A DNA stretch of 64,000 bases, from the IMG/VR virus record IMGVR_UViG_3300014969_000016, positions 51,715 through 115,714 of that record; one strand, given 5' to 3'. Made by a program: the position numbers and the translations under genes. The stretch is from a virus (taxonomy: Duplodnaviria > Caudoviricetes). Below, piece by piece: positions 1 to 64,000 of the stretch. Numbering within the stretch: position 1 is the stretch's first letter; every line of letters starts with the position of its first letter. The notes below the pieces were generated by a model, which was given only the letters and a program-made list of their open reading frames with translations, did not search any database and was not told the origin of the DNA.

Positions 1-96
1 CATGGCCAGGTCATGGAGATCGTGCAGCACCTGCTGCAGTTCTTCCATCACCACTTGGTAGGACAGTGAACGACTCATGGCCTGAGAGTACGTGGG

Positions 97-303
97 TTAC
101 ACCCAGTCGTCGGGGATCGGCGCTATGTCCCAGCGCCGTGCCTCGTCCTTGAAGACAGCCGCCATGCCCCGGAGCACTTCACGTTGGGTCATGCAGTCGG
201 CCTGTGTTATGTCAATAGGAGCATTCCACTCCGGGGACACCTTGTCTGGCTCGTCGGGACGGCTGGCCAGGCGGCTCAGCAAGTCTTTGTTGTCAGCCAT
301 CAC
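97..303 (-). CDS. hypothetical protein
   Basis: ORF in a tightly packed minus-strand run. Confidence 0.5.
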   Translation of the reverse strand: MMADNKDLLSRLASRPDEPDKVSPEWNAPIDITQADCMTQREVLRGMAAVFKDEARRWDIAPIPDDWV

Positions 304-583
304 GCTCCTTCAAGTGGCTCACGTCATACCCGGCTTCGGCCTCGTCGGCTAACGCCTGTATCTCGGCATCGGTGAGCACCTTGCCGGTCTTGGTGCGGTA
401 CGTCAGCTTCTCCAGAACCTGAGTCTGCTTGCCCATGATCTCGGCGTGCGTGTCCATCCGGAGTTGGGCATTCTCATGCCACTCGGTGTGCGTCTCCTGA
501 TCGATCTCGGCCACCAACGCAGCGCACACGCCGCAGCGGGTGAACAGCCACTTGTCCATGCGGTAGGCGTCGAAGTACCTCAT
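293..583 (-). CDS. hypothetical protein with CxxC...HxxxH Zn-binding motif
   Basis: Start at MRYFDAY overlaps the upstream stop (ATGA); CGVCAALV...THTEWH. Confidence 0.55.
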   Translation of the reverse strand: MRYFDAYRMDKWLFTRCGVCAALVAEIDQETHTEWHENAQLRMDTHAEIMGKQTQVLEKLTYRTKTGKVLTDAEIQALADEAEAGYDVSHLKERDG

Positions 584-978
584 TGGCCCATCTCGTCGTA
601 GTCGGGGTGATCTGGTCCCCAGCGTCGGCCGAGGTAGGCGTCGCACTCGGCCTTCAACTCCATCACGTACTCGGCTTCTTCCCTGGAGCCGACCTCGAAC
701 TCGGTCACCTCCAAGATCGAGTTGAGGTACCCACGGCTCACCCGCTGATGGGTCGTGGCGGTGAACGATCCGCTCGACGCCGACGTGGTGAGCGTGTAGG
801 CGGTGCGCTCGATGTGGTCGGCCAGCAGTTGGGCGATGAGGGCGATGTCAGCGACGAGGTCACCAGCCCACGGGGCCGTTTCCCAGGCCATCCGCGTCCG
901 ATCCTCCAACTCGCCCGCCTTGGCCCGGAGCAACCTGACGGCCCGCTCCGGGGTCAGCTTCTCATCGGGCGATGTCAT
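580..978 (-). CDS. hypothetical protein
   Basis: ORF with upstream GGAAGGAG; overlaps neighbours. Confidence 0.55.
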   Translation of the reverse strand: MTSPDEKLTPERAVRLLRAKAGELEDRTRMAWETAPWAGDLVADIALIAQLLADHIERTAYTLTTSASSGSFTATTHQRVSRGYLNSILEVTEFEVGSREEAEYVMELKAECDAYLGRRWGPDHPDYDEMGQ

Positions 979-1204
979 TGGCCCTCCTTCCGCACCACAC
1001 GCAGTAGCGGTGCTCTGGCTTCATGCACTGGTCGTCTTCGATCTGGTGGCCGTAGTGGTTGCAGAAGATGGCGTTGACGGCCTCTTCGACCAGGCTGTGA
1101 ATCCAGTCGTCGCTGCCGTCCTCGGGGTACCCGTATTCCTCATCGATCACCGTGTCGGTGAGGAAGTTCTGGACGGCTTTGGTCCACTTCGGGCGTTCAC
1201 TCAC
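962..1204 (-). CDS. small Cys/His-rich hypothetical protein
   Basis: FCNHYGH...C...YCVWCG. Confidence 0.55.
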   Translation of the reverse strand: MSERPKWTKAVQNFLTDTVIDEEYGYPEDGSDDWIHSLVEEAVNAIFCNHYGHQIEDDQCMKPEHRYCVWCGRRANDIAR

Positions 1205-1403
1205 TGTGGTTCGCCTTCCAGTCGAGTAGGACCAACACGGCCGACGCCAGTTCGTGGACCGAACAAGGATGGCGGGTGTAGTGACAGTAGGCGCAGCGGT
1301 CGTAGCCGTTGTCCTCCTGGTTGGCCGGGGTGTGGAGATCGCGCTCGCTCTCGGCGTACTGGCGCATCTCGTCGTCGGTGTACTCGGCGTTGTTGACGAT
1401 CAT
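1197..1403 (-). CDS. hypothetical protein, H...CxxC...PC motif
   Basis: Start taken at MIVNNAEY; DLHTP...CAYCHYTRHPC. Confidence 0.5.
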   Translation of the reverse strand: MIVNNAEYTDDEMRQYAESERDLHTPANQEDNGYDRCAYCHYTRHPCSVHELASAVLVLLDWKANHSE

Positions 1404-1491
1404 CTCGTCATCACCTTGACCAGGACGCCCAGCCAGATGATCGCCGCGATCACCAGCACCGTCGCCACGGCGGCACGCACTGCTGGATCGG

Positions 1492-1839
1492 TCATGCCCT
1501 CGCCCCTCGGTAACGAGCCGCCACCCGCTGCACGTCAGGGTGCTGAGCAAGGTCGTGCCCAATGATGTTCTCCCACCCGACAACCATGCGGCTGAGCACG
1601 TCCATGAGATCGTCGGCCAGCGCCATCTCCTGAGCCAGCCGGGACGGCGGCTTGGGCGGCTTTGGTGGATGCTTCACCCAGTTGTCCTGCAACGGCCTTC
1701 CCATCGCCAGGAATGTGCGCCCCGTGTGCTCATGCACGGTGGTACCGCCATTGGCGGTGACACACAGTTCTCCCACTTCTGCCTCACACCGGGGACACAC
1801 GACGGTGAGGGGGTCAGAGAAGTTGGGATTGTTCCTCAT
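1492..1839 (-). CDS. phage Zn-finger protein (leaderless)
   Basis: CPRCEAEVGELC...HTGR; ATG 6 nt after a TATAGT box. Confidence 0.6.
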   Translation of the reverse strand: MRNNPNFSDPLTVVCPRCEAEVGELCVTANGGTTVHEHTGRTFLAMGRPLQDNWVKHPPKPPKPPSRLAQEMALADDLMDVLSRMVVGWENIIGHDLAQHPDVQRVAARYRGARA

Positions 1840-1845
1840 GGAGCA

Positions 1846-1873
1846 ACTATACCGTATCTTTGCAGTATCACAC
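1846..1873 (-). promoter_or_regulatory. promoter GTGTGA-N16-TATAGT
   Basis: Variant of the genome-wide promoter, directly before ATG 1839. Confidence 0.55.
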
Positions 1874-2113
1874 TACCAGGGCGGCTTTTCCTGCCTCGTT
1901 GATCTTCCACACCCGGCATTCGCCCAGGGCGCCCTCCCAATGGACCTCCATGTCCACCAGGCGGCGCCTGACCAGGCTCTCCAGGGTCTTGCGGGTCAGG
2001 CTGGGGCTGCACCACACCCACTTGGCTTCGTACTGCCACGGCCCCTTGTCCTGGAGCATCTTCAACACCGTGCGCTGGTTGTTGCCCAGGCCCAGCAACG
2101 ACCTGTGTGTCAT
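1868..2113 (-). CDS. winged-helix-like hypothetical protein
   Basis: Start MTHRSLL; TRKTLESLVRRRLV...WKINEAGKAAL. Confidence 0.45.
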   Translation of the reverse strand: MTHRSLLGLGNNQRTVLKMLQDKGPWQYEAKWVWCSPSLTRKTLESLVRRRLVDMEVHWEGALGECRVWKINEAGKAALVV

Positions 2114-2533
2114 GTCGGTTCTTCGGGTATGACGGTGCGATGCATGCGCTCTGGATCTTCCTGTTGCTGTTGGCGTTGGTGGTGCTCGCCGTGGGATCGG
2201 CGCTGACCGGTAGGTGGCTGATCCAGCATGCCGTCGAACCGTACAAGGATCCGAACGCGCTAGTCGTCGCTGTAGTCCTCCGGGTCTGACTTGCCGCCCT
2301 GCTCCAGCCACGACCCGATGCCAAAGGCAAGTATCAGAAGTATCAGCATGAGGCCCGCCGTGGCTAGGAAGTCCACCCACGGGTTCATCACGATGAAGTC
2401 TGGCATCACCCCTCCCCCTATCGGTTGCTCTTCCAGACCGACCAGACGCACACCCCCAGCAGGATGACGGCCAGCACATTGAAGGCGGCGGCAAGGAGGG
2501 TCTTGGAGTTGTCGCTCACCCGCCGAGTATCTC

Positions 2534-3040
2534 TCACCGGGTGATGGCGCGCATCGCCCTTCCGGCCGTGACCGCCTGCTGCACGGTCTGCGTGCTGACG
2601 ATGGAGTCGGCCCACACCAGATGGCACAGCCCCTTGCGGTCAGTGCCGATGAAGAACCGGCGCCCCGAGTTGAGCCAGGAGCGGGAGGTCTTGACCAGGC
2701 GGATCTGGTAATGCTTGATGGCGCCCCAGCGTGTGCGCACGTAGGCGATGTGGCCGGGGATCAGCTTGTCCTCGGCCGGGTCGGCCACCTTGGGCCACTG
2801 CTCGCGCTGGGCACGGGCCTCCACGATGACGGCCTTGGCCCTGGCCCGCTCGGTAGTTGGGCGGGGCGCCGGTCGCTGACGAGATTGTTGCGGTCGCGTC
2901 TTGGGGATCAGCTTGGTCCGGGGCATCTCTTCGGTCAGCAGCCCGTGGATCATCGTCTCGTCCTCTTCCGTCAGTACGAAAGGACGAGCGACCACCCGCT
3001 CGTAGTAGCTGTTCCCCACCAGGGGGTCGCCAGGGATCAC
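2534..3040 (-). CDS. hypothetical protein
   Basis: GTG start overlapping the upstream stop (GTGA). Confidence 0.5.
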   Translation of the reverse strand: MIPGDPLVGNSYYERVVARPFVLTEEDETMIHGLLTEEMPRTKLIPKTRPQQSRQRPAPRPTTERARAKAVIVEARAQREQWPKVADPAEDKLIPGHIAYVRTRWGAIKHYQIRLVKTSRSWLNSGRRFFIGTDRKGLCHLVWADSIVSTQTVQQAVTAGRAMRAITR

Positions 3041-3459
3041 GCCGTCATCTCCAGGTCGGGCAGTTGCATCAGCACCCGGCGATGCAGCGGCGTCGAGATC
3101 GCCGCAGGCACGTGCGGCCAGTGACGGCTGATGACCAGCAGCGGATCCTTGGTCCCCCACTTGGCCAGGCCGTAGCGCACCAGCCGGTGGCAAGCCGCCA
3201 GCATGTCCTCGACGGTGATGCCCATCTGACCGGCCCAGCGCTCGGCGTCGAACGTGATCTTGTGGTCGGTGGTCAACAGCAGGTCGATCTTGCGGGCCAG
3301 CAGGATCGCTGCCGGTCCCAGGTAGGGCAGCCATTCCTTCTCGACGTACTCGGAGCGGATCCGCTCGGTGTCGGGGCCGGGGCTGTCGTCGTCCTCGGTG
3401 GTCACCATGAACTTCTTCGGCGTACGCGGCTCCACCAGGTCAAGGGTGTCCAGGGTCAT
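3037..3459 (-). CDS. HTH-like hypothetical protein
   Basis: SD GGAAGGAG before MTLDTL; WLPYLGPAAILLARK...RLVRYGLA. Confidence 0.6.
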   Translation of the reverse strand: MTLDTLDLVEPRTPKKFMVTTEDDDSPGPDTERIRSEYVEKEWLPYLGPAAILLARKIDLLLTTDHKITFDAERWAGQMGITVEDMLAACHRLVRYGLAKWGTKDPLLVISRHWPHVPAAISTPLHRRVLMQLPDLEMTA

Positions 3460-3638
3460 GACGCTCCTTCCATGCATTGGGGGCTGTACGGTATCACAAC
3501 GTCCCTTAGCGACAAAGGCTTCACCAGGAGACGGCCACGAACCACCACACCAGCGCCGTGGCGATGACCAGGCAGATGATGGCGCAGATCACCGCCACCA
3601 CCGTGATGCAGCCATCGAACACCGACACAGCCTTCACT

Positions 3639-4292
3639 TTAGGGGGCCGTGTAGTAGCCATAGACCATCCTCCATCCCCGGCCGTCGTCGGTGCTGACAT
3701 GCCGGGAGACGCTGGTGTCCCAGGTGTCGTACAACACGCCATCCACCATGGCGGTGTAGGCCTTGCTGATCTTCAACACCAACGAGCCGCCCGGTAACTC
3801 ATCCGGACGGACATGGACCGTCTCCACCTGGCCGATACCGGCCGTCGCCGTCCACACGAACCCCTTCGACTCGGCGTAGGCCGATACCACATCGTTGTGG
3901 GGCATGTGATCGGGCTTGCAGTGACGCGTCCCGTCCCGATACAGACGTTTGAGAGCGTTCGACTTACCAGCAAGCGCCCAGTCCCGTATCGCATCGCAGA
4001 TCTCACGGTATGTCTGGTGATACTCGGCGCCCGTTGGGTGCGGCCCGTACTGCGCTATCGCGAAGCTGCGCACCACACAGGTGCCGTGGAACTCGGTCAC
4101 CCGTGTGTCACCGGACTCCCGTCGCCCGCCGTCACTCACCACGAAGAAGTCTTCGGGCACCGGGACGAACTTGTAGGCCTTGCCCGTCCCTTCGTGGAGC
4201 CGGTAGCCGTAGCCCTCCAGGATCTCCCGTTGGCGCCTCGCCAACTCTTCGGCTTCACGCTGGGCATCGAACCCAGCCATCTTGACGTTCAT
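3639..4292 (-). CDS. conserved phage protein (CVVRS...DGVLYDTWD), leaderless
   Basis: Motif pattern resembles a common phage family; TAGACT 6 nt before ATG. Confidence 0.55.
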   Translation of the reverse strand: MNVKMAGFDAQREAEELARRQREILEGYGYRLHEGTGKAYKFVPVPEDFFVVSDGGRRESGDTRVTEFHGTCVVRSFAIAQYGPHPTGAEYHQTYREICDAIRDWALAGKSNALKRLYRDGTRHCKPDHMPHNDVVSAYAESKGFVWTATAGIGQVETVHVRPDELPGGSLVLKISKAYTAMVDGVLYDTWDTSVSRHVSTDDGRGWRMVYGYYTAP

Positions 4293-4516
4293 GACGCCAG
4301 TCTAGCACGCAAAGGTACGGAACCTTAACTATTCCTTCCAGATCAACAGCCAGCGGCCACGCACGTACTCGGGCTGCACCCACTTGACGTGGAAGCTCAC
4401 GGCAAAGCCCTCATCCCAGGGGGGCGGCTCCATCACCGTCTCCACGGGGAACGCCGCCTTACCACTCAGCGCCAGCACCACACCATCGTGCGGCCCACCG
4501 AACCATTCGGCTTCGA

Positions 4517-4747
4517 TCACGGCTGGCACTCCAGTTCGTGGTTGGCCAGCCCGTTCTCGGTACGACACTGCTTGCCGCACCAAACACAGGTCAGGGCCAT
4601 TCGGCGCTCGGCGGCAACGATCTCTGCCTCACGGCGTTCGGCATACCCCGGCTTGGCCATGTCCCTGAGCATCTTCATGGGCGACTTGCGCGTCGCCTCA
4701 ATCGCCGCCTCGCGCCGTACCCGCCGAACCTCGTCGTCCTCACTCAT
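4517..4747 (-). CDS. small protein with C2HC Zn finger
   Basis: CVWCGKQCRTENGLANHELEC. Confidence 0.6.
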   Translation of the reverse strand: MSEDDEVRRVRREAAIEATRKSPMKMLRDMAKPGYAERREAEIVAAERRMALTCVWCGKQCRTENGLANHELECQP

Positions 4748-4991
4748 CAACACACTCCCACTTGTCGTGCTCGGCAAGCTCGGCCGGGGTAGAGAATGTC
4801 ACATCACAGTACGGGCACGTCAACAGCCCCTCGTTCTCCAGCCACTGCAGGTAGAACCGGCGCTGGGCCTCACGCACCCCAGGCGAGTTGGCCAAACTCC
4901 CCGTTTGAGCGGCCTCCAACATGCTGCGCCACACATCAACGGCAACCTCTACAGAGTCTTCCTCGTCACCCTCACCCTCATCTTCCGCCAT
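4740..4991 (-). CDS. small protein with C2HC Zn finger
   Basis: CPYCDVTFSTPAELAEHDKWEC. Confidence 0.55.
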   Translation of the reverse strand: MAEDEGEGDEEDSVEVAVDVWRSMLEAAQTGSLANSPGVREAQRRFYLQWLENEGLLTCPYCDVTFSTPAELAEHDKWECVDE

Positions 4992-5003
4992 CCCGGCAAC
5001 GTA

Positions 5004-5981
5004 CTAGCAACTTTGTCCCTTAGCGACATGAAGGGGATCAAGGGGATCTGAGTTACCGCGGCAGCGGTAGACCGGCCCCCGGAACTTCCCATACACCGGT
5101 TACAACAGGTAACAGCACTCCATACCACAGTTACGTACATCCAGCCAGTGCAAACTCTCAAACCACTCACAAACACTCCCAAACCGGCTGTTAAGCACTA
5201 CGAGTTGACAGCACTACCCGAAAAGTGACGTTTCCGTTTGTATTTTCACCCTCAGCACGCTGGGGGTATGGTTTAGCCACTGTTGTCACAATGCGTATTC
5301 TAGCAACTCGCTGCACTACTCAGAGGGAGTTTAGGGCTTAAACCTACCCATGGGTGCTACAAAGCCCCTGGTGGGCCTTTGATCTTAATGTGGCGGGCGT
5401 AGCCCGCCATAGTATCAATTGGCCGCCGCTGTGCGGCGCCCATTTACTAGCAACTGCATGGCTGCGCAGCAGCCATACAGTCATGCGAGTTGCTAGTCCA
5501 ATGGCCTTTAGGCCATTGGAGTTGACAGTATCGCACAGTTAGGCGGCCATGTCGCTATGCGACAATGAGCCATACAGGTGTATGTACACGACATCGAGCA
5601 TGCGATACGTGCATGCCGATAGGCATGACCGTAGGGTGAGCAGGCATTGCGGTACGTGCTCTAGTTACTAGCGCACGTGCTAGAGGGTGTGCGTTAGTAC
5701 CTACCTGGTGCTATGGCATGCTCTAAGAGGTTGCTAGGGCCGCCGATTGGTGCGCCCCCTGGGGGCACTGATGGCACTGGTGACACTGGTGAGCGTGACC
5801 AGGGCCGCGGTTGGGGCGCCCATACAGCGGTATGCGTGTGGACAGCTACGATGCCCTGAGACATGCCTGTGTGCCCGTAGAGCCACGCAGTTGCTAGTAG
5901 GGTACGCTGATACCACAGGGGGCGTTTGCGTCGCTCTCAGAGGCGTACAGAGGCCTCTCAGGGAAACGCCCTGCTAGCAAC
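5004..5981. repeat. ~1 kb non-coding region with 7 copies of GTTGCTAG/CTAGCAAC
   Basis: Copies at 5004, 5300, 5447, 5489, 5730, 5890, 5974; variant GTTACTAG at 5664; lower GC; no credible ORF. Confidence 0.8.
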
Positions 5982-5990
5982 CGGTGAACG

Positions 5991-6021
5991 CAAACAGCCC
6001 CAGGGGGTTACCCTGGGGCTG
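5991..6021 (-). terminator. intrinsic terminator after SNF2 gene
   Basis: CAGCCCCAGGG-N5-CCCTGGGGCTG followed by TTTG on the minus strand. Confidence 0.7.
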
Positions 6022-6038
6022 CGTGAGGGGGGGATGGC

Positions 6039-7754
6039 TCAGGGCCGATACTGAGCCTGGGCCGATGGGTACCAGGCCTGCAGCAGGCTCTCAGTCAGCG
6101 TGTCCTCATCGATGGTCACCGGCCGACCGGCGTTCACCGCATCGCATATGGCGCTCTTCTCCTGCAGCACACCGAACAGGTGGCCGTCGATGGTCGGGGT
6201 GCCATCCTCCTGGCAGGCCTGGAGGATGTGCCAGGTGATGGCCTCGCCATCGATGGCCCGCTGCATGCTGATGCTGTCGGTGCGCAGGATGCGGTCCATG
6301 GCCTGTTTGAAGTCTCCCGCCGACCAGGGAAGCTGGGCGAACACCGCATCAGCCGCAGCCGTGAGGGTGACCCCGACCCCGGCCGCACCGATCTGTGCCA
6401 GGCAGACCATCGTGTCGCTGTCCTGGTTCTGGAAGTCATTGATGGTCGTCATGCGACGGTCGCCCGTGACCTTGCCATTGATGGTGCAGTAGCGGATGCC
6501 CTTGCTACCCAGGGCCACGCCGATGGTTTCCCAGGCTCGCGTGTGGTGGTAGAACACAACGACCTTGCGGCCCTGATCGACCAGTTGCTGCACGTAGTCC
6601 ACGGTGGCGTGCGCCTTGGCGTTGCCCGCCTCCTGCCACAGTGCGAACATGCGCTGGGCCGCTTCCATCTTCGCCTTTGCGAAGTAGGCCTTCGGACCCT
6701 CATTGCGCATGACGGTGCCCAGGAAGTCATTGGCCAGTTCGTTGTACCGGCGCAGCATGCCATTCAGGGCGATGGGGACGACGACGATACCGCTGTTCGG
6801 CAGCAGGTCGCCCAGGTCGCTCTTCTCCCGGCGCACGTACACCGTGCTGCGCAGGTTGGAGTGAAGCTCGGCCGCACGTGTGAAGTCAGTACCGAACACG
6901 GTGAACTTGCGGCCCTTGGCCCACTTCTCCACGGGGGCGCAGTAGCGCCAGAGGAATCCGGATCCCTTGTGCGCACCAGGTGTGAGGGCCAGCAGCAGGT
7001 TCTCGCCACCCAGGTAGCTCAGTGGCACCATCGATTCGACCACGCGGTTGGTGAGCAACGTGCCAGTCATACCGACCAGGGGCGTGCCCTGGGCGCGCAG
7101 CGCCTCACCCAGCGCCATCATGACCTTGGCCCGACCGGTGGTCGCCTTGCCATTGCTGCCCTTGTCACGGTGGATCTCGTCACGCACCACAATCTTGGCG
7201 GCGCGGATGAAAGCGTTCGCCTCCAGCCGAGTCTTCTCATGGCCATCGCGGTCGGTGTAGGTCACGGTGCGCGTGGTCCACGCCTGCATGGTCTGAGAGT
7301 GGTCGCTGATCCAGTACACGTCAGCGATGGGGAGGCTCGCGAAGTCAGCCTTGATGCCCTTGATGTGGTGAAAGCGCAGGCCGGGGAAGGCGGCTTTCAT
7401 GTCACCCATGTATCCGGCCTGGGTGACGGGCGGGGCGAAGACCACGCCGTAGCCACCGTTGGCGATGCGCTCAGCGATCAGGGCCAGGGCGACGCGAGTC
7501 TTGCCCATGCCCATGTCATCACCGATGACGGCGCAGCCGAACGATGCGAGGGCGTGATTGGCCGCGACGCGTGCAGCGGTCTGATGCGGCAACTCAGGTG
7601 CGAGCAGTCCGGGGGGCGGCGGGGCGATGGCAGTCAGGGCGCTGGACAGATCGAACATGACCGGATCCAGGCCGGTGGCCAGGGCCGCTGGCGTCGGTGC
7701 GACCACGGGAACGGCTTGCGCCGCCTGCGTGATCGATGAGGGAAACAGTGACAT
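6039..7754 (-). CDS. SNF2/HARP-like helicase
   Basis: GDDMGMGKT, VRDEIH, MTGT...NR, GVGVTLTAA, QAMDRILR; start MSLFPSS after GGAG. Confidence 0.85.
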   Translation of the reverse strand: MSLFPSSITQAAQAVPVVAPTPAALATGLDPVMFDLSSALTAIAPPPPGLLAPELPHQTAARVAANHALASFGCAVIGDDMGMGKTRVALALIAERIANGGYGVVFAPPVTQAGYMGDMKAAFPGLRFHHIKGIKADFASLPIADVYWISDHSQTMQAWTTRTVTYTDRDGHEKTRLEANAFIRAAKIVVRDEIHRDKGSNGKATTGRAKVMMALGEALRAQGTPLVGMTGTLLTNRVVESMVPLSYLGGENLLLALTPGAHKGSGFLWRYCAPVEKWAKGRKFTVFGTDFTRAAELHSNLRSTVYVRREKSDLGDLLPNSGIVVVPIALNGMLRRYNELANDFLGTVMRNEGPKAYFAKAKMEAAQRMFALWQEAGNAKAHATVDYVQQLVDQGRKVVVFYHHTRAWETIGVALGSKGIRYCTINGKVTGDRRMTTINDFQNQDSDTMVCLAQIGAAGVGVTLTAAADAVFAQLPWSAGDFKQAMDRILRTDSISMQRAIDGEAITWHILQACQEDGTPTIDGHLFGVLQEKSAICDAVNAGRPVTIDEDTLTESLLQAWYPSAQAQYRP

Positions 7755-7790
7755 GGTGATAGCTCCGGGATACGGGAAGTGGGAAAGGTC

Positions 7791-7838
7791 AGTGTACAGC
7801 CTGCACCCTGGTATCACAACGTGCTGTGATACCAGGGT
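7791..7838 (-). promoter_or_regulatory. cassette repeat 1: TTGTGA-N17-TACACT with 14-bp hairpin
   Basis: ACCCTGGTATCACA-N6-TGTGATACCAGGGT. Confidence 0.8.
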
Positions 7839-7859
7839 ACCAGGGTACGAGCGGCAGGC

Positions 7860-8729
7860 TCAGCCCCAGGGCAGGCCGTTCTTCTTGGCGCACACCGGCC
7901 CGTAGCCCACGGCCACCGAACGGTTGTCGCCCTCATCGGTCAACTCCAGGTTGCAGAAGCAGCAGTGGTGCGTGGCCCAGCCCAGGCCAGCAGCCTCAGC
8001 GGCCGTGGCGGGGCGCCCGTTGCGCACCATGGCCATGCCACCCTTGACGTAGTCCCAGGACAGCTTCTCACCGGCAACCGGCGCAGCGATCAGGCGCATG
8101 GCGTACTGGTTGCCCGACGTGCGGCCCGTGCGGATCAGCCAGAAGGATGACCAGTCGCCCTCAGGGCCGACCACGTACAGCCCGTTGGCCAGGGGCGTGC
8201 GAGGCGCACCCTTGGCAGCGACCATGCGGCCTGCAGCCTCACGCTGGCGCTCGGTGAGCGTGCGACCAGCATCAGCCTGGCCCACCAGGCTCGCAGCGAA
8301 CTCACGGTTGCGAGGCGACGCAGCCGCATCGTCAGCGATGGCTCGCAGCGCTTCGACCAGGTCGTCCTTCGGCGTGACAGCCTTGGCGATCAGGTTGCGG
8401 GCGGCGAACAGGTTGATCAGCATGGCGTAGGCGACGTTCTCGTCGGCCGTGCCAGCGATGACCTGGCCCAGGACGCTCATGTCCACGGTGGCCAGGGGAT
8501 CGGATGCGAACGTGTGACCAGCGGCCAGCGCATCGATGCTGCGCACCGTGCCAGCGACCTGGGCGGCGATGGTGGGGGCGCACGTGGGGCAGATCGCGAT
8601 CCACTTGCCAGAGGCATTGACGGCGGCGTAGCCGTGGCCCACTCGCGTGGCGTCCTTGCAGAAGAGGCACTGGCCATCGCGCTTGGTGGCGATGACTCGG
8701 CTGAATCGGGCGAGGCCTGGAGTGTTCAT
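7860..8729 (-). CDS. DUF6011-like Zn-finger protein
   Basis: C-terminal HCCFCNLELTD...SVAVGYGPVCAKK; N-terminal CxxC...CxxC. Confidence 0.7.
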   Translation of the reverse strand: MNTPGLARFSRVIATKRDGQCLFCKDATRVGHGYAAVNASGKWIAICPTCAPTIAAQVAGTVRSIDALAAGHTFASDPLATVDMSVLGQVIAGTADENVAYAMLINLFAARNLIAKAVTPKDDLVEALRAIADDAAASPRNREFAASLVGQADAGRTLTERQREAAGRMVAAKGAPRTPLANGLYVVGPEGDWSSFWLIRTGRTSGNQYAMRLIAAPVAGEKLSWDYVKGGMAMVRNGRPATAAEAAGLGWATHHCCFCNLELTDEGDNRSVAVGYGPVCAKKNGLPWG

Positions 8730-8780
8730 GGGAGTGATCCGATCTCCGCACGGTGGCGGGGTGAAGTGGTGACAGGGATC

Positions 8781-8840
8781 ATGATAGGGCGCATACCCTG
8801 GTATCACAACACGGCGTTGCTAGAAACTCGGGAATCTTTC
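8781..8840 (-). promoter_or_regulatory. cassette repeat 2: TTGTGA-N17-TATCAT
   Basis: CCGTGTTGTGATACCAGGGT core; GTTGCTAG at 8816; upstream AAAGATTC. Confidence 0.75.
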
Positions 8841-8938
8841 AGGGCATCCCTGACGACATAACGCGGAGCAGCCCTGATCCCGTCCCACCCGGATGCGGTA
8901 GCTCGGTGGCCTCGCGGCCCCGCTCGGAGTGGGCGCCC

Positions 8939-9211
8939 TCAGCAGGCGTCGTAGACCACGCCCGTGCCGTTGCACTCGGAGCAGATGTCCACCTCAGCGA
9001 GCATCGCCTTGGCGACGGGGCTGGCCAGGCCAGAGCCTGAGGTGAGCGCCCAGCAGGCGGTGCTCACGGCATCGGAGAATCGGCTGCCGGTGCAGTTCAT
9101 GATGTAGTGCGCCTCTTGCGAAACGACGGGGCGCAACTCATCGGCAAGACCGGAGTTCACGAAGATCAACTCGGCCCTGGGGTTGCCCAGCGTGGTGGTG
9201 GTGGTGGTCAT
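8939..9211 (-). CDS. hypothetical cassette gene, leaderless, C-terminal CxxCxGxG
   Basis: ATG 6 nt after TACACT; MTTTTTTLG...CSECNGTG. Confidence 0.65.
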   Translation of the reverse strand: MTTTTTTLGNPRAELIFVNSGLADELRPVVSQEAHYIMNCTGSRFSDAVSTACWALTSGSGLASPVAKAMLAEVDICSECNGTGVVYDAC

Positions 9212-9217
9212 GGGATC

Positions 9218-9278
9218 AGTGTACAGGCGATACGTGGGTATCACAACACACTGTTGTGATACCCACGCAGATTTCTCA
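9218..9278 (-). promoter_or_regulatory. cassette repeat 3: TGA-GAAATC, 16-bp hairpin, TTGTGA-N17-TACACT
   Basis: CGTGGGTATCACAACA-N3-TGTTGTGATACCCACG. Confidence 0.85.
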
Positions 9279-9617
9279 GACCTGCGTGCAGCCCTCCGCA
9301 GCCGCAGCCGCAGCGATCTCGTCACGCAGGCGGCGCATGCGCACCGCACGGGCGTCCTGCTCGGCGCGAGCGATGGGCGTGTTGCGGAACGCAGCCAGCA
9401 GGCCGTCGTTGCCACGGTTGTGGGCCATGATGATGACAGTCTTGTTGGGACCAGTCGTGACATTGATGCTGGCGAACCCGCTGCACAGGTTGCCGGTGGC
9501 GCTGTTCACAGCATCCACGGTGCGGGCGATGGTGTAGCCCAGCGCGAGCATGTCACCGATCTCGGTGGCTGCCCACGTCTCGGTGGCGTAGTCGGTGGTG
9601 AGGGTGAGGGTGTACAT
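9276..9617 (-). CDS. hypothetical cassette gene
   Basis: Start MYTLTL after AGGA; stop lies inside repeat 3. Confidence 0.65.
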   Translation of the reverse strand: MYTLTLTTDYATETWAATEIGDMLALGYTIARTVDAVNSATGNLCSGFASINVTTGPNKTVIIMAHNRGNDGLLAAFRNTPIARAEQDARAVRMRRLRDEIAAAAAAEGCTQV

Positions 9618-9641
9618 GGTGGTGAGTCCTGTCGGTCGGTG

Positions 9642-9702
9642 GTGATACCAGTGTATCGGGCGCACCGTGTTGTCACAACACGGTGCGCCTGATTTCTGAT
9701 CA
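9642..9702 (-). promoter_or_regulatory. cassette repeat 4: 15-bp hairpin, TTGTGA-N17-TACACT
   Basis: GGCGCACCGTGTTGT-C-ACAACACGGTGCGCC; upstream AGAAATC. Confidence 0.85.
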
Positions 9703-9996
9703 GACCAGCGTGGCGCCCTTGCGGGCGGCGAACCGGCCGAACGCTGCGAGCATGCCCTCGCGGCCGATGTCCTTCGACATGCGGGCGACAGCCTTGTACG
9801 TGCTGCGCTTACGGTCGTACGAGCCGCCCGGATGGTTCGGGAACGATGATGCTGCCAGGACGGTGCCGTCGCTGCGCAGCACGTAGAACGTGCGGACGAT
9901 GCCGCCGACGCCCTGCAGGCCGTCGTTGTCCTCGGCCGTGTAGTCGCTGGTTGCCTCGGCAAGCTTGACTGCGCCGCGGGCTGAAATCTTGGCCAT
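9700..9996 (-). CDS. hypothetical cassette gene
   Basis: SD GAAGGAG; bounded by repeats 4 and 5. Confidence 0.7.
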   Translation of the reverse strand: MAKISARGAVKLAEATSDYTAEDNDGLQGVGGIVRTFYVLRSDGTVLAASSFPNHPGGSYDRKRSTYKAVARMSKDIGREGMLAAFGRFAARKGATLV

Positions 9997-10020
9997 GGTG
10001 GTGGCTCCTTCGGTAGGTGG

Positions 10021-10077
10021 TGTGATACCAGTGTACAGGCATACACTGGTATCACAACACGGTGAGCAGGATTTCTT
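10021..10077 (-). promoter_or_regulatory. cassette repeat 5: TTGTGA-N16-TACACT, 15-bp hairpin
   Basis: TGTGATACCAGTGTA-N6-TACACTGGTATCACA; upstream AGAAATC. Confidence 0.85.
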
Positions 10078-10087
10078 GGTGTCTCGT

Positions 10088-10342
10088 TCAGATGCTCCCG
10101 TCCATGTCGATACGGGCGACGATGGCGTCGGCCCGTGCGTACAGGGCGTCCACGTCGTCTTCGTCCAGGTACAGGCCAGCCTGCTCGGCAGCGTCGCTCA
10201 GCAGGGCGTACACAGCCTCCTGCATGGGCACCCACTCGTTGGCGCTGGCATCGCCAACGCTCAGGCCGTCCTCCAGGAAGGCGGCGCGGATCTGCTCGTT
10301 CGTGATCCGGATGCGGTTGATGGCGTCGTTGCCCACGTTCAT
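10088..10342 (-). CDS. acidic hypothetical cassette gene
   Basis: ORF coupled (ATGA) to 10339..10506. Confidence 0.65.
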   Translation of the reverse strand: MNVGNDAINRIRITNEQIRAAFLEDGLSVGDASANEWVPMQEAVYALLSDAAEQAGLYLDEDDVDALYARADAIVARIDMDGSI

Positions 10343-10506
10343 GACGTGACCTCGACGGTCCAGCCGTCACGGGCGACCATCTCGTCGTAGTTGCGGAGGA
10401 TGTACATGGTGGCCCATGCGATGAGCGCCTTGTCGGTGCGCTCCACGGTGGAGTCCATCTCCAGCGGCTCGGAAAGCTGCGGGTGGCTCAGGCGGTAGGT
10501 GATCAT
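10339..10506 (-). CDS. 55-aa hypothetical cassette gene (not in ORF track)
   Basis: MITYRLSHPQ...VEVTS; SD GGGAG. Confidence 0.6.
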   Translation of the reverse strand: MITYRLSHPQLSEPLEMDSTVERTDKALIAWATMYILRNYDEMVARDGWTVEVTS

Positions 10507-10600
10507 GGTGGTTCTCCCGGTAAGTGGTGGGTGGTGGGTGGCTCCCCGCCCGCAGGCGGGGAGCCGGTGCCCGAGTCTCAGGTCGGTGCCGCCTCTGTCG

Positions 10601-10660
10601 TGTGATACCAGTGTATCGAGCGCAGCGTGGTATCACAACACGCTGCGCCCGAATCTTTCA
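10601..10660 (-). promoter_or_regulatory. cassette repeat 6: TTGTGA-N17-TACACT with hairpin
   Basis: GCGCAGCGTG-N9-CACGCTGCGC; begins TGA-AAGATTC. Confidence 0.85.
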
Positions 10661-10873
10661 GGCGGTCACCCAGGGGGCGACGGCCCACACCAGGTCGGTG
10701 GTGCGCATGAACAGCCCGTTGGGGTACAGGTCGGTCAGCACGGTGACGGTGCCAGGCGTGTCGTGGAATTCGAAGCCGGTCACCACGTGGGGGATGTCGC
10801 TGGAATCAACGAACTCCTGGCCCACGCACAGGTGCGCAACCTCGCGGCGGATGTAAGTGGCTTGTGCGGTCAT
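10658..10873 (-). CDS. hypothetical cassette gene, leaderless
   Basis: ATG 6 nt after TACACT; MTAQATY. Confidence 0.65.
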   Translation of the reverse strand: MTAQATYIRREVAHLCVGQEFVDSSDIPHVVTGFEFHDTPGTVTVLTDLYPNGLFMRTTDLVWAVAPWVTA

Positions 10874-10879
10874 GGTGTC

Positions 10880-10927
10880 AGTGTACAGGGTGGCGAGTGT
10901 TGTCACAACACGGTGACCAGGATTTCT
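10880..10927 (-). promoter_or_regulatory. cassette repeat 7: TTGTGA-N17-TACACT
   Basis: GTGTTGT-C-ACAACAC palindrome; upstream AGAAATC. Confidence 0.85.
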
Positions 10928-10965
10928 CCCGGCCACCGTGTGTCGTGCTCCCTACCACCAGGAGA

Positions 10966-11181
10966 TCAGCCAGCGGTGAACACAGGCCTGCTGGTGCGCA
11001 GTGAGGCCTGGAAGAGCAGGTCGTAGATGGCCGTGCGGGCGGCGAACGCCGACGCACCGCTGCGGCGCAGGTTGCGGTAGTGGAACCGCAGGTACCAGGC
11101 CGTGTAGTTGTCCACGGTGATGGTGTTGGGCGCGTAGTCAGCGTTGCGCCGGAACTTGATGATTTCGCGGGTGATGGTCAT
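10966..11181 (-). CDS. basic hypothetical cassette gene
   Basis: SD AGGAG; MTITREII. Confidence 0.65.
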   Translation of the reverse strand: MTITREIIKFRRNADYAPNTITVDNYTAWYLRFHYRNLRRSGASAFAARTAIYDLLFQASLRTSRPVFTAG

Positions 11182-11215
11182 GGTTGGCTCCTGGCCGGTA
11201 AGTGGTGGTGGTGTC

Positions 11216-11265
11216 AGTGTACAGGGTGCGCCGTGTTGTGACAACACGGCGCACCAGGTTTCTCA
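11216..11265 (-). promoter_or_regulatory. cassette repeat 8: TTGTCA-N17-TACACT, 15-bp hairpin
   Basis: GGTGCGCCGTGTTGT-G-ACAACACGGCGCACC; begins TGA-GAAACC. Confidence 0.85.
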
Positions 11266-11451
11266 GGCCGTGGCCTGCGCCCCATCGATGAGGAAGGCCG
11301 TCAGGTCTGCGACCTGCGAGGGATCCAGGTCAACGACCTGGCCATCGGTGGTGTAGACCCACACGTGGCCCTCATCGGTGAACACGGCGCGAAGACTGTC
11401 GCCCGTGCCATCGGTGGCATTGAAGTTGGATACGAGTGCGTTCTGGAACAT
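11263..11451 (-). CDS. hypothetical cassette gene
   Basis: SD GGAG; MFQNALV; stop inside repeat 8. Confidence 0.65.
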   Translation of the reverse strand: MFQNALVSNFNATDGTGDSLRAVFTDEGHVWVYTTDGQVVDLDPSQVADLTAFLIDGAQATA

Positions 11452-11470
11452 GGTGCTCTCCATTCGGTGG

Positions 11471-11529
11471 TGTGATACCAGGGTACAGGATGCACCCTGG
11501 TATCACAACACGGTCGGGCTGATTTCTCA
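11471..11529 (-). promoter_or_regulatory. cassette repeat 9: TTGTGA-N17-TACCCT, 14-bp hairpin
   Basis: TGTGATACCAGGGT-N9-ACCCTGGTATCACA; begins TGA-GAAATC. Confidence 0.85.
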
Positions 11530-11847
11530 GCGGGCGTTCACGGCGGCAACCGCCGCAGCGTGGCTGCCAGGGCACTCGCAACCGCCCATGGCGATCTGCA
11601 GGGCCGTGCAGGTGGGCAGGTGCCATTTGAACGACACCATCTGGCGGTCGATCTCCTGGGCGCCGTGCAGCAGGTTGGCTGCGAGCGTGCGAGCCTGCTC
11701 GGCGGTGAGGCGCAGGTCAGCCAGCACGCCGCCGTTGTCACGGTCGGTCACGCCGTCCTTCCACACCCGCACCATGACGGCGGGGCGCAGCTTGGCGTTC
11801 TGAACTTCGATCAGTTCGCCGTGGTCGGTGGCCTGGAGGGTTTGCAT
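11527..11847 (-). CDS. hypothetical cassette gene
   Basis: SD GGGAG; C-terminal H..C...CxC..H. Confidence 0.65.
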   Translation of the reverse strand: MQTLQATDHGELIEVQNAKLRPAVMVRVWKDGVTDRDNGGVLADLRLTAEQARTLAANLLHGAQEIDRQMVSFKWHLPTCTALQIAMGGCECPGSHAAAVAAVNAR

Positions 11848-11883
11848 GTCGGTATCTCCCTGGTTCGGTCGGTGGTGTACCCC

Positions 11884-11911
11884 AGGATACAGGAGTTGCT
11901 AGCAACCACAA
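11884..11911 (-). promoter_or_regulatory. cassette repeat 10: TTGTGG-N16-TATCCT with GTTGCTAGCAAC palindrome
   Basis: First promoter of the array in transcription order. Confidence 0.6.
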
Positions 11912-11938
11912 CCTCGATACCCAGGTTTATACCTGTTT

Positions 11939-11959
11939 TTATCCACAGAGTTGTCCACA
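11939..11959 (+). promoter_or_regulatory. two tandem DnaA boxes
   Basis: TTATCCACA-gag-TTGTCCACA in non-coding DNA. Confidence 0.65.
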
Positions 11960-12493
11960 GGCTGTGGGCGCAGCCCCGCCCCTGGGCAGGGGAGCGGAGC
12001 GCGACCGGCCACGGCAAGGGAGGCGGATCCCCACGCCGTGACCGGCTACCCCAGGGGCGGCGGAACATCCCCCAGGGCAGTCGCCCGTAGGCGACGTGGA
12101 TGAGTCTACACGCGTGGCGCCACCCGGCCCTGGGACACTGGATGCGATGCCCAGGGCCGGGTGACTCCCGCCCGTTGCCGGTGGGTGAGCGTAACACAAC
12201 AGCAACGTGGCGAGTCAAGGCGCGAGCGTGCGTACGCGTGTTCGCCACCCGTGTAGGGGTGGGTAGGCGAGAGCGCCAGCGCTCTTACCTGGGTATCAGC
12301 GTTAGCGGTTGGTCAGTTATCCATGCCCCTAAAGACATGGCCCATGCCTCGTACGTAGTACTGCATGGCGGGTGCATCACACCTGGTAGATGGGCACGTG
12401 TACGCATGTAGTACTGCGTATGAGTCATGAGCCTTGCCTTCTAGGGAGCTTCTAGGGACACGCTTGTCCCGAACTTGGCCCGAATGATTCGAC

Positions 12494-12751
12494 TCAGGGC
12501 GTGCGGATCTCGCCCGTCTCATCGTGTTCCAACCAGTATCCACAGGCGTCTGTTCCAAGGGTCCAGCCGCTGTCGCTGACCAGCACTGCATCCGGGCAGC
12601 CCTTGATCGTGGTGCCGTGGAGTGTTCCAAGGAAGACCATCCCATCGATGCCGTGGTCAGCAGTCTGCTTGGCAGCGGCCACCGTCATCTCTTCTTCCTT
12701 GATCACGTAGTCGAACAGGTCGCACTGCTGTTCCAAGCTAGGTGGTGTCAT
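12494..12751 (-). CDS. hypothetical protein
   Basis: Start MTPPSLE; packed minus-strand run. Confidence 0.5.
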   Translation of the reverse strand: MTPPSLEQQCDLFDYVIKEEEMTVAAAKQTADHGIDGMVFLGTLHGTTIKGCPDAVLVSDSGWTLGTDACGYWLEHDETGEIRTP

Positions 12752-13178
12752 AGTCCCACCCGTAGTGCTCGGGGTGCTCTTCCTTCCAAGCAGTGCGGTG
12801 AGCATGGCTGCGATGCGGTTCCAAGAGGCGTTCCAACCAGGGCACCTGGGCGCAGAGAGCATGGGCGCAATCGTGACAGATCACGCACTCGTAGTCAGCA
12901 GGGGGCTGCATCATGCGAGGCTCGTTGTACTCAGGCTCCCAGTTGCGGTTCTCAATGGGGGTGACACCGTTCGGTGATGTCCTGGTCTTGTACTCACCAT
13001 CCTCGCCACGCACCCAGCGATCCTCTGTGTTGTTGGGCAGCGTGGCCTGGAGGTTGTCCACGAACATGCCGTAGCCACCGTGGAAGCAGATCCACAGGCA
13101 GTTGTCGAAGGCGTACTCGGTATCAGGCATCGCCGTGTCAGGTGTAAGCGTGGTATCACACGCATAGCACTTAGTCAT
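12738..13178 (-). CDS. Cys/His-rich hypothetical protein
   Basis: MTKCYAC...GGYGMFVD...ICHDCAH. Confidence 0.6.
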   Translation of the reverse strand: MTKCYACDTTLTPDTAMPDTEYAFDNCLWICFHGGYGMFVDNLQATLPNNTEDRWVRGEDGEYKTRTSPNGVTPIENRNWEPEYNEPRMMQPPADYECVICHDCAHALCAQVPWLERLLEPHRSHAHRTAWKEEHPEHYGWDYDTT

Positions 13179-13503
13179 GGAAGCGTTCCAGCACCTTCTC
13201 GACCTCTTCGGGTGTGACTGTTCCAGTGACATCCTCATGGCTGTCAAGCTGCTTGGCCCACAACAGGGTGACTGCGATGGGGCACACCAGTTGCAGGCGC
13301 ACGGCGTCGCCATCTTCGAAGTGGTCGTACAGCGGCTCGGTCAGTTCCAGGTGGCTGTCGCTGTCCAGCAGCACGTCCAGGCAGTCTTCCCAATGGGCAC
13401 CACGCCAGTGTGGGTTGGCCGTGGTGAAGTGCTCCAGGGCCAACGCATTCTCGTTGGGCATGTTGTGGCGCACCCAGGCCAGGGCGTCGATGTATTGAGT
13501 CAC
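13171..13503 (-). CDS. hypothetical protein
   Basis: Coupled ORF. Confidence 0.55.
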   Translation of the reverse strand: MTQYIDALAWVRHNMPNENALALEHFTTANPHWRGAHWEDCLDVLLDSDSHLELTEPLYDHFEDGDAVRLQLVCPIAVTLLWAKQLDSHEDVTGTVTPEEVEKVLERFHD

Positions 13504-14020
13504 TTGAACATTCCCTTCACGAAGTCCATTGCGAAGTAGCCCACCAGGAAGCTGATGAAGCCACGCTTGATCTTGACGGTGGTTGGTTCCAGCGTGCCGT
13601 TCTGTCGTTCGATCTCACGCTGGATGTGGTTGCGTTGCTGCACCAGGTCGGCGTACTGACGGCGCTGGCGCTGTGTGTCCTCGGTGCGGCTCATCGCTTC
13701 ACCCAGCGTTCCCAGCGCTCTTGGAGGAAGTTCAGGATCATGAGTATCACAGTTCCACCACCACTTCGTTACCGACGTATGCCGCGCCGTGGTAGCAGTC
13801 CTCATCGCCGCACCACGGGCCGTTCAGGTGGGTCACCTTGTCCTCGGCACCCTTGCGGGTGTGGTGCAGGCTCACCAGTTCAGGCTCCCACACGTTCTGC
13901 CACACAGGATGCACCACACGGGGCTGCACCTGGGCCAGACGCTCTTGCAGGTCACTCATCGCTTCACCACCGACACGAATGCCACGATGACGATGCCCAT
14001 GCAGATGAGTCCCAGCGCCA

Positions 14021-14389
14021 TCACCGATCACCCCTGATGTCTTCCTCGTTGGGCACGTACTCGTCCAGGTACAGGATGCCGCCCTGGGTGAACACTTGGT
14101 AGTCGATGCTGCCCAGGTAGGTGGAGTCGTCATCCTCGGCCTGCAGACGGTCGAAGCGTGCGCAAATGGCACCCTCCAGCGTCTGCCACGCCGTGTAGAT
14201 GGCGTGGTCGGGGTGGTCAGGCTCGCTGGCCTCCACCGGCACCACAGCGCGCATCGGCGGCGCTGGGCGCACGCCCAGGATGGTGTTGACGAAGTTGAGG
14301 CTCGGCCCGTTCTGCGAAGTGCAGAAGTCCTCCCACGCCTCTTGCTCGTCCTCTCTCGGATCGGTGGGCGGCTCGTCGTTGCGGTACAT
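14021..14389 (-). CDS. hypothetical protein
   Basis: SD GAAGGA; has its own promoter at 14424. Confidence 0.6.
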   Translation of the reverse strand: MYRNDEPPTDPREDEQEAWEDFCTSQNGPSLNFVNTILGVRPAPPMRAVVPVEASEPDHPDHAIYTAWQTLEGAICARFDRLQAEDDDSTYLGSIDYQVFTQGGILYLDEYVPNEEDIRGDR

Positions 14390-14423
14390 GTTGTGTCCTT
14401 CGTATCGGGTAAGTGGTGTGGTC

Positions 14424-14456
14424 AGTATACAAGCGTTACCGTGGTATCACAACACG
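14424..14456 (-). promoter_or_regulatory. promoter TTGTGA-N17-TATACT
   Basis: CGTGTTGTGATACC core, as in the cassette repeats. Confidence 0.8.
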
Positions 14457-14635
14457 TCGTTGCCATCACTTGACCTCAAAGTCGTCGTAGCCGATGCCGA
14501 CCAGGGTCCGGTACCGATACCGGCCGGGAAGCTCGTCCACGAACTTCTTGCGGTCGTAGATCGACACGAAGAACATGCAGACCAGTTCCTTGGGGTCACG
14601 GCTGGCAACGCCGTGGAGCATGTAGACCTTCTTGG

Positions 14636-14854
14636 TCATGACGCCACCACCCGGAAGGTCGGATCGAAGTGCTCACCGAAGCTGAGGTTGCCATCGACAT
14701 CCTCAATCTCGTACGGCTCACCGTTGATGACGATGATCGCCTCGGTGCCATCGGGCAGGATAAGGATGCGCGCCCAGCCCTCGGTGGGGAGCGCTTCGTT
14801 GCTGCGGATCTTGTAGCTCCCGCGGTGTGTGGTCAGTGCGTAGGTGGTGCTCAT
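14636..14854 (-). CDS. hypothetical protein
   Basis: ATGA-coupled ORF. Confidence 0.55.
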   Translation of the reverse strand: MSTTYALTTHRGSYKIRSNEALPTEGWARILILPDGTEAIIVINGEPYEIEDVDGNLSFGEHFDPTFRVVAS

Positions 14855-15114
14855 GCCGGTCCCGCCTGCATCTCGGAGCGCTCACGCATCAGCACTTCGA
14901 TGGGCTGATCGTTGTCCAGGCTGTCGAACTGCTCTCGCACTTCGATCAGGTCGCTCTCGTCCAGGTCGTAGAGGGCGGCGTAGAACTCCGGCTCATACTT
15001 CCACGGCTTCTCGACGGCGTAGGCCACGTCCTTGGCCTCGTAGTTGTTGTCAGCCAGCCAGGCGGTGAGTCGGACCATGTTGTCGTGGTCGTCCCACCAG
15101 TAGTCATTGCTCAT
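14851..15114 (-). CDS. acidic hypothetical protein
   Basis: SD AAGGA; AVEKPWKYEPEF. Confidence 0.6.
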   Translation of the reverse strand: MSNDYWWDDHDNMVRLTAWLADNNYEAKDVAYAVEKPWKYEPEFYAALYDLDESDLIEVREQFDSLDNDQPIEVLMRERSEMQAGPA

Positions 15115-15152
15115 GTTGGTGTTGTCCTTGTCTTGGTAGGTGTTGTGTTATC

Positions 15153-15181
15153 AGTGTATCGGATGAGTGTTGTGTTACCAA
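15153..15181 (-). promoter_or_regulatory. promoter TTGGTA-N17-TACACT
   Basis: Intergenic; flanked by ACACAACAC half-sites. Confidence 0.65.
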
Positions 15182-15550
15182 CGTCAGTTGGAGTAATCCC
15201 TGTCCTTGCCATCGAAGCCATCTTCGAAGCCACGCTTGAACTCAGCGAACGCTTCCTTGCCCTCTCGGGCCACGTCAGCGAACGTGAAGCGTGGGTCGAA
15301 GTCGTCGTGCTCGCGACGGTACTGACCAGTGAAGTAGCCGTCCTCGTAGTGCGTCATCGTGGTACCTCGTACGTCCTGACGTACTCATGCAGGTGGCCGT
15401 CCTTTTCGAAGATGCCTTCGATGGTGACTTCGATCCCTCCGGTGGCCTGGCCTTCGAACTCCACGGTGACGTTGAAGATGTCAGCGTGCTGCTGGCACTC
15501 GTCCACGAAGTTGGCCACGGTGAGCATGGTGTCTCGATCTAGTCCGTACA

Positions 15551-15910
15551 TCACTCGACCTCCTGATAGGTGCGACGGTGGACGATGCTGTTGATGACCG
15601 GCTGGGCCAGCCCGCCATACATCTCGCCAAGCTCGCGCTGGCTGTACTTGCCGCTGGCGTACTTCGTGCGGATCTCACGCACCTGCTTGTCGGTGAGTGA
15701 GCGCTGGCGTGTGTTGGGCGTGCCCTTGGCTGGGCCACGCTGGGCCATGCCGTTGACGTGCTTGGCAGGCCTGAGCGTGTCCAGGGTGGCCCTGGCGCTG
15801 TCCAGGATCTCCTGGCGTTCACGCTGCTTCAACACGATCTGCTCTTGCAGCACTTCGATCTGATTGTCGATCCTGGCCACTCGTTTGAGCAGCGTCTCCA
15901 TGTCGCTCAT
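15551..15910 (-). CDS. coiled-coil plus HTH DNA-binding protein
   Basis: LTDKQVREIR...YSQRELGEMYG...INSIVHRRTY. Confidence 0.65.
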   Translation of the reverse strand: MSDMETLLKRVARIDNQIEVLQEQIVLKQRERQEILDSARATLDTLRPAKHVNGMAQRGPAKGTPNTRQRSLTDKQVREIRTKYASGKYSQRELGEMYGGLAQPVINSIVHRRTYQEVE

Positions 15911-16719
15911 GACGCAACCTCTCCCTGCTGGGCCGAGAGCGATGCGAGCAGCGACGCCATCAGGTCAGCGGACGGGTCGATGTTGTGCTCGACCGGAGCA
16001 GGAGCCTCCACGCCTTGAGCCTTCTGATCGACGTAGGCCTGCGCCACGGGCGCATTGGTGTCCACCAGGGTGGGCGCATCGATGCCGATGGCGTCCACCA
16101 GCATGTTGGCGACGTTGCGCTCCGCATCGAAGATGGCCACGCTGGCCGGTGCCGTCGTGGGCTGGCGCACTGCGTCGGCCGTGTAGACCAGGAACAGGTT
16201 GCCATCAGCGTCCAGCAGGGCGTAGCGGGCCGGTCCACGCATGGCGACCTTGACCAGTGCGTACAGCTTGCGCTCACGCATGACGGTGGTGAGCAGGACG
16301 AACGCCTTCTCCACGGCGCCGTTGATCTTGCCCTTCTCGCGCTTGGGGCGCACCTGCTTGACGCCTTCGACCAGGTACTTGCCGAAGTCCTTGGCCTTGA
16401 CGAAGCAGACGATCTCAGCCAGCCCACGTGGTGACGTGCAGGCGGCGATCTCGTCGTCGGTGAAGGTGACCCAGGCGCCGTTGCTGGCCTGAGCCATGCG
16501 GGTCACGTCGGTGGGGTGGACAACCTCGCCCGTGTCCTTGCGGATGACGGCGCGGCCCAGCGGGATGTTGGCGTCCCCCCGGTAGAACTCGGAGCGGGCG
16601 ACCCTCGTCTCTTCGGTCCCCGTGAAGACGGAGAGCGGCATGACGAGCATCGGGCCGAAGCTCAGTGTGATAGTGGTGGTGGCCCTGACGGGCGCCCCAG
16701 CCAGAGCGGTGGGTGACAT
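15907..16719 (-). CDS. ku: Ku-like DNA end-binding protein
   Basis: TITLSFG...PLSVFTGTEE, TGEVV, WVTFTDDEIAA, EIVCFV, KAFVLL...M, ADAVR follow the prokaryotic Ku pattern. Confidence 0.8.
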   Translation of the reverse strand: MSPTALAGAPVRATTTITLSFGPMLVMPLSVFTGTEETRVARSEFYRGDANIPLGRAVIRKDTGEVVHPTDVTRMAQASNGAWVTFTDDEIAACTSPRGLAEIVCFVKAKDFGKYLVEGVKQVRPKREKGKINGAVEKAFVLLTTVMRERKLYALVKVAMRGPARYALLDADGNLFLVYTADAVRQPTTAPASVAIFDAERNVANMLVDAIGIDAPTLVDTNAPVAQAYVDQKAQGVEAPAPVEHNIDPSADLMASLLASLSAQQGEVAS

Positions 16720-16763
16720 TGGTGTGTCCTTTCGGGACGATTCCGGTGAGTGGTACGTGTATC

Positions 16764-16792
16764 AGTGTACATGGTGTTGCTATCAACACCAA
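16764..16792 (-). promoter_or_regulatory. promoter TTGGTG-N17-TACACT for ku
   Basis: Contains TGGTGTTG-N4-CAACACCA palindrome. Confidence 0.65.
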
Positions 16793-16793
16793 C

Positions 16794-16832
16794 CTCCCAG
16801 CACAGGTATTGTTGAGATACCTGTGCTGGGAG
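16794..16832 (-). terminator. 16-bp hairpin after AAA gene
   Basis: CTCCCAGCACAGGTAT-N7-ATACCTGTGCTGGGAG. Confidence 0.7.
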
Positions 16833-16839
16833 AGAGCTA

Positions 16840-18126
16840 TCAGGGCGCCGACACCAGCGCCTCAGCCTCACGCTGGCGCTGCTCTTCGGTGAGCATCACG
16901 AAGATGCTGCGAGCCTCCAGGATCTCTTCGACCACCGGGATCTCGTTGGCCTTGAACATACCGGTGAAGATCTGCACGCCCAGGGCGATGCCCATCTCCA
17001 GGATGTCCTGCTCCAGGTTGGCCAGGGCCGTGGTGCCGACCGGCGTGCGAAGCTGGTTGCTCTGACGGGCCAGGCGCAGGTAGTCGCCCAGCAGGCGCAC
17101 GGCCTGGCTGTCGATCAGCTTGGCTTCGATGACCTTGTCGTAGTCCCAGCGGATGTGACGGAACCGGTTGATGAACGCCTCGTTCATCTCACCCATGCCC
17201 TTGTATCCCTCGTTGTACGTGCCGATGATCCACAGGTCGTAGCTGGCGTTCACCGTCTCGGGCATCAGCATGCCGCTGGTGCCATCGAAGGTGGTCTTCC
17301 ACACGGCCTTGTTGCGGTTGGTGAACTCATGGCGGTGGTCAGCCAGCGGGTGGAGCGACGACGTGACTCGCGCATCGAATGCGTTGATCTCGTCCAGGTA
17401 GAGGATGCCACCGGCCAGCGCCGCCAACTCGACCAAGCCGGGGAGCCAGTGAAGCTCACCCATGTAGCTGGTCATCTGACCGAACAGGTCGAAGTCAGTG
17501 ATGCCGCTGGATCCCGAGAGTGTGAACACGGGCATTGGCTTGGGCAGCCCCAGCATCTCGGACCACTCCACGGCCAGAACCTCAACGAGCATCGTCTTGC
17601 CCGACTGCGTCTCACCCTTCAACATGATGTTGGCGGGGCGCTCCTGGTTCTTCTTGCGGTACGCCTTGGTGGTGAAGCGCAGCAGCATCTCCACGTCGGT
17701 GGAGCCATCAGCCATGATGCGGTTGATGTACGCCTTGACCTTGGCCTTGCTCGGGCGCAGGTGATCCAGGCGCTCGTCCATCGGGTCGGTGATCGGCTGG
17801 ATCATGTGGCTGAGCAGAAGGCCGCTGGCCTGTTGCTGAGTCATCGGCGCCACGCTCGGCTCGTACTCCGGGGCAGCAGCCACCGTGGGAACGGTAACGA
17901 CCTGGGCCGGTGCGGTGGCGAAGCCTTCGGGCGTGTCGCTGAGCAGCCGGGGCAGCATGAAGATCTCTTCGCCGTGCGGGCCAGCGACCTTGATCTTGCG
18001 CTGGTTCACGGGATCGTCTTCGGCCCGGATGATGGTGTTGTCAACGATGGTGACAACCTCGTCTTCGTAGAGGCCTTTGAGCACCCGGTACTTGAAGCCT
18101 GGGATGAGTGAGGCTGCGAGAGCCAT
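16840..18126 (-). CDS. MoxR/CbbQ-like AAA+ ATPase
   Basis: GETQSGKT, LYLDEIN, TYNEGYKG, NEAFINRF. Confidence 0.85.
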   Translation of the reverse strand: MALAASLIPGFKYRVLKGLYEDEVVTIVDNTIIRAEDDPVNQRKIKVAGPHGEEIFMLPRLLSDTPEGFATAPAQVVTVPTVAAAPEYEPSVAPMTQQQASGLLLSHMIQPITDPMDERLDHLRPSKAKVKAYINRIMADGSTDVEMLLRFTTKAYRKKNQERPANIMLKGETQSGKTMLVEVLAVEWSEMLGLPKPMPVFTLSGSSGITDFDLFGQMTSYMGELHWLPGLVELAALAGGILYLDEINAFDARVTSSLHPLADHRHEFTNRNKAVWKTTFDGTSGMLMPETVNASYDLWIIGTYNEGYKGMGEMNEAFINRFRHIRWDYDKVIEAKLIDSQAVRLLGDYLRLARQSNQLRTPVGTTALANLEQDILEMGIALGVQIFTGMFKANEIPVVEEILEARSIFVMLTEEQRQREAEALVSAP

Positions 18127-18165
18127 GGTGGTGATCCTTTCAGATCGGGGTAAGTGGTGCGGCAA

Positions 18166-18216
18166 ACGATACAGCGGTTACAGCGGTAACACAACACGCT
18201 CGGCCAAGATTTCTCA
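18166..18216 (-). promoter_or_regulatory. promoter TTGTGT-N17-TATCGT for AAA gene
   Basis: Upstream TGAGAAATC, as in the cassette repeats. Confidence 0.75.
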
Positions 18217-18436
18217 GCGACCTGGGCAAACGCCGTTATCGATTGCGACTTCGAAACTGGCGATTTCTGGCCCTCTACCTGGTGTGATGATGCCTGTTGT
18301 GACAACACACGATGCCCCAGGATCGACGCAAACGCGTTTTGGGCAGTGTGGGTGCGGAACAGGGGTATCGGCCCTCACAGGGCCACACAGAGGCCTCTGG
18401 CGGGTTGCTAGCAGGTCACCCACTATCTCAACAGCC

Positions 18437-18468
18437 GTGTTGTGTTACGGGTGGGCATCCTGTATCGT
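18437..18468 (+). promoter_or_regulatory. promoter TTGTGT-N17-TATCGT for vWA gene
   Basis: ATG 18476 lies 7 nt downstream (leaderless). Confidence 0.75.
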
Positions 18469-18475
18469 GTCCTCC

Positions 18476-20623
18476 ATGACCGCACGTACCCGCAAGCCTC
18501 GCAAGAAGGCGACCACCGACATCGGCCGGTCGATCCTGCAGCGTGAGCGTCAGCGGCTGGCCAAAGAGCAAGCTGATCTTGCCGAGAAGCTGGCTGAGGA
18601 TGCCGCCCGCAGTCGTCGCGCCAACAGGACGAAGAAGAACAACCCGATCACCACGGCCGACAACGCCATGCAGCGCTCCATCGTGCGCCGTGTCGCTGGT
18701 GCCCTGGCGTCTGAGGGTGTGAACGTGCCCATCGAAGCGCACGTGATCCCCAACGAGCAGGGTGTCACGGCCTGGACTGACTTCGACCGGATCTACGCCG
18801 GGTATCACCTTCACGATGACGTGCGGATCACCGCCGCCGTGCTGCGTGGCGAGTTGTACCACGAAGGTGGCCACTGCCGCTTCACCGACCCGTTCGTTGA
18901 CCTGGAGGTTGACGCCAAGAACGAGTGCGGATTCGAAGGCACCGTGGACGAGTTCCGCGTGGCCCTGGGTGGCCGTGACATGACACGGGGCGAGATGCAC
19001 CGTGCGTGGAACGCCCTGGAGGATCAGCGGATGGAGACGGCCGTGGTGAGCGACAGCCCACGCAAGGCCGGATACCTCACTCCCATGATGCTGAGCGAGT
19101 TGGCCTACAGCCCCGAGATGGCGTGCGCCAACTGGCCGCTGATGGTGTGGCGCAAGTACCTGCCCCGCAAGATCCGCGACGGTGCGAAGGCGCTGTTCAT
19201 GGCTGAGCACGGGCCGGATGTCGTGCGCCAGATCCAGATCGTCGTGACCCGCTACGTGCTGGCCACCACGGCCACCGACATGTACATGGCCACCGTGGAG
19301 ATGGCTGAGATCTTCAAGACCATCCAGACGGCCTTCGACATCGATGACAAGGGTGCGGGCCATGATCGCCAGCGCTCCCGCCGTGGCACGCCTGGCAACA
19401 GTGAGCGCGAGATCCCCGTGTCCTCCGACATGATCGAAGAGAACGACGACGAGATCGAATCGATCCCCCAGCCCGGAGCGGGCAAGCCTTCCAAGGCTCC
19501 CAAGCAGGATGCTCCGAAGGCAGACGACGCCCAGGGCGCCGGTACCGATGCCACCGATGAGGAAGATGCCGAAGAGGGCGATGCTTCCAAGGGTGAGCAG
19601 GAGTCGGACGATGCTGGCGATGCCTCGCCTCAGGAAGAGGGCGGCGACAGCGGCACGCACGAAGACGACGGTGCCGATGTCAAGGAGCCGGAAGCTTCCA
19701 AGGATGAGTCGGACGACGACAGCGATGGCGTTGGCGACGACGAGGATGACGAGGAAGACGACGACGAGGATGACGACGACGGCCTGACCCAGGAAGATCT
19801 GGACGAGGCGCTGGCAGAGGCTGAGGAAGAGCGTCTGAACGATCCGACTCTCGACCAGGACGCGCAAGCGTTCCATGACGCCAAGAACGACACGGCCACG
19901 GCATTGAAGCCATACGTCGGCGGCATCTGCTCCAACCCGTTGGAAGTGGCAGAGGCCAACAACCTGGCTGATCAGATGCAGCGTGCTTTCGAGACGGCCA
20001 CGGCCGAACTGCAGCCGATGTGGAAGGAGCAGCAGCGCCGGGGCATCCTCAACGTGCTGCGCTACGAGACGCGCCAGGCTGGCGATGTCGAGTTCTTCCG
20101 CAACTACGTGGACAACGGCAACCCTGGCTGCGACATCGCCGTCAGCGTCCTGCTGGACTACAGCGGTTCCATGGGCAGCGTGGAGGCTGAACTGGCCAAG
20201 GTCGCCTTCGCCTGCAAGCGGGCGGGCGATCTGCTGGGGATCCCGGTCACGGTGACCCTGTGGGATACCGACGCCCGTGTGTTGTGGGACGCCAGCGAGC
20301 GTGCCGAGCACCTGCCGGTCATCGATGCCCAGGGTGGCACCAACCCGCAGGTCGCTCTCAACGACCTGGACAACCAGCGGTTCGGCAAGGCCAAGCACGT
20401 GGTGCTGATCATGACGGACGACGCCTGGAACAACGGAGCGCCCACCCTGGCCAGCTACAAGTCTGAGGGTCGCCTGATCATCGGGCTGGGCTACACAGAC
20501 GGCACCTACAGCCCGTACATCCAGGAGTCGATGGAGAAGAAGGGCGCCGACTTCGCCTACAGCATCAAGGATCTCGCAGAGATCCCCCGGCACCTGGAGC
20601 AGGCGCTCATCACCGTCGCCTGA
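18476..20623 (+). CDS. metallopeptidase-like + acidic linker + vWA domain protein (CobT-like architecture)
   Basis: YHEGGH, WNALEDQRME, D/E-rich linker, LLDYSGSM, GGT, MTD. Confidence 0.85.
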   Translation: MTARTRKPRKKATTDIGRSILQRERQRLAKEQADLAEKLAEDAARSRRANRTKKNNPITTADNAMQRSIVRRVAGALASEGVNVPIEAHVIPNEQGVTAWTDFDRIYAGYHLHDDVRITAAVLRGELYHEGGHCRFTDPFVDLEVDAKNECGFEGTVDEFRVALGGRDMTRGEMHRAWNALEDQRMETAVVSDSPRKAGYLTPMMLSELAYSPEMACANWPLMVWRKYLPRKIRDGAKALFMAEHGPDVVRQIQIVVTRYVLATTATDMYMATVEMAEIFKTIQTAFDIDDKGAGHDRQRSRRGTPGNSEREIPVSSDMIEENDDEIESIPQPGAGKPSKAPKQDAPKADDAQGAGTDATDEEDAEEGDASKGEQESDDAGDASPQEEGGDSGTHEDDGADVKEPEASKDESDDDSDGVGDDEDDEEDDDEDDDDGLTQEDLDEALAEAEEERLNDPTLDQDAQAFHDAKNDTATALKPYVGGICSNPLEVAEANNLADQMQRAFETATAELQPMWKEQQRRGILNVLRYETRQAGDVEFFRNYVDNGNPGCDIAVSVLLDYSGSMGSVEAELAKVAFACKRAGDLLGIPVTVTLWDTDARVLWDASERAEHLPVIDAQGGTNPQVALNDLDNQRFGKAKHVVLIMTDDAWNNGAPTLASYKSEGRLIIGLGYTDGTYSPYIQESMEKKGADFAYSIKDLAEIPRHLEQALITVA

Positions 20624-20646
20624 TACCCAGGTATCACAATCACCCA

Positions 20647-20679
20647 GGAGCCTCACCGTTAACTAGACGGTGAGGCTCC
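20647..20679 (+). terminator. 13-bp hairpin after vWA gene
   Basis: GGAGCCTCACCGT-N7-ACGGTGAGGCTCC. Confidence 0.65.
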
Positions 20680-20705
20680 GACCTTCCAAGCCACACTGAG
20701 GAACC

Positions 20706-20909
20706 ATGACCACGCCCATCAAGCTGAGCGACCCGACCAAGGCACGCCGCAACGGCATCCTGTCGTGCGACGAGTGCGGGCGAGAGATCTCCGTACTGGC
20801 CCACCAAGATCCGGAGTTGGGCGATGGCTGGCCACTGCATCGTTGCCCTGCCACCAACGGAGAGCCGCGAGCATTCGACCGGTTCGATGTTGTGATACCA
20901 CTGCGGTAG
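20706..20909 (+). CDS. small Zn-ribbon protein
   Basis: SD GAGGA; CDECG...HRCP. Confidence 0.55.
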   Translation: MTTPIKLSDPTKARRNGILSCDECGREISVLAHQDPELGDGWPLHRCPATNGEPRAFDRFDVVIPLR

Positions 20910-20918
20910 CTGTACACT
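20888..20918 (+). promoter_or_regulatory. promoter TTGTGA-N17-TACACT
   Basis: ATG 20925 lies 6 nt downstream. Confidence 0.8.
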
Positions 20919-20924
20919 GGTGTT

Positions 20925-21389
20925 ATGACCACAGTACCGATTGCAGTGCGGCCCACACCGCTGCCGTCACAGGCCAAGCCATGGGCCAAGGCGGGCGTTC
21001 ACCTGCTGGTGCTCTACGCCATCTTCGGAGTGTTCCTGATTCGCTACTCCACCAACCTGAACAAGGGGCTGGACGAGGGCCGTGTCACCATGGCTGATGC
21101 CGGGATGCTGCCGTACATCGAAGGCACCGAGACAGTCAACACAGCGACCGGCCAGGTCACATCGGTCGGCCCGCTGAACTACGACCTGCGCCTAGCCCTG
21201 GGTGATGACTGGTTCACCGGTAGCTACACGGGCGCCGACAAGCATCACATCTGCGAAGTGTTCCGGGTGGACCCGGCCCAGGTGTGGCAGATGATCGCCA
21301 CAAACCAGGGTTACGAGGACACGCCCGAGAACCGTGCGACCAGCGATGCGTTCTACGCTGAGCAGTGCGCCAAGAGCGGCGCCGCCTAG
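20925..21389 (+). CDS. membrane-anchored protein, leaderless
   Basis: One hydrophobic helix VHLLVLYAIFGVFLI. Confidence 0.65.
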   Translation: MTTVPIAVRPTPLPSQAKPWAKAGVHLLVLYAIFGVFLIRYSTNLNKGLDEGRVTMADAGMLPYIEGTETVNTATGQVTSVGPLNYDLRLALGDDWFTGSYTGADKHHICEVFRVDPAQVWQMIATNQGYEDTPENRATSDAFYAEQCAKSGAA

Positions 21390-21814
21390 ATCGCGCTCAC
21401 CATCAACGCATATGAAAACCGGCTAGCCACGCGGGACCGGCGCAGGCATGGCAGAGCAGACGCTGCAGCCCCCCCGCATGGCTGGGGGGCTGTTTGCGTT
21501 CAGCGGTGTTCCAGGAAGTGCGTGCTGTGACGGCTGTGCTGGGTGACGTGCTTGCCCGCCTCGCGATACCGGGGGCGAGGATCCGGCCCAGCGGTGGGGA
21601 GACACACGGCAGCGTGCATGCTGCCCTTCATCACGTGCCCACCCTTCTGAGCAGGATCACAAACGGCGCCGCCGCGGACCACGTTGAGGGGCATGGGCGG
21701 CTGACGGTTGGGATCGTTCGCACGGTCGGGTGGACCCTTCGGCATCGATACAACAGTATCAGCCTTAGAGGATCTGAGCGAGTATGGGATGCATAGAGCG
21801 ATATGCCTAGTGGC

Positions 21815-21846
21815 GTGTTGTGTTAACAGCGCACGCAGGGTACAAT
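21815..21846 (+). promoter_or_regulatory. promoter TTGTGT-N17-TACAAT
   Basis: ATG 21853 lies 6 nt downstream. Confidence 0.75.
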
Positions 21847-21852
21847 GAACGC

Positions 21853-22419
21853 ATGGATGATCTCAATGCCAAGACCAACTGGCAGAACATGCAACGGAGC
21901 ACGCCGTTCAAGGCTGAGGCCTACGCCCAGCAAGGCGAAGCTGCGTTCCAACCACAACAGCCCAACATGGGTGGCGCTGGCGCCGCAGCCGGGGAAGCCT
22001 TCGACAAGGGCACCAAGATCCTCATCGGTGCCGCCGCCGTCAAGGCCGGGGCGAACCATTACCAGCAGACCGGAGACGCCTCCCAGGCTCTACAGACCGG
22101 CGCCGTCGCCTACGTGCGCTGGATGGTCTTCTTCTTGGCCATCTGCATGTGGTTCGCTCTCTTCGCCGTCACCGGCCTGAACGGCGGGCGCTCTGCAGGC
22201 ACGGCCAGCGTCGGCGGCGTCCACGCAGCCACGTTCAAGATGCTGCTGCTCTTCGGTATCACCCCGTTCCTCTTCGGAGTGAACTGGTGCCGCAACATCG
22301 ACTTCTGCCTGTTCAGGCGTGGTCTGATCTACAAGCTCTACGCACCTATCGCCCAGGTGACTGAGATCATCCCAACGTGGGCACTTTATGCCCTACTGCT
22401 GGTTCCTGTTGTACTGTGA
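21853..22419 (+). CDS. multi-pass membrane protein, leaderless
   Basis: About 3 hydrophobic helices. Confidence 0.65.
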   Translation: MDDLNAKTNWQNMQRSTPFKAEAYAQQGEAAFQPQQPNMGGAGAAAGEAFDKGTKILIGAAAVKAGANHYQQTGDASQALQTGAVAYVRWMVFFLAICMWFALFAVTGLNGGRSAGTASVGGVHAATFKMLLLFGITPFLFGVNWCRNIDFCLFRRGLIYKLYAPIAQVTEIIPTWALYALLLVPVVL

Positions 22420-22459
22420 TACCAGTACACTGATACGTCCAAGAAAGGACACCTAACCC

Positions 22460-22948
22460 ATGGCAGAGAAGCTGCGAACGTTCGACTTCGACAAGCCGAG
22501 CGAACTCACCAGTTCAGAGAAGATCCAGTACCCATGGGATCAATGGCTGGATGGTGACATCTGGCAGTTGACCCAGGGCGAGGACTTCATGACGCATCCA
22601 TTGATGATGGAGCGGATCATCCGTACCCGTGCCACCACTCGTCAGGCCAAGGTGCGCTTGCGCCACCAGCCCCTGCATGAAGGCAACGGGGATCCCTTCG
22701 GCATCCTGATCATCCAGCGCACCGACCGCATCGGTCCAGCCGACGCCAAGAAGGCAGAAGCGCGGGCCAAGCGTGAGGCCAAGAAGGCGGCTGCGGCTGC
22801 CGAGGCCGAGCAGTTGCTGGCCAACAGCGGCATCAAGACGGTCAAGTCACCGGCCAAGGTTGCCACGAACGGCAAGACGCCGCGCATCCAGCACCGCACG
22901 GTCAAGAACGTCAGCAAGCGTCCCGTGCGCAAGCCGGTCGCTGCCTAA
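22460..22948 (+). CDS. putative DNA-binding protein with Lys/Ala-rich tail
   Basis: YPWDQWLDGDIWQLTQGEDF; histone-like C-terminus; SD GAAAGGA. Confidence 0.65.
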   Translation: MAEKLRTFDFDKPSELTSSEKIQYPWDQWLDGDIWQLTQGEDFMTHPLMMERIIRTRATTRQAKVRLRHQPLHEGNGDPFGILIIQRTDRIGPADAKKAEARAKREAKKAAAAAEAEQLLANSGIKTVKSPAKVATNGKTPRIQHRTVKNVSKRPVRKPVAA

Positions 22949-22963
22949 GCCGCCATTGCGGAG

Positions 22964-22990
22964 CAACAGCCCCCCTTCGGGGGGCTGTTG
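22964..22990. terminator. bidirectional terminator at convergence point
   Basis: CAACAGCCCCC(C)-TTCG-GGGGGCTGTTG. Confidence 0.8.
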
Positions 22991-23003
22991 TGCGTTCTAG
23001 TAA

Positions 23004-23294
23004 CTAGTACAGCGTTCCCTGGCGGGGGTCAGGTGTGGGCGTTGTCGGCCGTGGCCGTGGTCCTGGACCCTTGCGCGACTGGTCAGTCCAGTTGTGCTCC
23101 GTCCCCTTCGGGCCGAACTGGTTCCAGTTGACGTGATCCATCTCATGTGGCTCACTGACGCCCAGCGTCAACTGCCTGCTCCCATACACGGGTAACGCCC
23201 CTGGCGGGTGGGTCATCACCGTGTTCGGTAGACGCTCCGAGGCGTGCTTGGCCCGCATCCTGTCCAGTCGCTTACCCATAGCTGAGTCCTTCAA
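23004..23294 (-). CDS. low-complexity hypothetical protein
   Basis: ORF ending at the terminator. Confidence 0.5.
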   Translation of the reverse strand: MKDSAMGKRLDRMRAKHASERLPNTVMTHPPGALPVYGSRQLTLGVSEPHEMDHVNWNQFGPKGTEHNWTDQSRKGPGPRPRPTTPTPDPRQGTLY

Positions 23295-23529
23295 AGGGGT
23301 CTTCGGGCTGGTGCTGACCAGTCTCGTTGAGCTTCATCATGCTGTGAACCATGTTCATCGTGGCGTCGCTGGGGTCGTAGATCCCGGCGTTCTGTGCGTG
23401 GTGCCGCAGGACGTGCGGGTGCATGTTCTTCACGTCGTCTGACTTGATGCCCCGAGCCTGCAGGTGCCCGACCAGCTTCTGCGCCTTGACCTGGCGGGCC
23501 ATGTCCTCGTAGGGATTGTTGTCGGTCAC
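23272..23529 (-). CDS. hypothetical protein
   Basis: GTGA-coupled ORF. Confidence 0.55.
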   Translation of the reverse strand: MTDNNPYEDMARQVKAQKLVGHLQARGIKSDDVKNMHPHVLRHHAQNAGIYDPSDATMNMVHSMMKLNETGQHQPEDPFEGLSYG

Positions 23530-24944
23530 GTCACCGGATCCCCTTCCATGTCCATCTCTTCGATGATCTCGTCAACGATCATCGGCCGGTCCAGCGCCCT
23601 GGCGTTGGTGCCCGCCTGCTCACCGAACAGACGCGAGATCAGCCCCGCCGACGCCGCCTGGCCAGCCTCACCGCTGGCGTCCACGCTGATGTGCAGCTTG
23701 GACGAGTTGTCTTCGATCTGCTTCCACTTGTCGATCAGGTCGAAGACACGGTCGATCTCCTTGCCCACCAGGGCATCAGGGGTGCCGAGCGCCTGCTCCG
23801 AGAAGGCGGCGAACAGCGCACGCTGGCCCTGAACCTCGACCAGCGAGCGCAGGAGCGCCTGTCGCTGATCCTTGGTCTTGATGACCACCGGGATGTTGTA
23901 GGCGCACCGTGCCCCTGGGTTGAACGCTGGGCATGACGCCGAGAGGATGCACGTGCTGCATTGCCGTGCCGACTCCTGGGTCACTTCGATGGTGCTGTAC
24001 GACTCGGTCGTCTTGTTGCCCTCTGCATCCTCCGTCTCGGTGATGGTGGTCTGCAGACCGACCAACGGAAGGGGGCGAGTTGATACCGCACTGGTAGGTG
24101 TTTGGGCTGTTTGGTGCCCGGTCGTACGGGGGGCGCTGGCAACTCCACTGATCGGGATGACATTGCCTGGGGAGCCGTTGAAGGCCGGATTAGTAACTAG
24201 CGCATGCCCTGTCTGGCGTCCGATGGTGTTCAGATGTCGTTCCAAGGCCATCCACGACAGGACCGCGCACCTCACCGTCTCGGTGGGATCGTCGGCCAGA
24301 ACGGCCGAGACATCGCACCCGAGCGCTTCGATGGCGTCGGCGTAGCGCTGCCGCTTGAGGTGCTTGTCTTCGGCGTTGAGGCGCACCAGCCTGTTACCCA
24401 CCCATACCTGTGTTTCGCCGTGCTTCTGCACAGCCCACCAGGCGCTGGATACGACCGTATCGAACCGTTCCAAACCCTTGGACCGGCCGGTGAGTCCACC
24501 GAGCACGCCCATGGCTGGTAGCGCCGCCCGTGCCGTGCGCACAGCAGCGGCGTTGTCCACCACGGAATCAGGCAAGACGATGCCCTCGTAATCCTCTGCG
24601 AAGATACGAACCACGCTGGTGTCACGGCCGTCCCAAATGGGAAGGAACCCGAGATCGCTGTCCCTGATCCACGTATCGGTGGCCCAGTTGACTGGCCCTG
24701 CAACTGACTCACAGGCCACCTGGGATCCGGCCAACAGTTCCAATACAGGTTCCACTGGGCAAGAGGGGGTATCTGCGTAGACGATCCAGTCCAGACCGCC
24801 AAGACGGTCATTGGTGGCCCAGTCACCGTACTTTGAGGTGTGCCTGGCCAAGTTGTTGATGTTGATAGCGACACGCTCAACTCCACACTGCTTGAGAAGG
24901 TTCAGGTGGGTGGGCGCCTCTGCTCCAGCGAAGAAGATCTGCAT
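23526..24944 (-). CDS. TGT/DpdA-like fold protein (apparently degenerate) with C-terminal Cys cluster
   Basis: MQIFFAGAE start; FDTVVSSAWW...HGETQVW; CSTCILSASCPAF...CAY. Confidence 0.45.
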   Translation of the reverse strand: MQIFFAGAEAPTHLNLLKQCGVERVAININNLARHTSKYGDWATNDRLGGLDWIVYADTPSCPVEPVLELLAGSQVACESVAGPVNWATDTWIRDSDLGFLPIWDGRDTSVVRIFAEDYEGIVLPDSVVDNAAAVRTARAALPAMGVLGGLTGRSKGLERFDTVVSSAWWAVQKHGETQVWVGNRLVRLNAEDKHLKRQRYADAIEALGCDVSAVLADDPTETVRCAVLSWMALERHLNTIGRQTGHALVTNPAFNGSPGNVIPISGVASAPRTTGHQTAQTPTSAVSTRPLPLVGLQTTITETEDAEGNKTTESYSTIEVTQESARQCSTCILSASCPAFNPGARCAYNIPVVIKTKDQRQALLRSLVEVQGQRALFAAFSEQALGTPDALVGKEIDRVFDLIDKWKQIEDNSSKLHISVDASGEAGQAASAGLISRLFGEQAGTNARALDRPMIVDEIIEEMDMEGDPVT

Positions 24945-24947
24945 GTG

Positions 24948-25970
24948 TCAACGCCCAGGGCCACGCCCACCGATGGTGCTGCGGACCTTCACCTTCGGTG
25001 GCTGCATCATGGTCTGCGAGTAGAACGACGACGAACGCCCACCAGGTTCCAAGGCGGGCATGGCTTGAGCCTCGCCGCCAGAAGAGACTGGTGACGGCCC
25101 ACGGTTGACGGGGACGCCTGTTCCAAGCTCTCCCTCTCCACTGTCTCCGCTGGTACCCATGTAGAAGCTCGACCTTCTTCCTGGCCCGATCTCGGGCTGA
25201 ATGACTTCGGCGTCTTCGATACCACCGTATGACGTAGAAAACTTCGCTCGCGAGGTCGGAGTGCTCGACGGCGCAGACGGCGCAGTCGGTTCGGTTGGCT
25301 CAGGGTTGCCGTCCACCGAACGGTATCCCTCCACGAATCCAGCAGCACGGGCGACGTTGCGGGTGGCCAACCCCTTGCCGAGAGGATGCGCCCACTTGGA
25401 CGGCCCACGGGCTGCATCGAACTTGCCGAGGGTGGTGACCGAGGATGGGTTGAACGCCCCCTGCTGTGTTACTTGATCGTTCTGCTCCCACCAGCCCTTG
25501 CCGGTGCCCATGAACCCGGTAGCGCCGCCGCCACCCTTGCGCTGGCCCCCACGACGGGCAGCGACACGGTTGGCCTGGTACTGCTTGACCACCGGGTCGT
25601 CGGCCGAGAACAGGTTCATCTGGCTGGGGTCGTTGACCGACTTCGGCACGTTGGAGTTGCCGGTACCGGCGTTGACGATCTTGGTCTTGGGCGTGGGAGC
25701 GAAGTCGCCCGTGCCACGGACTGCGCTGCTCATCTCCCGGCTGCTCAGGTACTTGACCAGCTTCTGTCCACCTGGTTCGGCCAGGCGTGAGGCAACACGC
25801 TGACCCACGGCCCTGCTGGCCAGACGTTGTCCAGCCTCGCCTGCGGTGAAGTTGGCCACGCGGCGCCCGAGCGCCCCGGTGACTCCCTTGGTTACCCCGT
25901 ACTCGACCGATTCCTTGGCGATACGAGGGCCGAAGGCTTCGAAAGCCGCTCCGAGAAGTCTGCCGAGCAT
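24948..25970 (-). CDS. G/A/S/P-rich low-complexity protein
   Basis: 340-aa ORF coupled to the upstream gene. Confidence 0.55.
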   Translation of the reverse strand: MLGRLLGAAFEAFGPRIAKESVEYGVTKGVTGALGRRVANFTAGEAGQRLASRAVGQRVASRLAEPGGQKLVKYLSSREMSSAVRGTGDFAPTPKTKIVNAGTGNSNVPKSVNDPSQMNLFSADDPVVKQYQANRVAARRGGQRKGGGGATGFMGTGKGWWEQNDQVTQQGAFNPSSVTTLGKFDAARGPSKWAHPLGKGLATRNVARAAGFVEGYRSVDGNPEPTEPTAPSAPSSTPTSRAKFSTSYGGIEDAEVIQPEIGPGRRSSFYMGTSGDSGEGELGTGVPVNRGPSPVSSGGEAQAMPALEPGGRSSSFYSQTMMQPPKVKVRSTIGGRGPGR

Positions 25971-26593
25971 TACTGCCTCCGGAATCCCCGGCCAGCTTCG
26001 TACTCGGCACGGTTCTGTTGAGCGAATGTTCCTGGTCCCACGGTGTGTGGTGCTGACTCACCGATGAAGTTGGAGTTGGCGGGTTCGGCGTAGAAGTGCG
26101 GGTTGCGCTTCTGCGGGAGCGCTCCCGGCCCGCCCACGATCTTGGTCTTGGGCTTGTCGCCACCAGGCGACAGGATGTTGCCGATGATCGGAATCTTGCG
26201 GATGATCCCGGCGAATGGCGTATGCGGGATGATGAGAGGCGCCAGCGCTCCGACCGCCAGACCAGCAAGTGTTCCAACACCGGGGACGATGGAGCCTGCC
26301 TCTGCACCAGCGAGCGCCCCTGCACCAGCCTCAGCAGCAGCGGTGGCTCCGACACGGGCTGCCGACAGTCCAGCGACCCGTGCCGCCGTCATCCCGACAG
26401 CGTTGCGAACCGTGGTTCCACCAGCCGCCCGAGCCACGGTGGCTCCGAGGTCAGCGCCCCAGCCCGCCTCCCAGGCTCCCTTGGCGAACGGAGCCATGCG
26501 GCTGCCGACCTTGTACGCGCCGTACGCAGCAGGGGCGTACTGGGCCGCATCACCGAGTAGGGAGCCATAGTCGTCACCGCTGGTATCAGACAT
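25970..26593 (-). CDS. glycine-zipper-like G/A-rich protein
   Basis: AGAGALAGAEAGSIVPGVGTLAGLAVGAL; SD GGGAGG. Confidence 0.6.
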   Translation of the reverse strand: MSDTSGDDYGSLLGDAAQYAPAAYGAYKVGSRMAPFAKGAWEAGWGADLGATVARAAGGTTVRNAVGMTAARVAGLSAARVGATAAAEAGAGALAGAEAGSIVPGVGTLAGLAVGALAPLIIPHTPFAGIIRKIPIIGNILSPGGDKPKTKIVGGPGALPQKRNPHFYAEPANSNFIGESAPHTVGPGTFAQQNRAEYEAGRGFRRQ

Positions 26594-26605
26594 GGCATAC
26601 CTCCC

Positions 26606-27049
26606 TTAGGGCCGCGGATCCAGAGTATCAACAACGTCCGTCCACGGCCGGAACTGCTTGTCATCGGCACGCCAGCCAGGGGGGTGGACCGGCGCGCCGA
26701 CCTTCAAAGTCAACACGCCCAGCGCTTGCACCGCATGGATCGTTTCGTCGTCGGAGTCCAGGTAGACGCCTATTTCCCAACCATTGGCGAGAAACTCACG
26801 AACTTGATCCGCTTTCCAGGACGGATATGTCATCGGGCTGTTCCAACACAGCACCCCTGACCAGGCATGGAGGTTCTCTCTGGACAGCCACCAGCGGGCG
26901 ATCTCGTCGTTGGCTCTCGACAGGGCGAAAGTTCGGTATTGGGCACGGATACCGTCGTATAGCGGCTTCGCCCACTTCGTCGGCGCCGAGCGCTTCAGGT
27001 CTTCTTCGGCCGAGAGGGTTCCCTCGACAGCGATCAGCGCTGCGTTCAC
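26606..27049 (-). CDS. HAD-fold-like hypothetical protein
   Basis: ALIAVEGTL...YLDSD...GVLTL; GTGA-coupled. Confidence 0.5.
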   Translation of the reverse strand: MNAALIAVEGTLSAEEDLKRSAPTKWAKPLYDGIRAQYRTFALSRANDEIARWWLSRENLHAWSGVLCWNSPMTYPSWKADQVREFLANGWEIGVYLDSDDETIHAVQALGVLTLKVGAPVHPPGWRADDKQFRPWTDVVDTLDPRP

Positions 27050-30000
27050 AACGGGGCGTTCGTCATCGGCACGTAGGACCAACCGGTGCCCTGGTTGGCC
27101 CACACGTTGCCGTACCGGTCATACGTGGGGTTGCCGGTGAGGTCGCCACGCAGCAGGGCCACTTCGGTGCCGCCGAAGGTGTTGGCCTCACCAATCCCTG
27201 AGCGGACGCTGACCGCCCGGAACAGCCCCTTGGCCAACTGAGCGCCATTGGCCGCGCCCACCTGCAGGTCGGCCGTGGAGTTGAACATGGCCAGACTCGA
27301 CGGGTTGGGGTTGATCTTGGTACTACCCACCTGGCTCCACAGCGTCTGCGGGTCATAGAGCCAGAAGCGGATCTCGTCCTGAAGTGTGGTGATATCAAAG
27401 GTGAAGCTGACGCCAATCGCCACGGCTTGGCCAGGAGCGAAGTTGAGGGTGTAGTCGGTCAGCAGACCGGTGGTGGCGTTGTTGGTGCCGTCTCGCGAGG
27501 TCAACAGCGACATCTGGCCGTTGATCATCTGCCAGAGGTAGGAGCGCTGACCGGCTGCGCCCCACTTGCCGACCAACGTCTGCGTGCCGGTCGTCCAGCT
27601 ATCCAGGGCCACCACGGCCATGATGGTGAAGGCGTACTGGTAATCCAGGTACGGAGAGTCAGCAGTGCGGGCGTAGGTGCCCGCCGTGCCGTCCAGGCGC
27701 AGAGACAGGTTCGACGGTGCCGGTGGTGCGACATCGGTGGCTTCTGTTCCAAGGGCTGCCCACTCTTCGGGCGTGTAGTTGGGCTTCCACACCTGGTTGG
27801 TCGTATCCCAGGACAGGGGGATGTTGCCCGAGACGCCGAAGTCGTACCAGAGGCCGTCCCGCAGGTTGAGACGCATCACGTGGTCATACAGCGGTATCCG
27901 CAAACCGGCCGTCGCCGTCGCCGGAGCGGTGTGACCTGCTTCTTCGACGGTGCCCGCCAGTGTGGGATCCACGTTGATCGTTGTGTCAACACACCACGGC
28001 CCAGGGTAGGAGACTGGGTCGGTGGTCGGATCCAACCAGGTGTCGCCGTAGCCGATGCCAGAGATCGGCCGGATGCGCGAGAGCAAGTTGCGCATCTTCC
28101 AGCCTTCGTCGTTGGATGCGCTGAGCGCTGGTACCTGGGTTTGCCCAGGCGGGATGTCCTGGAGGTTCCAATGGGCGTAGCCGTAGCTGATCAACTGCAC
28201 CTTGAGGTCGGTGGCTGACGGCTCGTAGTGGATGGAGTTGGCGGCAGTGAGCGTCCAGGCACGACCACGGGGGTCGGTGTAGCTGGTGCCGGTACCGGGA
28301 TACTCAGAGGCATCAAACTTCCACAGCAACTGACTGGCCACCGGTTGCAAGATCTTCTGACCTGCTGTCTGGTTGACGGTGACGGTCTGCGTGGTGCGGG
28401 CCGGGAAGGTGGTGACGGTGTCGTTGGGGATCAGCGAGTCATCGACATCTAGCACTGGCCCTTGGATGATCGAGTTCCACGACGTACGTGGATCGACCTG
28501 ACAGATGACGTTGCTAGCAGTTTGCGTCACCGTCACGGTGCCACCAGTAGTAGCAGTGAAGCTGGTCGCCCCTGCCGTGGCGTTGGACTCGTTGATGTCG
28601 GCGCCAACGGTGCCCGCAAACCCGCTGCGGACGATGAGTCGGTACAGGTTGCCTGGATAGGGATAGATGGTCGGTGCCATCGTGTTGGTGATGATTGAAG
28701 TGAGGCCAGCACGTGTAACCGGAGCCACGATGTTCGTCCAACCGCTCGTCGGCTCGGTCGCAGCGTCGGGTGCGTACTCGGCGCTGAGCACCGTACTGCC
28801 CGACCCGTTGTCCACGTCGAGGCGGAACCTCAGCCAGACCGGCACGCCGTCAGTGAAGGCATTCCCCATCAGGGCGGTGTAGCTGAACTGCTGAGCGAGG
28901 GGACCACCGACCGTCCCGTTGAACAACCACTCCAAGGAGTTAAGAGAGTTGTTGAACCGAATACCGTAGGAGGTCGTTCCGGAGTTCCACTTGTCGAAGA
29001 TGTAGCGGTAGTTGCCGGTGAAGGCCCAGGTAGTGGGGGCTATCCGACAGACGATCTCTATGTCACCAGTGATCTGCAGCCCCGCCGAGTTGGCGATCCC
29101 GAGTGTGTTACCAGTGGCATTGGGAAACGCGAAGGCCACTGGCTGACGTTGAGTGACAACAACCGTGCCACCTGTCGTCGCCGGGAACGAAGCAGCACCG
29201 ATGGCGGTGATGTTGGACTCGTTGAAGTCGAACACAGTCGGCCCAGCGATGCCGTTGCGAATGATGGCTCTAGCTAATCTCCATCGACTGTTACGAGCCG
29301 GATCATCGGCACCGAGCCAGATGTTCTGTGTGTTATGACTGATGACCCGTCCCGGCGTACTAGTGAGCGTGCCGGTCAGCGCCGTCCACGTTGTCGGTTC
29401 GACTGGTGTGTTGGTCAGGTTGTACTCAATAGTCGATACCCAGGCACCGGATCCGTTGTCAGCATTCAACGTCGCCTTTAGCCAAACAAGTTGGTTGTTC
29501 GGGAAGATACCACCCGCATAGTTGACGGTCGATGTCATCGTCAACCCAGCGCCGTAGTAAACGATCCACTGCATCTGACGGAAGCTGGAGCGACGAAGAA
29601 TGAAGCTCTGATTGCGCCAGACGATGGCATCAAGAGAAGATGCTGCATCCCAGTCAGGATGAGCAACCCGAACAACGATTTCCATTGTGTTAGCGTTCGT
29701 CGTCACACCTGTGCCAAGAACGGACAATGTGTTACCGGGAACGTTGGGGAACACGGCCCGGAGCGTGGAGGCGTCGATTCCGTTGCGGACGATCACTCGG
29801 GCAATCCGACCGGTGAAGGGTTCAATCGACCCGGCGCTGCGGGCACCGACCTCCACCGCGACGCCAGTAGTCGAGTCGAGCATGGCGCCAGCGGTGCCCG
29901 TGCCTGAGTTAAGAGCGGTCCACGATGTCGGCTCGGTCGCTTGATCAGCCGCCCAGTAGTAGGAGATGAGGCCAGTTGTCGCTACCCGCGTCACCTTCAC

Positions 30001-31620
30001 CCACACCATCGTCCCGTTGGCCACAGGGATAGCTGTGCTGTTGATTCCTGCTGCTGGAAGGAAGGGGTTGAGGGCGAACACCCGTGCCGACGTAGCGACA
30101 AGGCGCCAACCCCGAGGCGAGCCGTCCTTGACGACGATGTTGTTGTTGCCTGTCCCCGTTCCCACGACACAACGAGTGACGATCTCCAGGTCGGCGGGGA
30201 TGACCACTGATGTCACCGGGGTCACGTTCAGGTAGTTGCCAACGATGCCGGGGAACTGCATCGTCGCCCCGGCCACCGCTACACCAGTCGGATCAAGACC
30301 AGTACGTAGTTCGGCAGAGTAGATGCGACCCTGCCACCGGTTGTTCTGCGCCGTTGACCATGCACCGATGGTCAACGGAAGACTGAGATCGATGTTGTAG
30401 GGAAGAGCACCCGCTTGAACAACTTCGGGACCGACCGCAGTCCAGGTCGCTCCATTGTTGAACGAGACGTAGGCACGCCCTGCTGCCTGGTTGGCGCCGT
30501 TGTCCATGTTGAGATACATGGCGATGGTGACTTCAGCACCAGGTACGATTCCAGCAGCGGTCACCTGGCCTGTGTTGGCGATAGTCCCCGGCCTGAAGTT
30601 AAAACCATCACTGGTCGCGTGGTACCAGAGGCCACCATTGAAACCCATCCAACGGAACCCATACGTACCAGACCCCTGCATCTGAGCTATGCCGTACTCG
30701 GACTGAGTAACGAACCCGCTGCTGATCCTCACCTTGGCGGTCATCACCGTTCTGTTCGGCAGTGGCCCAGGGTCTGGCGTTGTGATGGTGCCGATGGTTG
30801 CGTCGAGGTAGCTCAACTCCCCGGTCGGCGGGGTCGATACCGGTGTATCAAGCGTTGACCAGTCGAAATCTCCTCGTAGCGCCGACACCTGAAACAGCCG
30901 GGGCATCCATCCGGCAGGGAGATACCACGGGACCGATGCCGCTTGTGATACCGGTGGGATGCCCATCTGCAGGCCACCCTGGTCGGCCTGGGTGGCGTAG
31001 GTGATGTTCTGAAGGTCGGAGTACTTCAGGTAGACGAAGAACGGCAGGTGGACGGCGGTCTGGCCACGCTCCACGGCACGGGCGATCTCGCGGTACATCC
31101 ACGACATGAAGGGCTGAGCGTTGTAATCGTCGGGCAGCGAACGATTATCAAAGCTCAGCCCCTCATGGCCGTCAACGAACAGTACCCAGTCGTTCTCCTG
31201 GTAGTGGAACACCTTGGCAGCAGCTTCGAACTGCTCCTTGCGCCACAGCGCCGCCTCGGACTTGCTGTAGAAGAAGTTGCGCCCGCTGACGGCGTGCTCA
31301 GAGGCCGGGAAGCTCTCGGCCCAGTTGATGACCCAGTAGCGCTGCTCACCCGTGTTGATGTCCATGATGAACAGGTCATCCACGAAGAAGTCGAGCCAGC
31401 GCACCGACTTGCCCACGTCGTACTCCAGGTCACCGAACTGCGCGCCCACGATGCCGTGGATGACCGGTTCGGCCGTGACGGCCAGTGGTGACACACCTGG
31501 GTTCATGTCCCCGGCCAGCGGCGTGACCGACACGACCTCGGTCTGTGCCGCTAACTGCTGGGGATACTCAGGTACCAGCGTTTGGCCAAGTATCAGCGCT
31601 TCAGCTTCAGTTGCGGACAC
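27046..31620 (-). CDS. large virion-associated protein: GT-A-like domain plus five LamG/ConA-like domains
   Basis: DWVLFVDGHE; repeated FP..GNxL...RxIVRNGI units; start taken at GTG 31620. Confidence 0.7.
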   Translation of the reverse strand: MSATEAEALILGQTLVPEYPQQLAAQTEVVSVTPLAGDMNPGVSPLAVTAEPVIHGIVGAQFGDLEYDVGKSVRWLDFFVDDLFIMDINTGEQRYWVINWAESFPASEHAVSGRNFFYSKSEAALWRKEQFEAAAKVFHYQENDWVLFVDGHEGLSFDNRSLPDDYNAQPFMSWMYREIARAVERGQTAVHLPFFVYLKYSDLQNITYATQADQGGLQMGIPPVSQAASVPWYLPAGWMPRLFQVSALRGDFDWSTLDTPVSTPPTGELSYLDATIGTITTPDPGPLPNRTVMTAKVRISSGFVTQSEYGIAQMQGSGTYGFRWMGFNGGLWYHATSDGFNFRPGTIANTGQVTAAGIVPGAEVTIAMYLNMDNGANQAAGRAYVSFNNGATWTAVGPEVVQAGALPYNIDLSLPLTIGAWSTAQNNRWQGRIYSAELRTGLDPTGVAVAGATMQFPGIVGNYLNVTPVTSVVIPADLEIVTRCVVGTGTGNNNIVVKDGSPRGWRLVATSARVFALNPFLPAAGINSTAIPVANGTMVWVKVTRVATTGLISYYWAADQATEPTSWTALNSGTGTAGAMLDSTTGVAVEVGARSAGSIEPFTGRIARVIVRNGIDASTLRAVFPNVPGNTLSVLGTGVTTNANTMEIVVRVAHPDWDAASSLDAIVWRNQSFILRRSSFRQMQWIVYYGAGLTMTSTVNYAGGIFPNNQLVWLKATLNADNGSGAWVSTIEYNLTNTPVEPTTWTALTGTLTSTPGRVISHNTQNIWLGADDPARNSRWRLARAIIRNGIAGPTVFDFNESNITAIGAASFPATTGGTVVVTQRQPVAFAFPNATGNTLGIANSAGLQITGDIEIVCRIAPTTWAFTGNYRYIFDKWNSGTTSYGIRFNNSLNSLEWLFNGTVGGPLAQQFSYTALMGNAFTDGVPVWLRFRLDVDNGSGSTVLSAEYAPDAATEPTSGWTNIVAPVTRAGLTSIITNTMAPTIYPYPGNLYRLIVRSGFAGTVGADINESNATAGATSFTATTGGTVTVTQTASNVICQVDPRTSWNSIIQGPVLDVDDSLIPNDTVTTFPARTTQTVTVNQTAGQKILQPVASQLLWKFDASEYPGTGTSYTDPRGRAWTLTAANSIHYEPSATDLKVQLISYGYAHWNLQDIPPGQTQVPALSASNDEGWKMRNLLSRIRPISGIGYGDTWLDPTTDPVSYPGPWCVDTTINVDPTLAGTVEEAGHTAPATATAGLRIPLYDHVMRLNLRDGLWYDFGVSGNIPLSWDTTNQVWKPNYTPEEWAALGTEATDVAPPAPSNLSLRLDGTAGTYARTADSPYLDYQYAFTIMAVVALDSWTTGTQTLVGKWGAAGQRSYLWQMINGQMSLLTSRDGTNNATTGLLTDYTLNFAPGQAVAIGVSFTFDITTLQDEIRFWLYDPQTLWSQVGSTKINPNPSSLAMFNSTADLQVGAANGAQLAKGLFRAVSVRSGIGEANTFGGTEVALLRGDLTGNPTYDRYGNVWANQGTGWSYVPMTNAPL

Positions 31621-32230
31621 GACGGCCACGCTTGCGGTGTTCCAGCGCCTTGTTGATGTCGTAGCCGCCCTGCTTGCGGCGGATCTCCACCTGGACGTAG
31701 CTCTGGAAGTAAGGGCACATGTGGCAGAGGTAGACCCGCAGGTTGTTGGGCACAACGTGGACCCGGCCGTCGATCTTGTAGCTGGCCGCACCGATGCGCT
31801 TCTCGTCGGTCATGAAGTCCCGGCAGCCCGAGGACAGGTCGGGGTTGCCGTGGGCGTTGTAACACTTCGCCGCCCCCTCGCGGAACTCGTCGCTCTCTTC
31901 GAACTGGCGCTGGGTCTGCTCGTTCAACTCGGCCTTGATCTTGGTGACCACGTCCATGGTGTCCCAGGTCTTCTGGTCCACCTGCCAGACGTTGATCACC
32001 TGGCCGTTGACGAAGAGTTGCTCCTGCAGGTGGTGCTGGTGCTGCTCAACGAAGTGTTCCAAGACCGGGTCGTAGGCCGGAACCATGATCGGGTTGCCGT
32101 GCTCGTCCTTGTAGACGTACTCCTCACCCGACTCCCACTCCAGGCGGGCGACGGTCATCGGGGTCTTGGCGGGCGGGTCGGGGATGCGTTGGATGATTGC
32201 GCAGGGAGCGCAGGCGACGATGCGTGGCAT
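31607..32230 (-). CDS. Cys-rich hypothetical protein
   Basis: CAPC...KCYNAH..P...GC...YLCHMCP. Confidence 0.65.
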   Translation of the reverse strand: MPRIVACAPCAIIQRIPDPPAKTPMTVARLEWESGEEYVYKDEHGNPIMVPAYDPVLEHFVEQHQHHLQEQLFVNGQVINVWQVDQKTWDTMDVVTKIKAELNEQTQRQFEESDEFREGAAKCYNAHGNPDLSSGCRDFMTDEKRIGAASYKIDGRVHVVPNNLRVYLCHMCPYFQSYVQVEIRRKQGGYDINKALEHRKRGRRVRN

Positions 32231-32703
32231 TACTCGTTGTCCAGGATGTAGAGGCCCGCATCATCCACGGTGTTGTGATGTATCACCGGGATATAGCGGT
32301 TTGGATCTGTGTCCAAGCTAATGGCTACCCGGTGATGACCTTCAGCGATCTGGCCCTTCCTGGTCCCGCTGGAGTCAGGCCTGCCGAACTGATGCGAGAG
32401 GTGGACCGGCTGCTGCACGCCCTCGGCGGCGACGGAGCGGTACAACTTGCCGCCGCCCTCCTTCTTGGACTCGGTCAGCTTGCGGTCCATCACATCGGCG
32501 TGACTCTCCAGGCCGGTGGCGACGCCGCCTCGGGCTGGACGCTTGGGCATGCGATCCCACTCCGACGCCTGGTGAGACTGCATGATCTCGTTGCCCGTCA
32601 TGAACATCGGCAACTGCTGCCACTGCTCGCCCAGGTGCGGAGCGTTCAGTTCTGCTTCGGCACGACTCGGCTTCTTGAAGTTCTCGGGTTGGGATAGGCC
32701 CAT
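32230..32703 (-). CDS. ParB/Srx-like domain protein
   Basis: LYRSVAAEGVQQPV...IAEGHHRV...IPV. Confidence 0.65.
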   Translation of the reverse strand: MGLSQPENFKKPSRAEAELNAPHLGEQWQQLPMFMTGNEIMQSHQASEWDRMPKRPARGGVATGLESHADVMDRKLTESKKEGGGKLYRSVAAEGVQQPVHLSHQFGRPDSSGTRKGQIAEGHHRVAISLDTDPNRYIPVIHHNTVDDAGLYILDNE

Positions 32704-32912
32704 CAGCGCCCCTTGGCGTAGGGGTTCCTCGCCCGCTTCAGGGCGCCGTCCTTCTCGTAGTGACCGGTGGAGCAGGTCTTGCCCTCGTCAGCGCTCTTGA
32801 AATGCTTGCGGTTGGACGACTCGTACCCACACTCAGCGCAACAGTAGGACGCCGCCTCAGGGGCGGTGCCCGCTCCCTCCTGGAAGCTCTGGAAGTTGCG
32901 CCCCTTGAGCAT
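32703..32912 (-). CDS. small Zn-binding protein
   Basis: CAECG...C..GH. Confidence 0.5.
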   Translation of the reverse strand: MLKGRNFQSFQEGAGTAPEAASYCCAECGYESSNRKHFKSADEGKTCSTGHYEKDGALKRARNPYAKGR

Positions 32913-33157
32913 CAGTACCGCGTTTCACTGACCTGCCCACGCACCTTGTTCTCGACCGGACGCATGGAGTGCTGGATGTGCGCCTCCAGGAAGGGTGGGT
33001 CAGCGTGTAGCTCAGCCTGGGCATACGTGGGCCAGGACAGGCGCTCCACCGGCCTGATCTCCACGTTCTTGCGATCAGGGGTGAGTTGGATGTAGGTGCG
33101 GTCGATGCTGCCTTGGGCGAAGGCCATGTTCATCGACTCGCTGTTGTTTACTGCCAT
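32912..33157 (-). CDS. hypothetical protein
   Basis: Start MAVNNSES. Confidence 0.55.
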   Translation of the reverse strand: MAVNNSESMNMAFAQGSIDRTYIQLTPDRKNVEIRPVERLSWPTYAQAELHADPPFLEAHIQHSMRPVENKVRGQVSETRY

Positions 33158-33161
33158 TGTG

Positions 33162-33572
33162 TTACCCCGCAATGTTTGGGGAGGCGTTGAAGCCTCGGAG
33201 GGTGCCCGACCACATGTCTTCCTGGAAGTCCGTGCGTCGTGGCTTGCGAACTGTTCCCGACACCCACGACCTGATCTGTGGCTGCCACCTGTCCGTGTCG
33301 AGCACGTCATCGATGGTCAACTCAGTGGGGTCGTAGCCCTCCACCTGGGGAAACAATCCGCCAGCAGGAGGAGGAGGCACCTGCTGGCGGATCACCTCGG
33401 CTGGTACGGCCATCAACTGCATGGCGTAGGTGACGGTGTACTCGGCCTTCGACATGAAGGGACGAGGCTGCCAGGGTGGTTGGCGAGTGCCGTCCTCGTA
33501 GAAACGAAGACCTCCTGATGTGGACCCGGCTCCGATTGCATCGAAGATCTCGCGATCCACCCTGATAGCCAC
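33162..33572 (-). CDS. hypothetical protein
   Basis: ORF in minus-strand run. Confidence 0.55.
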   Translation of the reverse strand: MAIRVDREIFDAIGAGSTSGGLRFYEDGTRQPPWQPRPFMSKAEYTVTYAMQLMAVPAEVIRQQVPPPPAGGLFPQVEGYDPTELTIDDVLDTDRWQPQIRSWVSGTVRKPRRTDFQEDMWSGTLRGFNASPNIAG

Positions 33573-33591
33573 GTATGGAGACTATCCCACG

Positions 33592-33960
33592 TCAGTAACT
33601 CGACGTGGGGTTCTCCGGATCCGGGTAGACGTTGGGGTCACCGGGATACATCCCCTTGATGTGGTCGCCGGGTGGCGTCCAGTCCTCAGGCCTCGGGCGT
33701 CCCTCGGGAACGCCGGGGATCGGAGTCATCTGTGTCGAGACAGGTGCCTCCTCCGACTCATCGTCGCTGGGGAGAGGAGTCTTCACGTCGTCTGAGATGG
33801 GCTGACCGCTCGCAGCCCCCTGACCGGACGGGATCGTCTGACCCTGACCTGCGCCGCCGCCAGCCGACGAGACATCCTGCGATGTCCCACCGGCACCAGG
33901 TGATACCTCGGTCGTGCCCTTCTCGTCAGGCTCCTTGGACTTCGGTGAGCTTGCCATCAC
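33592..33960 (-). CDS. disordered acidic/Pro-rich protein
   Basis: Amino-acid composition. Confidence 0.5.
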   Translation of the reverse strand: MMASSPKSKEPDEKGTTEVSPGAGGTSQDVSSAGGGAGQGQTIPSGQGAASGQPISDDVKTPLPSDDESEEAPVSTQMTPIPGVPEGRPRPEDWTPPGDHIKGMYPGDPNVYPDPENPTSSY

Positions 33961-34050
33961 GGAACCCCGTCGTCGCCTTCGATGTCAGGCTCGTCGGGGT
34001 CGTCCTCGTCCGGATCGTACGGATCCGGAGGGACGCCGGGGATGTTGGGG

Positions 34051-34329
34051 TCACTCATCGTCGTCGTCGTCCACGTCCCGACCAGAGGCGACGAGGGCGG
34101 CGTCGTCCATGCCCAACATCTTCGCCTCCTTGGCCAGCTTCTCCTTGTCCTCGTCGGACAGGTTGGCGACGGCGCCTGCCATGCCCGCCTCGGGGGCGCT
34201 CATCCCGGACGGGAAGAACGGTCCCACCTCGGCTTCGGGTGGCATGCGGGTGACCCGCTGCTTCGGACCTTCGTCTTGTCCGTCGTCACCCTCTCGGGTA
34301 TCGACTTCCTTGCTCTTGCTGGTGGCCAT
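34051..34329 (-). CDS. acidic hypothetical protein
   Basis: SD AAGGAG. Confidence 0.55.
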   Translation of the reverse strand: MATSKSKEVDTREGDDGQDEGPKQRVTRMPPEAEVGPFFPSGMSAPEAGMAGAVANLSDEDKEKLAKEAKMLGMDDAALVASGRDVDDDDDE

Positions 34330-34370
34330 GGCCTATCTCCTTTGCAGGTAGTAGTCGGGATGATACATCA

Positions 34371-34580
34371 CTATGTACTGGCGCCTGTTGGTAGTGCGAG
34401 CAGGCCGAGCGCCACGCAGGCCAGCCCAGCGACGACGAGGATCCAGTGGAAGTCCCACGTCGCTCCCCGTCCCACGACGAGGCGCACGGCTTCGATGGTG
34501 AACAGGATGAACGCCACCAAGAACATGATCTCGGCAAAGTCCGGGCTGTCCATGATCTCGGCAACCATTGTTGCAAGCAT
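34371..34580 (-). CDS. two-TM membrane protein (holin candidate)
   Basis: Two hydrophobic helices, downstream of endolysin. Confidence 0.55.
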   Translation of the reverse strand: MLATMVAEIMDSPDFAEIMFLVAFILFTIEAVRLVVGRGATWDFHWILVVAGLACVALGLLALPTGAST

Positions 34581-34587
34581 GGGTGTA

Positions 34588-34827
34588 CTACTCCTTCATT
34601 ATTGTGTTACTTGGGGTGGTAGGTCGGCGCTCAACCTTCCAGGAGAAGATGTTCTCGATTGGGAGTACCCCAACCATGACCATGCCGACCGCGAGTTGAC
34701 CGAGTCGTTCCTCGGGGTTGATGAGGGCGTTGCCGATCACCCAGCACCCCAAGCCGAAGACAACGAGGCGACGAATGAACGTGAAGACGATCTCAACTGT
34801 CGTCACCCGTTGAGAAGACTCGTCCAT
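34588..34827 (-). CDS. two-TM membrane protein (holin candidate)
   Basis: Overlaps the endolysin end; two hydrophobic helices. Confidence 0.55.
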   Translation of the reverse strand: MDESSQRVTTVEIVFTFIRRLVVFGLGCWVIGNALINPEERLGQLAVGMVMVGVLPIENIFSWKVERRPTTPSNTIMKE

Positions 34828-35855
34828 GTCTTCTGCCCACACTGCCCATCGGCACCCAGTCCTCGGGCGGTTTGGAAGTTCTTGAGCGCCGTCTCAGTAC
34901 CGGTACCGAACTGGCCGTCGAAGTTGGCCTGGTTGGCCGGGTTCATGGCCCCGTTGGCGCCCAGCATGCGCTGCATCCGCTTCACGTCCATACCCGTGGC
35001 GCCCTTGATGAGCGAGGGGATGCCGTTGCCCGCCTCCATGAACCAGTCCCAGCAGTCACGGTCACACACGCCGTCCTGCGTGGCGCCCTTGGTAGCAAGG
35101 AAGCGGTTGAGTGCCGCCTCGGTACCCGAGCCGAAGATGCCGTCGAAGTTCCCCATGTTGGCCGGGTCCATCTGGCCCGCCAGAGCGAGGAAGTGCTGCA
35201 GTCTCTTGACTGGCGTGCCCTGGTTGCCCTTCTTCAGGATGGGCATCTTGTTCATCAGGTCAGTGGCCCAGTTGGTGGTGGGCGGCGGCGTCGTGGTGGG
35301 AGGTGGGGTCGTGATCGGCGGTGGAGTCGTGGTAGGTGGCGGTGTGCCTGGGATCGCCCACTTGATCGGCGGCGGCGCCCCGGCCCGCAGCCATGCGCTC
35401 ACGCTGTGCGGGAACTCGGTGAACTGGAAGTGCCACACCTCGCCACCCCACGTCGCCTGCTCCAGGCCGTACTCCTCGCAGTGCAGCGCCGCCCACTTGA
35501 GGTCACCGATGGCATCGACCGCAGCGGCGTAGCCCTGGACGAGATCTTCATGGAACGAGCGACCAGGTGGCGCAGCGTGAGCCGCACCCTTCTTCAACTG
35601 GTAGCGCTGGCCTTGGTAGAAGCAGCAACCACCCGACGACACGGTGTAGTGACGGTCGAGGAAGACTCGCTGTTGCTGGACCGTCGAACGACCGGCCCCA
35701 CCGATGCCGAGCTTGCCCTCGCTGGCGAGCATCAGCCCATGCCAGCGCTTCCGGTACTCGGGATGGAGCATCTGCACCGACGAGCGGGCGAAGACCTCTT
35801 CGATGGTCTTCTGCGCTGGCGGGCTGTTGTAGCCGTCTGGATAGGTGACAGCCAT
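34803..35855 (-). CDS. endolysin: M15-type Zn peptidase, PT linker, two PG-binding domains
   Basis: GRSTVQQ, AAPPGRSFHE, AVD, EVWHFQ; LKKG...VKRLQ...DGIFG..TE twice. Confidence 0.85.
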   Translation of the reverse strand: MAVTYPDGYNSPPAQKTIEEVFARSSVQMLHPEYRKRWHGLMLASEGKLGIGGAGRSTVQQQRVFLDRHYTVSSGGCCFYQGQRYQLKKGAAHAAPPGRSFHEDLVQGYAAAVDAIGDLKWAALHCEEYGLEQATWGGEVWHFQFTEFPHSVSAWLRAGAPPPIKWAIPGTPPPTTTPPPITTPPPTTTPPPTTNWATDLMNKMPILKKGNQGTPVKRLQHFLALAGQMDPANMGNFDGIFGSGTEAALNRFLATKGATQDGVCDRDCWDWFMEAGNGIPSLIKGATGMDVKRMQRMLGANGAMNPANQANFDGQFGTGTETALKNFQTARGLGADGQCGQKTWTSLLNG

Positions 35856-35961
35856 CAGACCTCGTCTGGTTCCCTGGGGTCATACGGGTCCGTGACGTGC
35901 TCGTCAGGGATCTCGTCCTCGTCCTCGTCGTCCTCGTAGAACGGGTCGGGTTCGATGGTGC

Positions 35962-36288
35962 TCATCGCATCCTCGCCCTCAAGCCGCCGCCCATCGGTCG
36001 GGTGCCTACGCTGGGCGTGGTGGCGCTGAGGCCACCGCCCATGCCTGGCTGCATCGTGGACGGTGGACGAGGTGTTGGGAGTGACATCCCGCCGCCGCTG
36101 CCGGGACCGCGAGGCATCGCCGCACCACCTGGGTTCAGGTTGCCGGTGCCTCCACCCATGCTGCCCTTCATCGGCGTCAGCCCGCCGCCCATCTTGGGCA
36201 TGTTGAACTTGGCCTGCGGGGCCATCGACATCTGTGACCTGTTGGCACGGGGTGCGAAGGATCCCCCCAGCCGCTCCATTCCTGGCAT
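35962..36288 (-). CDS. G/M/P-rich low-complexity protein
   Basis: SD AGGAG; composition. Confidence 0.5.
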   Translation of the reverse strand: MPGMERLGGSFAPRANRSQMSMAPQAKFNMPKMGGGLTPMKGSMGGGTGNLNPGGAAMPRGPGSGGGMSLPTPRPPSTMQPGMGGGLSATTPSVGTRPMGGGLRARMR

Positions 36289-36297
36289 GTGCTGCTC

Positions 36298-36855
36298 CTA
36301 TCGTCCGGGGTACGGCACCGCCATACCTGGGTTTCCTCTGGCTCCTGTCGCCCACGGAGGTGCTTGGCTTCGCAGCACCGGGACACGATCCGGGTTCGGA
36401 GGTGCTGCTGGGCCACCACCGTTGGCGTACCGTGACCCAACCGGGACTCCACGTGGGCCGACACGACGATCAGTCGGGTAACGCTCGTCCGCGAGGTATT
36501 CTCCGATGCCGGGTGGGCTGAAGCGCACACCGGCTGCCTGATACTGCAACCCTGTCCAGAGATTGAACTCCTTGGGCCAATAGTAGTCACGTTGGTCGAT
36601 CCGCTCGCCCTTATGGATGCCCCTGGTGTTCGGACGGTTCTGTGTACGTGCCTTGAGGCCATCTAGCAGGCGGTCTTCACGCCGTGTGTTAATGGTACCC
36701 AGGTATCCGTCCGGGTAGGTGGCCTCGGGCGTGCGCCGCCAGTACATGCGGATGTTGTCGAGGTAGTCGTGACCCTTGGGCGTCGGCCCCAGTGTCTCAG
36801 CCTGACGGAACGGGGCATCGCTACCTGGGTAGTCGTGGCGCATCCAGTCGGTCAT
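36298..36855 (-). CDS. hypothetical protein
   Basis: PEATYPDGYLGTI...RGIHKGERID; SD GGAG. Confidence 0.65.
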   Translation of the reverse strand: MTDWMRHDYPGSDAPFRQAETLGPTPKGHDYLDNIRMYWRRTPEATYPDGYLGTINTRREDRLLDGLKARTQNRPNTRGIHKGERIDQRDYYWPKEFNLWTGLQYQAAGVRFSPPGIGEYLADERYPTDRRVGPRGVPVGSRYANGGGPAAPPNPDRVPVLRSQAPPWATGARGNPGMAVPYPGR

Positions 36856-36865
36856 GGTGTCTCCA

Positions 36866-37117
36866 CTACGAGGTTACGTCAGCCGTAGCTGGGGGTGTTG
36901 GAACCTCACCGTTGCCGAGATGAGCGGAGAACACCGACTCCCTTTCGCGCAGCGCAGCCAGGTCCGTCTGCTGCTCCTGCACAATCGCCAGCAACTCCAG
37001 GTTCTCCCCGACCAGTGCGGTGATGCGTTGACTCATCTGCTCCTTGACGAACTGGTTCCGCTTGACGATGCGGACAAGGTCATCCTTGCTGAACTCATCC
37101 AGTTGTGTGTCACTCAT
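36866..37117 (-). CDS. coiled-coil protein (possible tail chaperone)
   Basis: Position after fibre genes; heptad pattern. Confidence 0.5.
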   Translation of the reverse strand: MSDTQLDEFSKDDLVRIVKRNQFVKEQMSQRITALVGENLELLAIVQEQQTDLAALRERESVFSAHLGNGEVPTPPATADVTS

Positions 37118-37386
37118 GGGTTCTCCTCGTTGTTGATCAGTTGTACTGCCGACAGGATCTGGCTGTCTGTGATGACGGCGGGGTCACTGCCTGGGTTTGG
37201 ATTCCCGTTGAGCATGGCGTACTCGTAGGCGTCAGCGAAGCCAGGTGACGCTGCGATCCACCAGATGTGATCACGTGCCCACTCCAGCGGCTGATGGGTG
37301 TGGGGCACCTCAACCGCTGCAGACGCTGAGACGCGGGCGATGAACTCAGAGTCATTGGACAGTTGGGCCTGTGATAGGTAGCTCAT
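37114..37386 (-). CDS. small tail-associated protein
   Basis: DPAVITDSQILSAVQ; position. Confidence 0.55.
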   Translation of the reverse strand: MSYLSQAQLSNDSEFIARVSASAAVEVPHTHQPLEWARDHIWWIAASPGFADAYEYAMLNGNPNPGSDPAVITDSQILSAVQLINNEENP

Positions 37387-37387
37387 G

Positions 37388-38092
37388 TCACTTCCACTTC
37401 GTATTGAGATAGTTGTTGACCTGAGTCAGTTCGGTGCTGTCGAGGACGTGGTCGTACTTGATCAACTCACCTATCGTGCCGGTGAACGGTTCGCTGAAGG
37501 CGTTCCCGATGTAGGCCAGAGCGGACGAAGCATTGAACGCCTGGTCGTTGGTGACGCTGAGTTGACTGACGCCATCCATGTAGCAGGTGAGCAGGCCGAC
37601 CGCCGAGTACGTGACGATCAGCACAACGGTGGCGTTGGCCGTGACGACTGGGGTGGTCACCCCTAGCTCCACCACCTGGTTCTTCACGACGGACTGCTTG
37701 TGCGTGCTGGAGATGCGCCACTCCAGAGAACCAACGTAGGGGCTGCCGATGATCGCCCGGTAGGCAGCGGTGTTGGTGTGTTTGACGACGGCCACCGCCG
37801 TGAAGGGCTTCTGGTTGGCCCAGCCGTTGTTGATGTCGAAGCGGGTGCCGCCTGCGAAGACCAACGATTTGCGCCCCACCTTCAGGCCATCGCTCGCGAT
37901 GGTGGGCTGGAACCCCGAGCCTGAGGTGGCATGGTTGGCGGCGCCCGACTTGTCGTTCCACTGGCTGACCAGACCGAAGGACTGGGTGATGGTGAGGACA
38001 TCGTCGGCATCGAACCACCACAGCAACCCCGTCATAGGTGGTCCGGAGGCGTTGATCACACCAGAGGCAAGGATCCCGACTGCTAGTGGCAT
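37388..38092 (-). CDS. LamG-like minor tail protein
   Basis: LLWWFDADD...VSQWNDKSG...FTGTIGELIKY...VNNYLNTKW. Confidence 0.75.
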   Translation of the reverse strand: MPLAVGILASGVINASGPPMTGLLWWFDADDVLTITQSFGLVSQWNDKSGAANHATSGSGFQPTIASDGLKVGRKSLVFAGGTRFDINNGWANQKPFTAVAVVKHTNTAAYRAIIGSPYVGSLEWRISSTHKQSVVKNQVVELGVTTPVVTANATVVLIVTYSAVGLLTCYMDGVSQLSVTNDQAFNASSALAYIGNAFSEPFTGTIGELIKYDHVLDSTELTQVNNYLNTKWK

Positions 38093-39066
38093 CAGGTGAG
38101 ATCACCCGTGAGGATCCACCTGTCAGTGGCGAGCTTGATGAGCGACGCCATCGAACCAGGCGCACGCAGCACCGCTGAAGGGGTGGCGACAATCGTCGTC
38201 GTGCCTGGGGTGACAGCAGCGACGGTGATCTTCCCGGCCCCGGTCTGGAGGAAGTCGGTGCGATACCCGACAGGCAGAGCCAGGGTGGCGTTGGTCGGCA
38301 CCGAGATGGTGATGGCTGTCGCTGCTGTGAACTCACGGGTCTGGTTCTCGTCAGCGAGGGTGATGGTGTAGGCCGTCGCCGCCGAGGATGCGGCGATGGT
38401 CTGGCGCTTGGCGGCATAGTTGGCATCGCCGTACTGCTTGGTGACAACCTGCAACGGATTAACGGGGTCGGCTCCCACCTCAAACGGCAGCGTCACCCAA
38501 ACCCTGGCGTTCTCGACGGCGAGACGCGTGATGCCGCCGGTCTTCAATGAGATCGACCCTCCCGACGTTGCCGCCGACACGGAGAGGTCACCGAAGACTG
38601 CGTCACCGACGATCCCGGCACCAGCAGGCCAGGTCAACGCCCCCGTCATCACGTCGCCTGTCTTCAACACCCGCAAAGCATCGGCATTCCCCTGCGCAGT
38701 GCTCACCGGCTTGTTGGCGTCCGACGTGTTGTCCACGTTGGACAGAGCGAGCAGTGTCTTCACCGAGGCCACACTGAGGTCGGTGGCAGCAGCGGTGGCT
38801 CCGGTGGCGTTGCCCTTCAAGCTGCTGGCTGCCATCGTCGCCAACTTGACGTTGGTGACTGAGCCATCGGCCACCGTGGCCGTGATGGTCGTCCACTGCG
38901 TGTTGTAGTTGGTGGCATCGATCTTGGTCAGCGCCTGGCCTGCCGTGCCACCAACAGGAACGCCAACTCCTGGTGGTCCTGCCGCCCCGCTGCCAACGTC
39001 AACGTCAACGAACGTCACCGCACCAGTCGTTGTGTTAATGGCAGTGCAGCGCTTGATGCTAGGCAT
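38092..39066 (-). CDS. tail fibre-like protein
   Basis: VPVGGTAGQAL, LSNVDNTSDANKPVSTAQ, QTGAGKIT...WILTGDL. Confidence 0.75.
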   Translation of the reverse strand: MPSIKRCTAINTTTGAVTFVDVDVGSGAAGPPGVGVPVGGTAGQALTKIDATNYNTQWTTITATVADGSVTNVKLATMAASSLKGNATGATAAATDLSVASVKTLLALSNVDNTSDANKPVSTAQGNADALRVLKTGDVMTGALTWPAGAGIVGDAVFGDLSVSAATSGGSISLKTGGITRLAVENARVWVTLPFEVGADPVNPLQVVTKQYGDANYAAKRQTIAASSAATAYTITLADENQTREFTAATAITISVPTNATLALPVGYRTDFLQTGAGKITVAAVTPGTTTIVATPSAVLRAPGSMASLIKLATDRWILTGDLT

Positions 39067-39069
39067 GAC

Positions 39070-42000
39070 TCATCCCAGGTGGTGGATCTCTAGGCGCCCG
39101 GTGTTGGCATCCTCGGACAGGTTGGCGAGGGTCATGTAGTTGGTCGTGGCATCGGAGGTGGGCTTGAAGATGGCGACGCCCTTCCATGTCGAGCCGTCAA
39201 CGACGTAGTTCGCCCAGCCAGCAGGCATGTCGATGGACTTGGCGGCACCATTCCAAGCGAGGTTGGCGTCGATGTTCGATCCACCTGACAGTTGGGGAGC
39301 CGAACCGTCAGCGGTGGTGACGGTGTGTCTATGCAGGTACATGGTGATGTCGCGGTCCACTCCATCGCCACCGTCCATGCGCTTCATCCACACCTTCCCC
39401 GACAGGATGGTGCGCCTCCCGCCGTAGTACAGAGCGGTGGTGGGCTTGTTGTTGTAGAACCAGCAGCCGGTGGCGTTGTACGCCGAGTTGGAGTAGTAGC
39501 CCTGGATGGGACGGCTGGTACCCATCGCATTCCAGGTGCCGTTGGCCCGGTAGTGGTTGGTGGAGTGCGCCGTGACGTAGGTGGGCGATGTGATAAGGGT
39601 GTATGGCGAGGCGTTGGTGTACGAGACGTTGACCGCAGGGTCGTACACGTAGACCCGGCAGTACACCGTCTGCCCTGCGCTGAAGGTACCGATATCGAGG
39701 GCGTACGATCCTGGGCCAGCCCCAGTCCAGTTCTGGACGATTGTCCAGTTGGCATTGTCGGTGGAACGGTCAACCCGGATCGCCACAGTGTCCCCACCCG
39801 TGGTGTAGCGCACGACCATACGACCATACGAACCTTCCGGCTGGAAGCTGGCGATCACCGGAACGGGTGGAGGCGTGGTATCAGGGGGAGCAGCAGTCGT
39901 GGCAGTCGTCGTGCGCTGCGGCGAGTACAGCAGGCCGGTGTCCCTCGTCCTGACCCCGAAGGTGTAGTTGGTCGAGGCAGCAAGGCCGGTGAAGGTGTAC
40001 GACAGAGCGGTGGTGAAGCCCTTCGACGTGGAGCCGAGGAAGACCTCGTAGTCCCTACGATCCGGGGAGGCAGAGGCAGGCCAGGTCGCCACCGCCGAGT
40101 CGTAATCGACGGAACTCATCGTGATGGAAGTTGGCTGCACGGGGGCAGCGTTGTCGCTGGTGATCGTGTCGCTAACGGTGGTACCGAACAGGCCGGTGGA
40201 ACCCTTGGACCTGATGCCGAAGGTGGTCGTCTCGTTCTCGGTGATCCCCGTCGCTGTGTAGGTCACCCCGGCTTGGGTCGTCACCAACACGCTGTTGACA
40301 TACACCTCGTAGGTGTAACCGGTGCCGCCAGCCGCCGCCGTCCACGACACCGCCGAGTTCGTCGGCCCGGACGACGTGGCGGTCACCCCGGTGACACTGG
40401 CTGGCTTCGTGACGATGCTCACGGTGGGCGAGTACCCACCACTACCTGCTGCGTTGTTCGCCCTGAGGCGGTAGTAGTAGATGGTGTTGGCGGTACGCGC
40501 CGTGTCCGTGTACACATTGAGGGCTGCCGTGGTGGTGAGCACCGTGGGGAACGTCGTGCCATCCGTGCCACGTTCCAAGGAGATAGTGGAGATCGATTCA
40601 GAGGTTGCCCACTGCTGCCAGGAGAGATCCACGGCGAAGCCGGTGGCGGCGTTGCTGATAGTGAGCGTCTTCACGGTAGGTGCTTGCAACCCGAGCGGGG
40701 CGGTCTGGATCCACAGGTCACCGACCGCCAGACCGTTGGCGAACGTCGGCTGATTCTCCCCGACCCAGATGTCGGCCGAGTTGGCACCATCAGTGGGGTG
40801 AAGCTCCAGGATCTCCGGGTGGGTGTGTCCCCTGATGGCGTAAGCGATATCACCCTCGGTTGGAGTGAGATACTGCGGGTGCGGGTCGGCCTCGGCCACG
40901 TGGAGAGCGACCAGTCCAATCGGCTCGTACTTGTCGTCATGGTTGTGGACGATGTCGGCGTAGAGAGTGTCCGCTCTCTCCTCGGTGAGGTAGAGGGCGT
41001 CGGCCTCCGCTTGGTCGAGGTACTGGGAGTGGGGATCGTTGTAGACCTGCCCACCAGCCCCCGGAAGGGTGACCGGCACGGTGTACCCAGGTGGTGCCGT
41101 GGTGCCGTAGGTGATGGTGATCAGGTTGGGTGCCGCCTCGGTGTCGAGCACCTTCCACTTCTGGTTGAGGGCAGGGTCAACGTTCTTCAGGTTGATGTAG
41201 CTGTTCGGCAGGATGGAGTGATTCGGGCTGACCGTCAGTGTGACAACACCGTTCGGGTTCCACGACCAGCCACTCACCGCCCACGGGTCTTGGATCTGGT
41301 GGTTGATGACCTGCTGACGGATCTCTGCCTGGTGGTTGTGAACGACCGGCGCATAGAAGATGTCGCCCTCTGGCTGAGTGAGATACTGCGGGTGCGGGTC
41401 AGCGGCAGAGGTGTGAGCGAGGATCTGGTTCTTGACGTACGTCTCGGTCGAGAAGGGCACGTACTGGAAGAGCACCTGGCCGAGCGTCTGGCCCTTCACC
41501 GTGGCCTTGGTCGAGGTCACCGCCGTCGAGGCGATGTCGGCGTTCACCTTGGCGTAGCTGACCGTCAGCGCAGTCACCGCCGTGATCGTGTAGGTGCCGT
41601 CGAAGGTGGCATCCACGCCCTCCACGTCGATCATGGCACCAGGAAGGAGAGTGTGCGCGCTGACGGGAGGTGTAATCAGTGGCATCGTCAGCGTCAGGGT
41701 GGCAACGTTGGCGGTCAGCGCCTTGTTGTTCACGGCATAGCCGGGTATGGCAGCGACAACCCAGTCACCGTTGTTGAGGGTGATCTGTTCGTCGGCCACC
41801 AGCGGGTTGCCCGAGGGGTAGCGGCCCGAGGCATCGTCGGCAATGAAGTCCACCGTGCCGGTCGAGTTGCACACCCAGTACATGCCGTGGCGATAGACGG
41901 TGGAGCCACCGCTCCACTCCGGGTCGGGATACAACTGGGTGCGGGCCATCCCGCCGCCGACCAGCGTCAGGTTCCCTGGAGACGCCAGCGTCGGTGTAAC

Positions 42001-45000
42001 AACAGTCTGTCCCGGCAGAGCGTCGGACCCCTTGAAGTCGAACGTCGGGATGCTATTGGTCGCTGACCAGACCCGATAGAGGTAGCCCGTGTAGTAGAAC
42101 GTTGCTTGTCCACCAAGGCTTTGGGCTACCGCGATCTCGGACAGCAACTTCCCAGCCCACACGGCACTGCCGAGCGTGGTCCAGGTGGCGTTGACATCAT
42201 CAAGCAGATCGAACCCAGCAGTACGCCAGTAGTGGGTGATGGTGTCGGTGGTTGGATCCCACGCAGCCCGGAGTTGGATCCGAGCAGGGGTGGTCGCGTT
42301 GTAGGCAGGCCACCCCGGAGTAGTGGTCACCGCTGTGAACACCGGAGGCAACAGAGCATCTGAGACGATGAGGTTGGCGGTGTTGATCGTGACGCGATCA
42401 GGGTCGCCGTAAGCAGCGTTGGGGAAGGTGAGAGTGAACGCTGTCGTGTGGGCGGGACCACCGGCCACCGTGATGGTGTTACCAGGAAGCGCTGTGTTGA
42501 GTGCGGTCTTGATGGTGGCAGCGGTGGCGTTCCAAGCGATGTCTCCCGTTGTCACACCAAGGAGCGTGAGGGTGAAGGTGCCAGCGGAGAACGTGCCACT
42601 GGGGGTGACGGTCTGCACCTCGTTCGGATAGGCGGTCGTTACCGAGGCATAGGTGGCGTCGGTGAGACGGACGTACGAGATGAGCGAGGTAGGGGTGAGG
42701 GTGAAGATCAGCGCGCCGTTGACCGGCCTCTGGTTGGTGCCGACACCGATGTTGGGCCGTGTGCAGTCGCAGCGGAACTCAACCGACGCATCGGTCGGCG
42801 GGTCGAAAGTCCAGCCGGTGATCGTGTTGGGGGTGGCGGCGTTGAACGGGATGTACCTGTTCTTGGCCGACAGGTACGACGCTGGATCGTAGGTGCCGAC
42901 GTAGAGGAGGTCACCGAGCAGCGCCTCCATCTCCTCCTGGTTGGCGAAGTAGGTGGCGTGCTTGTCGTCCAGCATGTCGGCGTTGAGGCCGCTGCTGTCG
43001 GCGGTGTGACCGTCGTTGTTCTCATGCCAGACGCGGTATGTCCTGTACTTCAGGTTGGTGGAGTCGAGTGACAGCAGTGACGTGCCTCCCCCCGCAGTGC
43101 CAGAGGTGTCGCTGTGTGTCCCGCCCTGATACCAGTAGAAGGCGGTGGGCGCACGGAAGTACACCGTGTCCTGGCCCGAGCCGCCCACTCCCTGGACACC
43201 GAGGCCGAGGGTGGTGCTGGCGAGCAGGATGTGCTGGCCGGAACGGGAGCCGAAGGCAAGCTGGACGCCGTTGCCGGTGATGTTCAGGTTGCCGCTGACC
43301 GTGCCGCCCGTCAGTTGCAGGTACCCGGCGACAAGGGCCGCTGGTGTGACGGCCACGGTGGCGATGGGTGAGAGGGCAACAGCCTCGGCCACAGTGGACA
43401 GGCGGGTGGCCCCGACGACGGCAGTCGTGGAGACAGGGATCCCGATGCTGAACGATGCGGCGAGGGTGCCGCCACCCGTGAGCGGGCTGCTGACAGTGAT
43501 GGCGACGGCCTTGTCGGCCTTGTTGTTGGTCAGGGTGCTGAGGTCGGTGACGAGGTTGGTGACATCGGACTGGACGATGTTGGCGAAGGCTCCGGTGACG
43601 GCGGCTCCCTGCGACTTCAGGAACTGACCAAGCGTGCCGGGACCAATCGTCGTCTGCGGATCGGTAGGAAGCGCACCAGCGGCGATGAGTCCGTTGGCGA
43701 TGCTGTTGGTGCTACGCCCGGTACCACCATCAACTACTGATACATCGGTACCACCCTGGAGATAGAAGTCGGAGTCGGAGAGAGCAACCTGGAACTGGCT
43801 CGCCGTCCCGGTGATGGTGTTGTTCCCCAGGTTGATCGTCTTGCCGGTCAACGTCTCTGACCCAGCGATGGTGGCGAAGTCGTTGTCACTGAGAGCAGCG
43901 TTGAACAGAGCGGTGGTGCCCGTCACCGTGTTCCCCACCAGGTTGATCGATTTGTTGGTCAGCGTCTCGGTGCCAGCCAGAGTGGCGAAGTCGTTGTCGG
44001 TGAGTGCCGTGTTGAACTGGGCGGTGGTGCCACGAACGGTGTTACCACCCATGTCGATGGTCTTGCTGGTCAGCGTCTGGACGCCGGTCAACGTGACGAG
44101 CGCAGTCGTGTCAGGAATGCCGTGGATGGCGGTGGTGTCTGCTTCATGGGAAGCCAGAGCCGCCGTCGTGGCGATGTCGGCGTCGGTGATCGCAGCGTTG
44201 AACTGGGCGATGGTGCCGGTGAGTCCGGGGTTGGAGCCGAGCGCAATCGTCTTGTTGGTCAGGGTCTGCGTGCCCGTCGTCGTGACGAGGATGGAAGTGT
44301 CAGCGATGCCGTGGACGCTCGTCGTCGCCCCGGTGTGAGCGGAGAGCGTTGCTGCGCTGGCGGCACCGAGAGCGGTCAGCGCTCCCGCCGCCGAGGTAGC
44401 CCCCGTGCCCCCACCAGTGAGGGGGAGCGCCCCACCTGTGTACTCGGTGAGGTCGAGGATGACGGTGGCCTCGTTAGCGGCCGCTGTGACATCGAACCCA
44501 GCAGCGGTGAACAGCAGCGAGGTGAACGCCGAGCCGAGGACGGTGACGCCCTCTTTGACGGTGATACCAGAGATGCCGCCGCCAGCACCGGGAGGCAGCG
44601 CCCACTGTCCGTCAGCGCGGAGGAAGTTGACCGAACCACCACCGGAGTCGGAGGCGATGACGGTGCGAGCTTGGGACGGGGTGAGATCCTGAGGGTCACC
44701 GGTACCAGCAGCAACCCGACCCTTGAATGTGTTGGTGACGACGTTGCTGAGCTTGGTGTTGTCAACGGAGTCGTTGGTCAGATGGATGTTGCCGACGCTG
44801 TCGTCAGCCAACTCGGTGCCTGTGACAACATCAGGATTGATCTGCCAACTGGTCCCGGCCACCGTGATGTCACCCTTGTTGCCATCAGTGACACCGCTGC
44901 CGACGATGGCCTCACCACCGCCGCCGCCAAGACCTGATGTCCACACCGGGAACTCGGGATTGCCGCCCTGGAAGAGCACCCAGCCCATCCCGGTGGCGGG

Positions 45001-45126
45001 CGTCCCGAGGTAGTTGACGATCTGAACTGCCGTTTCCCCGAAGACCTGGGGGACGTAGGCGGTGATGACGGAAGACTCGTACTTGACTGCTCTCGCCCGG
45101 TAGATGGCGTCGTATGTCTTCGCCAC
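39070..45126 (-). CDS. 2018-aa tail fibre/spike: gp5-like OB N-terminus, fibre repeats, lectin-like and FN3 domains
   Basis: VPQVFG...GWVLFQGGNPEFPVW; four LTNKTI-type repeats; three DPHxQYL; FN3-like YYYRLRA, YTFGVR. Confidence 0.8.
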   Translation of the reverse strand: MAKTYDAIYRARAVKYESSVITAYVPQVFGETAVQIVNYLGTPATGMGWVLFQGGNPEFPVWTSGLGGGGGEAIVGSGVTDGNKGDITVAGTSWQINPDVVTGTELADDSVGNIHLTNDSVDNTKLSNVVTNTFKGRVAAGTGDPQDLTPSQARTVIASDSGGGSVNFLRADGQWALPPGAGGGISGITVKEGVTVLGSAFTSLLFTAAGFDVTAAANEATVILDLTEYTGGALPLTGGGTGATSAAGALTALGAASAATLSAHTGATTSVHGIADTSILVTTTGTQTLTNKTIALGSNPGLTGTIAQFNAAITDADIATTAALASHEADTTAIHGIPDTTALVTLTGVQTLTSKTIDMGGNTVRGTTAQFNTALTDNDFATLAGTETLTNKSINLVGNTVTGTTALFNAALSDNDFATIAGSETLTGKTINLGNNTITGTASQFQVALSDSDFYLQGGTDVSVVDGGTGRSTNSIANGLIAAGALPTDPQTTIGPGTLGQFLKSQGAAVTGAFANIVQSDVTNLVTDLSTLTNNKADKAVAITVSSPLTGGGTLAASFSIGIPVSTTAVVGATRLSTVAEAVALSPIATVAVTPAALVAGYLQLTGGTVSGNLNITGNGVQLAFGSRSGQHILLASTTLGLGVQGVGGSGQDTVYFRAPTAFYWYQGGTHSDTSGTAGGGTSLLSLDSTNLKYRTYRVWHENNDGHTADSSGLNADMLDDKHATYFANQEEMEALLGDLLYVGTYDPASYLSAKNRYIPFNAATPNTITGWTFDPPTDASVEFRCDCTRPNIGVGTNQRPVNGALIFTLTPTSLISYVRLTDATYASVTTAYPNEVQTVTPSGTFSAGTFTLTLLGVTTGDIAWNATAATIKTALNTALPGNTITVAGGPAHTTAFTLTFPNAAYGDPDRVTINTANLIVSDALLPPVFTAVTTTPGWPAYNATTPARIQLRAAWDPTTDTITHYWRTAGFDLLDDVNATWTTLGSAVWAGKLLSEIAVAQSLGGQATFYYTGYLYRVWSATNSIPTFDFKGSDALPGQTVVTPTLASPGNLTLVGGGMARTQLYPDPEWSGGSTVYRHGMYWVCNSTGTVDFIADDASGRYPSGNPLVADEQITLNNGDWVVAAIPGYAVNNKALTANVATLTLTMPLITPPVSAHTLLPGAMIDVEGVDATFDGTYTITAVTALTVSYAKVNADIASTAVTSTKATVKGQTLGQVLFQYVPFSTETYVKNQILAHTSAADPHPQYLTQPEGDIFYAPVVHNHQAEIRQQVINHQIQDPWAVSGWSWNPNGVVTLTVSPNHSILPNSYINLKNVDPALNQKWKVLDTEAAPNLITITYGTTAPPGYTVPVTLPGAGGQVYNDPHSQYLDQAEADALYLTEERADTLYADIVHNHDDKYEPIGLVALHVAEADPHPQYLTPTEGDIAYAIRGHTHPEILELHPTDGANSADIWVGENQPTFANGLAVGDLWIQTAPLGLQAPTVKTLTISNAATGFAVDLSWQQWATSESISTISLERGTDGTTFPTVLTTTAALNVYTDTARTANTIYYYRLRANNAAGSGGYSPTVSIVTKPASVTGVTATSSGPTNSAVSWTAAAGGTGYTYEVYVNSVLVTTQAGVTYTATGITENETTTFGIRSKGSTGLFGTTVSDTITSDNAAPVQPTSITMSSVDYDSAVATWPASASPDRRDYEVFLGSTSKGFTTALSYTFTGLAASTNYTFGVRTRDTGLLYSPQRTTTATTAAPPDTTPPPVPVIASFQPEGSYGRMVVRYTTGGDTVAIRVDRSTDNANWTIVQNWTGAGPGSYALDIGTFSAGQTVYCRVYVYDPAVNVSYTNASPYTLITSPTYVTAHSTNHYRANGTWNAMGTSRPIQGYYSNSAYNATGCWFYNNKPTTALYYGGRRTILSGKVWMKRMDGGDGVDRDITMYLHRHTVTTADGSAPQLSGGSNIDANLAWNGAAKSIDMPAGWANYVVDGSTWKGVAIFKPTSDATTNYMTLANLSEDANTGRLEIHHLG

Positions 45127-45130
45127 CGGC

Positions 45131-45421
45131 CTACCTCAGGAACAGGTGAAACGTCTGTGCGCTGATCTCGTTGCCGGAATCCCCGGTGATCGTGTCGAAC
45201 CCGATGGTGGTGGCGAGGTCACGCCCTCGCGTGGCCACCAGGCCACGGGCGATGGCGATGCCCTTGACCGCCTGGCAGATGGCCCCCGCCCCGATGGCCC
45301 GGACGATGGGCATCTGGTTCTGATCGAAGATCGCCTTGTTGATCGATGATGCCACTGCTTGGGGAGGGGTGGTAGCAGACACCCGCATCAGGTTCTCGAC
45401 CTGTTCCGTCGCTGTTACCAC
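45131..45421 (-). CDS. spoVS: SpoVS family (Alba-like) protein
   Basis: MRVSATT...VASSI...RAIGAGAICQAVKGIAIARGLV; GTG start after AGGAG. Confidence 0.85.
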   Translation of the reverse strand: MVTATEQVENLMRVSATTPPQAVASSINKAIFDQNQMPIVRAIGAGAICQAVKGIAIARGLVATRGRDLATTIGFDTITGDSGNEISAQTFHLFLR

Positions 45422-45464
45422 TGGTGCTCCTAAGGGACATCGTTCCTCAAAGCACGGTATCAGG

Positions 45465-45881
45465 TCAGCCTGACCTCGGTATGGACCTTCGGCGGTTTCG
45501 GGAAGCTCCCGCCAACCCAAGTTGACTTTCAAAGGCCAGCGTGAGGAGGTGATTCAGGTACTTCACCGGCATGATCGCCACGTACTCGCCCACATCGGTG
45601 GTGCCCCGACGCTTGTGTATCACTGCCCCGGCGTCGTCTCCGGACGCTTCGACCTCGGCCTCCAACTCCCGCAACCACGTGCCGATGGCGGCACGCTCCG
45701 TGGTGCGCTTGCTGTTCTTGGCTTCGATGGTGAACGGGATCCGTTCGGACAGGCAGATGTCACCCTCGTCGGCGCTGCCCTTCTGCGTGCGACGGTGCGA
45801 CCACGGCCAGCCATGAGCCTTCAGCCAGTTGACGATGTTGGTTTCGTGCTGGGTTCCAAGCTGCTTGGTTGGGTTGGCGAT
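45465..45881 (-). CDS. Holliday junction resolvase (PD-(D/E)XK), apparent ATC start
   Basis: ANPTKQLGTQHET...DEGDI...TIEAKN...VIHKRRG. Confidence 0.75.
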   Translation of the reverse strand: MANPTKQLGTQHETNIVNWLKAHGWPWSHRRTQKGSADEGDICLSERIPFTIEAKNSKRTTERAAIGTWLRELEAEVEASGDDAGAVIHKRRGTTDVGEYVAIMPVKYLNHLLTLAFESQLGLAGASRNRRRSIPRSG

Positions 45882-46036
45882 GGCTGATCCTCAGGGTGTT
45901 GCGTTGTCGTCGTCCCAGTACCCGTCACCAGGGTCGGTGCCGTTGACTCCGTGTACTGGGCAGGTCAGGTCAGCGATGCGGTAGCCCCCGATGTCATCAA
46001 ACACAGGGCAGATGCAGTCGGGGGGGCGGGGGTCTT

Positions 46037-46348
46037 CTACACGTCGGGAAACTTCCATGCTTCATCTCCTGCGATCTCGGATTGACGTTGGAAGTAGTCA
46101 GCGATGGCAACGAACTGAGCACGGCGCTTGGGATCGTCGGTCAGATGGGTTGCCATGCCGACGATCCCAGCGTACGTGGCGAGAGCAGGAGCAGCGAAGA
46201 AATCTTGGCGACGGATGACAACAGCGTCATCGATCTCGGAGCCAGTGGAGAACGTGGCGTAGCCCTCCGATATCTTGATCACGTCGTCACGCTTGAACAC
46301 CACGTACTTGTCGTCGTGGGGGGTTGGTACTTCGGCTAGGGGTTCCAT
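46037..46348 (-). CDS. hypothetical protein
   Basis: KYVVFKR...VVIRRQDFFAAPALATYA. Confidence 0.65.
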   Translation of the reverse strand: MEPLAEVPTPHDDKYVVFKRDDVIKISEGYATFSTGSEIDDAVVIRRQDFFAAPALATYAGIVGMATHLTDDPKRRAQFVAIADYFQRQSEIAGDEAWKFPDV

Positions 46349-46833
46349 CGGTTGTTCCTTCTCTCGGCAGGTGATGACGCAATGCGTCGTGATAGTTCTC
46401 GGCTGATGAGGTTGACGACACGCTCGCAGTTGGCGTAGACGTTCTGCGCTGCCTTGCGGTTGGCATACGCTGTTAACACATTGGCACGTGCCTGGGCCAC
46501 GTCATCATCGGCAGCCATCTCTGCACGTTTGATCGTGACCTCGCCCTTGACAGCACGCATCATCACAATGGCTTCGGCGTAGCGCTGGGCACCCTCGGCC
46601 CGTGACTCGTCCACCTCGGCCTCGGACTGGCGGGTGGCGGCGAAGTTCTGCCAGGCGACGTACTCGGAGAACAGGATCATCAGATCCTGCTCGTCCAGGA
46701 TGGTCAGGTCACGGGGGAGGTCGGGAACATCGAACTCAGGCGCTGCGCCCAAGGCCACGCCGACGCTTGGCGCTGGTGGTGCGCTTGATGTTGACCCGTT
46801 GCGTGGGATCACCCGCCTCTTCGATGGTGTCAT
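46336..46833 (-). CDS. helical protein, possible recombination mediator
   Basis: Coiled coil ending ISRELSRR; position near recA. Confidence 0.5.
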   Translation of the reverse strand: MTPSKRRVIPRNGSTSSAPPAPSVGVALGAAPEFDVPDLPRDLTILDEQDLMILFSEYVAWQNFAATRQSEAEVDESRAEGAQRYAEAIVMMRAVKGEVTIKRAEMAADDDVAQARANVLTAYANRKAAQNVYANCERVVNLISRELSRRIASSPAERRNNRWNP

Positions 46834-47716
46834 TGATCCCCCAGCATGTTCTCCGGTACTCGCACGACCCGCATATCTTACCCTCCGGTCCCTCGGCCCA
46901 GGAAGGGCGATCTGGTGGCAACCCGGCAGCCACGCCTGTTGTCACACTGCGTGCCGTCTCCAACAGCGGTTCGATGAAGCTCTTGTTGTAGTCAACGACG
47001 AACTCCTTCACCGCTTGGGTGGGCTTGAACTCGTAGACGAACACAATGCGCTCGTACAGGGGCCAGGCCAGCCACAGGTACAACTGGCCCTGGCGCATGT
47101 GCGAAGGGAACGGGCGGTTGATCTCAAACCAGATGTCCTCGGCCGACTCACCGTTGAGATAACGCTGGTGCAGGCGGGGAGCGTCGAAGCGCAGCGTTCC
47201 CAGGCCGATGGACTTGATCTCCACCAGGCAGTCCAGGGTGGTGGCGGCGTCGGCGTGGCCCTGAATCAGCATCGTCTTGCGTTGAAGGGGATACTCCTTG
47301 TAGGTCAGGCGCTCGCTCAGGCAGAACTGGCACTGCTTGGGGGAGATGTCACCCCAACGGTGGCCGCACTCCCGACACTGGAAGTCACCGACGAGGATGC
47401 CCATCTCCCACATCCACTGCTGGTACTTGCCGTGGATGGCGTGGCCCTCTGCGAACACGTTCTCCATGCGGAACGATGGGTTGGCCTTGCTGGTCTTCTC
47501 GGTGGGCGTGTCGATGATGCGGTAGTAGTCGTGGCGTCCGCACCAATCCTTCTTGGCCATGTCGGACGGATGCATGTGGTGGGTCGAGCGCTCTGGGTTC
47601 TCCTCGATGCTCCTCATCACGTGACGCTCTAACCGGGGTAACAGCAGCCCCTTACCCTTGTACGTGTCCTTCAGCCGACCGAGCGCTGAAGGCCTCAAGC
47701 TCCTAGCCACACTCAT
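46736..47716 (-). CDS. Cas4-like exonuclease
   Basis: HPSDM..WC.R, GHAD, VEIKS, HMRQGQLY, CGSCEYRRTC. Confidence 0.8.
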   Translation of the reverse strand: MSVARSLRPSALGRLKDTYKGKGLLLPRLERHVMRSIEENPERSTHHMHPSDMAKKDWCGRHDYYRIIDTPTEKTSKANPSFRMENVFAEGHAIHGKYQQWMWEMGILVGDFQCRECGHRWGDISPKQCQFCLSERLTYKEYPLQRKTMLIQGHADAATTLDCLVEIKSIGLGTLRFDAPRLHQRYLNGESAEDIWFEINRPFPSHMRQGQLYLWLAWPLYERIVFVYEFKPTQAVKEFVVDYNKSFIEPLLETARSVTTGVAAGLPPDRPSWAEGPEGKICGSCEYRRTCWGINDTIEEAGDPTQRVNIKRTTSAKRRRGLGRSA

Positions 47717-47981
47717 GCCCCTCGTCGTGGACGACCAGCCGACGCCGTCCGATCTGCAGGTGCATCATCGGTAACCGCCCCATGTGCAGAGCGTTGGCCC
47801 GCAGCTTCTCCCAGTCCTCGGCCTTGATGGAGATGGACTTGCCGTCCGTCTGCTTCATCTCCCGCAGGTACACGTCGTCTACCACGTCGTTCTGGTGTAC
47901 CCAGCCGGAACCGGAGCCAGGCTGGCGCTTGCCGCCCGTGCGCTTGGCGACGCGCTTCTCCTGATTTTTCCACTCACTCAC
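47703..47981 (-). CDS. small resolvase-like PD-(D/E)XK nuclease
   Basis: QEKRVAK..GGKRQPGSG...ND...EMKQT. Confidence 0.7.
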   Translation of the reverse strand: MSEWKNQEKRVAKRTGGKRQPGSGSGWVHQNDVVDDVYLREMKQTDGKSISIKAEDWEKLRANALHMGRLPMMHLQIGRRRLVVHDEGHECG

Positions 47982-49051
47982 GTGGGTGAGATACTACGAC
48001 GACGCCGCTTGGGGGCTTCGGGGGGAGCCTCCAGCGGCTCACCAAGCACACGGTGGCGCACCTCGGCGGTGACGGCGTGAAGTAGCAGGGGATCAGACCG
48101 CAGCGCCGCCGCGACAGCCTTCTCACCCTGCCACTTCTGACCACCGAAGCTATACCACGCCCCGTTCTGTTCGATGATGTCCCGTTCGATGGCGACGGCG
48201 TTGACCTGATGGACGGTGTCGTACTCCCCCTTGGCGTGCTCCTTGTGGTCATCGAAGTAGAAGGGCACCGTCGCCGTGCGCTGGGGCGGGGCGGTCTTGT
48301 TCTTGATCGTGCGGCCCTTGATCACCTGGCCGACCTTGTGCTTGCCGGTGTCCTGGATCCACTCTTCACGGGTCACCTCCACCCGTGTGAGGAAGCGGTA
48401 GTTCTTGCCCTTGCCCCCCGGTGTCGTGCGTGGGTCGCCGTACATCACACCGATGCGCTCGCGCCACTGGTTGATGAGGATGGCGAGGCAGGCACGGTCG
48501 GGATCGACCAGCGACCGACGCTGCACGGCCATGCTCTTGCGCATGAACTTGTTGGTCATGTAGGCGCCACGACCCACGGTCAGTTCCATCATCGACTTGT
48601 CGTCCTCTTCGGAGGGGACGAGGGCCGGGTAGCTGTCGATCACCACCGCATCGACGGCTCGCTCTTCCAGGATGGCGAGCACGGCGTCGTAGGCGTTCTC
48701 CATCACGTTGGTCATCACGAAGGTGAAGCCGTCCAGGTTGACGCCAAGGGTGGCAGCCCACTCGGGGTCGAACTCCTCGGCCGCTACCCACAGAGTGTGA
48801 TACTCCGGATTCAAAGCCTGGTTTGCGGCGATGGTCTTCAGGACGATGGCCGTCTTGCCTGCTGACTCCTGGCCGATGACCTCGTTCCAGCAGTTGAGCG
48901 GCCAGCCGCCGCCGAGCATCAGGTCGAGCGACAGGGATCCGGTGGTCGCCCGCTGGTAGGTGACGTGGCGAAGGTCAGCCCCACGGATCAGCACCTGCTC
49001 CTGCTGCTTCTTGTTGATCTCGCGGATCAGGGCATCGATCTCGGTCGGCAT
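47978..49051 (-). CDS. recA: RecA recombinase
   Basis: TGSLSLDLMLGGG, GQESAGKT, VVIDS, INQWRERIGVMYGDPRTTPGG, KNKTAPP. Confidence 0.95.
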   Translation of the reverse strand: MPTEIDALIREINKKQQEQVLIRGADLRHVTYQRATTGSLSLDLMLGGGWPLNCWNEVIGQESAGKTAIVLKTIAANQALNPEYHTLWVAAEEFDPEWAATLGVNLDGFTFVMTNVMENAYDAVLAILEERAVDAVVIDSYPALVPSEEDDKSMMELTVGRGAYMTNKFMRKSMAVQRRSLVDPDRACLAILINQWRERIGVMYGDPRTTPGGKGKNYRFLTRVEVTREEWIQDTGKHKVGQVIKGRTIKNKTAPPQRTATVPFYFDDHKEHAKGEYDTVHQVNAVAIERDIIEQNGAWYSFGGQKWQGEKAVAAALRSDPLLLHAVTAEVRHRVLGEPLEAPPEAPKRRRRSISPT

Positions 49052-49075
49052 GCCCAAGATTCTAGACCTTGGGTG

Positions 49076-49495
49076 TCACCCGGCTCCCCACGATGAGGCC
49101 AGCCCCTGCGTAAACATGCCGTCGTTGTAGCCACAGTTGTAGCAGTGGCCCGCTGGCTGGGGGCCACGCTTGTTCACCTGGAGGTTGGCGAAGTACTGGT
49201 TGCCGCCGCACTGGGGGCAGGGATCGGGGTTGGCCTTGGCTGCTGGCCCACCCTTCCAGTGCCCCGCCGCCTCGTACAGGTTCTCGGTGGTCACCCGCTC
49301 CACCTGCGGGGCGATCTGCTGCTGAGGCTGCGGCTCGTACCGCTCGTAGTACGTAGCCCTGGCGGGGTTGTCGTTGTACTGCGGCTGCGGAGCGAACTGA
49401 CGCCCCTGCACGGGCGCTGGCGGCGGTGGGTTAGACCGGGGCTGCTGTCTTAACGCCTGCAGTTTCCTCTGGTACCACGCCTGGGAGTCGCTCAT
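49076..49495 (-). CDS. Zn-ribbon protein
   Basis: CPQCGGNQYF...CYNCGY. Confidence 0.65.
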   Translation of the reverse strand: MSDSQAWYQRKLQALRQQPRSNPPPPAPVQGRQFAPQPQYNDNPARATYYERYEPQPQQQIAPQVERVTTENLYEAAGHWKGGPAAKANPDPCPQCGGNQYFANLQVNKRGPQPAGHCYNCGYNDGMFTQGLASSWGAG

Positions 49496-49721
49496 CTAGA
49501 TGCACCGTCATCAATACGTCGGACAGGAATGAGATGAGAGTACCAGCCACTGCCTTGCGCAAGCTGGTTTGGGTGGCCAGGACTTGACCAGACAGTGAGT
49601 GGTTGAGACTGGACACGAACGCTTCCGCGTACGTGTCAGCCAGAGCTACGACTTGCTCTTCTAGGGCTGGACACATCGATGACACTCCCACATCCAGGAA
49701 GGTAACACAGCAGGTGGAAGC

Positions 49722-51770
49722 TCACTGTTTGGCTTCCGCCCAACTGGGGCCACAGGCGGCGGATACAACAAGCGGGATCTCTCCAAGGATCGGTCTTCCG
49801 TGTTCGTCTGTGATTCCTGACATTACCCTCTGTACACAGGCCATTACACCATCGACGGCTGTTTCATCGACCCTTACAACGATCTCGTCGTGGACCTGAG
49901 CGAGGATCTGTGCTGGGAACTCGGTCAGTTCAAGATGAAGTTGCCTCATGGCCATCTTGGTGATGTTGGCAGCGAACCCTTGTACGTATGCGTTCACCGC
50001 CTGGCGCTCCGCTCGCAGCATCGCCCACTTGGTGTCAACCAGCAGGGGCATGAGGTCGGGCAGCCTGCGACGGCGGTGGGAGATGGGGATGTCCACGTAG
50101 GGCGGGAACCGCAGAGGATCTGACATGTCACAGCGGGAGCGTGCCTCACGCAGGAGCGATGCCTTCCACGGCTCCAGCGCCGAGAACTCTTCGTAGTAGC
50201 GGTCGAGGAACTGCTGGCCCCTCTTCTTGGTCACCTTGGCCGTCGCCGCGATGCGCTCAGCACCTGCCCCGTAGCCGGTGGCGAAGTTGAGGGTCTTGCC
50301 CAGTTGTCGGAGGTCGGAGGTGACATCAGTCGGGTCAATGCGCATCGCCGTCGCGGTCGCTTCACGGTGGATGTCCCGGCCCTCCCGGAAGATCTGGATC
50401 ATCGCCGGTTCCTCGGCGGCGTAGGCCAGGCAGCGCAGTTCGATCTGGTCGTAGTCAGCGACGATCAGCAGGTGGCCAGAGCCAGCCACGAACAGCGAGC
50501 GGATCGACGTGCGCCCCTTCGACTCGCGTGGCAACTGCTGGAGGTTGGGTTCGGCCGACGACAGCCGACCGGTGACCGTGCCATGGAGCTTGAAGCCGGT
50601 GTGCAGTGTCGGCAGGCCATCACCGTCACGGTAGAGGAAGTTGTCCAACCCTTCGATGAAGGTGCCCCGCAGCTTCTCACTGATCGACCATTCAAGGAAC
50701 AACTGCGCCATGCGGTTGCCCCGGTCGGCGTAACTCTCCAGCACCGTCTGCGTCACCTGGGGAAGCCCGCCCTCCTTGGTCCGAGTGATCACCTTGAGGT
50801 TCTCCGACTTGAGCGGGCGCTTGGTCGAGCCGTGCTCGCGCTTGCCCTCCCCGAACATGATCCATCGCTTGGCATCGGTGTTGGAGAGGGGGAACTTGTC
50901 CCCGGCTCTGGACCACGCCTCTTCCTGGATCTTCTGCTGTTGAGCGATCAGCGCCTGACGGACCACGTCCATGTTTGATGTGTCAACAGGGAACCCGGCG
51001 TACTCCATCGACATGATCACCGGGTACATCGACATCTCAAACTCGTAGGTGTCGAGCACGCCTCGCTTGGCCAACAGGGGCCAGAAGGCTTGCTTCATCA
51101 TCCAGCAGTATCGGAGATCCTTAGCCAGGTATCGGGCGATCACGTCCAGCCCGAAGTTTTCGATCCCCTTCTCACCAAGCTCCGGGTAGAACTTGGCCCG
51201 CCTCTTCCACGGGATGCTGAACCACTCGCAGGTCAGGTGCTTCAACCCGTACTGGCCGAGGTCTTCGTCCAGCACGTGCCGGATGATGATCGTGTCGTGG
51301 TACGGGCCTGGTGGAACGGCGTGGTCATACCATTTCGCTAGGCTGAGAAGGTCGAACTTGAGGTTGTGCCCGATCTTGGCCCGGTCGCTGAACAGCAGGG
51401 GTTCGATGACCTCGCACACTTCGTGGGGATACAACTGTTTCGGCGGGGCGTCGTACTCAGCAGGAAGCGTGTGCGGCACCATCCGCTGCGACGGCTTGCC
51501 CAACTTGGTCTGCCCACGGGGGTCGTTGGGATAGAGCAGGTAGGCCGGTGTCTTGGTGGGCCGCTGGGGTGCGATCATCACACCCTTGGGGTGGCCGACC
51601 GGTATCAGGAAGTTGCGACCAGCAGCACCAAGGCCAACCCACCGTAGTGTGTTGGCCCTGGCGGTCTGCTTCGTTGTCTCAACATCGATGACGAACTCAC
51701 GCTCGCCACGCAGGTCTTTGACCGCCCGCCGAACCTCACCTAGGTCAAGCAGTACATGCGGACGGACCAT
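49722..51770 (-). CDS. polA: family A DNA polymerase with 3'-5' exonuclease
   Basis: IDVET, GHNLKFD, TGRLSS..PNLQ, DYDQIELR, KTLNFATGYG, QVHDEI. Confidence 0.95.
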   Translation of the reverse strand: MVRPHVLLDLGEVRRAVKDLRGEREFVIDVETTKQTARANTLRWVGLGAAGRNFLIPVGHPKGVMIAPQRPTKTPAYLLYPNDPRGQTKLGKPSQRMVPHTLPAEYDAPPKQLYPHEVCEVIEPLLFSDRAKIGHNLKFDLLSLAKWYDHAVPPGPYHDTIIIRHVLDEDLGQYGLKHLTCEWFSIPWKRRAKFYPELGEKGIENFGLDVIARYLAKDLRYCWMMKQAFWPLLAKRGVLDTYEFEMSMYPVIMSMEYAGFPVDTSNMDVVRQALIAQQQKIQEEAWSRAGDKFPLSNTDAKRWIMFGEGKREHGSTKRPLKSENLKVITRTKEGGLPQVTQTVLESYADRGNRMAQLFLEWSISEKLRGTFIEGLDNFLYRDGDGLPTLHTGFKLHGTVTGRLSSAEPNLQQLPRESKGRTSIRSLFVAGSGHLLIVADYDQIELRCLAYAAEEPAMIQIFREGRDIHREATATAMRIDPTDVTSDLRQLGKTLNFATGYGAGAERIAATAKVTKKRGQQFLDRYYEEFSALEPWKASLLREARSRCDMSDPLRFPPYVDIPISHRRRRLPDLMPLLVDTKWAMLRAERQAVNAYVQGFAANITKMAMRQLHLELTEFPAQILAQVHDEIVVRVDETAVDGVMACVQRVMSGITDEHGRPILGEIPLVVSAACGPSWAEAKQ

Positions 51771-51773
51771 TGC

Positions 51774-52595
51774 CTATTCGTACTCGTCGGCCATCTCTTC
51801 GGCCAACTCACGGAGATCCTTGGTCTTGGCGATCTCCACGATGGCCGGGGTGTACTTGTCCTTGGCCAACTTGTCGAGCGCCTCCTTGGAGGGAGGCGCG
51901 ATGTCGTAGTCCTCTTCCAGGGCGGTGCGGCTGACCGGTGAGACGTTGTGCTGGACGGTGCCACGCTTGCCGGTCTTCGATGCCAGGAAGAAGCCCTTGG
52001 TCAGCGGCCCGATCTTGGGGTCGTTGGCGTAGCCCTTCAACACGGCGAACAGACGTGGCCCCACGTCCCACGACTTGAGGATCAGGTTGTCGTCGTCACC
52101 CACGATGGCGATGTTGAACGCCGCCACCGCCTGGGCACGATCCCCGGCGTCGCACAGCGGGCACTCCTTGCCCACTGTCTTGGGGCAGCCGTACGCACGG
52201 AGGCTCTTGCCTTCCTTGGTGGTGCGCTCCACCCAGTGACGGCGGAAGTTGGCGTACGGGGTGTCGTCCAGGAACTTGATGACCTGGGCCTTCTCTTCCA
52301 GCTTCAACGACTGGGCGTAGCTGGAGGTCGAGGCCATCTGCTTGTCGCCCTCGGACCAGCCGCCCTTGATCATCTCCGACTCGTCGCCGGTCACCCCCTT
52401 GGCGCTGGACTTCGGAGCAGGAGCTTCGTCTTCGTCTTCGTCGTCGTCATCTTCGACGGGCTGGGCCTCACGGAGACGCTGGCGTGCCTTCTGAACACGG
52501 GGATCGTCTTCGACGTTGGGCGCAGCAACCTCGTCGTCATCGTCTTCGACCGGGGTCGGCGGCAGACGGCGGGCAGGCTTCTTCGATGGTGGCAT
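51774..52595 (-). CDS. gp32-like ssDNA-binding protein
   Basis: VIKFLDD...RHWV...CP...CPLC; acidic termini; start MPPSKK. Confidence 0.7.
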   Translation of the reverse strand: MPPSKKPARRLPPTPVEDDDDEVAAPNVEDDPRVQKARQRLREAQPVEDDDDEDEDEAPAPKSSAKGVTGDESEMIKGGWSEGDKQMASTSSYAQSLKLEEKAQVIKFLDDTPYANFRRHWVERTTKEGKSLRAYGCPKTVGKECPLCDAGDRAQAVAAFNIAIVGDDDNLILKSWDVGPRLFAVLKGYANDPKIGPLTKGFFLASKTGKRGTVQHNVSPVSRTALEEDYDIAPPSKEALDKLAKDKYTPAIVEIAKTKDLRELAEEMADEYE

Positions 52596-52632
52596 GTCTT
52601 CCTCGCAGTGTTCAGGCGCAGTGTGCAGTGTG

Positions 52633-53091
52633 TTATTGGGTGAGGCTGTTGAAGAACTCTCCAACCTCGGCGGCGAAGGCTGGCGTCGGGGGATGCTTCA
52701 CTCCCTTGCGGTTGGGAAAGATCACCCGGTGCTTCTTCGCTAGGCGGATGATACCCAGCACCTGCTCCCTTGTCCAGAGCCTCTTGCCCTTGTTGGACCG
52801 GCCCGCTGCGACCGGGGCCGCAGTACGGGGTGACCGGTAGGGGGTGCGGGCCAACAGACCCTGGGCCTCCCAGGCACGGATCGACTGCACGCTGTAGCCC
52901 AGCGCCTTGGCCAGGTGGGAGATCAGGAAGAACTCCTGCTTCTCGGTCTGTCCGGGGAGCCGGTAGTACACCGGCTTGGCGTCCCATTCTTCATCGACTA
53001 CGGCAGTGACCACCTTCTTGTCACGGTTGACCGGCTTCTTGCGGCCGGGGTAGTCGAGGTCTTCGAATTGCTCCAGCACGTTGCTACTCAT
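52633..53091 (-). CDS. MerR-like HTH protein
   Basis: ISHLAKALGYSVQSIRAWEAQGLL...RLWTREQV. Confidence 0.75.
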   Translation of the reverse strand: MSSNVLEQFEDLDYPGRKKPVNRDKKVVTAVVDEEWDAKPVYYRLPGQTEKQEFFLISHLAKALGYSVQSIRAWEAQGLLARTPYRSPRTAAPVAAGRSNKGKRLWTREQVLGIIRLAKKHRVIFPNRKGVKHPPTPAFAAEVGEFFNSLTQ

Positions 53092-53606
53092 TGTGATACC
53101 TCGGTCAGGAATTCGTAGGTCTGGTTGTTCCAGCGCAGCAGGGCAGCCAGCTTGTCGTGGGGGATGCCCCTGGGCCACAACGACTCGGCCGCTGCGCGAG
53201 TGATCTGATCAGCCGTCAACGGCGGCAGCTTCTTCGGTTGTTCGATGACGACGGAATCGTCTGTCTCCCTCTTGGCCTGCGGCACGTTCTTCGATCCCAC
53301 TGGGCGCCCACGCTTGCGACGGATCCCGGTGACACCACCATAGATGCCATGAACGTTGCGCATGTGCCGACCCACGCTGCCTGGCGTAACCCACGCCCTG
53401 CAGCTAGGCACTTCGCACTTGACCTTGCCCCTGGTGTCGATGGCACCGTGAGCAGCCAAGCGGTGGCGGGCCAACCCAGCCCGTGAAGTACAAGGCTGGC
53501 CGCACTCGGGACAGGTGGTGTCGTCATCAGGTGGTTGTGATACCGGTGCTTCAACACTGAGAGATTCAGGCATCGGAATGATGTCGAAGGAGTTGATGTC
53601 GCTCAT
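53088..53606 (-). CDS. two C2H2 zinc fingers plus AT-hook
   Basis: CPEC...LARHRLAAH; CEVPSC...HMRNVH; KRGRPVGSKN. Confidence 0.7.
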   Translation of the reverse strand: MSDINSFDIIPMPESLSVEAPVSQPPDDDTTCPECGQPCTSRAGLARHRLAAHGAIDTRGKVKCEVPSCRAWVTPGSVGRHMRNVHGIYGGVTGIRRKRGRPVGSKNVPQAKRETDDSVVIEQPKKLPPLTADQITRAAAESLWPRGIPHDKLAALLRWNNQTYEFLTEVSQ

Positions 53607-53950
53607 GACGCATCCTCCACGTCGTCTTCGACCAGGTCGCCACGGCGCAGCGCCTCTTCTTGGCGGATGGCCAGCAGAACCATGCGGAAGTCATCACGGC
53701 TCAGGCGAGGCTCGCCCTTGGTCAGGTCGTAGCCCTGCGGCTTGTGGTAGTGCCGTGCCAGCAACTGTCCGTAGCTGCTGAGAGTGTCACGCCTCTCGGT
53801 ACCGCAGCGCTCACAGCGCAAGGTGAGAGGGACGCCGAACTGTGGTGTCCACAACGAGTCGTAGTCGAACCATGAATGGCCGATGGTGCGGCAGCGAACG
53901 TACCCCCGGCGCTCATGGTGCCAGGTTGAGGTTAGGGCGGCGTTTGACAA
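53603..53950 (-). CDS. Zn-binding hypothetical protein
   Basis: CRTIGHSW...LRCERCGTER...PQGY. Confidence 0.65.
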   Translation of the reverse strand: MSNAALTSTWHHERRGYVRCRTIGHSWFDYDSLWTPQFGVPLTLRCERCGTERRDTLSSYGQLLARHYHKPQGYDLTKGEPRLSRDDFRMVLLAIRQEEALRRGDLVEDDVEDAS

Positions 53951-54006
53951 TGTGTTACTCCTACAGGTGTCACGATGAGGCGACTGTAGCAGTTACTAGC
54001 AGCAAG

Positions 54007-54216
54007 TCAAACCAGCTTCTTCTTCTCCCACTTAGCGAGGGCGTCCACCAGGGCACGTTCGATCAGGAAGTTGGCCGAGACACCACGGCGGGAGGCCTCG
54101 GCATACAGCCGTTTGCGCAAGGTGTGGGGGAGACGGAACTGGATCTGAGCTTGGTCGTGTGCCGCCTCACCGTTGCGGGGGCGGTACCGACCACGGGGTG
54201 GTGACGCCGCAGGCAT
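54007..54216 (-). CDS. ribbon-helix-helix (Arc-like) protein
   Basis: IQFRLPHTLRKRLYAEASRRGVSANFLIERAL. Confidence 0.75.
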   Translation of the reverse strand: MPAASPPRGRYRPRNGEAAHDQAQIQFRLPHTLRKRLYAEASRRGVSANFLIERALVDALAKWEKKKLV

Positions 54217-54689
54217 CAGGCGTCCTCCGTGATGAGGTAGAAGGCGAACGTCTCGTTCTCGTCGTAGAGGTCGGTCAGTTCGTCGTCTTCGATCTGCCCG
54301 CCGTAGTTGGCGGCGAGCACGGCGTCTTCATTGAGCACCACCACGACCTCGGTGCAGGAGTCGAGCAGCCCCTTCTCCTTGAGCAGGGCCATGGTGCGCT
54401 CTTCGTTCAGCGACTGGCTGACCCGGCGCTGGCGCTTGATCCCGGTGACCAGCTTGGGCACCGGGTTGCCCTCCTTGACGGCGAAGTACTCCTCGGGCTT
54501 GTCCAGTTCGATGACCCGGTGACCCTCGCCCTCTAGCTCACCCTGGGTTTCCAGGGTGGACATCAACTGCTTCTTGAGCTTGCCTTCGTGGTACTCGGAG
54601 CGCTCGCGCAGCGAGCGGTTGCTCAGGTAGTCACGCAGGGTGTAGAGGAAGTCACCAGGGCTGGAGCGTGGGATGATGCGGCGGGGCAT
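54216..54689 (-). CDS. conserved phage hypothetical protein, leaderless
   Basis: TACCAT 7 nt before ATG; RQRRVSQSLNEE. Confidence 0.65.
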   Translation of the reverse strand: MPRRIIPRSSPGDFLYTLRDYLSNRSLRERSEYHEGKLKKQLMSTLETQGELEGEGHRVIELDKPEEYFAVKEGNPVPKLVTGIKRQRRVSQSLNEERTMALLKEKGLLDSCTEVVVVLNEDAVLAANYGGQIEDDELTDLYDENETFAFYLITEDA

Positions 54690-54821
54690 CCCCCAATGGT
54701 AGCAGTCCTCCCCACTGTGGTATGGTGACACCGCCGCTGGCCGGGAGATCCATCATGAGGGGACCGCCCTAGTGCCGACACCCCGAACTAGCGACGGGGC
54801 ACGCTTCATGAGGCGTGAATG

Positions 54822-54849
54822 GTAGAGGCCACCCGCGGGTGGCCTCTAC
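54822..54849. terminator. perfect 28-bp palindrome at helicase end
   Basis: GTAGAGGCCACCCGCGGGTGGCCTCTAC. Confidence 0.6.
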
Positions 54850-56405
54850 TGCGTCTCGTCCAGGAATTCCCGCAGGCTCTGCAGGTCGAGCTTGAGGGTG
54901 CCTCCCTTTTCGAACTCCCCGTCGATGAAGGCACGGCTGACCTTGCGCTTCTGCTGGAGCATGTTGTACATGCGCTCTTCGATGGTGCCCAGTCCGAACA
55001 TGTAGCCGATGTTGATCTGCTTGAAGGCCGAGTCGGTGCGGTCGATGCGTGAGATTCGTTGAGCGAGGGCACCCGAACTCCAAGGCAAGTCGTAACACAA
55101 CAGGTGAGAACCCTGGTTGAGGTTGATGCCGTACGCCCCGGCATCGGACGAGAGGAACACCTTGCAGTTGGGGTCGTTGTTGAACCGTTGGATGCGGCGG
55201 TCACGCTCAGGCCCGGAGACATCCCCGGTGATGGTGGTGTAGGGGATCTTGCTCTTGGCCAGGGCCGCACCGATCATCGCCAGCATCGGCTTGAAGTAGG
55301 AGAAGACCACGACCTTGTGCCGTGGGTCGGCGGCGAGGATGTTCTGGACTCGCTCCAGCAGGTTGCTGAACTTCTCCTGCTCGTCGGGGATGCCGGTCAG
55401 AACACCGGAGGTCTTCAACTCGCTGGCATACCTGCTGCCCCGCCGTGATACTTCGGTATCGAACTCATCTGCGGAAATTTTTAGAAGACGCGGGTGGCTG
55501 CTCAGCATCCGCATGGCGAGCAGCCGGGACATCACCTCCCCCATCAGTGAGATGTCCCGGCCGCTCTGCACCCGCCCGTAGTGGGCGAGGACATCGAAGG
55601 AACCACGGATCCCCTCTGCGATGGCCTTGTCGATGGCGTCGGACAGGTCTTGCTTGACCATGTCGTGGAGAGCCATCGTCCGCTTGTCCAGGACGACCGG
55701 CATCTCCTGTTCGATCATCTCGGGCAGCCACTCAGCGATGTCCTCCCGGCTCTTGCGGTACATCGCTGGACCCAAACGTTGTGTTACCAAGTGAAGGTTG
55801 CGGTAGCGAGTAGGCCTCCCGTAGCCATCCCTGACGATGAACGTGCGGTCGAACTTGTGGAACGAGCCGAGCACGTCAGCGTCAACCCACTCCATGATGG
55901 AGAACAGTTCCTCAGGCCGGTTCTCCACCGGTTGGCCAGACAGGGCGATGCGCACGGGGGTGCGCTTGCCGAGAGCCTTGGCTGCCCTGGTGCGTTTGGC
56001 GGCGAAGCCCTTGATGTACGAGGCCTCATCAAGTATGCAGAACGAGGTCGGCAGGTACTCCTTGATGTAGTCCCAGTCGTTCACCAAGCATTCGTAGTGC
56101 ATGATGGTGTAGTTGTATCTGTGGGCGGCACGGATGGCCCTTACCCGCTGGGCCTTCGTGCCGTCCACCACCTGGACCGTGGCCCTGGGATCGGCCTTGT
56201 GGATCTCACGCATCCAGTGCCACTTGGTGGACTTGAGGGCGAAGACCACGCCGCAGTCAACAACACGCTGACGACGGAGACGCCGGATGGCAGCGACCGC
56301 AGCGACGGTCTTGCCCGCCCCCATCGTCAGCGCAAGTAGTAAGTTACCACGGTCAACGATGCGGTCGATGGCCTCGACTTGGTAGGGCCGTAGCTCAAGC
56401 GTCAT
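54846..56405 (-). CDS. SNF2 family helicase
   Basis: LRPYQ, MGAGKT, ILDEAS, LSGQPVEN, GINL, QRISRIDR. Confidence 0.9.
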   Translation of the reverse strand: MTLELRPYQVEAIDRIVDRGNLLLALTMGAGKTVAAVAAIRRLRRQRVVDCGVVFALKSTKWHWMREIHKADPRATVQVVDGTKAQRVRAIRAAHRYNYTIMHYECLVNDWDYIKEYLPTSFCILDEASYIKGFAAKRTRAAKALGKRTPVRIALSGQPVENRPEELFSIMEWVDADVLGSFHKFDRTFIVRDGYGRPTRYRNLHLVTQRLGPAMYRKSREDIAEWLPEMIEQEMPVVLDKRTMALHDMVKQDLSDAIDKAIAEGIRGSFDVLAHYGRVQSGRDISLMGEVMSRLLAMRMLSSHPRLLKISADEFDTEVSRRGSRYASELKTSGVLTGIPDEQEKFSNLLERVQNILAADPRHKVVVFSYFKPMLAMIGAALAKSKIPYTTITGDVSGPERDRRIQRFNNDPNCKVFLSSDAGAYGINLNQGSHLLCYDLPWSSGALAQRISRIDRTDSAFKQINIGYMFGLGTIEERMYNMLQQKRKVSRAFIDGEFEKGGTLKLDLQSLREFLDETQ

Positions 56406-56694
56406 CGCTGTACTCGACAGCCAACTTTTCCAAAGCCTTTCCGATTCCCTTCTTGGGAAGATGGAGCACCGACGCAACCTCGCGAGGTTTGAGTCCCCCG
56501 TCATGAAGCCACATCATGGCGTCCTGCAATGCTTGGGGGTCGAAGTCAGCGTGGTTGAGGTCGATGACCGGAGGCAGGGGGAACCTACCGTAGATGTTCT
56601 TCTCCCATGACTTCTCCCAGGGGTCGTAGCGTCCCCACGTCCGTGTCTCGTAGTAATCGAGAACGCTATCGACCCAATCCTCCAGTGTTGTCAT
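56395..56694 (-). CDS. small HTH protein
   Basis: GLKPREVASVLHL. Confidence 0.5.
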   Translation of the reverse strand: MTTLEDWVDSVLDYYETRTWGRYDPWEKSWEKNIYGRFPLPPVIDLNHADFDPQALQDAMMWLHDGGLKPREVASVLHLPKKGIGKALEKLAVEYSDDA

Positions 56695-56704
56695 ATTAGA
56701 GTCG

Positions 56705-57202
56705 TCACGTCTTCTTACGAGCGGTGACGGTGATGTAGCCGGAGCAGAGGGGGCACGGCTTGACCCTCTTGTCCTTGGCAGTGAGCACCATCCCGGTCCA
56801 CTCCCACACGTTGCGGTTGTTGGAGTGTGACTCGGGATTCTTGGCGTTCATCCGGTCAACCTTCCTAGTAAGCCCTCGTTTGGCAGCGCCGTTAACGATA
56901 GAGCCAACAGCGTTGTTGCGGTGCTGACCTGTACCTCCCCTGGGCTTGCCGATCATGTCAGTGAGTATCTCACTATGGAATGTCTCATGGGTGCGAGCGA
57001 TGACGTGGTTCCACGTGTGCTTGGCGAGGTCGGACCAATCAGGGACTGCAGCCTCGGCCGTAGACATCCCAATTTCCTTCAACTGATCGCCGGAAAGTTT
57101 GTGCCCATTGGTAACGGTTGGTGTGATAACAGGAGGGATAACACAACACCACAGTGGGATGATGCGCTTCCGTCGTTTCGGAATGATCCGCTTCCGTGTC
57201 AC
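56705..57202 (-). CDS. hypothetical DNA-binding protein (alternative start 57067)
   Basis: GTGA overlap with the primase stop; NAVGSIVNGAAKRGL. Confidence 0.5.
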   Translation of the reverse strand: MTRKRIIPKRRKRIIPLWCCVIPPVITPTVTNGHKLSGDQLKEIGMSTAEAAVPDWSDLAKHTWNHVIARTHETFHSEILTDMIGKPRGGTGQHRNNAVGSIVNGAAKRGLTRKVDRMNAKNPESHSNNRNVWEWTGMVLTAKDKRVKPCPLCSGYITVTARKKT

Positions 57203-58128
57203 AGACCCATCCTGGTAGTGCGGCCCCAACTTTCTAGTAGGGCGTCGTCGGATACTACATCACCAGGATCCTTGGCGGGTTCTCCGTCCTCGTCGTACAG
57301 CCCCTCGTAGTTCCAGCGGATGGGCGCCGTCCCGGCCCGCTTGAGCATCGGGCAGATCTGCTCGCACGCATCGTTGCCGGTCTTGTCGTTGTCGAGAGCG
57401 AGGAAGACACGGGTGAAGGTGCGTGCGAGCAGACCTATCTGTTCGGCCGAGACGTAGGCACCCAAGGAGGAGAGTGCCGGGATACCGAGGCCGAACAGAC
57501 GGACGGCGTCGAGGGGTGACTCCACCAGGGCACAGAACGATCCCTCGCAGCACTGGTGGAAGCCGAAGAACGTCTGGCTCTTCGGTAACCCCTCGGGGAG
57601 TGTGACAACGTTGCCCTTCTGGCGGTACTGGGCGCCGAGCAGGTCGCCGTCCACGGAACGCAGGGGCAGCACCCACTGACGGTGCTCCCGGTACCAGCGA
57701 ACCTCATACCGGTCTATCGCCGTGCGTTGCAGGCGGCGGAAGGTCAGCAGGTTCTCTGGCACGGGGACCATGTCGTTCCACAAGGCGTAGTCGGTGAGGA
57801 CCGGCATCACCGGGGACAGGACCGGGGCCGGATCCTCTCGGACCTCGGCCATCTTGCGCAGGAAGCCCTGCTTGGACAGTTCCTTGTCGAGATCGTCGGG
57901 GGCCGACCCGGTGACATCGATCAGCAGTTGCTGGAGGGTGCTGCCGCCGTAGTTGCAGGAGAAGCAGTGGTGTTCGTACGTGGTCTTGTTGATCGACCAC
58001 GATGGGTGAGCGTCGGTCTTGCCCGTACGTTGAGCATGCATGGGGCAGGGCGCCCACACCTCCGAGCGTGACTGTCGCACGGGCACGATGCCCGCATTCT
58101 CCAGGATGGTGTACAGGTCGGGCGTCAC
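57199..58128 (-). CDS. dnaG: DNA primase (Zn finger + TOPRIM)
   Basis: CPMH...HCFSC; LVESPLDA; LALDND..G; KDPGD. Confidence 0.9.
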   Translation of the reverse strand: MTPDLYTILENAGIVPVRQSRSEVWAPCPMHAQRTGKTDAHPSWSINKTTYEHHCFSCNYGGSTLQQLLIDVTGSAPDDLDKELSKQGFLRKMAEVREDPAPVLSPVMPVLTDYALWNDMVPVPENLLTFRRLQRTAIDRYEVRWYREHRQWVLPLRSVDGDLLGAQYRQKGNVVTLPEGLPKSQTFFGFHQCCEGSFCALVESPLDAVRLFGLGIPALSSLGAYVSAEQIGLLARTFTRVFLALDNDKTGNDACEQICPMLKRAGTAPIRWNYEGLYDEDGEPAKDPGDVVSDDALLESWGRTTRMGL

Positions 58129-59453
58129 GGGTCGTAGTCCTCATCGTCTCGGGTGGCCCAACGACGGCGGGCAGCAGGGCTGAGTTGCTGACGCGCCTTG
58201 GCTACATCGATTTCGGTGACTGATCCCCCCGACCAGTCCCACTCCAACAACGTGTCCCGGCGTGGGCCGGAACGAGATTCAACGACTCTGAACTTGACAA
58301 TGGCTGGCCCGGAATTGACCTCATCGACTAACTCAGATGGCTCCTTGTCTTCGCGTACCCTCTCCACCCCGAGCATGATGTCGCAATCCTGACCCCATGC
58401 CTGGGAGTACATCGCTGACGAGAGGGACAGCCCCGACTTGGACCGTGTCAACGATGCCTGTGTTGTAACAACGATTGGTATCTTCTGCGACTGGGCGAGG
58501 CGCTTCAAGCCTCGGCTGATGCTGGTCATCGCCTGGGGGGAGCCTGCCTCTACCCCCGCTTGCTCCGACTGCATGAGATAAGCACCATCCACGAACACCA
58601 CGTCGGGTTGGTACTGCTGGACCTTGGCCTGTACACCGGAAACGGTTGTCGCCGCCGTGATGTCGGTGGAGAAGATGAACGGGCGCATCCCCTCCACCTG
58701 ACGGAGTGCTTTCTGAACAGCCTTGAACTCCTTCTCCGTGAGGGTGCCGTTCATGATCTTGGTGAGTGACACGTTGGAGTACAGCGACACCAGGCGGTCG
58801 GTCTGCTCCACGTTGGACATCTCGTAGCCGATGAAGCAGGCCACCTTGGCCTGCAGGTGGACGGCCTTGGCCATCGCCAACAGCGTGGCGCTCTTGAACG
58901 ACTTGGGCGTGCCCAGCAGCACCACGTACTGCTCCGGCTGCAGACCACCCGTGACGTAGTCGATGCCGTTGAAGCCTGTGGAGATACCACGGAGCATGCC
59001 GGGGTTGTCCATGCGGTCGAGTAGCAGTTCCTCCATCGCCACACGGGCCGAGGTGAAGTCGAAGTCCAACGAGTTGGATGTCTCCAACCGTGCCTGGATC
59101 AGCGCCTCCTGCAGGATGGTCACCATCTCGTCGGGCTGCTCCGTGTTGACGTAGTCGGCAGCGGCGCTCAGACCCTGGGTGAGGATGACGTACTTGCGGT
59201 CCTGCTGCATCCGTTCGATCAGGTAGGACAGCGCTTGCTTCTGCGGCTTCCAGCGGGCGGTGGGGAACGCCTGGGCCACGACGTGCTCGTCGGGTGCGGT
59301 GCCGTGTCGGCCGAAGTGATCCAGGAGGAACTGGAACACCCGTTTGTACTCGTCGTTACGGAAGAACTCCGTGGTGATGCGGGCGTTGACCGCCGCACCC
59401 ATCTCTTCTTCCAGGATCACCTTGGAGAGGAAGGCGTGTGCCCAATCGGCCAC
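58125..59453 (-). CDS. dnaB: DnaB-like replicative helicase
   Basis: GISTGF..ID..TGGLQ, GTPKSFKS, YEMS, VFVDG, ISRGLKRLA, QDCD, SRSGP. Confidence 0.9.
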   Translation of the reverse strand: MADWAHAFLSKVILEEEMGAAVNARITTEFFRNDEYKRVFQFLLDHFGRHGTAPDEHVVAQAFPTARWKPQKQALSYLIERMQQDRKYVILTQGLSAAADYVNTEQPDEMVTILQEALIQARLETSNSLDFDFTSARVAMEELLLDRMDNPGMLRGISTGFNGIDYVTGGLQPEQYVVLLGTPKSFKSATLLAMAKAVHLQAKVACFIGYEMSNVEQTDRLVSLYSNVSLTKIMNGTLTEKEFKAVQKALRQVEGMRPFIFSTDITAATTVSGVQAKVQQYQPDVVFVDGAYLMQSEQAGVEAGSPQAMTSISRGLKRLAQSQKIPIVVTTQASLTRSKSGLSLSSAMYSQAWGQDCDIMLGVERVREDKEPSELVDEVNSGPAIVKFRVVESRSGPRRDTLLEWDWSGGSVTEIDVAKARQQLSPAARRRWATRDDEDYDP

Positions 59454-59872
59454 TAGAAATCCTCCCCTCGTATGACGGCGTGGCCCGCTTGACCATACTC
59501 GTCCAGACGTTGGGGGCTGGAATCATAGATGGCCCTGATGTCGGGCTTGAACCGCAGGGTATTCACGAACGAGTCGTAACCCAGGTATCGGATCGAGTCG
59601 TAGGGTATGCCAGCTAGCTCCAGGTACTCGGCTGCCTCGTCTGCCAGGCGCTGGTCCACGAACGTGACGATCTCCACGTCGTAGTCAGGCCAACGCTGGG
59701 CGATGGACACCATGCGCTTGAGCGGCACCTCATGCCAACTGATGTGATACGTAGGTGGTTGACGACGTAGGTGGCGCTTAGCCCCCTCGGTCACGGCCAC
59801 CAGGCAGAGGACGCCCTCTAGTATGACAACAAGCTTCTCACGGTTGTAGACCGCTAGGTCACCGTTCTGCAT
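59453..59872 (-). CDS. HAD-fold-like hypothetical protein
   Basis: VVILEGVL; position between loader and helicase. Confidence 0.5.
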   Translation of the reverse strand: MQNGDLAVYNREKLVVILEGVLCLVAVTEGAKRHLRRQPPTYHISWHEVPLKRMVSIAQRWPDYDVEIVTFVDQRLADEAAEYLELAGIPYDSIRYLGYDSFVNTLRFKPDIRAIYDSSPQRLDEYGQAGHAVIRGEDF

Positions 59873-60425
59873 AGCACGTCACGAACCAGATCTGGATGAC
59901 CTTCTCCAGCCCATCCAGTTGTGGGTCACCAGGTGGCATGTCCGTGGCTATGACAGTGGGCAGGCCGCTCTTCACCCGTTGGAACAACCGGGGAAGCGCA
60001 TGCTTACGGAAGAAGGTGATGTCGTGCTCTTCGTAGAGGTCATCGATCCACAGCAGCTTCAAGTCCCACAGCTTGCGGACAGCATCTTCGAAGCTCGCTG
60101 ATTCGACGTAGAGGTCGTAGTCACCGGAGTTGCCCTGCGACACCTTGTTGGCCGACCACGACTCACGGATGCGATCCATGAGGTTGGTGGCGGTGACGTA
60201 GTCCCAGGCGAAGTCGTCATCGATCTCTCGGACCATGCGCTTGGCGGCAGTGGAAGCGATGTACGTGGAACCTGCGCCACGATCCCCGTAGACCCACAGC
60301 CCGACCTGAGCTTGCTCACCAGCCAGACCACGCTCGCAGTTCTCCTGCCACAACGTGACGGCTTTCTGCTGGTGGTCGTGCAGGCTGCCGAAGCGACCTG
60401 GTCCAGGGATGATGAGTTTCGACAA
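59859..60425 (-). CDS. DnaC/IstB-like helicase loader
   Basis: GLWVYGDRGAGST, LLWIDDL, RVKSGLPTVIATD. Confidence 0.75.
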   Translation of the reverse strand: MSKLIIPGPGRFGSLHDHQQKAVTLWQENCERGLAGEQAQVGLWVYGDRGAGSTYIASTAAKRMVREIDDDFAWDYVTATNLMDRIRESWSANKVSQGNSGDYDLYVESASFEDAVRKLWDLKLLWIDDLYEEHDITFFRKHALPRLFQRVKSGLPTVIATDMPPGDPQLDGLEKVIQIWFVTCYAER

Positions 60426-60533
60426 ACCGAACTACTCCTACTGCACCATATGACCGGGAGTCCCCCAGGGTTTACCCCAGGTCCATGGCCATGGCCACTG
60501 GCCCTGGGGGAAGTCCGGTTTGAGCCACTGACT

Positions 60534-61448
60534 CTAGGACTCGGATCCTTGGCGTGTCAAGCGCTCCCGTTCGAAGTACTCCCGTGCCGATGGACGGGCA
60601 CGGTGAACCTTGCCCTCTCGCCCCCACCACCCGACGAAACGCATGAACGCCGACTGGTTCTCCTTGAAGGTCATCCGGCCAGCCGTGGCGATGAACTCAT
60701 CGATGAACGTGCGGACCTCGTCCTCGGTGTACACCCGACCGGCAGCCGGGGCCAGGAACGTCGCCCGGATGTAGCCCACCGTCGCCTTGATCGACTCGGC
60801 GGGACGGATCTTGCGCAGCCGTGGTATCTCAACAGCCACCTTCTGTTCCCACTCGTTGAGGAAGTAGTTGGCCAGTCGCCGTGACGGGTCGGGATCCTTG
60901 GCCCGTGGTCGCTTGGTGGCGCGGCGGTCCCCGGCTGCCATGGCGATCTCTTCTGCACGGCTCTTGTCCACCCCCACAAGCGTAGTTTGGGCGGCGGCAT
61001 CGCCGCCCAAACGAACCGCAGGTTCAGAACACGAAGTGTTCGGAACCGTAGGTTCCCTGCCTGTTACTGGTGTTACGTAAGTAACACTAGGTATCGGAGG
61101 AAGATTCTTCGTCATTGATGCCGAAGATCTTTCGTCATGCTCTAGCAACTCGGTGATGTGATACAGGTTGGTTCGGCTGCTCACTCCGACCCCGGCATCT
61201 GGTATCACAGTGAGCAGTCCTGACTCCTGTGCCCAGCGCACGTAGTTCTGGATGCTGCGTGTCGTCACACCCATCTCTCGGGCCAGGCGTTCTTGGCCGG
61301 GGTACACGTTGGGATACCACCCGGCGATCTTCTCCAGGAACGCCTTGACCCCCACCCACTGGCGCGCCGAGAGGTTGTCGGGCTTCTTCATTGCACGGAC
61401 GACAGCGAAGGCTTGCCGTCGTGCTGTCTTTCCCCTACCCTGTGCCAT
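60534..61448 (-). CDS. HTH replication initiator-like protein
   Basis: YPGQERLAREMGVTTRSIQNYV...GLL...TNLY; upstream of loader, helicase and primase. Confidence 0.7.
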   Translation of the reverse strand: MAQGRGKTARRQAFAVVRAMKKPDNLSARQWVGVKAFLEKIAGWYPNVYPGQERLAREMGVTTRSIQNYVRWAQESGLLTVIPDAGVGVSSRTNLYHITELLEHDERSSASMTKNLPPIPSVTYVTPVTGREPTVPNTSCSEPAVRLGGDAAAQTTLVGVDKSRAEEIAMAAGDRRATKRPRAKDPDPSRRLANYFLNEWEQKVAVEIPRLRKIRPAESIKATVGYIRATFLAPAAGRVYTEDEVRTFIDEFIATAGRMTFKENQSAFMRFVGWWGREGKVHRARPSAREYFERERLTRQGSES

Positions 61449-61481
61449 GACGCGCTCTCCTTCCCAAAGGCAAAGCGTCGT

Positions 61482-61512
61482 GAAGAGGCCGGGTGCTTGC
61501 CCCGGCCTCTTC
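61482..61512. terminator. 12-bp hairpin
   Basis: GAAGAGGCCGGG-N7-CCCGGCCTCTTC. Confidence 0.6.
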
Positions 61513-61516
61513 CTCG

Positions 61517-61714
61517 TTACTCGGGCAAGACTTCCACCTTGACCCGCATGCTGTCCAGACCCGGCTCTAGGTGGATGATGATCTCGTTCTTGTAGTTGCC
61601 GTGGATGTCGGTGGCCAGCGAGCAGAGCACGTCATGGCCCATCAGGTGGCCGATCAGCATGCCCGTGTTCAGGGCGTGGTCGTCGTTGACGAAGTAGGGC
61701 GGCTGCTTGTTCAT
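61517..61714 (-). CDS. hypothetical protein
   Basis: ORF in minus-strand run. Confidence 0.5.
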   Translation of the reverse strand: MNKQPPYFVNDDHALNTGMLIGHLMGHDVLCSLATDIHGNYKNEIIIHLEPGLDSMRVKVEVLPE

Positions 61715-61874
61715 GAGTGATCATCCAACCATTGCTGGAAGGAGTCAGTGAACCCGCCACCGGCAGCCATGTAGGCCTCAAACGCCTTCTGATCGGCGGG
61801 CGACAGGCTCGCGAACCACTTGTTGTGTTCGGCCTCCCCCTCGTCCAGCAGACGCTCAAATTCCTCGTCGTCGG

Positions 61875-62267
61875 TCATGATCTCTCCAGTCGGGGATACT
61901 TGCGTAACAGCTTCTCAACCACCACTGTGGCCTCTTCGGACGGCTCTTCGATGTCGGCCTGGCCGTGGTCGGCAGCCTCGTTGCCCGAGTCGAACAGGTC
62001 GTCGCTGGCCTCGGGGATGTCTCCGGTGTAGCCACGCAACCGGAGGGCGAGCAGTTCGTGCTCATGGCCTCGGTTCTCATGGACGGCCACCCAGCCGTGG
62101 CACAGGTGGTCGGGCGTGGCGTGGCAGGCGAAGTAGGCGAACGGCTGGTCGCAGGTCACGTTGTCATAGTCGCGCAGCTTCTCGTACTCATCGGCCGACC
62201 ACACACCGGACGGCACGTCACGCCGGTAGGGGCAGGACGAGCACGGCTGGGAACGTACGCCGCTCAC
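61875..62267 (-). CDS. DUF6283-like Cys-rich protein
   Basis: PCSSCPYRRDVPSGVW..EYEKL...FACH...CHGW. Confidence 0.7.
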   Translation of the reverse strand: MSGVRSQPCSSCPYRRDVPSGVWSADEYEKLRDYDNVTCDQPFAYFACHATPDHLCHGWVAVHENRGHEHELLALRLRGYTGDIPEASDDLFDSGNEAADHGQADIEEPSEEATVVVEKLLRKYPRLERS

Positions 62268-63415
62268 GCTGTGGCCTCCGGTTCGTCGCTCTCCGGGGGA
62301 GCGATGTCGTTGATCAGTTCACGATAGGTGCGCAGGTTGCTCTCGGCCCGCTTGGCTCTCGCCTCGGCCGCAGCCTGGGCGGCGGCGACTTCCTCCAGGC
62401 GCTCCATGAACCCGTCCACCTGTCCGTTGAGGGTGTCGATCTGCTCCCGCAGGATGGTGTTGCGACCACGGTCAGCGATGGTGGCGATCTTGTCGAGCGC
62501 TTCCTCGGGCGTCAACTCGGTCGGCGCCTCTTCCTCGCTGCTGGGGTGCAGCGGGATGACCCGGTGGTCGATGATCCAGGTGGCGACCCACTCGGCCTGA
62601 TCGACCACGGTGAAGTCGATGCCCTGGGCAGCCGCAGCGGCCAGTGCTCCGTTGATCTCGCTGCGCAGGCGACGGATCCGTGCCTTCTTGGCCGGGACGT
62701 AGCTGGGATCGACACCGTCCGGGTCGGCCTGGGGCTGCTTGCCCAGGCCACGCTTGTGGCTGGCGTTGTGTCGTGCCGTCGAGTGCGGGGACTCGTTGGT
62801 GTAGGGGCAGTCATCCCACCGACAGGCGTAGTCGGTGGTGCCGTCGTTCCAGGTCCGCTCCATCACGGCGTCGGACGGGTACGTGGTGGAGACACCATCG
62901 ACGGTGTTGCCCGAATGGGCCGACCACGGCTCTTCCTTCAAGATGCGACGCTTGCGGTGTTTCCCAGTCACGACGGGGGCCGGTTCCGACTCCGAACCGC
63001 CACTCTCAGCAGGCGGAACCGACTCCGGTTGTGACTGGGCCTCTGTGATACCAACAGCGTTCACTTCCGACGCCAGACGAAGGAGCATCTGAGCGTGGCC
63101 CTGGTCGATCTTGGTCCGGTCGATGACCTGCTGCACCATGGCCGTCACCGGGAGGTTGATGATCCGGTGCCGGAAGATCTTCCGTGCTCGCTGCCGGAAG
63201 GCGTTCATGTTGATGGTGTCTTTGTTGGGGATCTCGATCCGCTGGTTGTCGGAAGAGGTCATGATGACGAACCCGCCCGGTCCCCGGTCCACTCTCCAAC
63301 CGCAGTAGTAGCCGACCCACAGGAGCGCTCTGGCTTCTCGGAGTCGGAGATCCTTGATCAACTCTTGGTCGATCTCGGGGAGATCGGATGCCCAGTCGTG
63401 TCCGTTGTCGCTCAT
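62264..63415 (-). CDS. protein with C2H2 finger and C-terminal coiled coil
   Basis: YACRWDDCPYT...TARHNASH. Confidence 0.65.
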   Translation of the reverse strand: MSDNGHDWASDLPEIDQELIKDLRLREARALLWVGYYCGWRVDRGPGGFVIMTSSDNQRIEIPNKDTINMNAFRQRARKIFRHRIINLPVTAMVQQVIDRTKIDQGHAQMLLRLASEVNAVGITEAQSQPESVPPAESGGSESEPAPVVTGKHRKRRILKEEPWSAHSGNTVDGVSTTYPSDAVMERTWNDGTTDYACRWDDCPYTNESPHSTARHNASHKRGLGKQPQADPDGVDPSYVPAKKARIRRLRSEINGALAAAAAQGIDFTVVDQAEWVATWIIDHRVIPLHPSSEEEAPTELTPEEALDKIATIADRGRNTILREQIDTLNGQVDGFMERLEEVAAAQAAAEARAKRAESNLRTYRELINDIAPPESDEPEATA

Positions 63416-63447
63416 GATCTTGCTCCCACTAGTAACACAGTGGTGTC

Positions 63448-63478
63448 AAGATACCGTACCTTTGACTAGGACACAACA
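63448..63478 (-). promoter_or_regulatory. promoter TTGTGT-N17-TATCTT
   Basis: CGTGTTGTG core with upstream AAAGATTC. Confidence 0.7.
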
Positions 63479-63566
63479 CGTTTCCGAATCTTTGTGTGTC
63501 AACACGCGCAACGGCCCCCGCACCCACGGGCACGGGGGCCGCTGCTACTTCCAGGCGCCGGTTGAA

Positions 63567-64000
63567 TTACGCCTGGAGGGCTTGGACGATGCGGGCGAAC
63601 ACTGCCGCCGCCACGTCATCCACGATTCCTTCGAACCCGGTGTTGGGTTCGTCGTCGTCCTCGCCATCCTCCACCGTCTTGGTGACGGGCGGGGTGCTGA
63701 CCTCCACGGCCGGGGTGTCGTCCTTGGACTCCCCGAGGATGCGGTCGATGTAGGTGGCCATGCGGGTGCGGGGCGGGAGGGTGAAGCCCATGCCCTCAGC
63801 GATCTCCTTGAGATCGTCCAGCTTCATGTCCTCCAACTCGTCACGGGTGTAGCCCTTGGTCTTGGGCTTGGCCCCGTTGGCGCTGGCTGCTGCTGCCACC
63901 TTCTTGGCGGGCTTCTTGGTGGGGGTGGGCACTTCGTCCTCTTCCTCGTCTTCGGTTGCGGCTGCGGTGACCCCGTCTCCACCGAGTTCGATCTCGCCCA
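63567..64000 (-). CDS. Rho N-terminal-like domain protein (runs off the window)
   Basis: ELEDMKLDDLKEIAEGMG...YIDRIL. Confidence 0.55.
   Translation of the reverse strand, partial: GEIELGGDGVTAAATEDEEEDEVPTPTKKPAKKVAAAASANGAKPKTKGYTRDELEDMKLDDLKEIAEGMGFTLPPRTRMATYIDRILGESKDDTPAVEVSTPPVTKTVEDGEDDDEPNTGFEGIVDDVAAAVFARIVQALQA

Follow-up and report, generated by a model that had tools for sequence, protein, structure and literature searches.

The locus belongs to the 116-kb genome (98% complete) of an uncultured soil phage from a high-GC group (62.6%), of which a window of 64,000 nt was analysed. On the minus strand, between positions 7791 and 11911, ten related intergenic elements act as spacers between one or two orphan genes each, as the first-pass annotation had described and as a reading of the sequence confirmed (Table 1). 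Nearly every small orphan gene in this 4-kb stretch has its own copy of the repeat, a promoter-like unit to which, at the level of sequence, a stop codon and a hairpin are joined. The array occupies a hypervariable region whose flanks are conserved across an uncultured soil phage family, with the Ku and AAA-ATPase genes on one side and the DUF6011 and helicase genes on the other. The gene models of the nine small genes and of the 289-aa gene coincide with independent gene calls on public contigs. The designation of these genes as early effectors went beyond what their products reveal, nine of the ten having no significant family match and the tenth matching only the DUF6011 domain; a fold search with the AF2 model of the gene 5 product (pLDDT 96) returned no match.

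Table 1. Genes, repeat elements and further promoter copies at the locus, in order of decreasing coordinate
Feature	Position	Strand	-35 start	Remarks
Sole plus-strand copy	20890..20918	+		ATG of gene 20925-21389 lies 6 nt after -10; hairpin z -2.2
Promoter copy before AAA-ATPase gene	18166..18194	-		preceded by TGAGAAATC
17-bp hairpin and promoter	16764..16833	-		TTGGTG, 17 nt, TACACT; between AAA-ATPase and Ku genes
Further promoter copy	14424..14452	-		outside the range first annotated; no hairpin
Element 0	11884..11911	-	11911	before gene 1; variant class; hairpin z +0.5; same class is the only repeat type in L133
Gene 1	11527..11847	-		106 aa; orphan
Element 1	11465..11529	-	11508	TGA fused to GAAATC; -35 at 11503-11508; -10 TACCCT
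Element 1 hairpin	within 11465..11529	-		17 bp, from -35 to beyond start site; dG -34, z -6.9
Gene 2	11263..11451	-		62 aa; orphan
Element 2	11205..11265	-	11244	TGA fused to GAAACC; -35 TTGTCA; -10 TACACT
Element 2 hairpin	within 11205..11265	-		14 bp, centred on -35; dG -27.9, z -4.5
Gene 3	10966..11181	-		71 aa; homologues in L116 (62-65% aa identity) and L121 (40%)
Element 3	10874..10943	-	10908	upstream hairpin with GAAA in loop, then promoter; z -2.1 and -3.1
Element 3/gene 4 junction	10874..10943	-		ATG 6 nt after -10; leaderless
Gene 4	10658..10873	-		71 aa; weak homologues in L116 and L121; order relative to gene 3 differs
Element 4	10598..10660	-	10638	TGA fused to AAGATTC; second arm GGTATCACA after -10
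Element 4 hairpin	within 10598..10660	-		12-13 bp, -35 in loop; dG -27.5, z -3.9
Hairpin insert in gene 5 leader	10538..10600	-		63 nt; G+C-rich; absent from close relative L113
Gene 5	10339..10506	-		55 aa; conserved across phage group; position varies by lineage
Gene 6	10088..10342	-		84 aa; orphan; ATGA overlap with gene 5
Element 5	10018..10080	-	10057	GAAATC patch and promoter; 16-bp hairpin, -35 side pairs with -10 side; dG -25.4, z -5.2
Gene 7	9700..9996	-		98 aa; orphan
Element 6	9636..9702	-	9678	TGA 3 nt before GAAATC; 14-bp hairpin centred on -35; dG -34, z -6.4
Gene 8	9276..9617	-		113 aa; orphan
Element 7	9212..9278	-	9246	TGA fused to GAAATC; gene 9 ATG 6 nt after -10, leaderless
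Element 7 hairpin	within 9212..9278	-		18 bp, 3' arm is the -35 segment; dG -29.8, z -5.1
Gene 9	8939..9211	-		90 aa; orphan; poly-Thr N-terminus, CxxC pairs
Element 8	8775..8845	-	8809	AAGATTC patch; weak -10 TATCAT; hairpin z -0.7, not significant
Conserved backbone gene	7860..8729	-		289 aa; DUF6011 C-terminus
Element 9	7785..7850	-	7819	before helicase gene; 15-bp hairpin, 3' arm is the -35 segment, then promoter; dG -36.4, z -5.4
Conserved backbone helicase gene	6039..7754	-		571 aa

A TTGTGA hexamer, a spacer of 16-17 nt and a TACACT-like -10 are common to nine of the ten elements, in agreement with the spacing originally proposed; elements 0 and 8 deviate. In the former, a variant class, a 16-nt spacer that includes GCTAGCA separates TTGTGG from TATCCT, and the latter owes its deviation to the weak -10 of its promoter (8781-8809). 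Alignment of all copies assigns a sigma-70-type geometry (-35, 16-18 nt, -10) to each repeat. The composite TTGTSA-N16-18-TAYACT matches nine times in the 64-kb window against 0.02 matches expected from 100 shuffles, none of which reached nine; seven of these matches fall inside the array, and one each was found at 14424-14452 on the minus strand and at 20890-20918 on the plus strand. Copies of this promoter type are also present ahead of the AAA-ATPase gene (18166-18194) and of the Ku gene (16764-16792), which takes the repeat family past the range first delimited. The distance from an upstream GAAATC-like patch to the -35 is constant (12 nt), and the five upstream TGA codons that had been singled out (9276, 9700, 10658, 11263, 11527) are indeed fused to this patch or at most 3 nt away; the stop codon lies in an A/T-rich patch upstream of the -35 for five of nine stops, the patch being short (5-6 nt). 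Both genes annotated as leaderless have their ATG 6 nt after TACACT, at 10873 and 9211, and this spacing is kept in relatives. The core TTGTGA+TACC ... TGTACACT recurs before homologous and non-homologous genes alike in L003, L116, L121, L110, L111, L106 and L109, whose core proteins are 50-67% identical. The TTGTGA hexamer differs from the best -35 consensus, and a search for a sigma factor in the phage found none.

Very stable hairpins are present in seven of the ten array elements, with dG values from -25 to -36 kcal/mol that none of 200 shuffles equalled. Every one of them takes in the -35, yet the position changes from copy to copy: the stem may lie upstream and have the -35 as its 3' arm, be centred on the -35, hold the -35 in its loop, or run from the -35 to past the -10. 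Elements 0 and 8 and the copy at 14452 have no significant hairpin. Across the family, z was below -3 in 19 of 34 elements and in 4 of 150 random windows. The stems outgrow the conserved 9-mer arms through complementary sequence that differs from copy to copy (P about 6e-13), a covariation visible as at least three extra pairs in nine of 14 arm pairs. No T-run was found on the sense strand after any hairpin, which makes classical intrinsic termination doubtful; the G+C-rich hairpin followed by a U-tract that defines a Rho-independent terminator is not what these elements contain. A terminator scan picked up element 6 on the opposite strand only, where the GAAATC patch reads as a short T-run.

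The expectation that gene content and order would differ among relatives held across the relative loci compared. When 21 interior genes were compared with 17 relative loci, six of the nine array genes lacked a homologue throughout, and shared interior genes are reordered: the order is 3-4-5 in the window and 3-5-4 in L116, while gene 4 precedes gene 3 in L121. In L133, gene 5 is found between the AAA and Ku genes with a copy of the repeat typical of that lineage on either side; the window (at 16764..16833), L121, L001, L003 and L116 have a single element at this site. The repeats flanking gene 5 are of the resident type in each lineage, indicating that they do not move with the gene. Its homology between the window and L116 begins and ends at the boundaries of the gene itself, and in each genome one side of the gene directly adjoins another gene, no element intervening. 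In its 5' part, element 4 is equal to element 8 in the window but to element 2 in the close relative L113, which suggests exchange between copies. Turnover is not confined to the array, as the tightly packed, operon-like stretch at 12494-15910, with a single promoter copy, is also patchy and reordered among relatives. At the population level, gain, loss or reordering of cassettes did not appear: eight contigs from several samples, 99.5-100% identical, are collinear and differ only by slippage of 3 nt and 7 nt (the latter in the 63-nt hairpin insert, in L125) and by point changes in the helicase gene.

We consider it likely that the repeats constitute the phage's set of host-RNA-polymerase promoters fused to stem-loops, a functional analogue of the promoter-early stem-loop (PeSL) cassettes. 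As judged from their sequence, the promoters would be of the sigma-A/sigma-70 type and most likely early. Each is joined to a stem-loop and closely follows the stop codon of the preceding gene, and the resulting module would drive a single small gene or a pair, with leaderless mRNAs in two cases; element 9 is the predicted promoter of the helicase gene. One arm of the stem-loop is always provided by the conserved -35 segment and the other by a custom-made complement upstream or downstream. With the complement downstream of the start site, as in elements 1 and 5, the full hairpin would form only in transcripts reading in from upstream. The hairpin may attenuate, terminate or process such read-through, turning each gene into an insulated expression unit, and the A/T-containing GAAAT patch would most simply serve as an UP-element-like contact. 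The array lies in the hyperplastic part of a presumed early region, its interior genes having been replaced and reordered between conserved flanks. We infer the activity and timing of the promoters, the function given to the hairpins, the assignment to an Actinomycetota host and any part taken by the repeats in recombination.

How the genes come and go is a separate matter. The first-pass annotation envisaged a plug-and-play array, in which RecA-type exchange between repeats excises, inserts and reorders cassettes of promoter and gene. The phage does encode RecA, gene order varies among the window, L116 and L121, the double repeat around gene 5 in L133 is the topology predicted by the PeSL model, and the composite element 4 points in the same direction. 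Nevertheless, we hold this mechanism to be rather unlikely. The sole breakpoint resolvable in a close relative (L113), where identity changes from 100% to 91%, falls within gene 4, some 100 nt short of the repeat, and not in the repeat as had been predicted; close relatives showed no indels bounded by repeats, and the contigs of the population are all collinear. Moreover, no two copies have more than 20 identical bases in common (median 12), which is short for RecA-dependent exchange, and both the limits of gene 5 homology and the resident type of its flanking repeats disagree with a cassette moving by its repeats. The same breakpoints, at gene boundaries or within a gene, favour a reading in which the repeats are promoters only and turnover is ordinary mosaicism, produced by illegitimate recombination and selection at gene boundaries. 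This is a serious possibility, if somewhat short of an even chance, and it fits the stability of the array within the population and the equally patchy 12494-15910 stretch. It accounts poorly for the bracketed insertion in L133, for the chimeric element 4 and for the fact that the array with one promoter per gene is the richest in lineage-specific genes. Site-specific recombination at hairpin sites, as in an integron-like array, is effectively refuted. The likeness is loose and limited to single small genes separated by hairpin-forming repeats; no common attachment site is present, every unit has its own promoter, while integron cassettes are typically promoterless, and the lack of an integrase noted for the window extends to the whole 98%-complete genome, from which tyrosine and serine recombinases (PF00589, PF00239) are absent.

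A further reading takes the conserved arms (TGTGATACC and its complement) as possible half-sites of an operator, bound by a phage DNA-binding protein that is specific to the lineage and turns all the promoters on or off together; hairpin potential would then be a by-product of palindromic operators, and such a role may coexist with the main explanation. An exact 9-mer is kept in most copies and relatives, beyond what complementarity alone demands, and contacts with RNA polymerase do not account for the conserved TACC that follows the -35. Furthermore, other lineages have quite different repeat families at the same places, which is unexpected if a shared host polymerase were the sole recogniser and is as expected for co-evolution with a trans-acting factor, and the repeat beside the mobile gene 5 is always of the resident type. 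Still, operators appear an unlikely explanation. The arms lie 5 to 19 nt apart, their order flips and some copies lack one arm, unlike the fixed spacing and orientation of a dimeric repressor operator. Elements 2, 3 and 6 replace TACC by a different palindrome and still form stems, the main stem of element 4 is built from unrelated G+C-rich sequence, and complementarity runs on into non-conserved flanks. No helix-turn-helix protein was detected among the neighbouring genes scanned. A broader and improbable proposal is that of a soil phage family with integrase-free cassette arrays, in which a boundary module (a promoter with a hairpin on its own -35), uniform within a genome and specific to the lineage, would be recognised by a lineage-specific phage factor and would be the place where small accessory genes, gene 5 among them, preferentially insert and excise. 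If true, regulation and gene mobility would be coupled in one element.

Among known systems, the Cluster O mycobacteriophages (Corndog group) combine repeated SigA-like promoters with a 17-bp palindrome (Cresawn et al. 2015, PMC4351075). They share with the present phage several strongly predicted SigA-type promoters, some giving leaderless mRNAs, a repeated intergenic palindrome, and an early region that runs leftward and includes genes for a Ku-like protein and an AAA ATPase. However, their palindrome is an invariant 7-3-7 site, distributed genome-wide and not fused to promoters (PMC4351075), whereas the palindrome described here belongs to the promoter itself and has a variable partner arm and variable flanks. 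In searches at the protein level the hits were to other phage genera, at 22-31% identity, and not to Cluster O phages.

The PeSL cassettes of T4-like myoviruses (Arbiol et al. 2010, PMC2839356; Comeau et al. 2014, PMC4122927) are closer in layout. A PeSL is about 100 nt long and contains an upstream stop in an AT-rich patch, a sigma-70 promoter and a stem-loop in one of five positions relative to the boxes, and its neighbours are ORFans in hyperplastic regions (PMC2839356; PMC4122927). The resemblance already noted in the first-pass annotation holds feature by feature, without sequence homology. Both systems place the stop of the upstream gene in an A/T-richer patch before the -35 and have a sigma-70-type -35/-10 promoter with a stem-loop that may be upstream of it, overlap either box or lie between the two. 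In both, the modules directly precede orphan ORFs and are concentrated where a hyperplastic region separates conserved core genes; each also offers one case, here L133, of an ORF with a module on either side at a place where relatives have a single module. In contrast to PeSLs, the conserved stretch described here measures about 40-60 nt with no more than 20 identical bases, the conserved -35 segment is itself one stem arm, no U-tract follows the stem, some units are leaderless, activity is predicted from sequence, and indels bounded by the repeats were seen in none of the close relatives. Descent from T4-like elements was rejected: a near-identity (megablast) search of a cultured-phage collection found nothing similar, and core proteins match actinophage-like genomes only distantly, which makes the array an analogue and not a homologous member of the PeSL family. 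The PeSL-type layout is found also in an uncultured, high-GC phage group unrelated to the T4-like phages.

Reading of the minus strand from 12300 to 7500 and extraction of every intergenic stretch, with gene models that agree with independent gene calls on public contigs, revealed ten related elements (numbered 0-9) among the small genes of the array. This is in agreement with the first-pass annotation, as are its counts of five TGA stops fused to an element and of two genes with a leaderless start. Nine of the ten elements share a common plan, composed of a GAAATC-like patch, 12 nt, CGTG, a -35 TTGTGA followed by TACC or CAAC, a spacer of 16-17 nt in all nine, and a -10 which reads TACACT in all copies except one with TACCCT and one with TATCAT, and which is often followed by GGTATCACA. 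The composite promoter pattern has 9 matches in the 64 kb, where 0.02 would be expected. Many promoter copies are followed, 10-25 nt downstream, by a C/A-rich leader motif, CCACTTACC (e.g. at about 11185-11200 and 14400-14415), which is found after promoters both in the window genome and in the related locus L116. In relatives with 50-67% core protein identity, the promoter core is kept upstream of conserved and variable genes alike. This conservation, the -35/spacer/-10 geometry and the 6-nt gap to the leaderless ATGs point to the repeats being promoters, which would be read by the holoenzyme of the host principal sigma; no phage sigma factor was found in the genome.

Repeat copies, stem layouts and repeat families of other lineages. 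Coordinates are those of the window unless a related locus is named; all four further copies lie beyond the range first annotated, and the families of other lineages are putative promoters at most.
Feature	Coordinates	Strand	Description
Element 0	11884-11911	minus	variant class, GCTAGCA in 16-nt spacer, -10 TATCCT
Further copy	14424-14452		beyond the range first annotated
Further copy	16764-16792		upstream of Ku, preceded by 17-bp hairpin
Further copy	18166-18194		upstream of AAA-ATPase gene
Further copy	20890-20918	plus
Stem layout 1			elements 1, 5; -35 side pairs with complement after -10
Stem layout 2			elements 7, 9; complement upstream
Stem layout 3			elements 2, 6; palindrome centred on -35
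Stem layout 4			element 4; -35 in loop of G+C-rich stem
Repeat family	L001 6689-8179
Repeat family	L006 3497-9920
Repeat family	L133 5400-9290
Repeat family	L134 6236-8290
Repeat family	L138 5047-10121

The window corresponds to the part from 51715 to 115714 of one virus record, 115,714 bp in length and linear, with a G+C content of 62.6%, a completeness rating of 98% and genes almost all on the minus strand. A near-identity (megablast) search against cultured phages gave no match and no close relative, and the identity of the DNA polymerase, AAA-ATPase and helicase to phage proteins is 22-31% at most, with the top polymerase and ATPase matches in Streptomyces, Gordonia and Brevibacterium phages. 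Several public metagenome samples contain contigs 99.5-100% identical to the record. At 15907-18126 a Ku-domain gene comes after an AAA_5 ATPase gene. Cluster O mycobacteriophages are reported to have such a pair as well, in their leftward early region (Cresawn et al. 2015, PMC4351075). The pairing suggests genome circularisation by end-joining. From the distant actinophage matches, the DUF6011 domain, the Ku and AAA-ATPase pair, the leaderless starts and the G+C content, we infer a probable host among the Actinomycetota. A tRNA scan found none, an Rfam scan of 7000-23000 returned no match and the cumulative GC skew is without a turning point near the array. Directly upstream of the array lies a non-coding stretch of 640 nt (11850-12494), with no Rfam match, which contains several strong G+C-rich hairpins. 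The window has two DnaA-box matches in all, and both are in this stretch, adjacent to each other (TTATCCACA and TTGTCCACA, 11939-11947 and 11951-11959); the stretch is possibly an origin of replication or has a regulatory role. In L116, TGTGGAC repeats precede one of the promoters.

Folding gave -25 to -36 kcal/mol for seven of the ten array elements, a stability reached by none of 200 dinucleotide shuffles; the hairpin of element 3 is moderate, and elements 0 and 8 and the extra copy at 14452 have no significant hairpin when compared with shuffles. When seven relatives are included with the window, z is below -3 (z<-3) in 19 of a total of 34 elements; among random windows this was so for 4 of 150. 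The -35 segment is always part of the stem, for which four layouts were found. In elements 1 and 5 the partner arm comes after the start site, so the full stem would form only in RNA arriving from upstream, where it may attenuate, terminate or process read-through, although it has no U-tract; no element has a T-run after the stem on the sense strand. An additional pair of 9-mer arms (GGTATCACA and GTGATACC, 24 nt apart) occurs outside the window, at about base 10,790 of the genome (C1), in the structural-gene half and far from the array.

Several explanations of the repeats as protein-binding or structural sites were considered. Pairing runs past the conserved 9-mer into copy-specific positions, with at least three extra pairs in 9 of 14 arm pairs (expectation 0.019 per arm pair, P about 6e-13); selection for the stem, or a mechanism making perfect palindromes, is favoured over a protein site alone. 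The reading of the repeats as operators stays alive as a partial rival in light of the comparison between lineages. Each of the related loci L001, L006, L133, L134, L136 and L138 has, in the equivalent early region, its own family of repeated palindrome-containing intergenic elements, and repeats that are uniform within a genome and different between lineages fit either a homogenisation of the copies or their co-evolution with a factor specific to the lineage. CRP-type sites have the form TGTGA-N6-TCACA, and such a site was ruled out here since the arms are reversed in order or too far apart. An F-plasmid-type single-strand promoter was likewise discarded, as the stems rebuild no -35/-10 pair with a normal spacer, and reverse-facing promoters within the palindromes are limited to element 5 and are not a general feature. 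A GNRA-type GAAA tetraloop would explain the GAAATC patch in elements 1 and 3 and in a few copies of relatives, and does not fit the others.

Relatives were gathered through the helicase, Ku, the promoter pattern and gene 5, and their AAA-ATPase, Ku, DUF6011 protein and helicase are 32-67% identical to those of the window. The region is hyperplastic. Between Ku and the DUF6011 gene lie 21 genes, of which these relatives share few, and for six array genes out of nine (1, 2, 6, 7, 8 and 9) none of 17 relative loci has a homologue. The reordering of genes among relatives anticipated by the first-pass annotation is evident: shared genes run 3-4-5-6 in the window and 3-5-element-4 in L116, gene 4 comes before gene 3 in L121, and several upstream genes are permuted in L134 as well. 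L116 has, within its counterpart of the variable region, a homologue (60% identical) of a 130-aa gene that lies 50 kb from the array in the window (61875-62267). Scanned against Pfam and PHROG, the array proteins gave sub-threshold matches only, DUF6011 excepted; the neighbouring small proteins gave nothing. The exact core 14-mer had 94 matches across IMG/VR, which are due to chance, each being single and unrelated; searched across IMG/VR and metagenomes, the composite pattern yielded the relatives used, low-GC chance matches being dropped. L134 and L135 were rejected as a pair of close relatives differing by gene replacements, since their DNA is 100% identical and the differences were made by the gene callers.

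Homologues of gene 5 (55 aa, 10339-10506), 60-100% identical, form 23 clusters and lie on contigs as long as 138 kb; the gene is better conserved across the phage group than the core genes. Its confident model is a beta-beta-alpha-beta fold (pLDDT 96), for which no fold in the PDB matched at E<=0.001 and no Atlas neighbour was informative. Among related contigs the gene is found at four or more genomic positions. Its place in L133 is between AAA-ATPase and Ku, bracketed by two copies of the L133 promoter repeat, at a site which holds a single element in the window, L121, L001, L003 and L116; this is the topology predicted by the PeSL recombination model of T4-like phages (PMC2839356; PMC4122927). 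Gene 5 is flanked by the local repeat type in L134, has a resident copy upstream in L138 and no adjoining repeat in L136. Wherever a repeat is present beside it, this is of the resident type; gene 5 does not bring a boundary element of its own.

The first-pass annotation further proposed recombination between the repeats, and on the repeats themselves as cross-over points the sequence evidence is mixed. In its favour are the bracketing of gene 5 in L133 and element 4, whose 5' part matches element 2 in L113 and element 8 in the window, a chimera which hints at exchange between copies. Against it stand the movement of gene 5 without a repeat of its own and the breakpoint in L113 (same contig as L127), where identity to the window is 100% between 12110 and about 10762 and drops to about 91% thereafter; the switch falls within gene 4, about 100 nt ahead of element 4. 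Moreover, another eight contigs, from several samples, are collinear with the window at 99.5-100% identity. Apart from isolated single-base changes, they differ by slippage of 7 nt and of 3 nt and by clustered changes in the helicase gene; the array is therefore stable on the population scale. The repeat copies have at most 20 identical bases in common (median 12). The run of Thr codons at the start of gene 9 (9199-9211) has one extra ACC in L125 and L140, which indicates slippage. In the window and in L125, the gene 5 leader contains a 63-nt G+C-rich hairpin (10538-10600) which the close relative L113 lacks; beside this hairpin, L125 has an insertion of 7 nt from repeat slippage. The absence of an integrase, first noted for the window, holds for the whole record, in which neither integrase nor resolvase was found.

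Published PeSLs (promoter early stem-loops) are described as beginning with the upstream stop, placed in AT-rich sequence, after which come a sigma-70 promoter, a stem-loop, a Shine-Dalgarno and a start; the stem-loop can take any of five positions, and PeSLs adjoin ORFans in hyperplastic regions (Arbiol et al. 2010, PMC2839356; Comeau et al. 2014, PMC4122927). As it has the same parts in the same order, the array can be read as a PeSL-like set of putatively insulated one- or two-gene transcription units. An integron was ruled out, there being no recombinase in the genome. The repeats provide a ready list of compact, probably strong predicted promoters, several with putatively insulating stem-loops, which are candidates for use in high-GC bacteria. 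The comparative set, with its conserved flanks, lineage-specific repeats and one mobile small gene, offers a way to test whether such repeats guide exchange or accompany it. In the searched literature PeSLs appear only in work on T4-like phages. The array has their structural features and would work like them, but shares no homology with them and is known from sequence, its activity being predicted. If the same solution is present in unrelated high-GC soil phages without common sequence, the repeated module of stop, promoter and stem-loop beside orphan genes would be a convergent way to express, and possibly also to exchange, accessory genes.

Follow-up and report, generated by a model that had tools for sequence, protein, structure and literature searches.

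Nested LamG/pentraxin-type modules split a predicted GT-A-like core domain in a protein of an uncultured soil phage

Carbohydrate-binding modules occur as inserts in the baseplate proteins of siphophages, namely in the 'evolved' Dit, Tal and BppA proteins of lactococcal and Lactobacillus phages. They are inserted in-frame in loops, vary between related phages and presumably broaden or change the recognition of hosts. Lectin modules are also combined with glycosyltransferases: the polypeptide GalNAc-transferases consist of a GT27 domain and a single C-terminal ricin-type lectin domain, which directs the enzyme to its substrate. In the cyanobacterial RNA polymerase, like domains are reportedly inserted into like. 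The multi-level nested insertions of this polymerase have been described (PMC13114784, Protein Sci 2026), and recursive domain insertion is already known in general. The insertion of LamG domains into LamG domains within a predicted GT-A-like host domain of a phage is a new variant.

The protein studied here is encoded by an uncultured soil phage of ~116 kb, of which a stretch of 64,000 nucleotides (the window) was analysed. It has 1524 residues, close to the ~1520 aa given in a preliminary description of the locus, and is identical to the database cluster P0002. Its predicted GT-A-like core is split by four LamG/pentraxin modules set one within another. Residue numbers refer to the ORF P0001, a single uninterrupted frame of 1581 codons counted from 31791 downwards; the real protein corresponds to residues 58-1581, with a GTG start at 31620 (or 31629) that overlaps the end of the upstream 207-aa gene. 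The parts of the gene are as follows, where the E-values come from body and tail profile HMMs which were iterated on a set including the query and are therefore inflated:

27046..31620 (-): whole gene, architecture A[D1[D2[D3 D4]D2']D1']A'-D5
30820..31620 (-): A, aa 58-324, N-terminal part of the predicted GT-A-like host domain (basis: direct A-A' join in 40 homologues, GT-A fold of P0040, invariant residues kept)
30283..30819 (-): D1 body, aa 325-503, ends in ...ELRTGLDPTG; the first ~20 residues are a conserved 'head' strand; body HMM E 3e-31; tail adjoins in P0004
29764..30282 (-): D2 body, aa 504-676, ends in ...VRNGIDAST; body HMM E 2e-35; tail adjoins in P0060
29140..29763 (-): D3, aa 677-884, complete LamG-like unit with its own tail; GC3 0.62
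28480..29139 (-): D4, aa 885-1104, complete LamG-like unit with its own tail; body and tail HMM matches
28345..28479 (-): D2', aa 1105-1149, final three strands of D2 (VLDVDD...TVTVNQ); tail HMM E 2.5e-11
28216..28344 (-): D1', aa 1150-1192, closing strands of D1 (LLWKFDASEY...DPRGRAW); tail HMM E 1e-14
27727..28215 (-): A', aa 1193-1355, C-terminal part of the predicted GT-A-like host domain
27049..27726 (-): D5, aa 1356-1581, contiguous C-terminal LamG-like unit; body HMM E 9e-36, tail HMM E 1e-6
28329..30757 (-): hypervariable cassette, without nucleotide similarity (blastn) to phages that are 77-83% identical elsewhere

As in the cyanobacterial RNA polymerase (PMC13114784), the nest follows an A1-B1-C-B2-A2 logic, in which inserts host further inserts and the separated halves reunite in three dimensions. 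Unlike in the polymerase, the inserted units are LamG/pentraxin sandwiches which always enter the loop that precedes the final three strands, and the host is a predicted phage GT-A-like domain. Furthermore, the polymerase insertions are a fixed lineage-specific feature, whereas closely related phages differ in how deep their nest is and what it contains, and the nest is swapped as a cassette. With the siphophage baseplate inserts it shares lectin-type modules placed in-frame in loops of a phage protein and variable among relatives. However, the baseplate hosts are known virion proteins (the galectin domain of Dit, Tal) and carry a single module or two adjacent ones, while here LamG lies within LamG, up to four deep, in a predicted GT-A-like domain.

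Every motif quoted in the preliminary description was found in place in the gene: ELRTGLDPTG (aa 494-503, window 30312-30283), VRNGIDAST (aa 668-676, 29790-29764), VLDVDD (aa 1113, 28455) followed by TVTVNQ (aa 1136-1141), LLWKFDASEY (aa 1155, 28329), DPRGRAW (aa 1173-1179, 28275-28255), VRSGIG and DRYGNVW (both in D5) and the codons AGA TTA GCT AGA (R838-L839-A840-R841, 29280-29269, within D3). A module consists of a ~170-aa body (B) and a ~35-aa three-strand tail (T). In the whole 64-kb window the HMMs detected exactly five bodies and five tails, all of them in this gene, where they follow one another as B B B T B T T T ... B T. D3 and D4 are 31% identical across 198 aa (E 3e-16); D2 matches D3 with an E-value of 5e-7 and D4 with 7e-6, and the matches of D1 are weaker (E 0.004-0.02). 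The Pfam models LamG and Laminin_G_3 gave no match in the query at E-values up to 10. When rejoined, D1+D1' and D2+D2' align in register with D3, D4 and D5. The breaks in D1 and D2 fall in the same alignment column, directly past the R-x-G strand and before the last three strands, in agreement with the earlier claim that the same loop was used twice.

Homologues without the inserts, which had been proposed as a check, exist for each of the three junctions. In P0004, ...RIYSVELRTGTNP immediately adjoins AAGTVLWKFDASDYPGTGT..., so that query aa 502-1148 are missing and D1 is joined to D1'. In P0060 the D2 body (...RVHRLIVTDG...) runs directly into PVFDYDEALIPNDTV...TVNQ...LLWRFDA, a stretch 76% identical to query 1112-1187; D2 is thus joined to D2' and D3 and D4 are absent. 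P0003, whose flanks are 80-97% identical, has one complete unrelated unit in the same D1 loop. In 40 of 53 representatives A passes directly into A' (at most 5 residues between them), and the others have 205-228, 425-435, 660-667 or 826-888 extra residues at this site, compared to 868 in the query. Some homologues also have 189-212 or 853 extra residues in a second permissive loop of the host domain, which lies in A' (aa ~1278-1290). The insert sizes are quantised at about 210, 430, 665 and 850 aa, multiples of one module.

Structure prediction of aa 301-1200 with AF2 gave a model with pLDDT 79 and pTM 0.64, based on a 21-sequence alignment and with some low-confidence loops. Single-domain pentraxins and LamG/LNS domains align across model residues 208..850 (aa 508-1150), from which it follows that the D2 body and D2' form one domain in the model. 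Although the two pieces lie 428 residues apart in the chain, they superpose as one compact domain on such concanavalin-A-like folds (pentraxin, laminin-G and neurexin LNS domains) with Z-scores of 13-17 and a rmsd of 2.3-3.3 Å over 165-177 residues, and the strand order is the same. An example is 4pbp_A with 176 of 206 residues, rmsd 2.5 Å and Z 17.4. In contrast to these folds, two of the phage units, D1 and D2, are discontinuous in sequence. D3 aligns contiguously, with neurexin LNS2 (2h0b_A) on model residues 375..582. D2 and D2' are thus paired in the model as one discontinuous domain, as had been anticipated, while the pairing of D1 with D1' is deduced from P0004, elimination and co-variation.

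Nesting is not restricted to this protein. Consecutive tails are present in 29 of 94 multi-unit representatives, in runs of up to four, and 23 of these 29 are fully balanced. P0006 and P0007 share the B B B T B T T T order. When body and tail identities were compared across the family, their co-variation was highest for nested pairing (rho 0.47, compared to 0.09 for first-in-first-out and 0.05±0.05 for random pairing); for the 34 split units alone, nested pairing gave 0.33 versus 0.09±0.04. Recursive LamG-in-LamG insertion is therefore a family-wide habit, with up to four levels. It is very improbable that the gene encodes an ordinary tandem array in which the extra 'tails' (aa 1105-1192) act as linkers or form a small domain of their own. 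Strict BTBT arrays do exist in the superfamily (12 of the 94 representatives), and the D1/D1' pairing comes from sequence comparison. However, in P0004 and P0060 these tails immediately follow the D1 and D2 bodies, entire pentraxin chains match the D2 body together with D2' (rmsd 2.5 Å), D1 and D2 deprived of their distal tails would miss three strands present in D3, D4 and D5, and the co-variation favours nesting; the tandem reading is already contradicted. The nested architecture of the preliminary description is thus borne out by the uninterrupted homologues, the D2/D2' superposition and the element order in the family.

An assembly or gene-calling artefact, i.e. a chimeric contig or fused ORFs, is hardly credible. 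The sequence is metagenomic and the relative P0005 is shorter than its own DNA homology predicts (truncated), but the reading frame is uninterrupted, independent JGI and ENA assemblies contain the same architecture (P0006 on 4 contigs; P0007) and synteny is kept on both sides of the gene.

Among otherwise ~80%-identical phages, the blastn comparison and the protein identity profile show one stretch that differs. Against L004, L005 and L001 the flanks have 83% and 77% nucleotide identity, and nucleotide similarity is absent from aa ~345 to ~1155 in all three contigs. DNA homology ends at aa ~335-347, in the D1 head, and restarts at aa 1155-1171 in D1'; these two conserved pieces are the 'handles' of the cassette, with D1' as the distal one. 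Judged from these alignments, close relatives have replaced the entire block flanked by the D1 head strand and the D1' tail, rather than building it up stepwise. The B B BT BT T T nest recurs in full in P0006 and P0007, where identity is just 31-36%, and in P0006 it occupies a different loop of the host domain, which makes the nest an old, portable cassette; across the family it is found at either of two core loops. We hold the nested architecture and its behaviour as a portable cassette to be highly probable.

The preliminary description had proposed repeated acquisition of modules at one permissive loop as a route of diversification. The variability of the block between ~80%-identical phages fits diversification, but stepwise acquisition in this lineage, with the innermost module as the newest, is improbable. 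The family insert sizes do step by one module, D1 and D2 use the same loop, and D3 has a low GC3 and rare AGA and TTA codons. On the other side, the four-unit nest shared with P0006 and P0007 predates these lineages, and the breakpoints in the D1 head and D1' tail indicate whole-cassette replacement. Nor does GC3 follow nesting depth: it is low in the outermost D1 (0.65) and in D3 (0.62) and normal in the inner D2 and D4 (0.76), compared to 0.79 in A/A' and 0.80 in other genes. Composition thus gives no simple acquisition order.

For the host domain, the contiguous core homologue P0040 was modelled with pLDDT 81 and pTM 0.82. Foldseek matched it to the S-glycosyltransferases SunS and ThuS, to SpsA and to TarP with E-values of 1e-5 to 5e-4 and probability 1.00, and similarly to viral GT2 enzymes; KfiA was matched as well. 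With TM-scores of 0.2-0.48 and ~10% sequence identity, the predicted GT-A-like assignment of A/A' holds at the fold level only. In SunS/ThuS (glycocin enzymes), SpsA, TarP and viral GT2, the best structural matches, ~150 aa of the phage core (A') have no annotated counterpart. The split query core keeps 36 of 36 invariant or near-invariant family residues, including D207 and E210 of the conserved FVD(207)GHE(210)GLS motif in A, a D-x-x-E rather than the classic DxD. In Pfam no core family member scored above threshold; the best match, PF13704, had an E-value of 0.0095 and occurred in 7 of 35 members.

The earlier labels 'virion protein' and 'receptor' were not borne out. The interrupted N-terminal host domain has the predicted GT-A-like fold and no match in PHROG, Pfam or cultured-phage proteins. 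A role as a virion-borne adhesin or receptor-binding protein, in which the lectin tree forms the receptor-binding surface and the GT-A-like domain a non-catalytic scaffold or anchor, is possible though unlikely. Upstream of the gene and on its strand are a 2018-aa fibre-like gene, matches to a minor tail protein and a virion structural protein, and the endolysin, and hypervariable cassettes are typical of host-range determinants. However, no part of the protein has a structural PHROG or Pfam match, the retained family residues suggest that the core keeps its own function, and many members of the family consist of the core only (~400 aa) and have no lectin module.

As the best overall explanation we consider it probable that a GT-A-like core carries a nested, swappable LamG cassette; the block variation between related phages marks the nest as a likely determinant of specificity. 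A surface loop of the core bears the four nested beta-sandwich modules, with the fifth at the C-terminus. The body-tail loops of D1 and D2 have taken in further complete modules, so that the chain runs from the D1 body through the D2 body, D3, D4, the D2 tail and the D1 tail back to the core. The LamG modules may bind glycans or proteins and would set the target specificity of the GT-like core, or of the particle if the protein is virion-borne, and cassette replacement would diversify it. This chain from binding to diversification is tentative as a whole, and draws on the analogy with lectin domains steering GT-A enzymes and with the carbohydrate-binding modules of siphophage baseplate proteins. 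The GalNAc-transferases, which likewise combine a GT-A fold with lectin modules, may serve as a working model; unlike theirs, the phage modules are LamG-type and are inserted in a loop of the core, apart from the additional C-terminal one, and there is no sequence relation.

The C-terminal D5 is missing from P0006 and P0007. It has 32% identity to a portion of gp25 of Arthrobacter phage Shoya, whose annotation is tail fiber or hydrolase, a resemblance that would suit the adhesin reading.

The query gene (27046..31620, minus strand) encodes a protein of 1524 aa, which corresponds to residues 58-1581 of ORF P0001 (from 31791; its numbering is used here) and is identical to the database cluster P0002. 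The preliminary description had proposed that five LamG-like units, D1 to D5, are arranged in this protein as A[D1[D2[D3 D4]D2']D1']A'-D5, with A and A' as the two halves of a host domain and D1' and D2' as the distal tail pieces of split units. This nested layout was confirmed by the motifs, the repeat alignment, body and tail HMMs and uninterrupted homologues. Each of the motifs quoted for it was found at its position in the protein, and the AGA-TTA-GCT-AGA codons of the inner units are present at 29280-29269. Profile HMMs of the unit body (B, ~170 aa) and tail (T, ~35 aa) detected five bodies and five tails in the whole window, all inside the query gene, where they read B B B T B T T T ... 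B T. When the bodies of D1 and D2 are rejoined with D1' and D2', they match the contiguous D3, D4 and D5 in register. Both units break at the same alignment column, right after a conserved R-x-G strand, and one loop is thereby reused. D3 and D4, each with its own body and tail, align with D5 over their full length, i.e. the inserted pieces are complete domains.

Whole-protein self-BLAST yields the identity match alone, so segments were compared in its place. D3 and D4 share 31% identity (E 3e-16), followed by D2 with D3 (E 5e-7) and D2 with D4 (E 7e-6), and the matches of D1 are weaker. Pfam gave no match for the whole query protein at E up to 1, and nothing for D3, D4 and D5 searched separately at E up to 10, including Laminin_G_3 (Pfam: PF13385) and LamG. 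PF13385 is present in the distant relatives P0009, P0010 and P0015.

We modelled aa 301-1200 with AlphaFold2 (model residue 1 is aa 301) from alignment A2 of 21 sequences, a set chosen by trials until all units were covered, and obtained a mean pLDDT of 79 and a pTM of 0.64. The MAFFT alignments A1 (64 sequences) and A3 (42 sequences) were discarded, as D3 was uncovered and the repeats were misregistered. In VIA-align searches, whole single-domain pentraxins and LamG/LNS domains fall on model residues 208..850 (P0001 508..1150). Since single pentraxin chains cover this stretch, the D2 body and D2' are predicted to form one compact sandwich despite 428 intervening residues. The preliminary description had expected structure prediction to join these two pieces as a discontinuous domain, and the model does pair them: 4pbp_A fits D2+D2' with Z 17.4 and a rmsd of 2.5 Å over 176/206 residues. 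PTX3, SAP, CRP, neurexin LNS and laminin LG match the query model with Z 13-17, and the units are thus modelled as the Concanavalin-A-like LamG/pentraxin fold, a two-sheet jelly-roll sandwich. D3 has a contiguous match at model residues 375..582 with whole LNS domains. D2 dominates the top 50 matches, and D1 is matched by its body only (27..204) among the matches listed. The D1' stretch is modelled as strands with a pLDDT of 80-90. We assign D1' to D1 at the sequence level, because it is the sole unassigned tail and D1 the sole body without a tail, together with the homologue P0004 and co-variation.

A LamG-like match to the dimethylformamidase structures 6lvb_A, 6lve_A and 6lvd_A extends over residues 74..580 of the chain, of which only ~193 are aligned, and the match to the acylase entry 8huy_A spans 71..568, a hint that these solved enzymes, too, have a LamG-like domain split by an insert.

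In an exhaustive search, 1291 relatives were recovered. As had been predicted, homologues lack the inserts at the exact junctions, namely between A and A', D1 and D1' (P0004) and D2 and D2' (P0060). A and A' are joined directly (<=5 residues) in 40 of the 53 representatives possessing both halves. At this site the remaining representatives have 205-228, 425-435, 660-667 or 826-888 additional residues, and the query has 868; these lengths correspond to one to four modules, quantised in ~210-aa steps. P0004 (987 aa, from the syntenic locus L001) runs from ...RIYSVELRTGTNP directly into ...VLWKFDASDYPGTGT..., so that query residues 502-1148 are absent. In P0060 a D2-type ...HRLIVTDG... is followed directly by PVFDYDEALIPNDTV...TVNQ...LLWRFDA, a stretch 76% identical to query 1112-1187; as the D2-type body is joined directly to its tail, P0060 is without D3 and D4. 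P0003 holds a single, different complete unit inside the D1 loop, with flanks 80-97% identical to the query. Besides this site, a second loop of the core, located at query aa ~1278-1290 (within 27727-28215, minus strand), is permissive, and six representatives have 189-212 or 853 extra residues in it. In five of them the extra stretch is a single LamG unit, and the sixth, P0006, has A and A' directly joined and the complete D1[...]D1' nest of four units in this loop. The cargo is variable in both size and position.

The nesting of LamG units in LamG units is a habit of the whole family. Among the 94 representatives with at least two bodies, consecutive tails occur in 29, and since these are impossible in a tandem array, those 29 are not tandem; 12 of the 94 are strictly tandem. 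Fully balanced bracket strings were obtained for 23 of the 29 (BBTT, BBBTTT, BBBBTTTT, BBTBTT and BBTBBTTT). Across the 67 units of these 23 nested proteins, body identity correlates with tail identity under last-in-first-out (nested) pairing with a rho of 0.47, compared with 0.09 for first-in-first-out and 0.05±0.05 for random within-protein pairing. For the 34 split units alone, nested pairing gives a rho of 0.33 vs 0.09±0.04 at random, where the maximum in 200 trials was 0.23.

Three related contigs have 67-83% nucleotide identity to the window on either side of the gene and into it. The DNA similarity is gone from aa ~335-347, just past the first D1 strand (...TPDPGPLPN), to aa ~1155-1171 (LLWKFD...), and across this interval the protein identity to P0003 falls from 80-97% to 12-46% or becomes unalignable. 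Identity is lost between the D1 head and D1', so the region from the D1 body through D2' behaves as an exchangeable cassette flanked by two conserved handle pieces. From the strand order of pentraxins, we infer that the two handles lie next to each other as edge strands of D1. P0006 and P0007 share the full four-unit nest with the query at 31-36% identity, so the nest is old.

One of the homologues, P0005 (L005:7403-10408), stops at the position that matches query aa ~1263. Its contig still aligns to the window beyond the stop with 73% nucleotide identity, and therefore either the gene has a split or a frameshift at this point or the assembly is in error.

The preliminary description had also suggested a GC3 profile as a check. 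Composition is indeed uneven, with low GC3 in D1 (0.65) and D3 (0.62) compared with D2 and D4 (0.76), A and A' (0.79), D5 (0.85) and the other genes (0.80±0.07), but the pattern is unrelated to nesting depth, and we rejected GC3 as a clock of the order of acquisition.

The host domain is best seen in P0040, an uninterrupted homologue of 404 aa which is 46-47% identical to the query A and A'. Its model, built with 35 relatives, has a pLDDT of 81 and a pTM of 0.82 and presents the counterparts of A and A' as one fold. The best Foldseek matches are the GT-A enzymes SunS and ThuS (S-glycosyltransferases), SpsA, TarP and KfiA, in addition to cytidylyltransferases of the same superfold and viral GT2 proteins in BFVD; the probabilities are ~1.0, yet the TM-scores are only 0.2-0.48. 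The core is thus modelled as an alpha/beta/alpha GT-A fold, and we use 'glycosyltransferase-like' as a fold-level term for a predicted activity. All 36 of the 36 invariant or near-invariant positions of the family are kept in the split domain of the query, including D207 and E210 (FVDGHEGLS). The near-invariant D...E of 'DWVLFVDxxEGLS' lies where strand 115-120 of the P0040 model ends, a DxD-like position, where the acidic motif is D-x-x-E, unlike the classic DxD. The first insertion site corresponds to the loop between G234 and V235, ahead of strand 237-241 in the P0040 model. Pfam found only sub-threshold PF13704 (Glyco_tranf_2_4) in 7 of 35 core members (best E 0.0095), so that membership of a curated GT family profile is below threshold, and nothing usable for A alone. 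The family profile had no match among PDB sequences, the ESM Atlas gave no usable match with P0040, and PHROGs yielded no match for the whole query protein and nothing consistent across the 35 core homologues. The GT-A-like core represents a family of phage proteins that had not been named before.

The window belongs to an uncultured phage genome whose contig in the database is 115,652 bp long. The closest cultured phages by DNA polymerase are Streptomyces phages of 113-116 kb, with an identity of only 31%. The query gene is located downstream of tail-like and lysis genes.

Features of the window
In the window, minus strand: SNF2 helicase, family-A DNA polymerase and RecA
In the window, minus strand: minor-tail match, virion-structural match and endolysin with a PG_binding_1 domain
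39070-45126, minus strand: ORF of 2018 aa with only weak fn3 and discoidin-like/NedA-like galactose-binding traces, upstream of the minor-tail and virion-structural matches; probably a fibre

The query had been labelled a virion protein. This label is unsupported, as the core has a GT-A-like fold and is without a PHROG match. A tblastn search of the whole query protein against 50,697 records of cultured phages gave a sole weak match, in D5 only, and none to the core; D5 (27100-27600, minus strand) is 32% identical over 136 aa to gp25 of Arthrobacter phage Shoya. One record annotates Shoya gp25 as 'tail fiber protein', another as 'hydrolase'. The gene's position downstream of tail-like genes would suit a virion adhesin in which the glycosyltransferase-like fold merely serves as a scaffold, while the retention of the D...E positions in the split core would suit an enzyme; we regard the adhesin as somewhat unlikely.

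A bolder reading, which we consider less likely than not, is a recursive 'lectin tree' with one grafting loop per module, up to four deep. The whole tree would act as a plug-in specificity cassette: two conserved handle strands would anchor it, and a phage glycosyltransferase-like enzyme would offer two alternative sockets for it. Tree swaps via handle recombination would redirect the enzyme (or the virion) towards new glycans or hosts. More generally, the LamG units may be binding modules through which the GT-A-like core, or the particle, is directed to its target, and recombination in the conserved handles would lead to an exchange of specificities. Lectin-guided GT-A enzymes and the CBM-decorated baseplates of siphophages are analogies for such lectin-set targeting.

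If true, the lectin tree would be a diversification system unlike C-terminal tip swapping, DGRs or side-by-side CBM decoration. The lectin cargo is the hypervariable spot among ~80%-identical phages, the signature expected of a determinant of host or substrate specificity. Nested insertion as such is already known; cyanobacterial RNA polymerase has as many as six levels of it (PMC13114784). Our literature search found no paper on such nesting in proteins of phages or in CBM proteins, which is weak negative evidence. What we rate as new is that LamG units are inserted recursively into LamG units, in a variable and cassette-like manner, on a phage GT-A-like family that is unannotated. The like-in-like insertion is family-wide and follows a fixed rule, always with the loop ahead of the last three strands and with balanced brackets, and this rule is of use to domain parsers, structure prediction and domain-insertion engineering. 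An annotation as 'tandem LamG repeats' misreads the topology of such proteins.

Further observations concern the neighbouring genes. The 200-aa upstream and 150-aa downstream neighbours are seen again in related loci. Candidate GTG starts at 31620 or 31629 overlap the 3' end of the upstream 207-aa gene (stop 31607-31609; region 31607-31629), which suggests translational coupling with that gene. The LamG body HMM has a marginal match (E 0.024) in the protein encoded at 37391-38101 (minus strand), which has a PHROG 'virion structural protein' match and could be a remote jelly-roll relative. Four genes downstream of the nested gene, a 472-aa protein (23526-24944, minus strand) matches phrog_887, queuine tRNA-ribosyltransferase-like, with its C-terminal part (E 1e-19), and its gene has 77-80% nucleotide identity in the related contigs.
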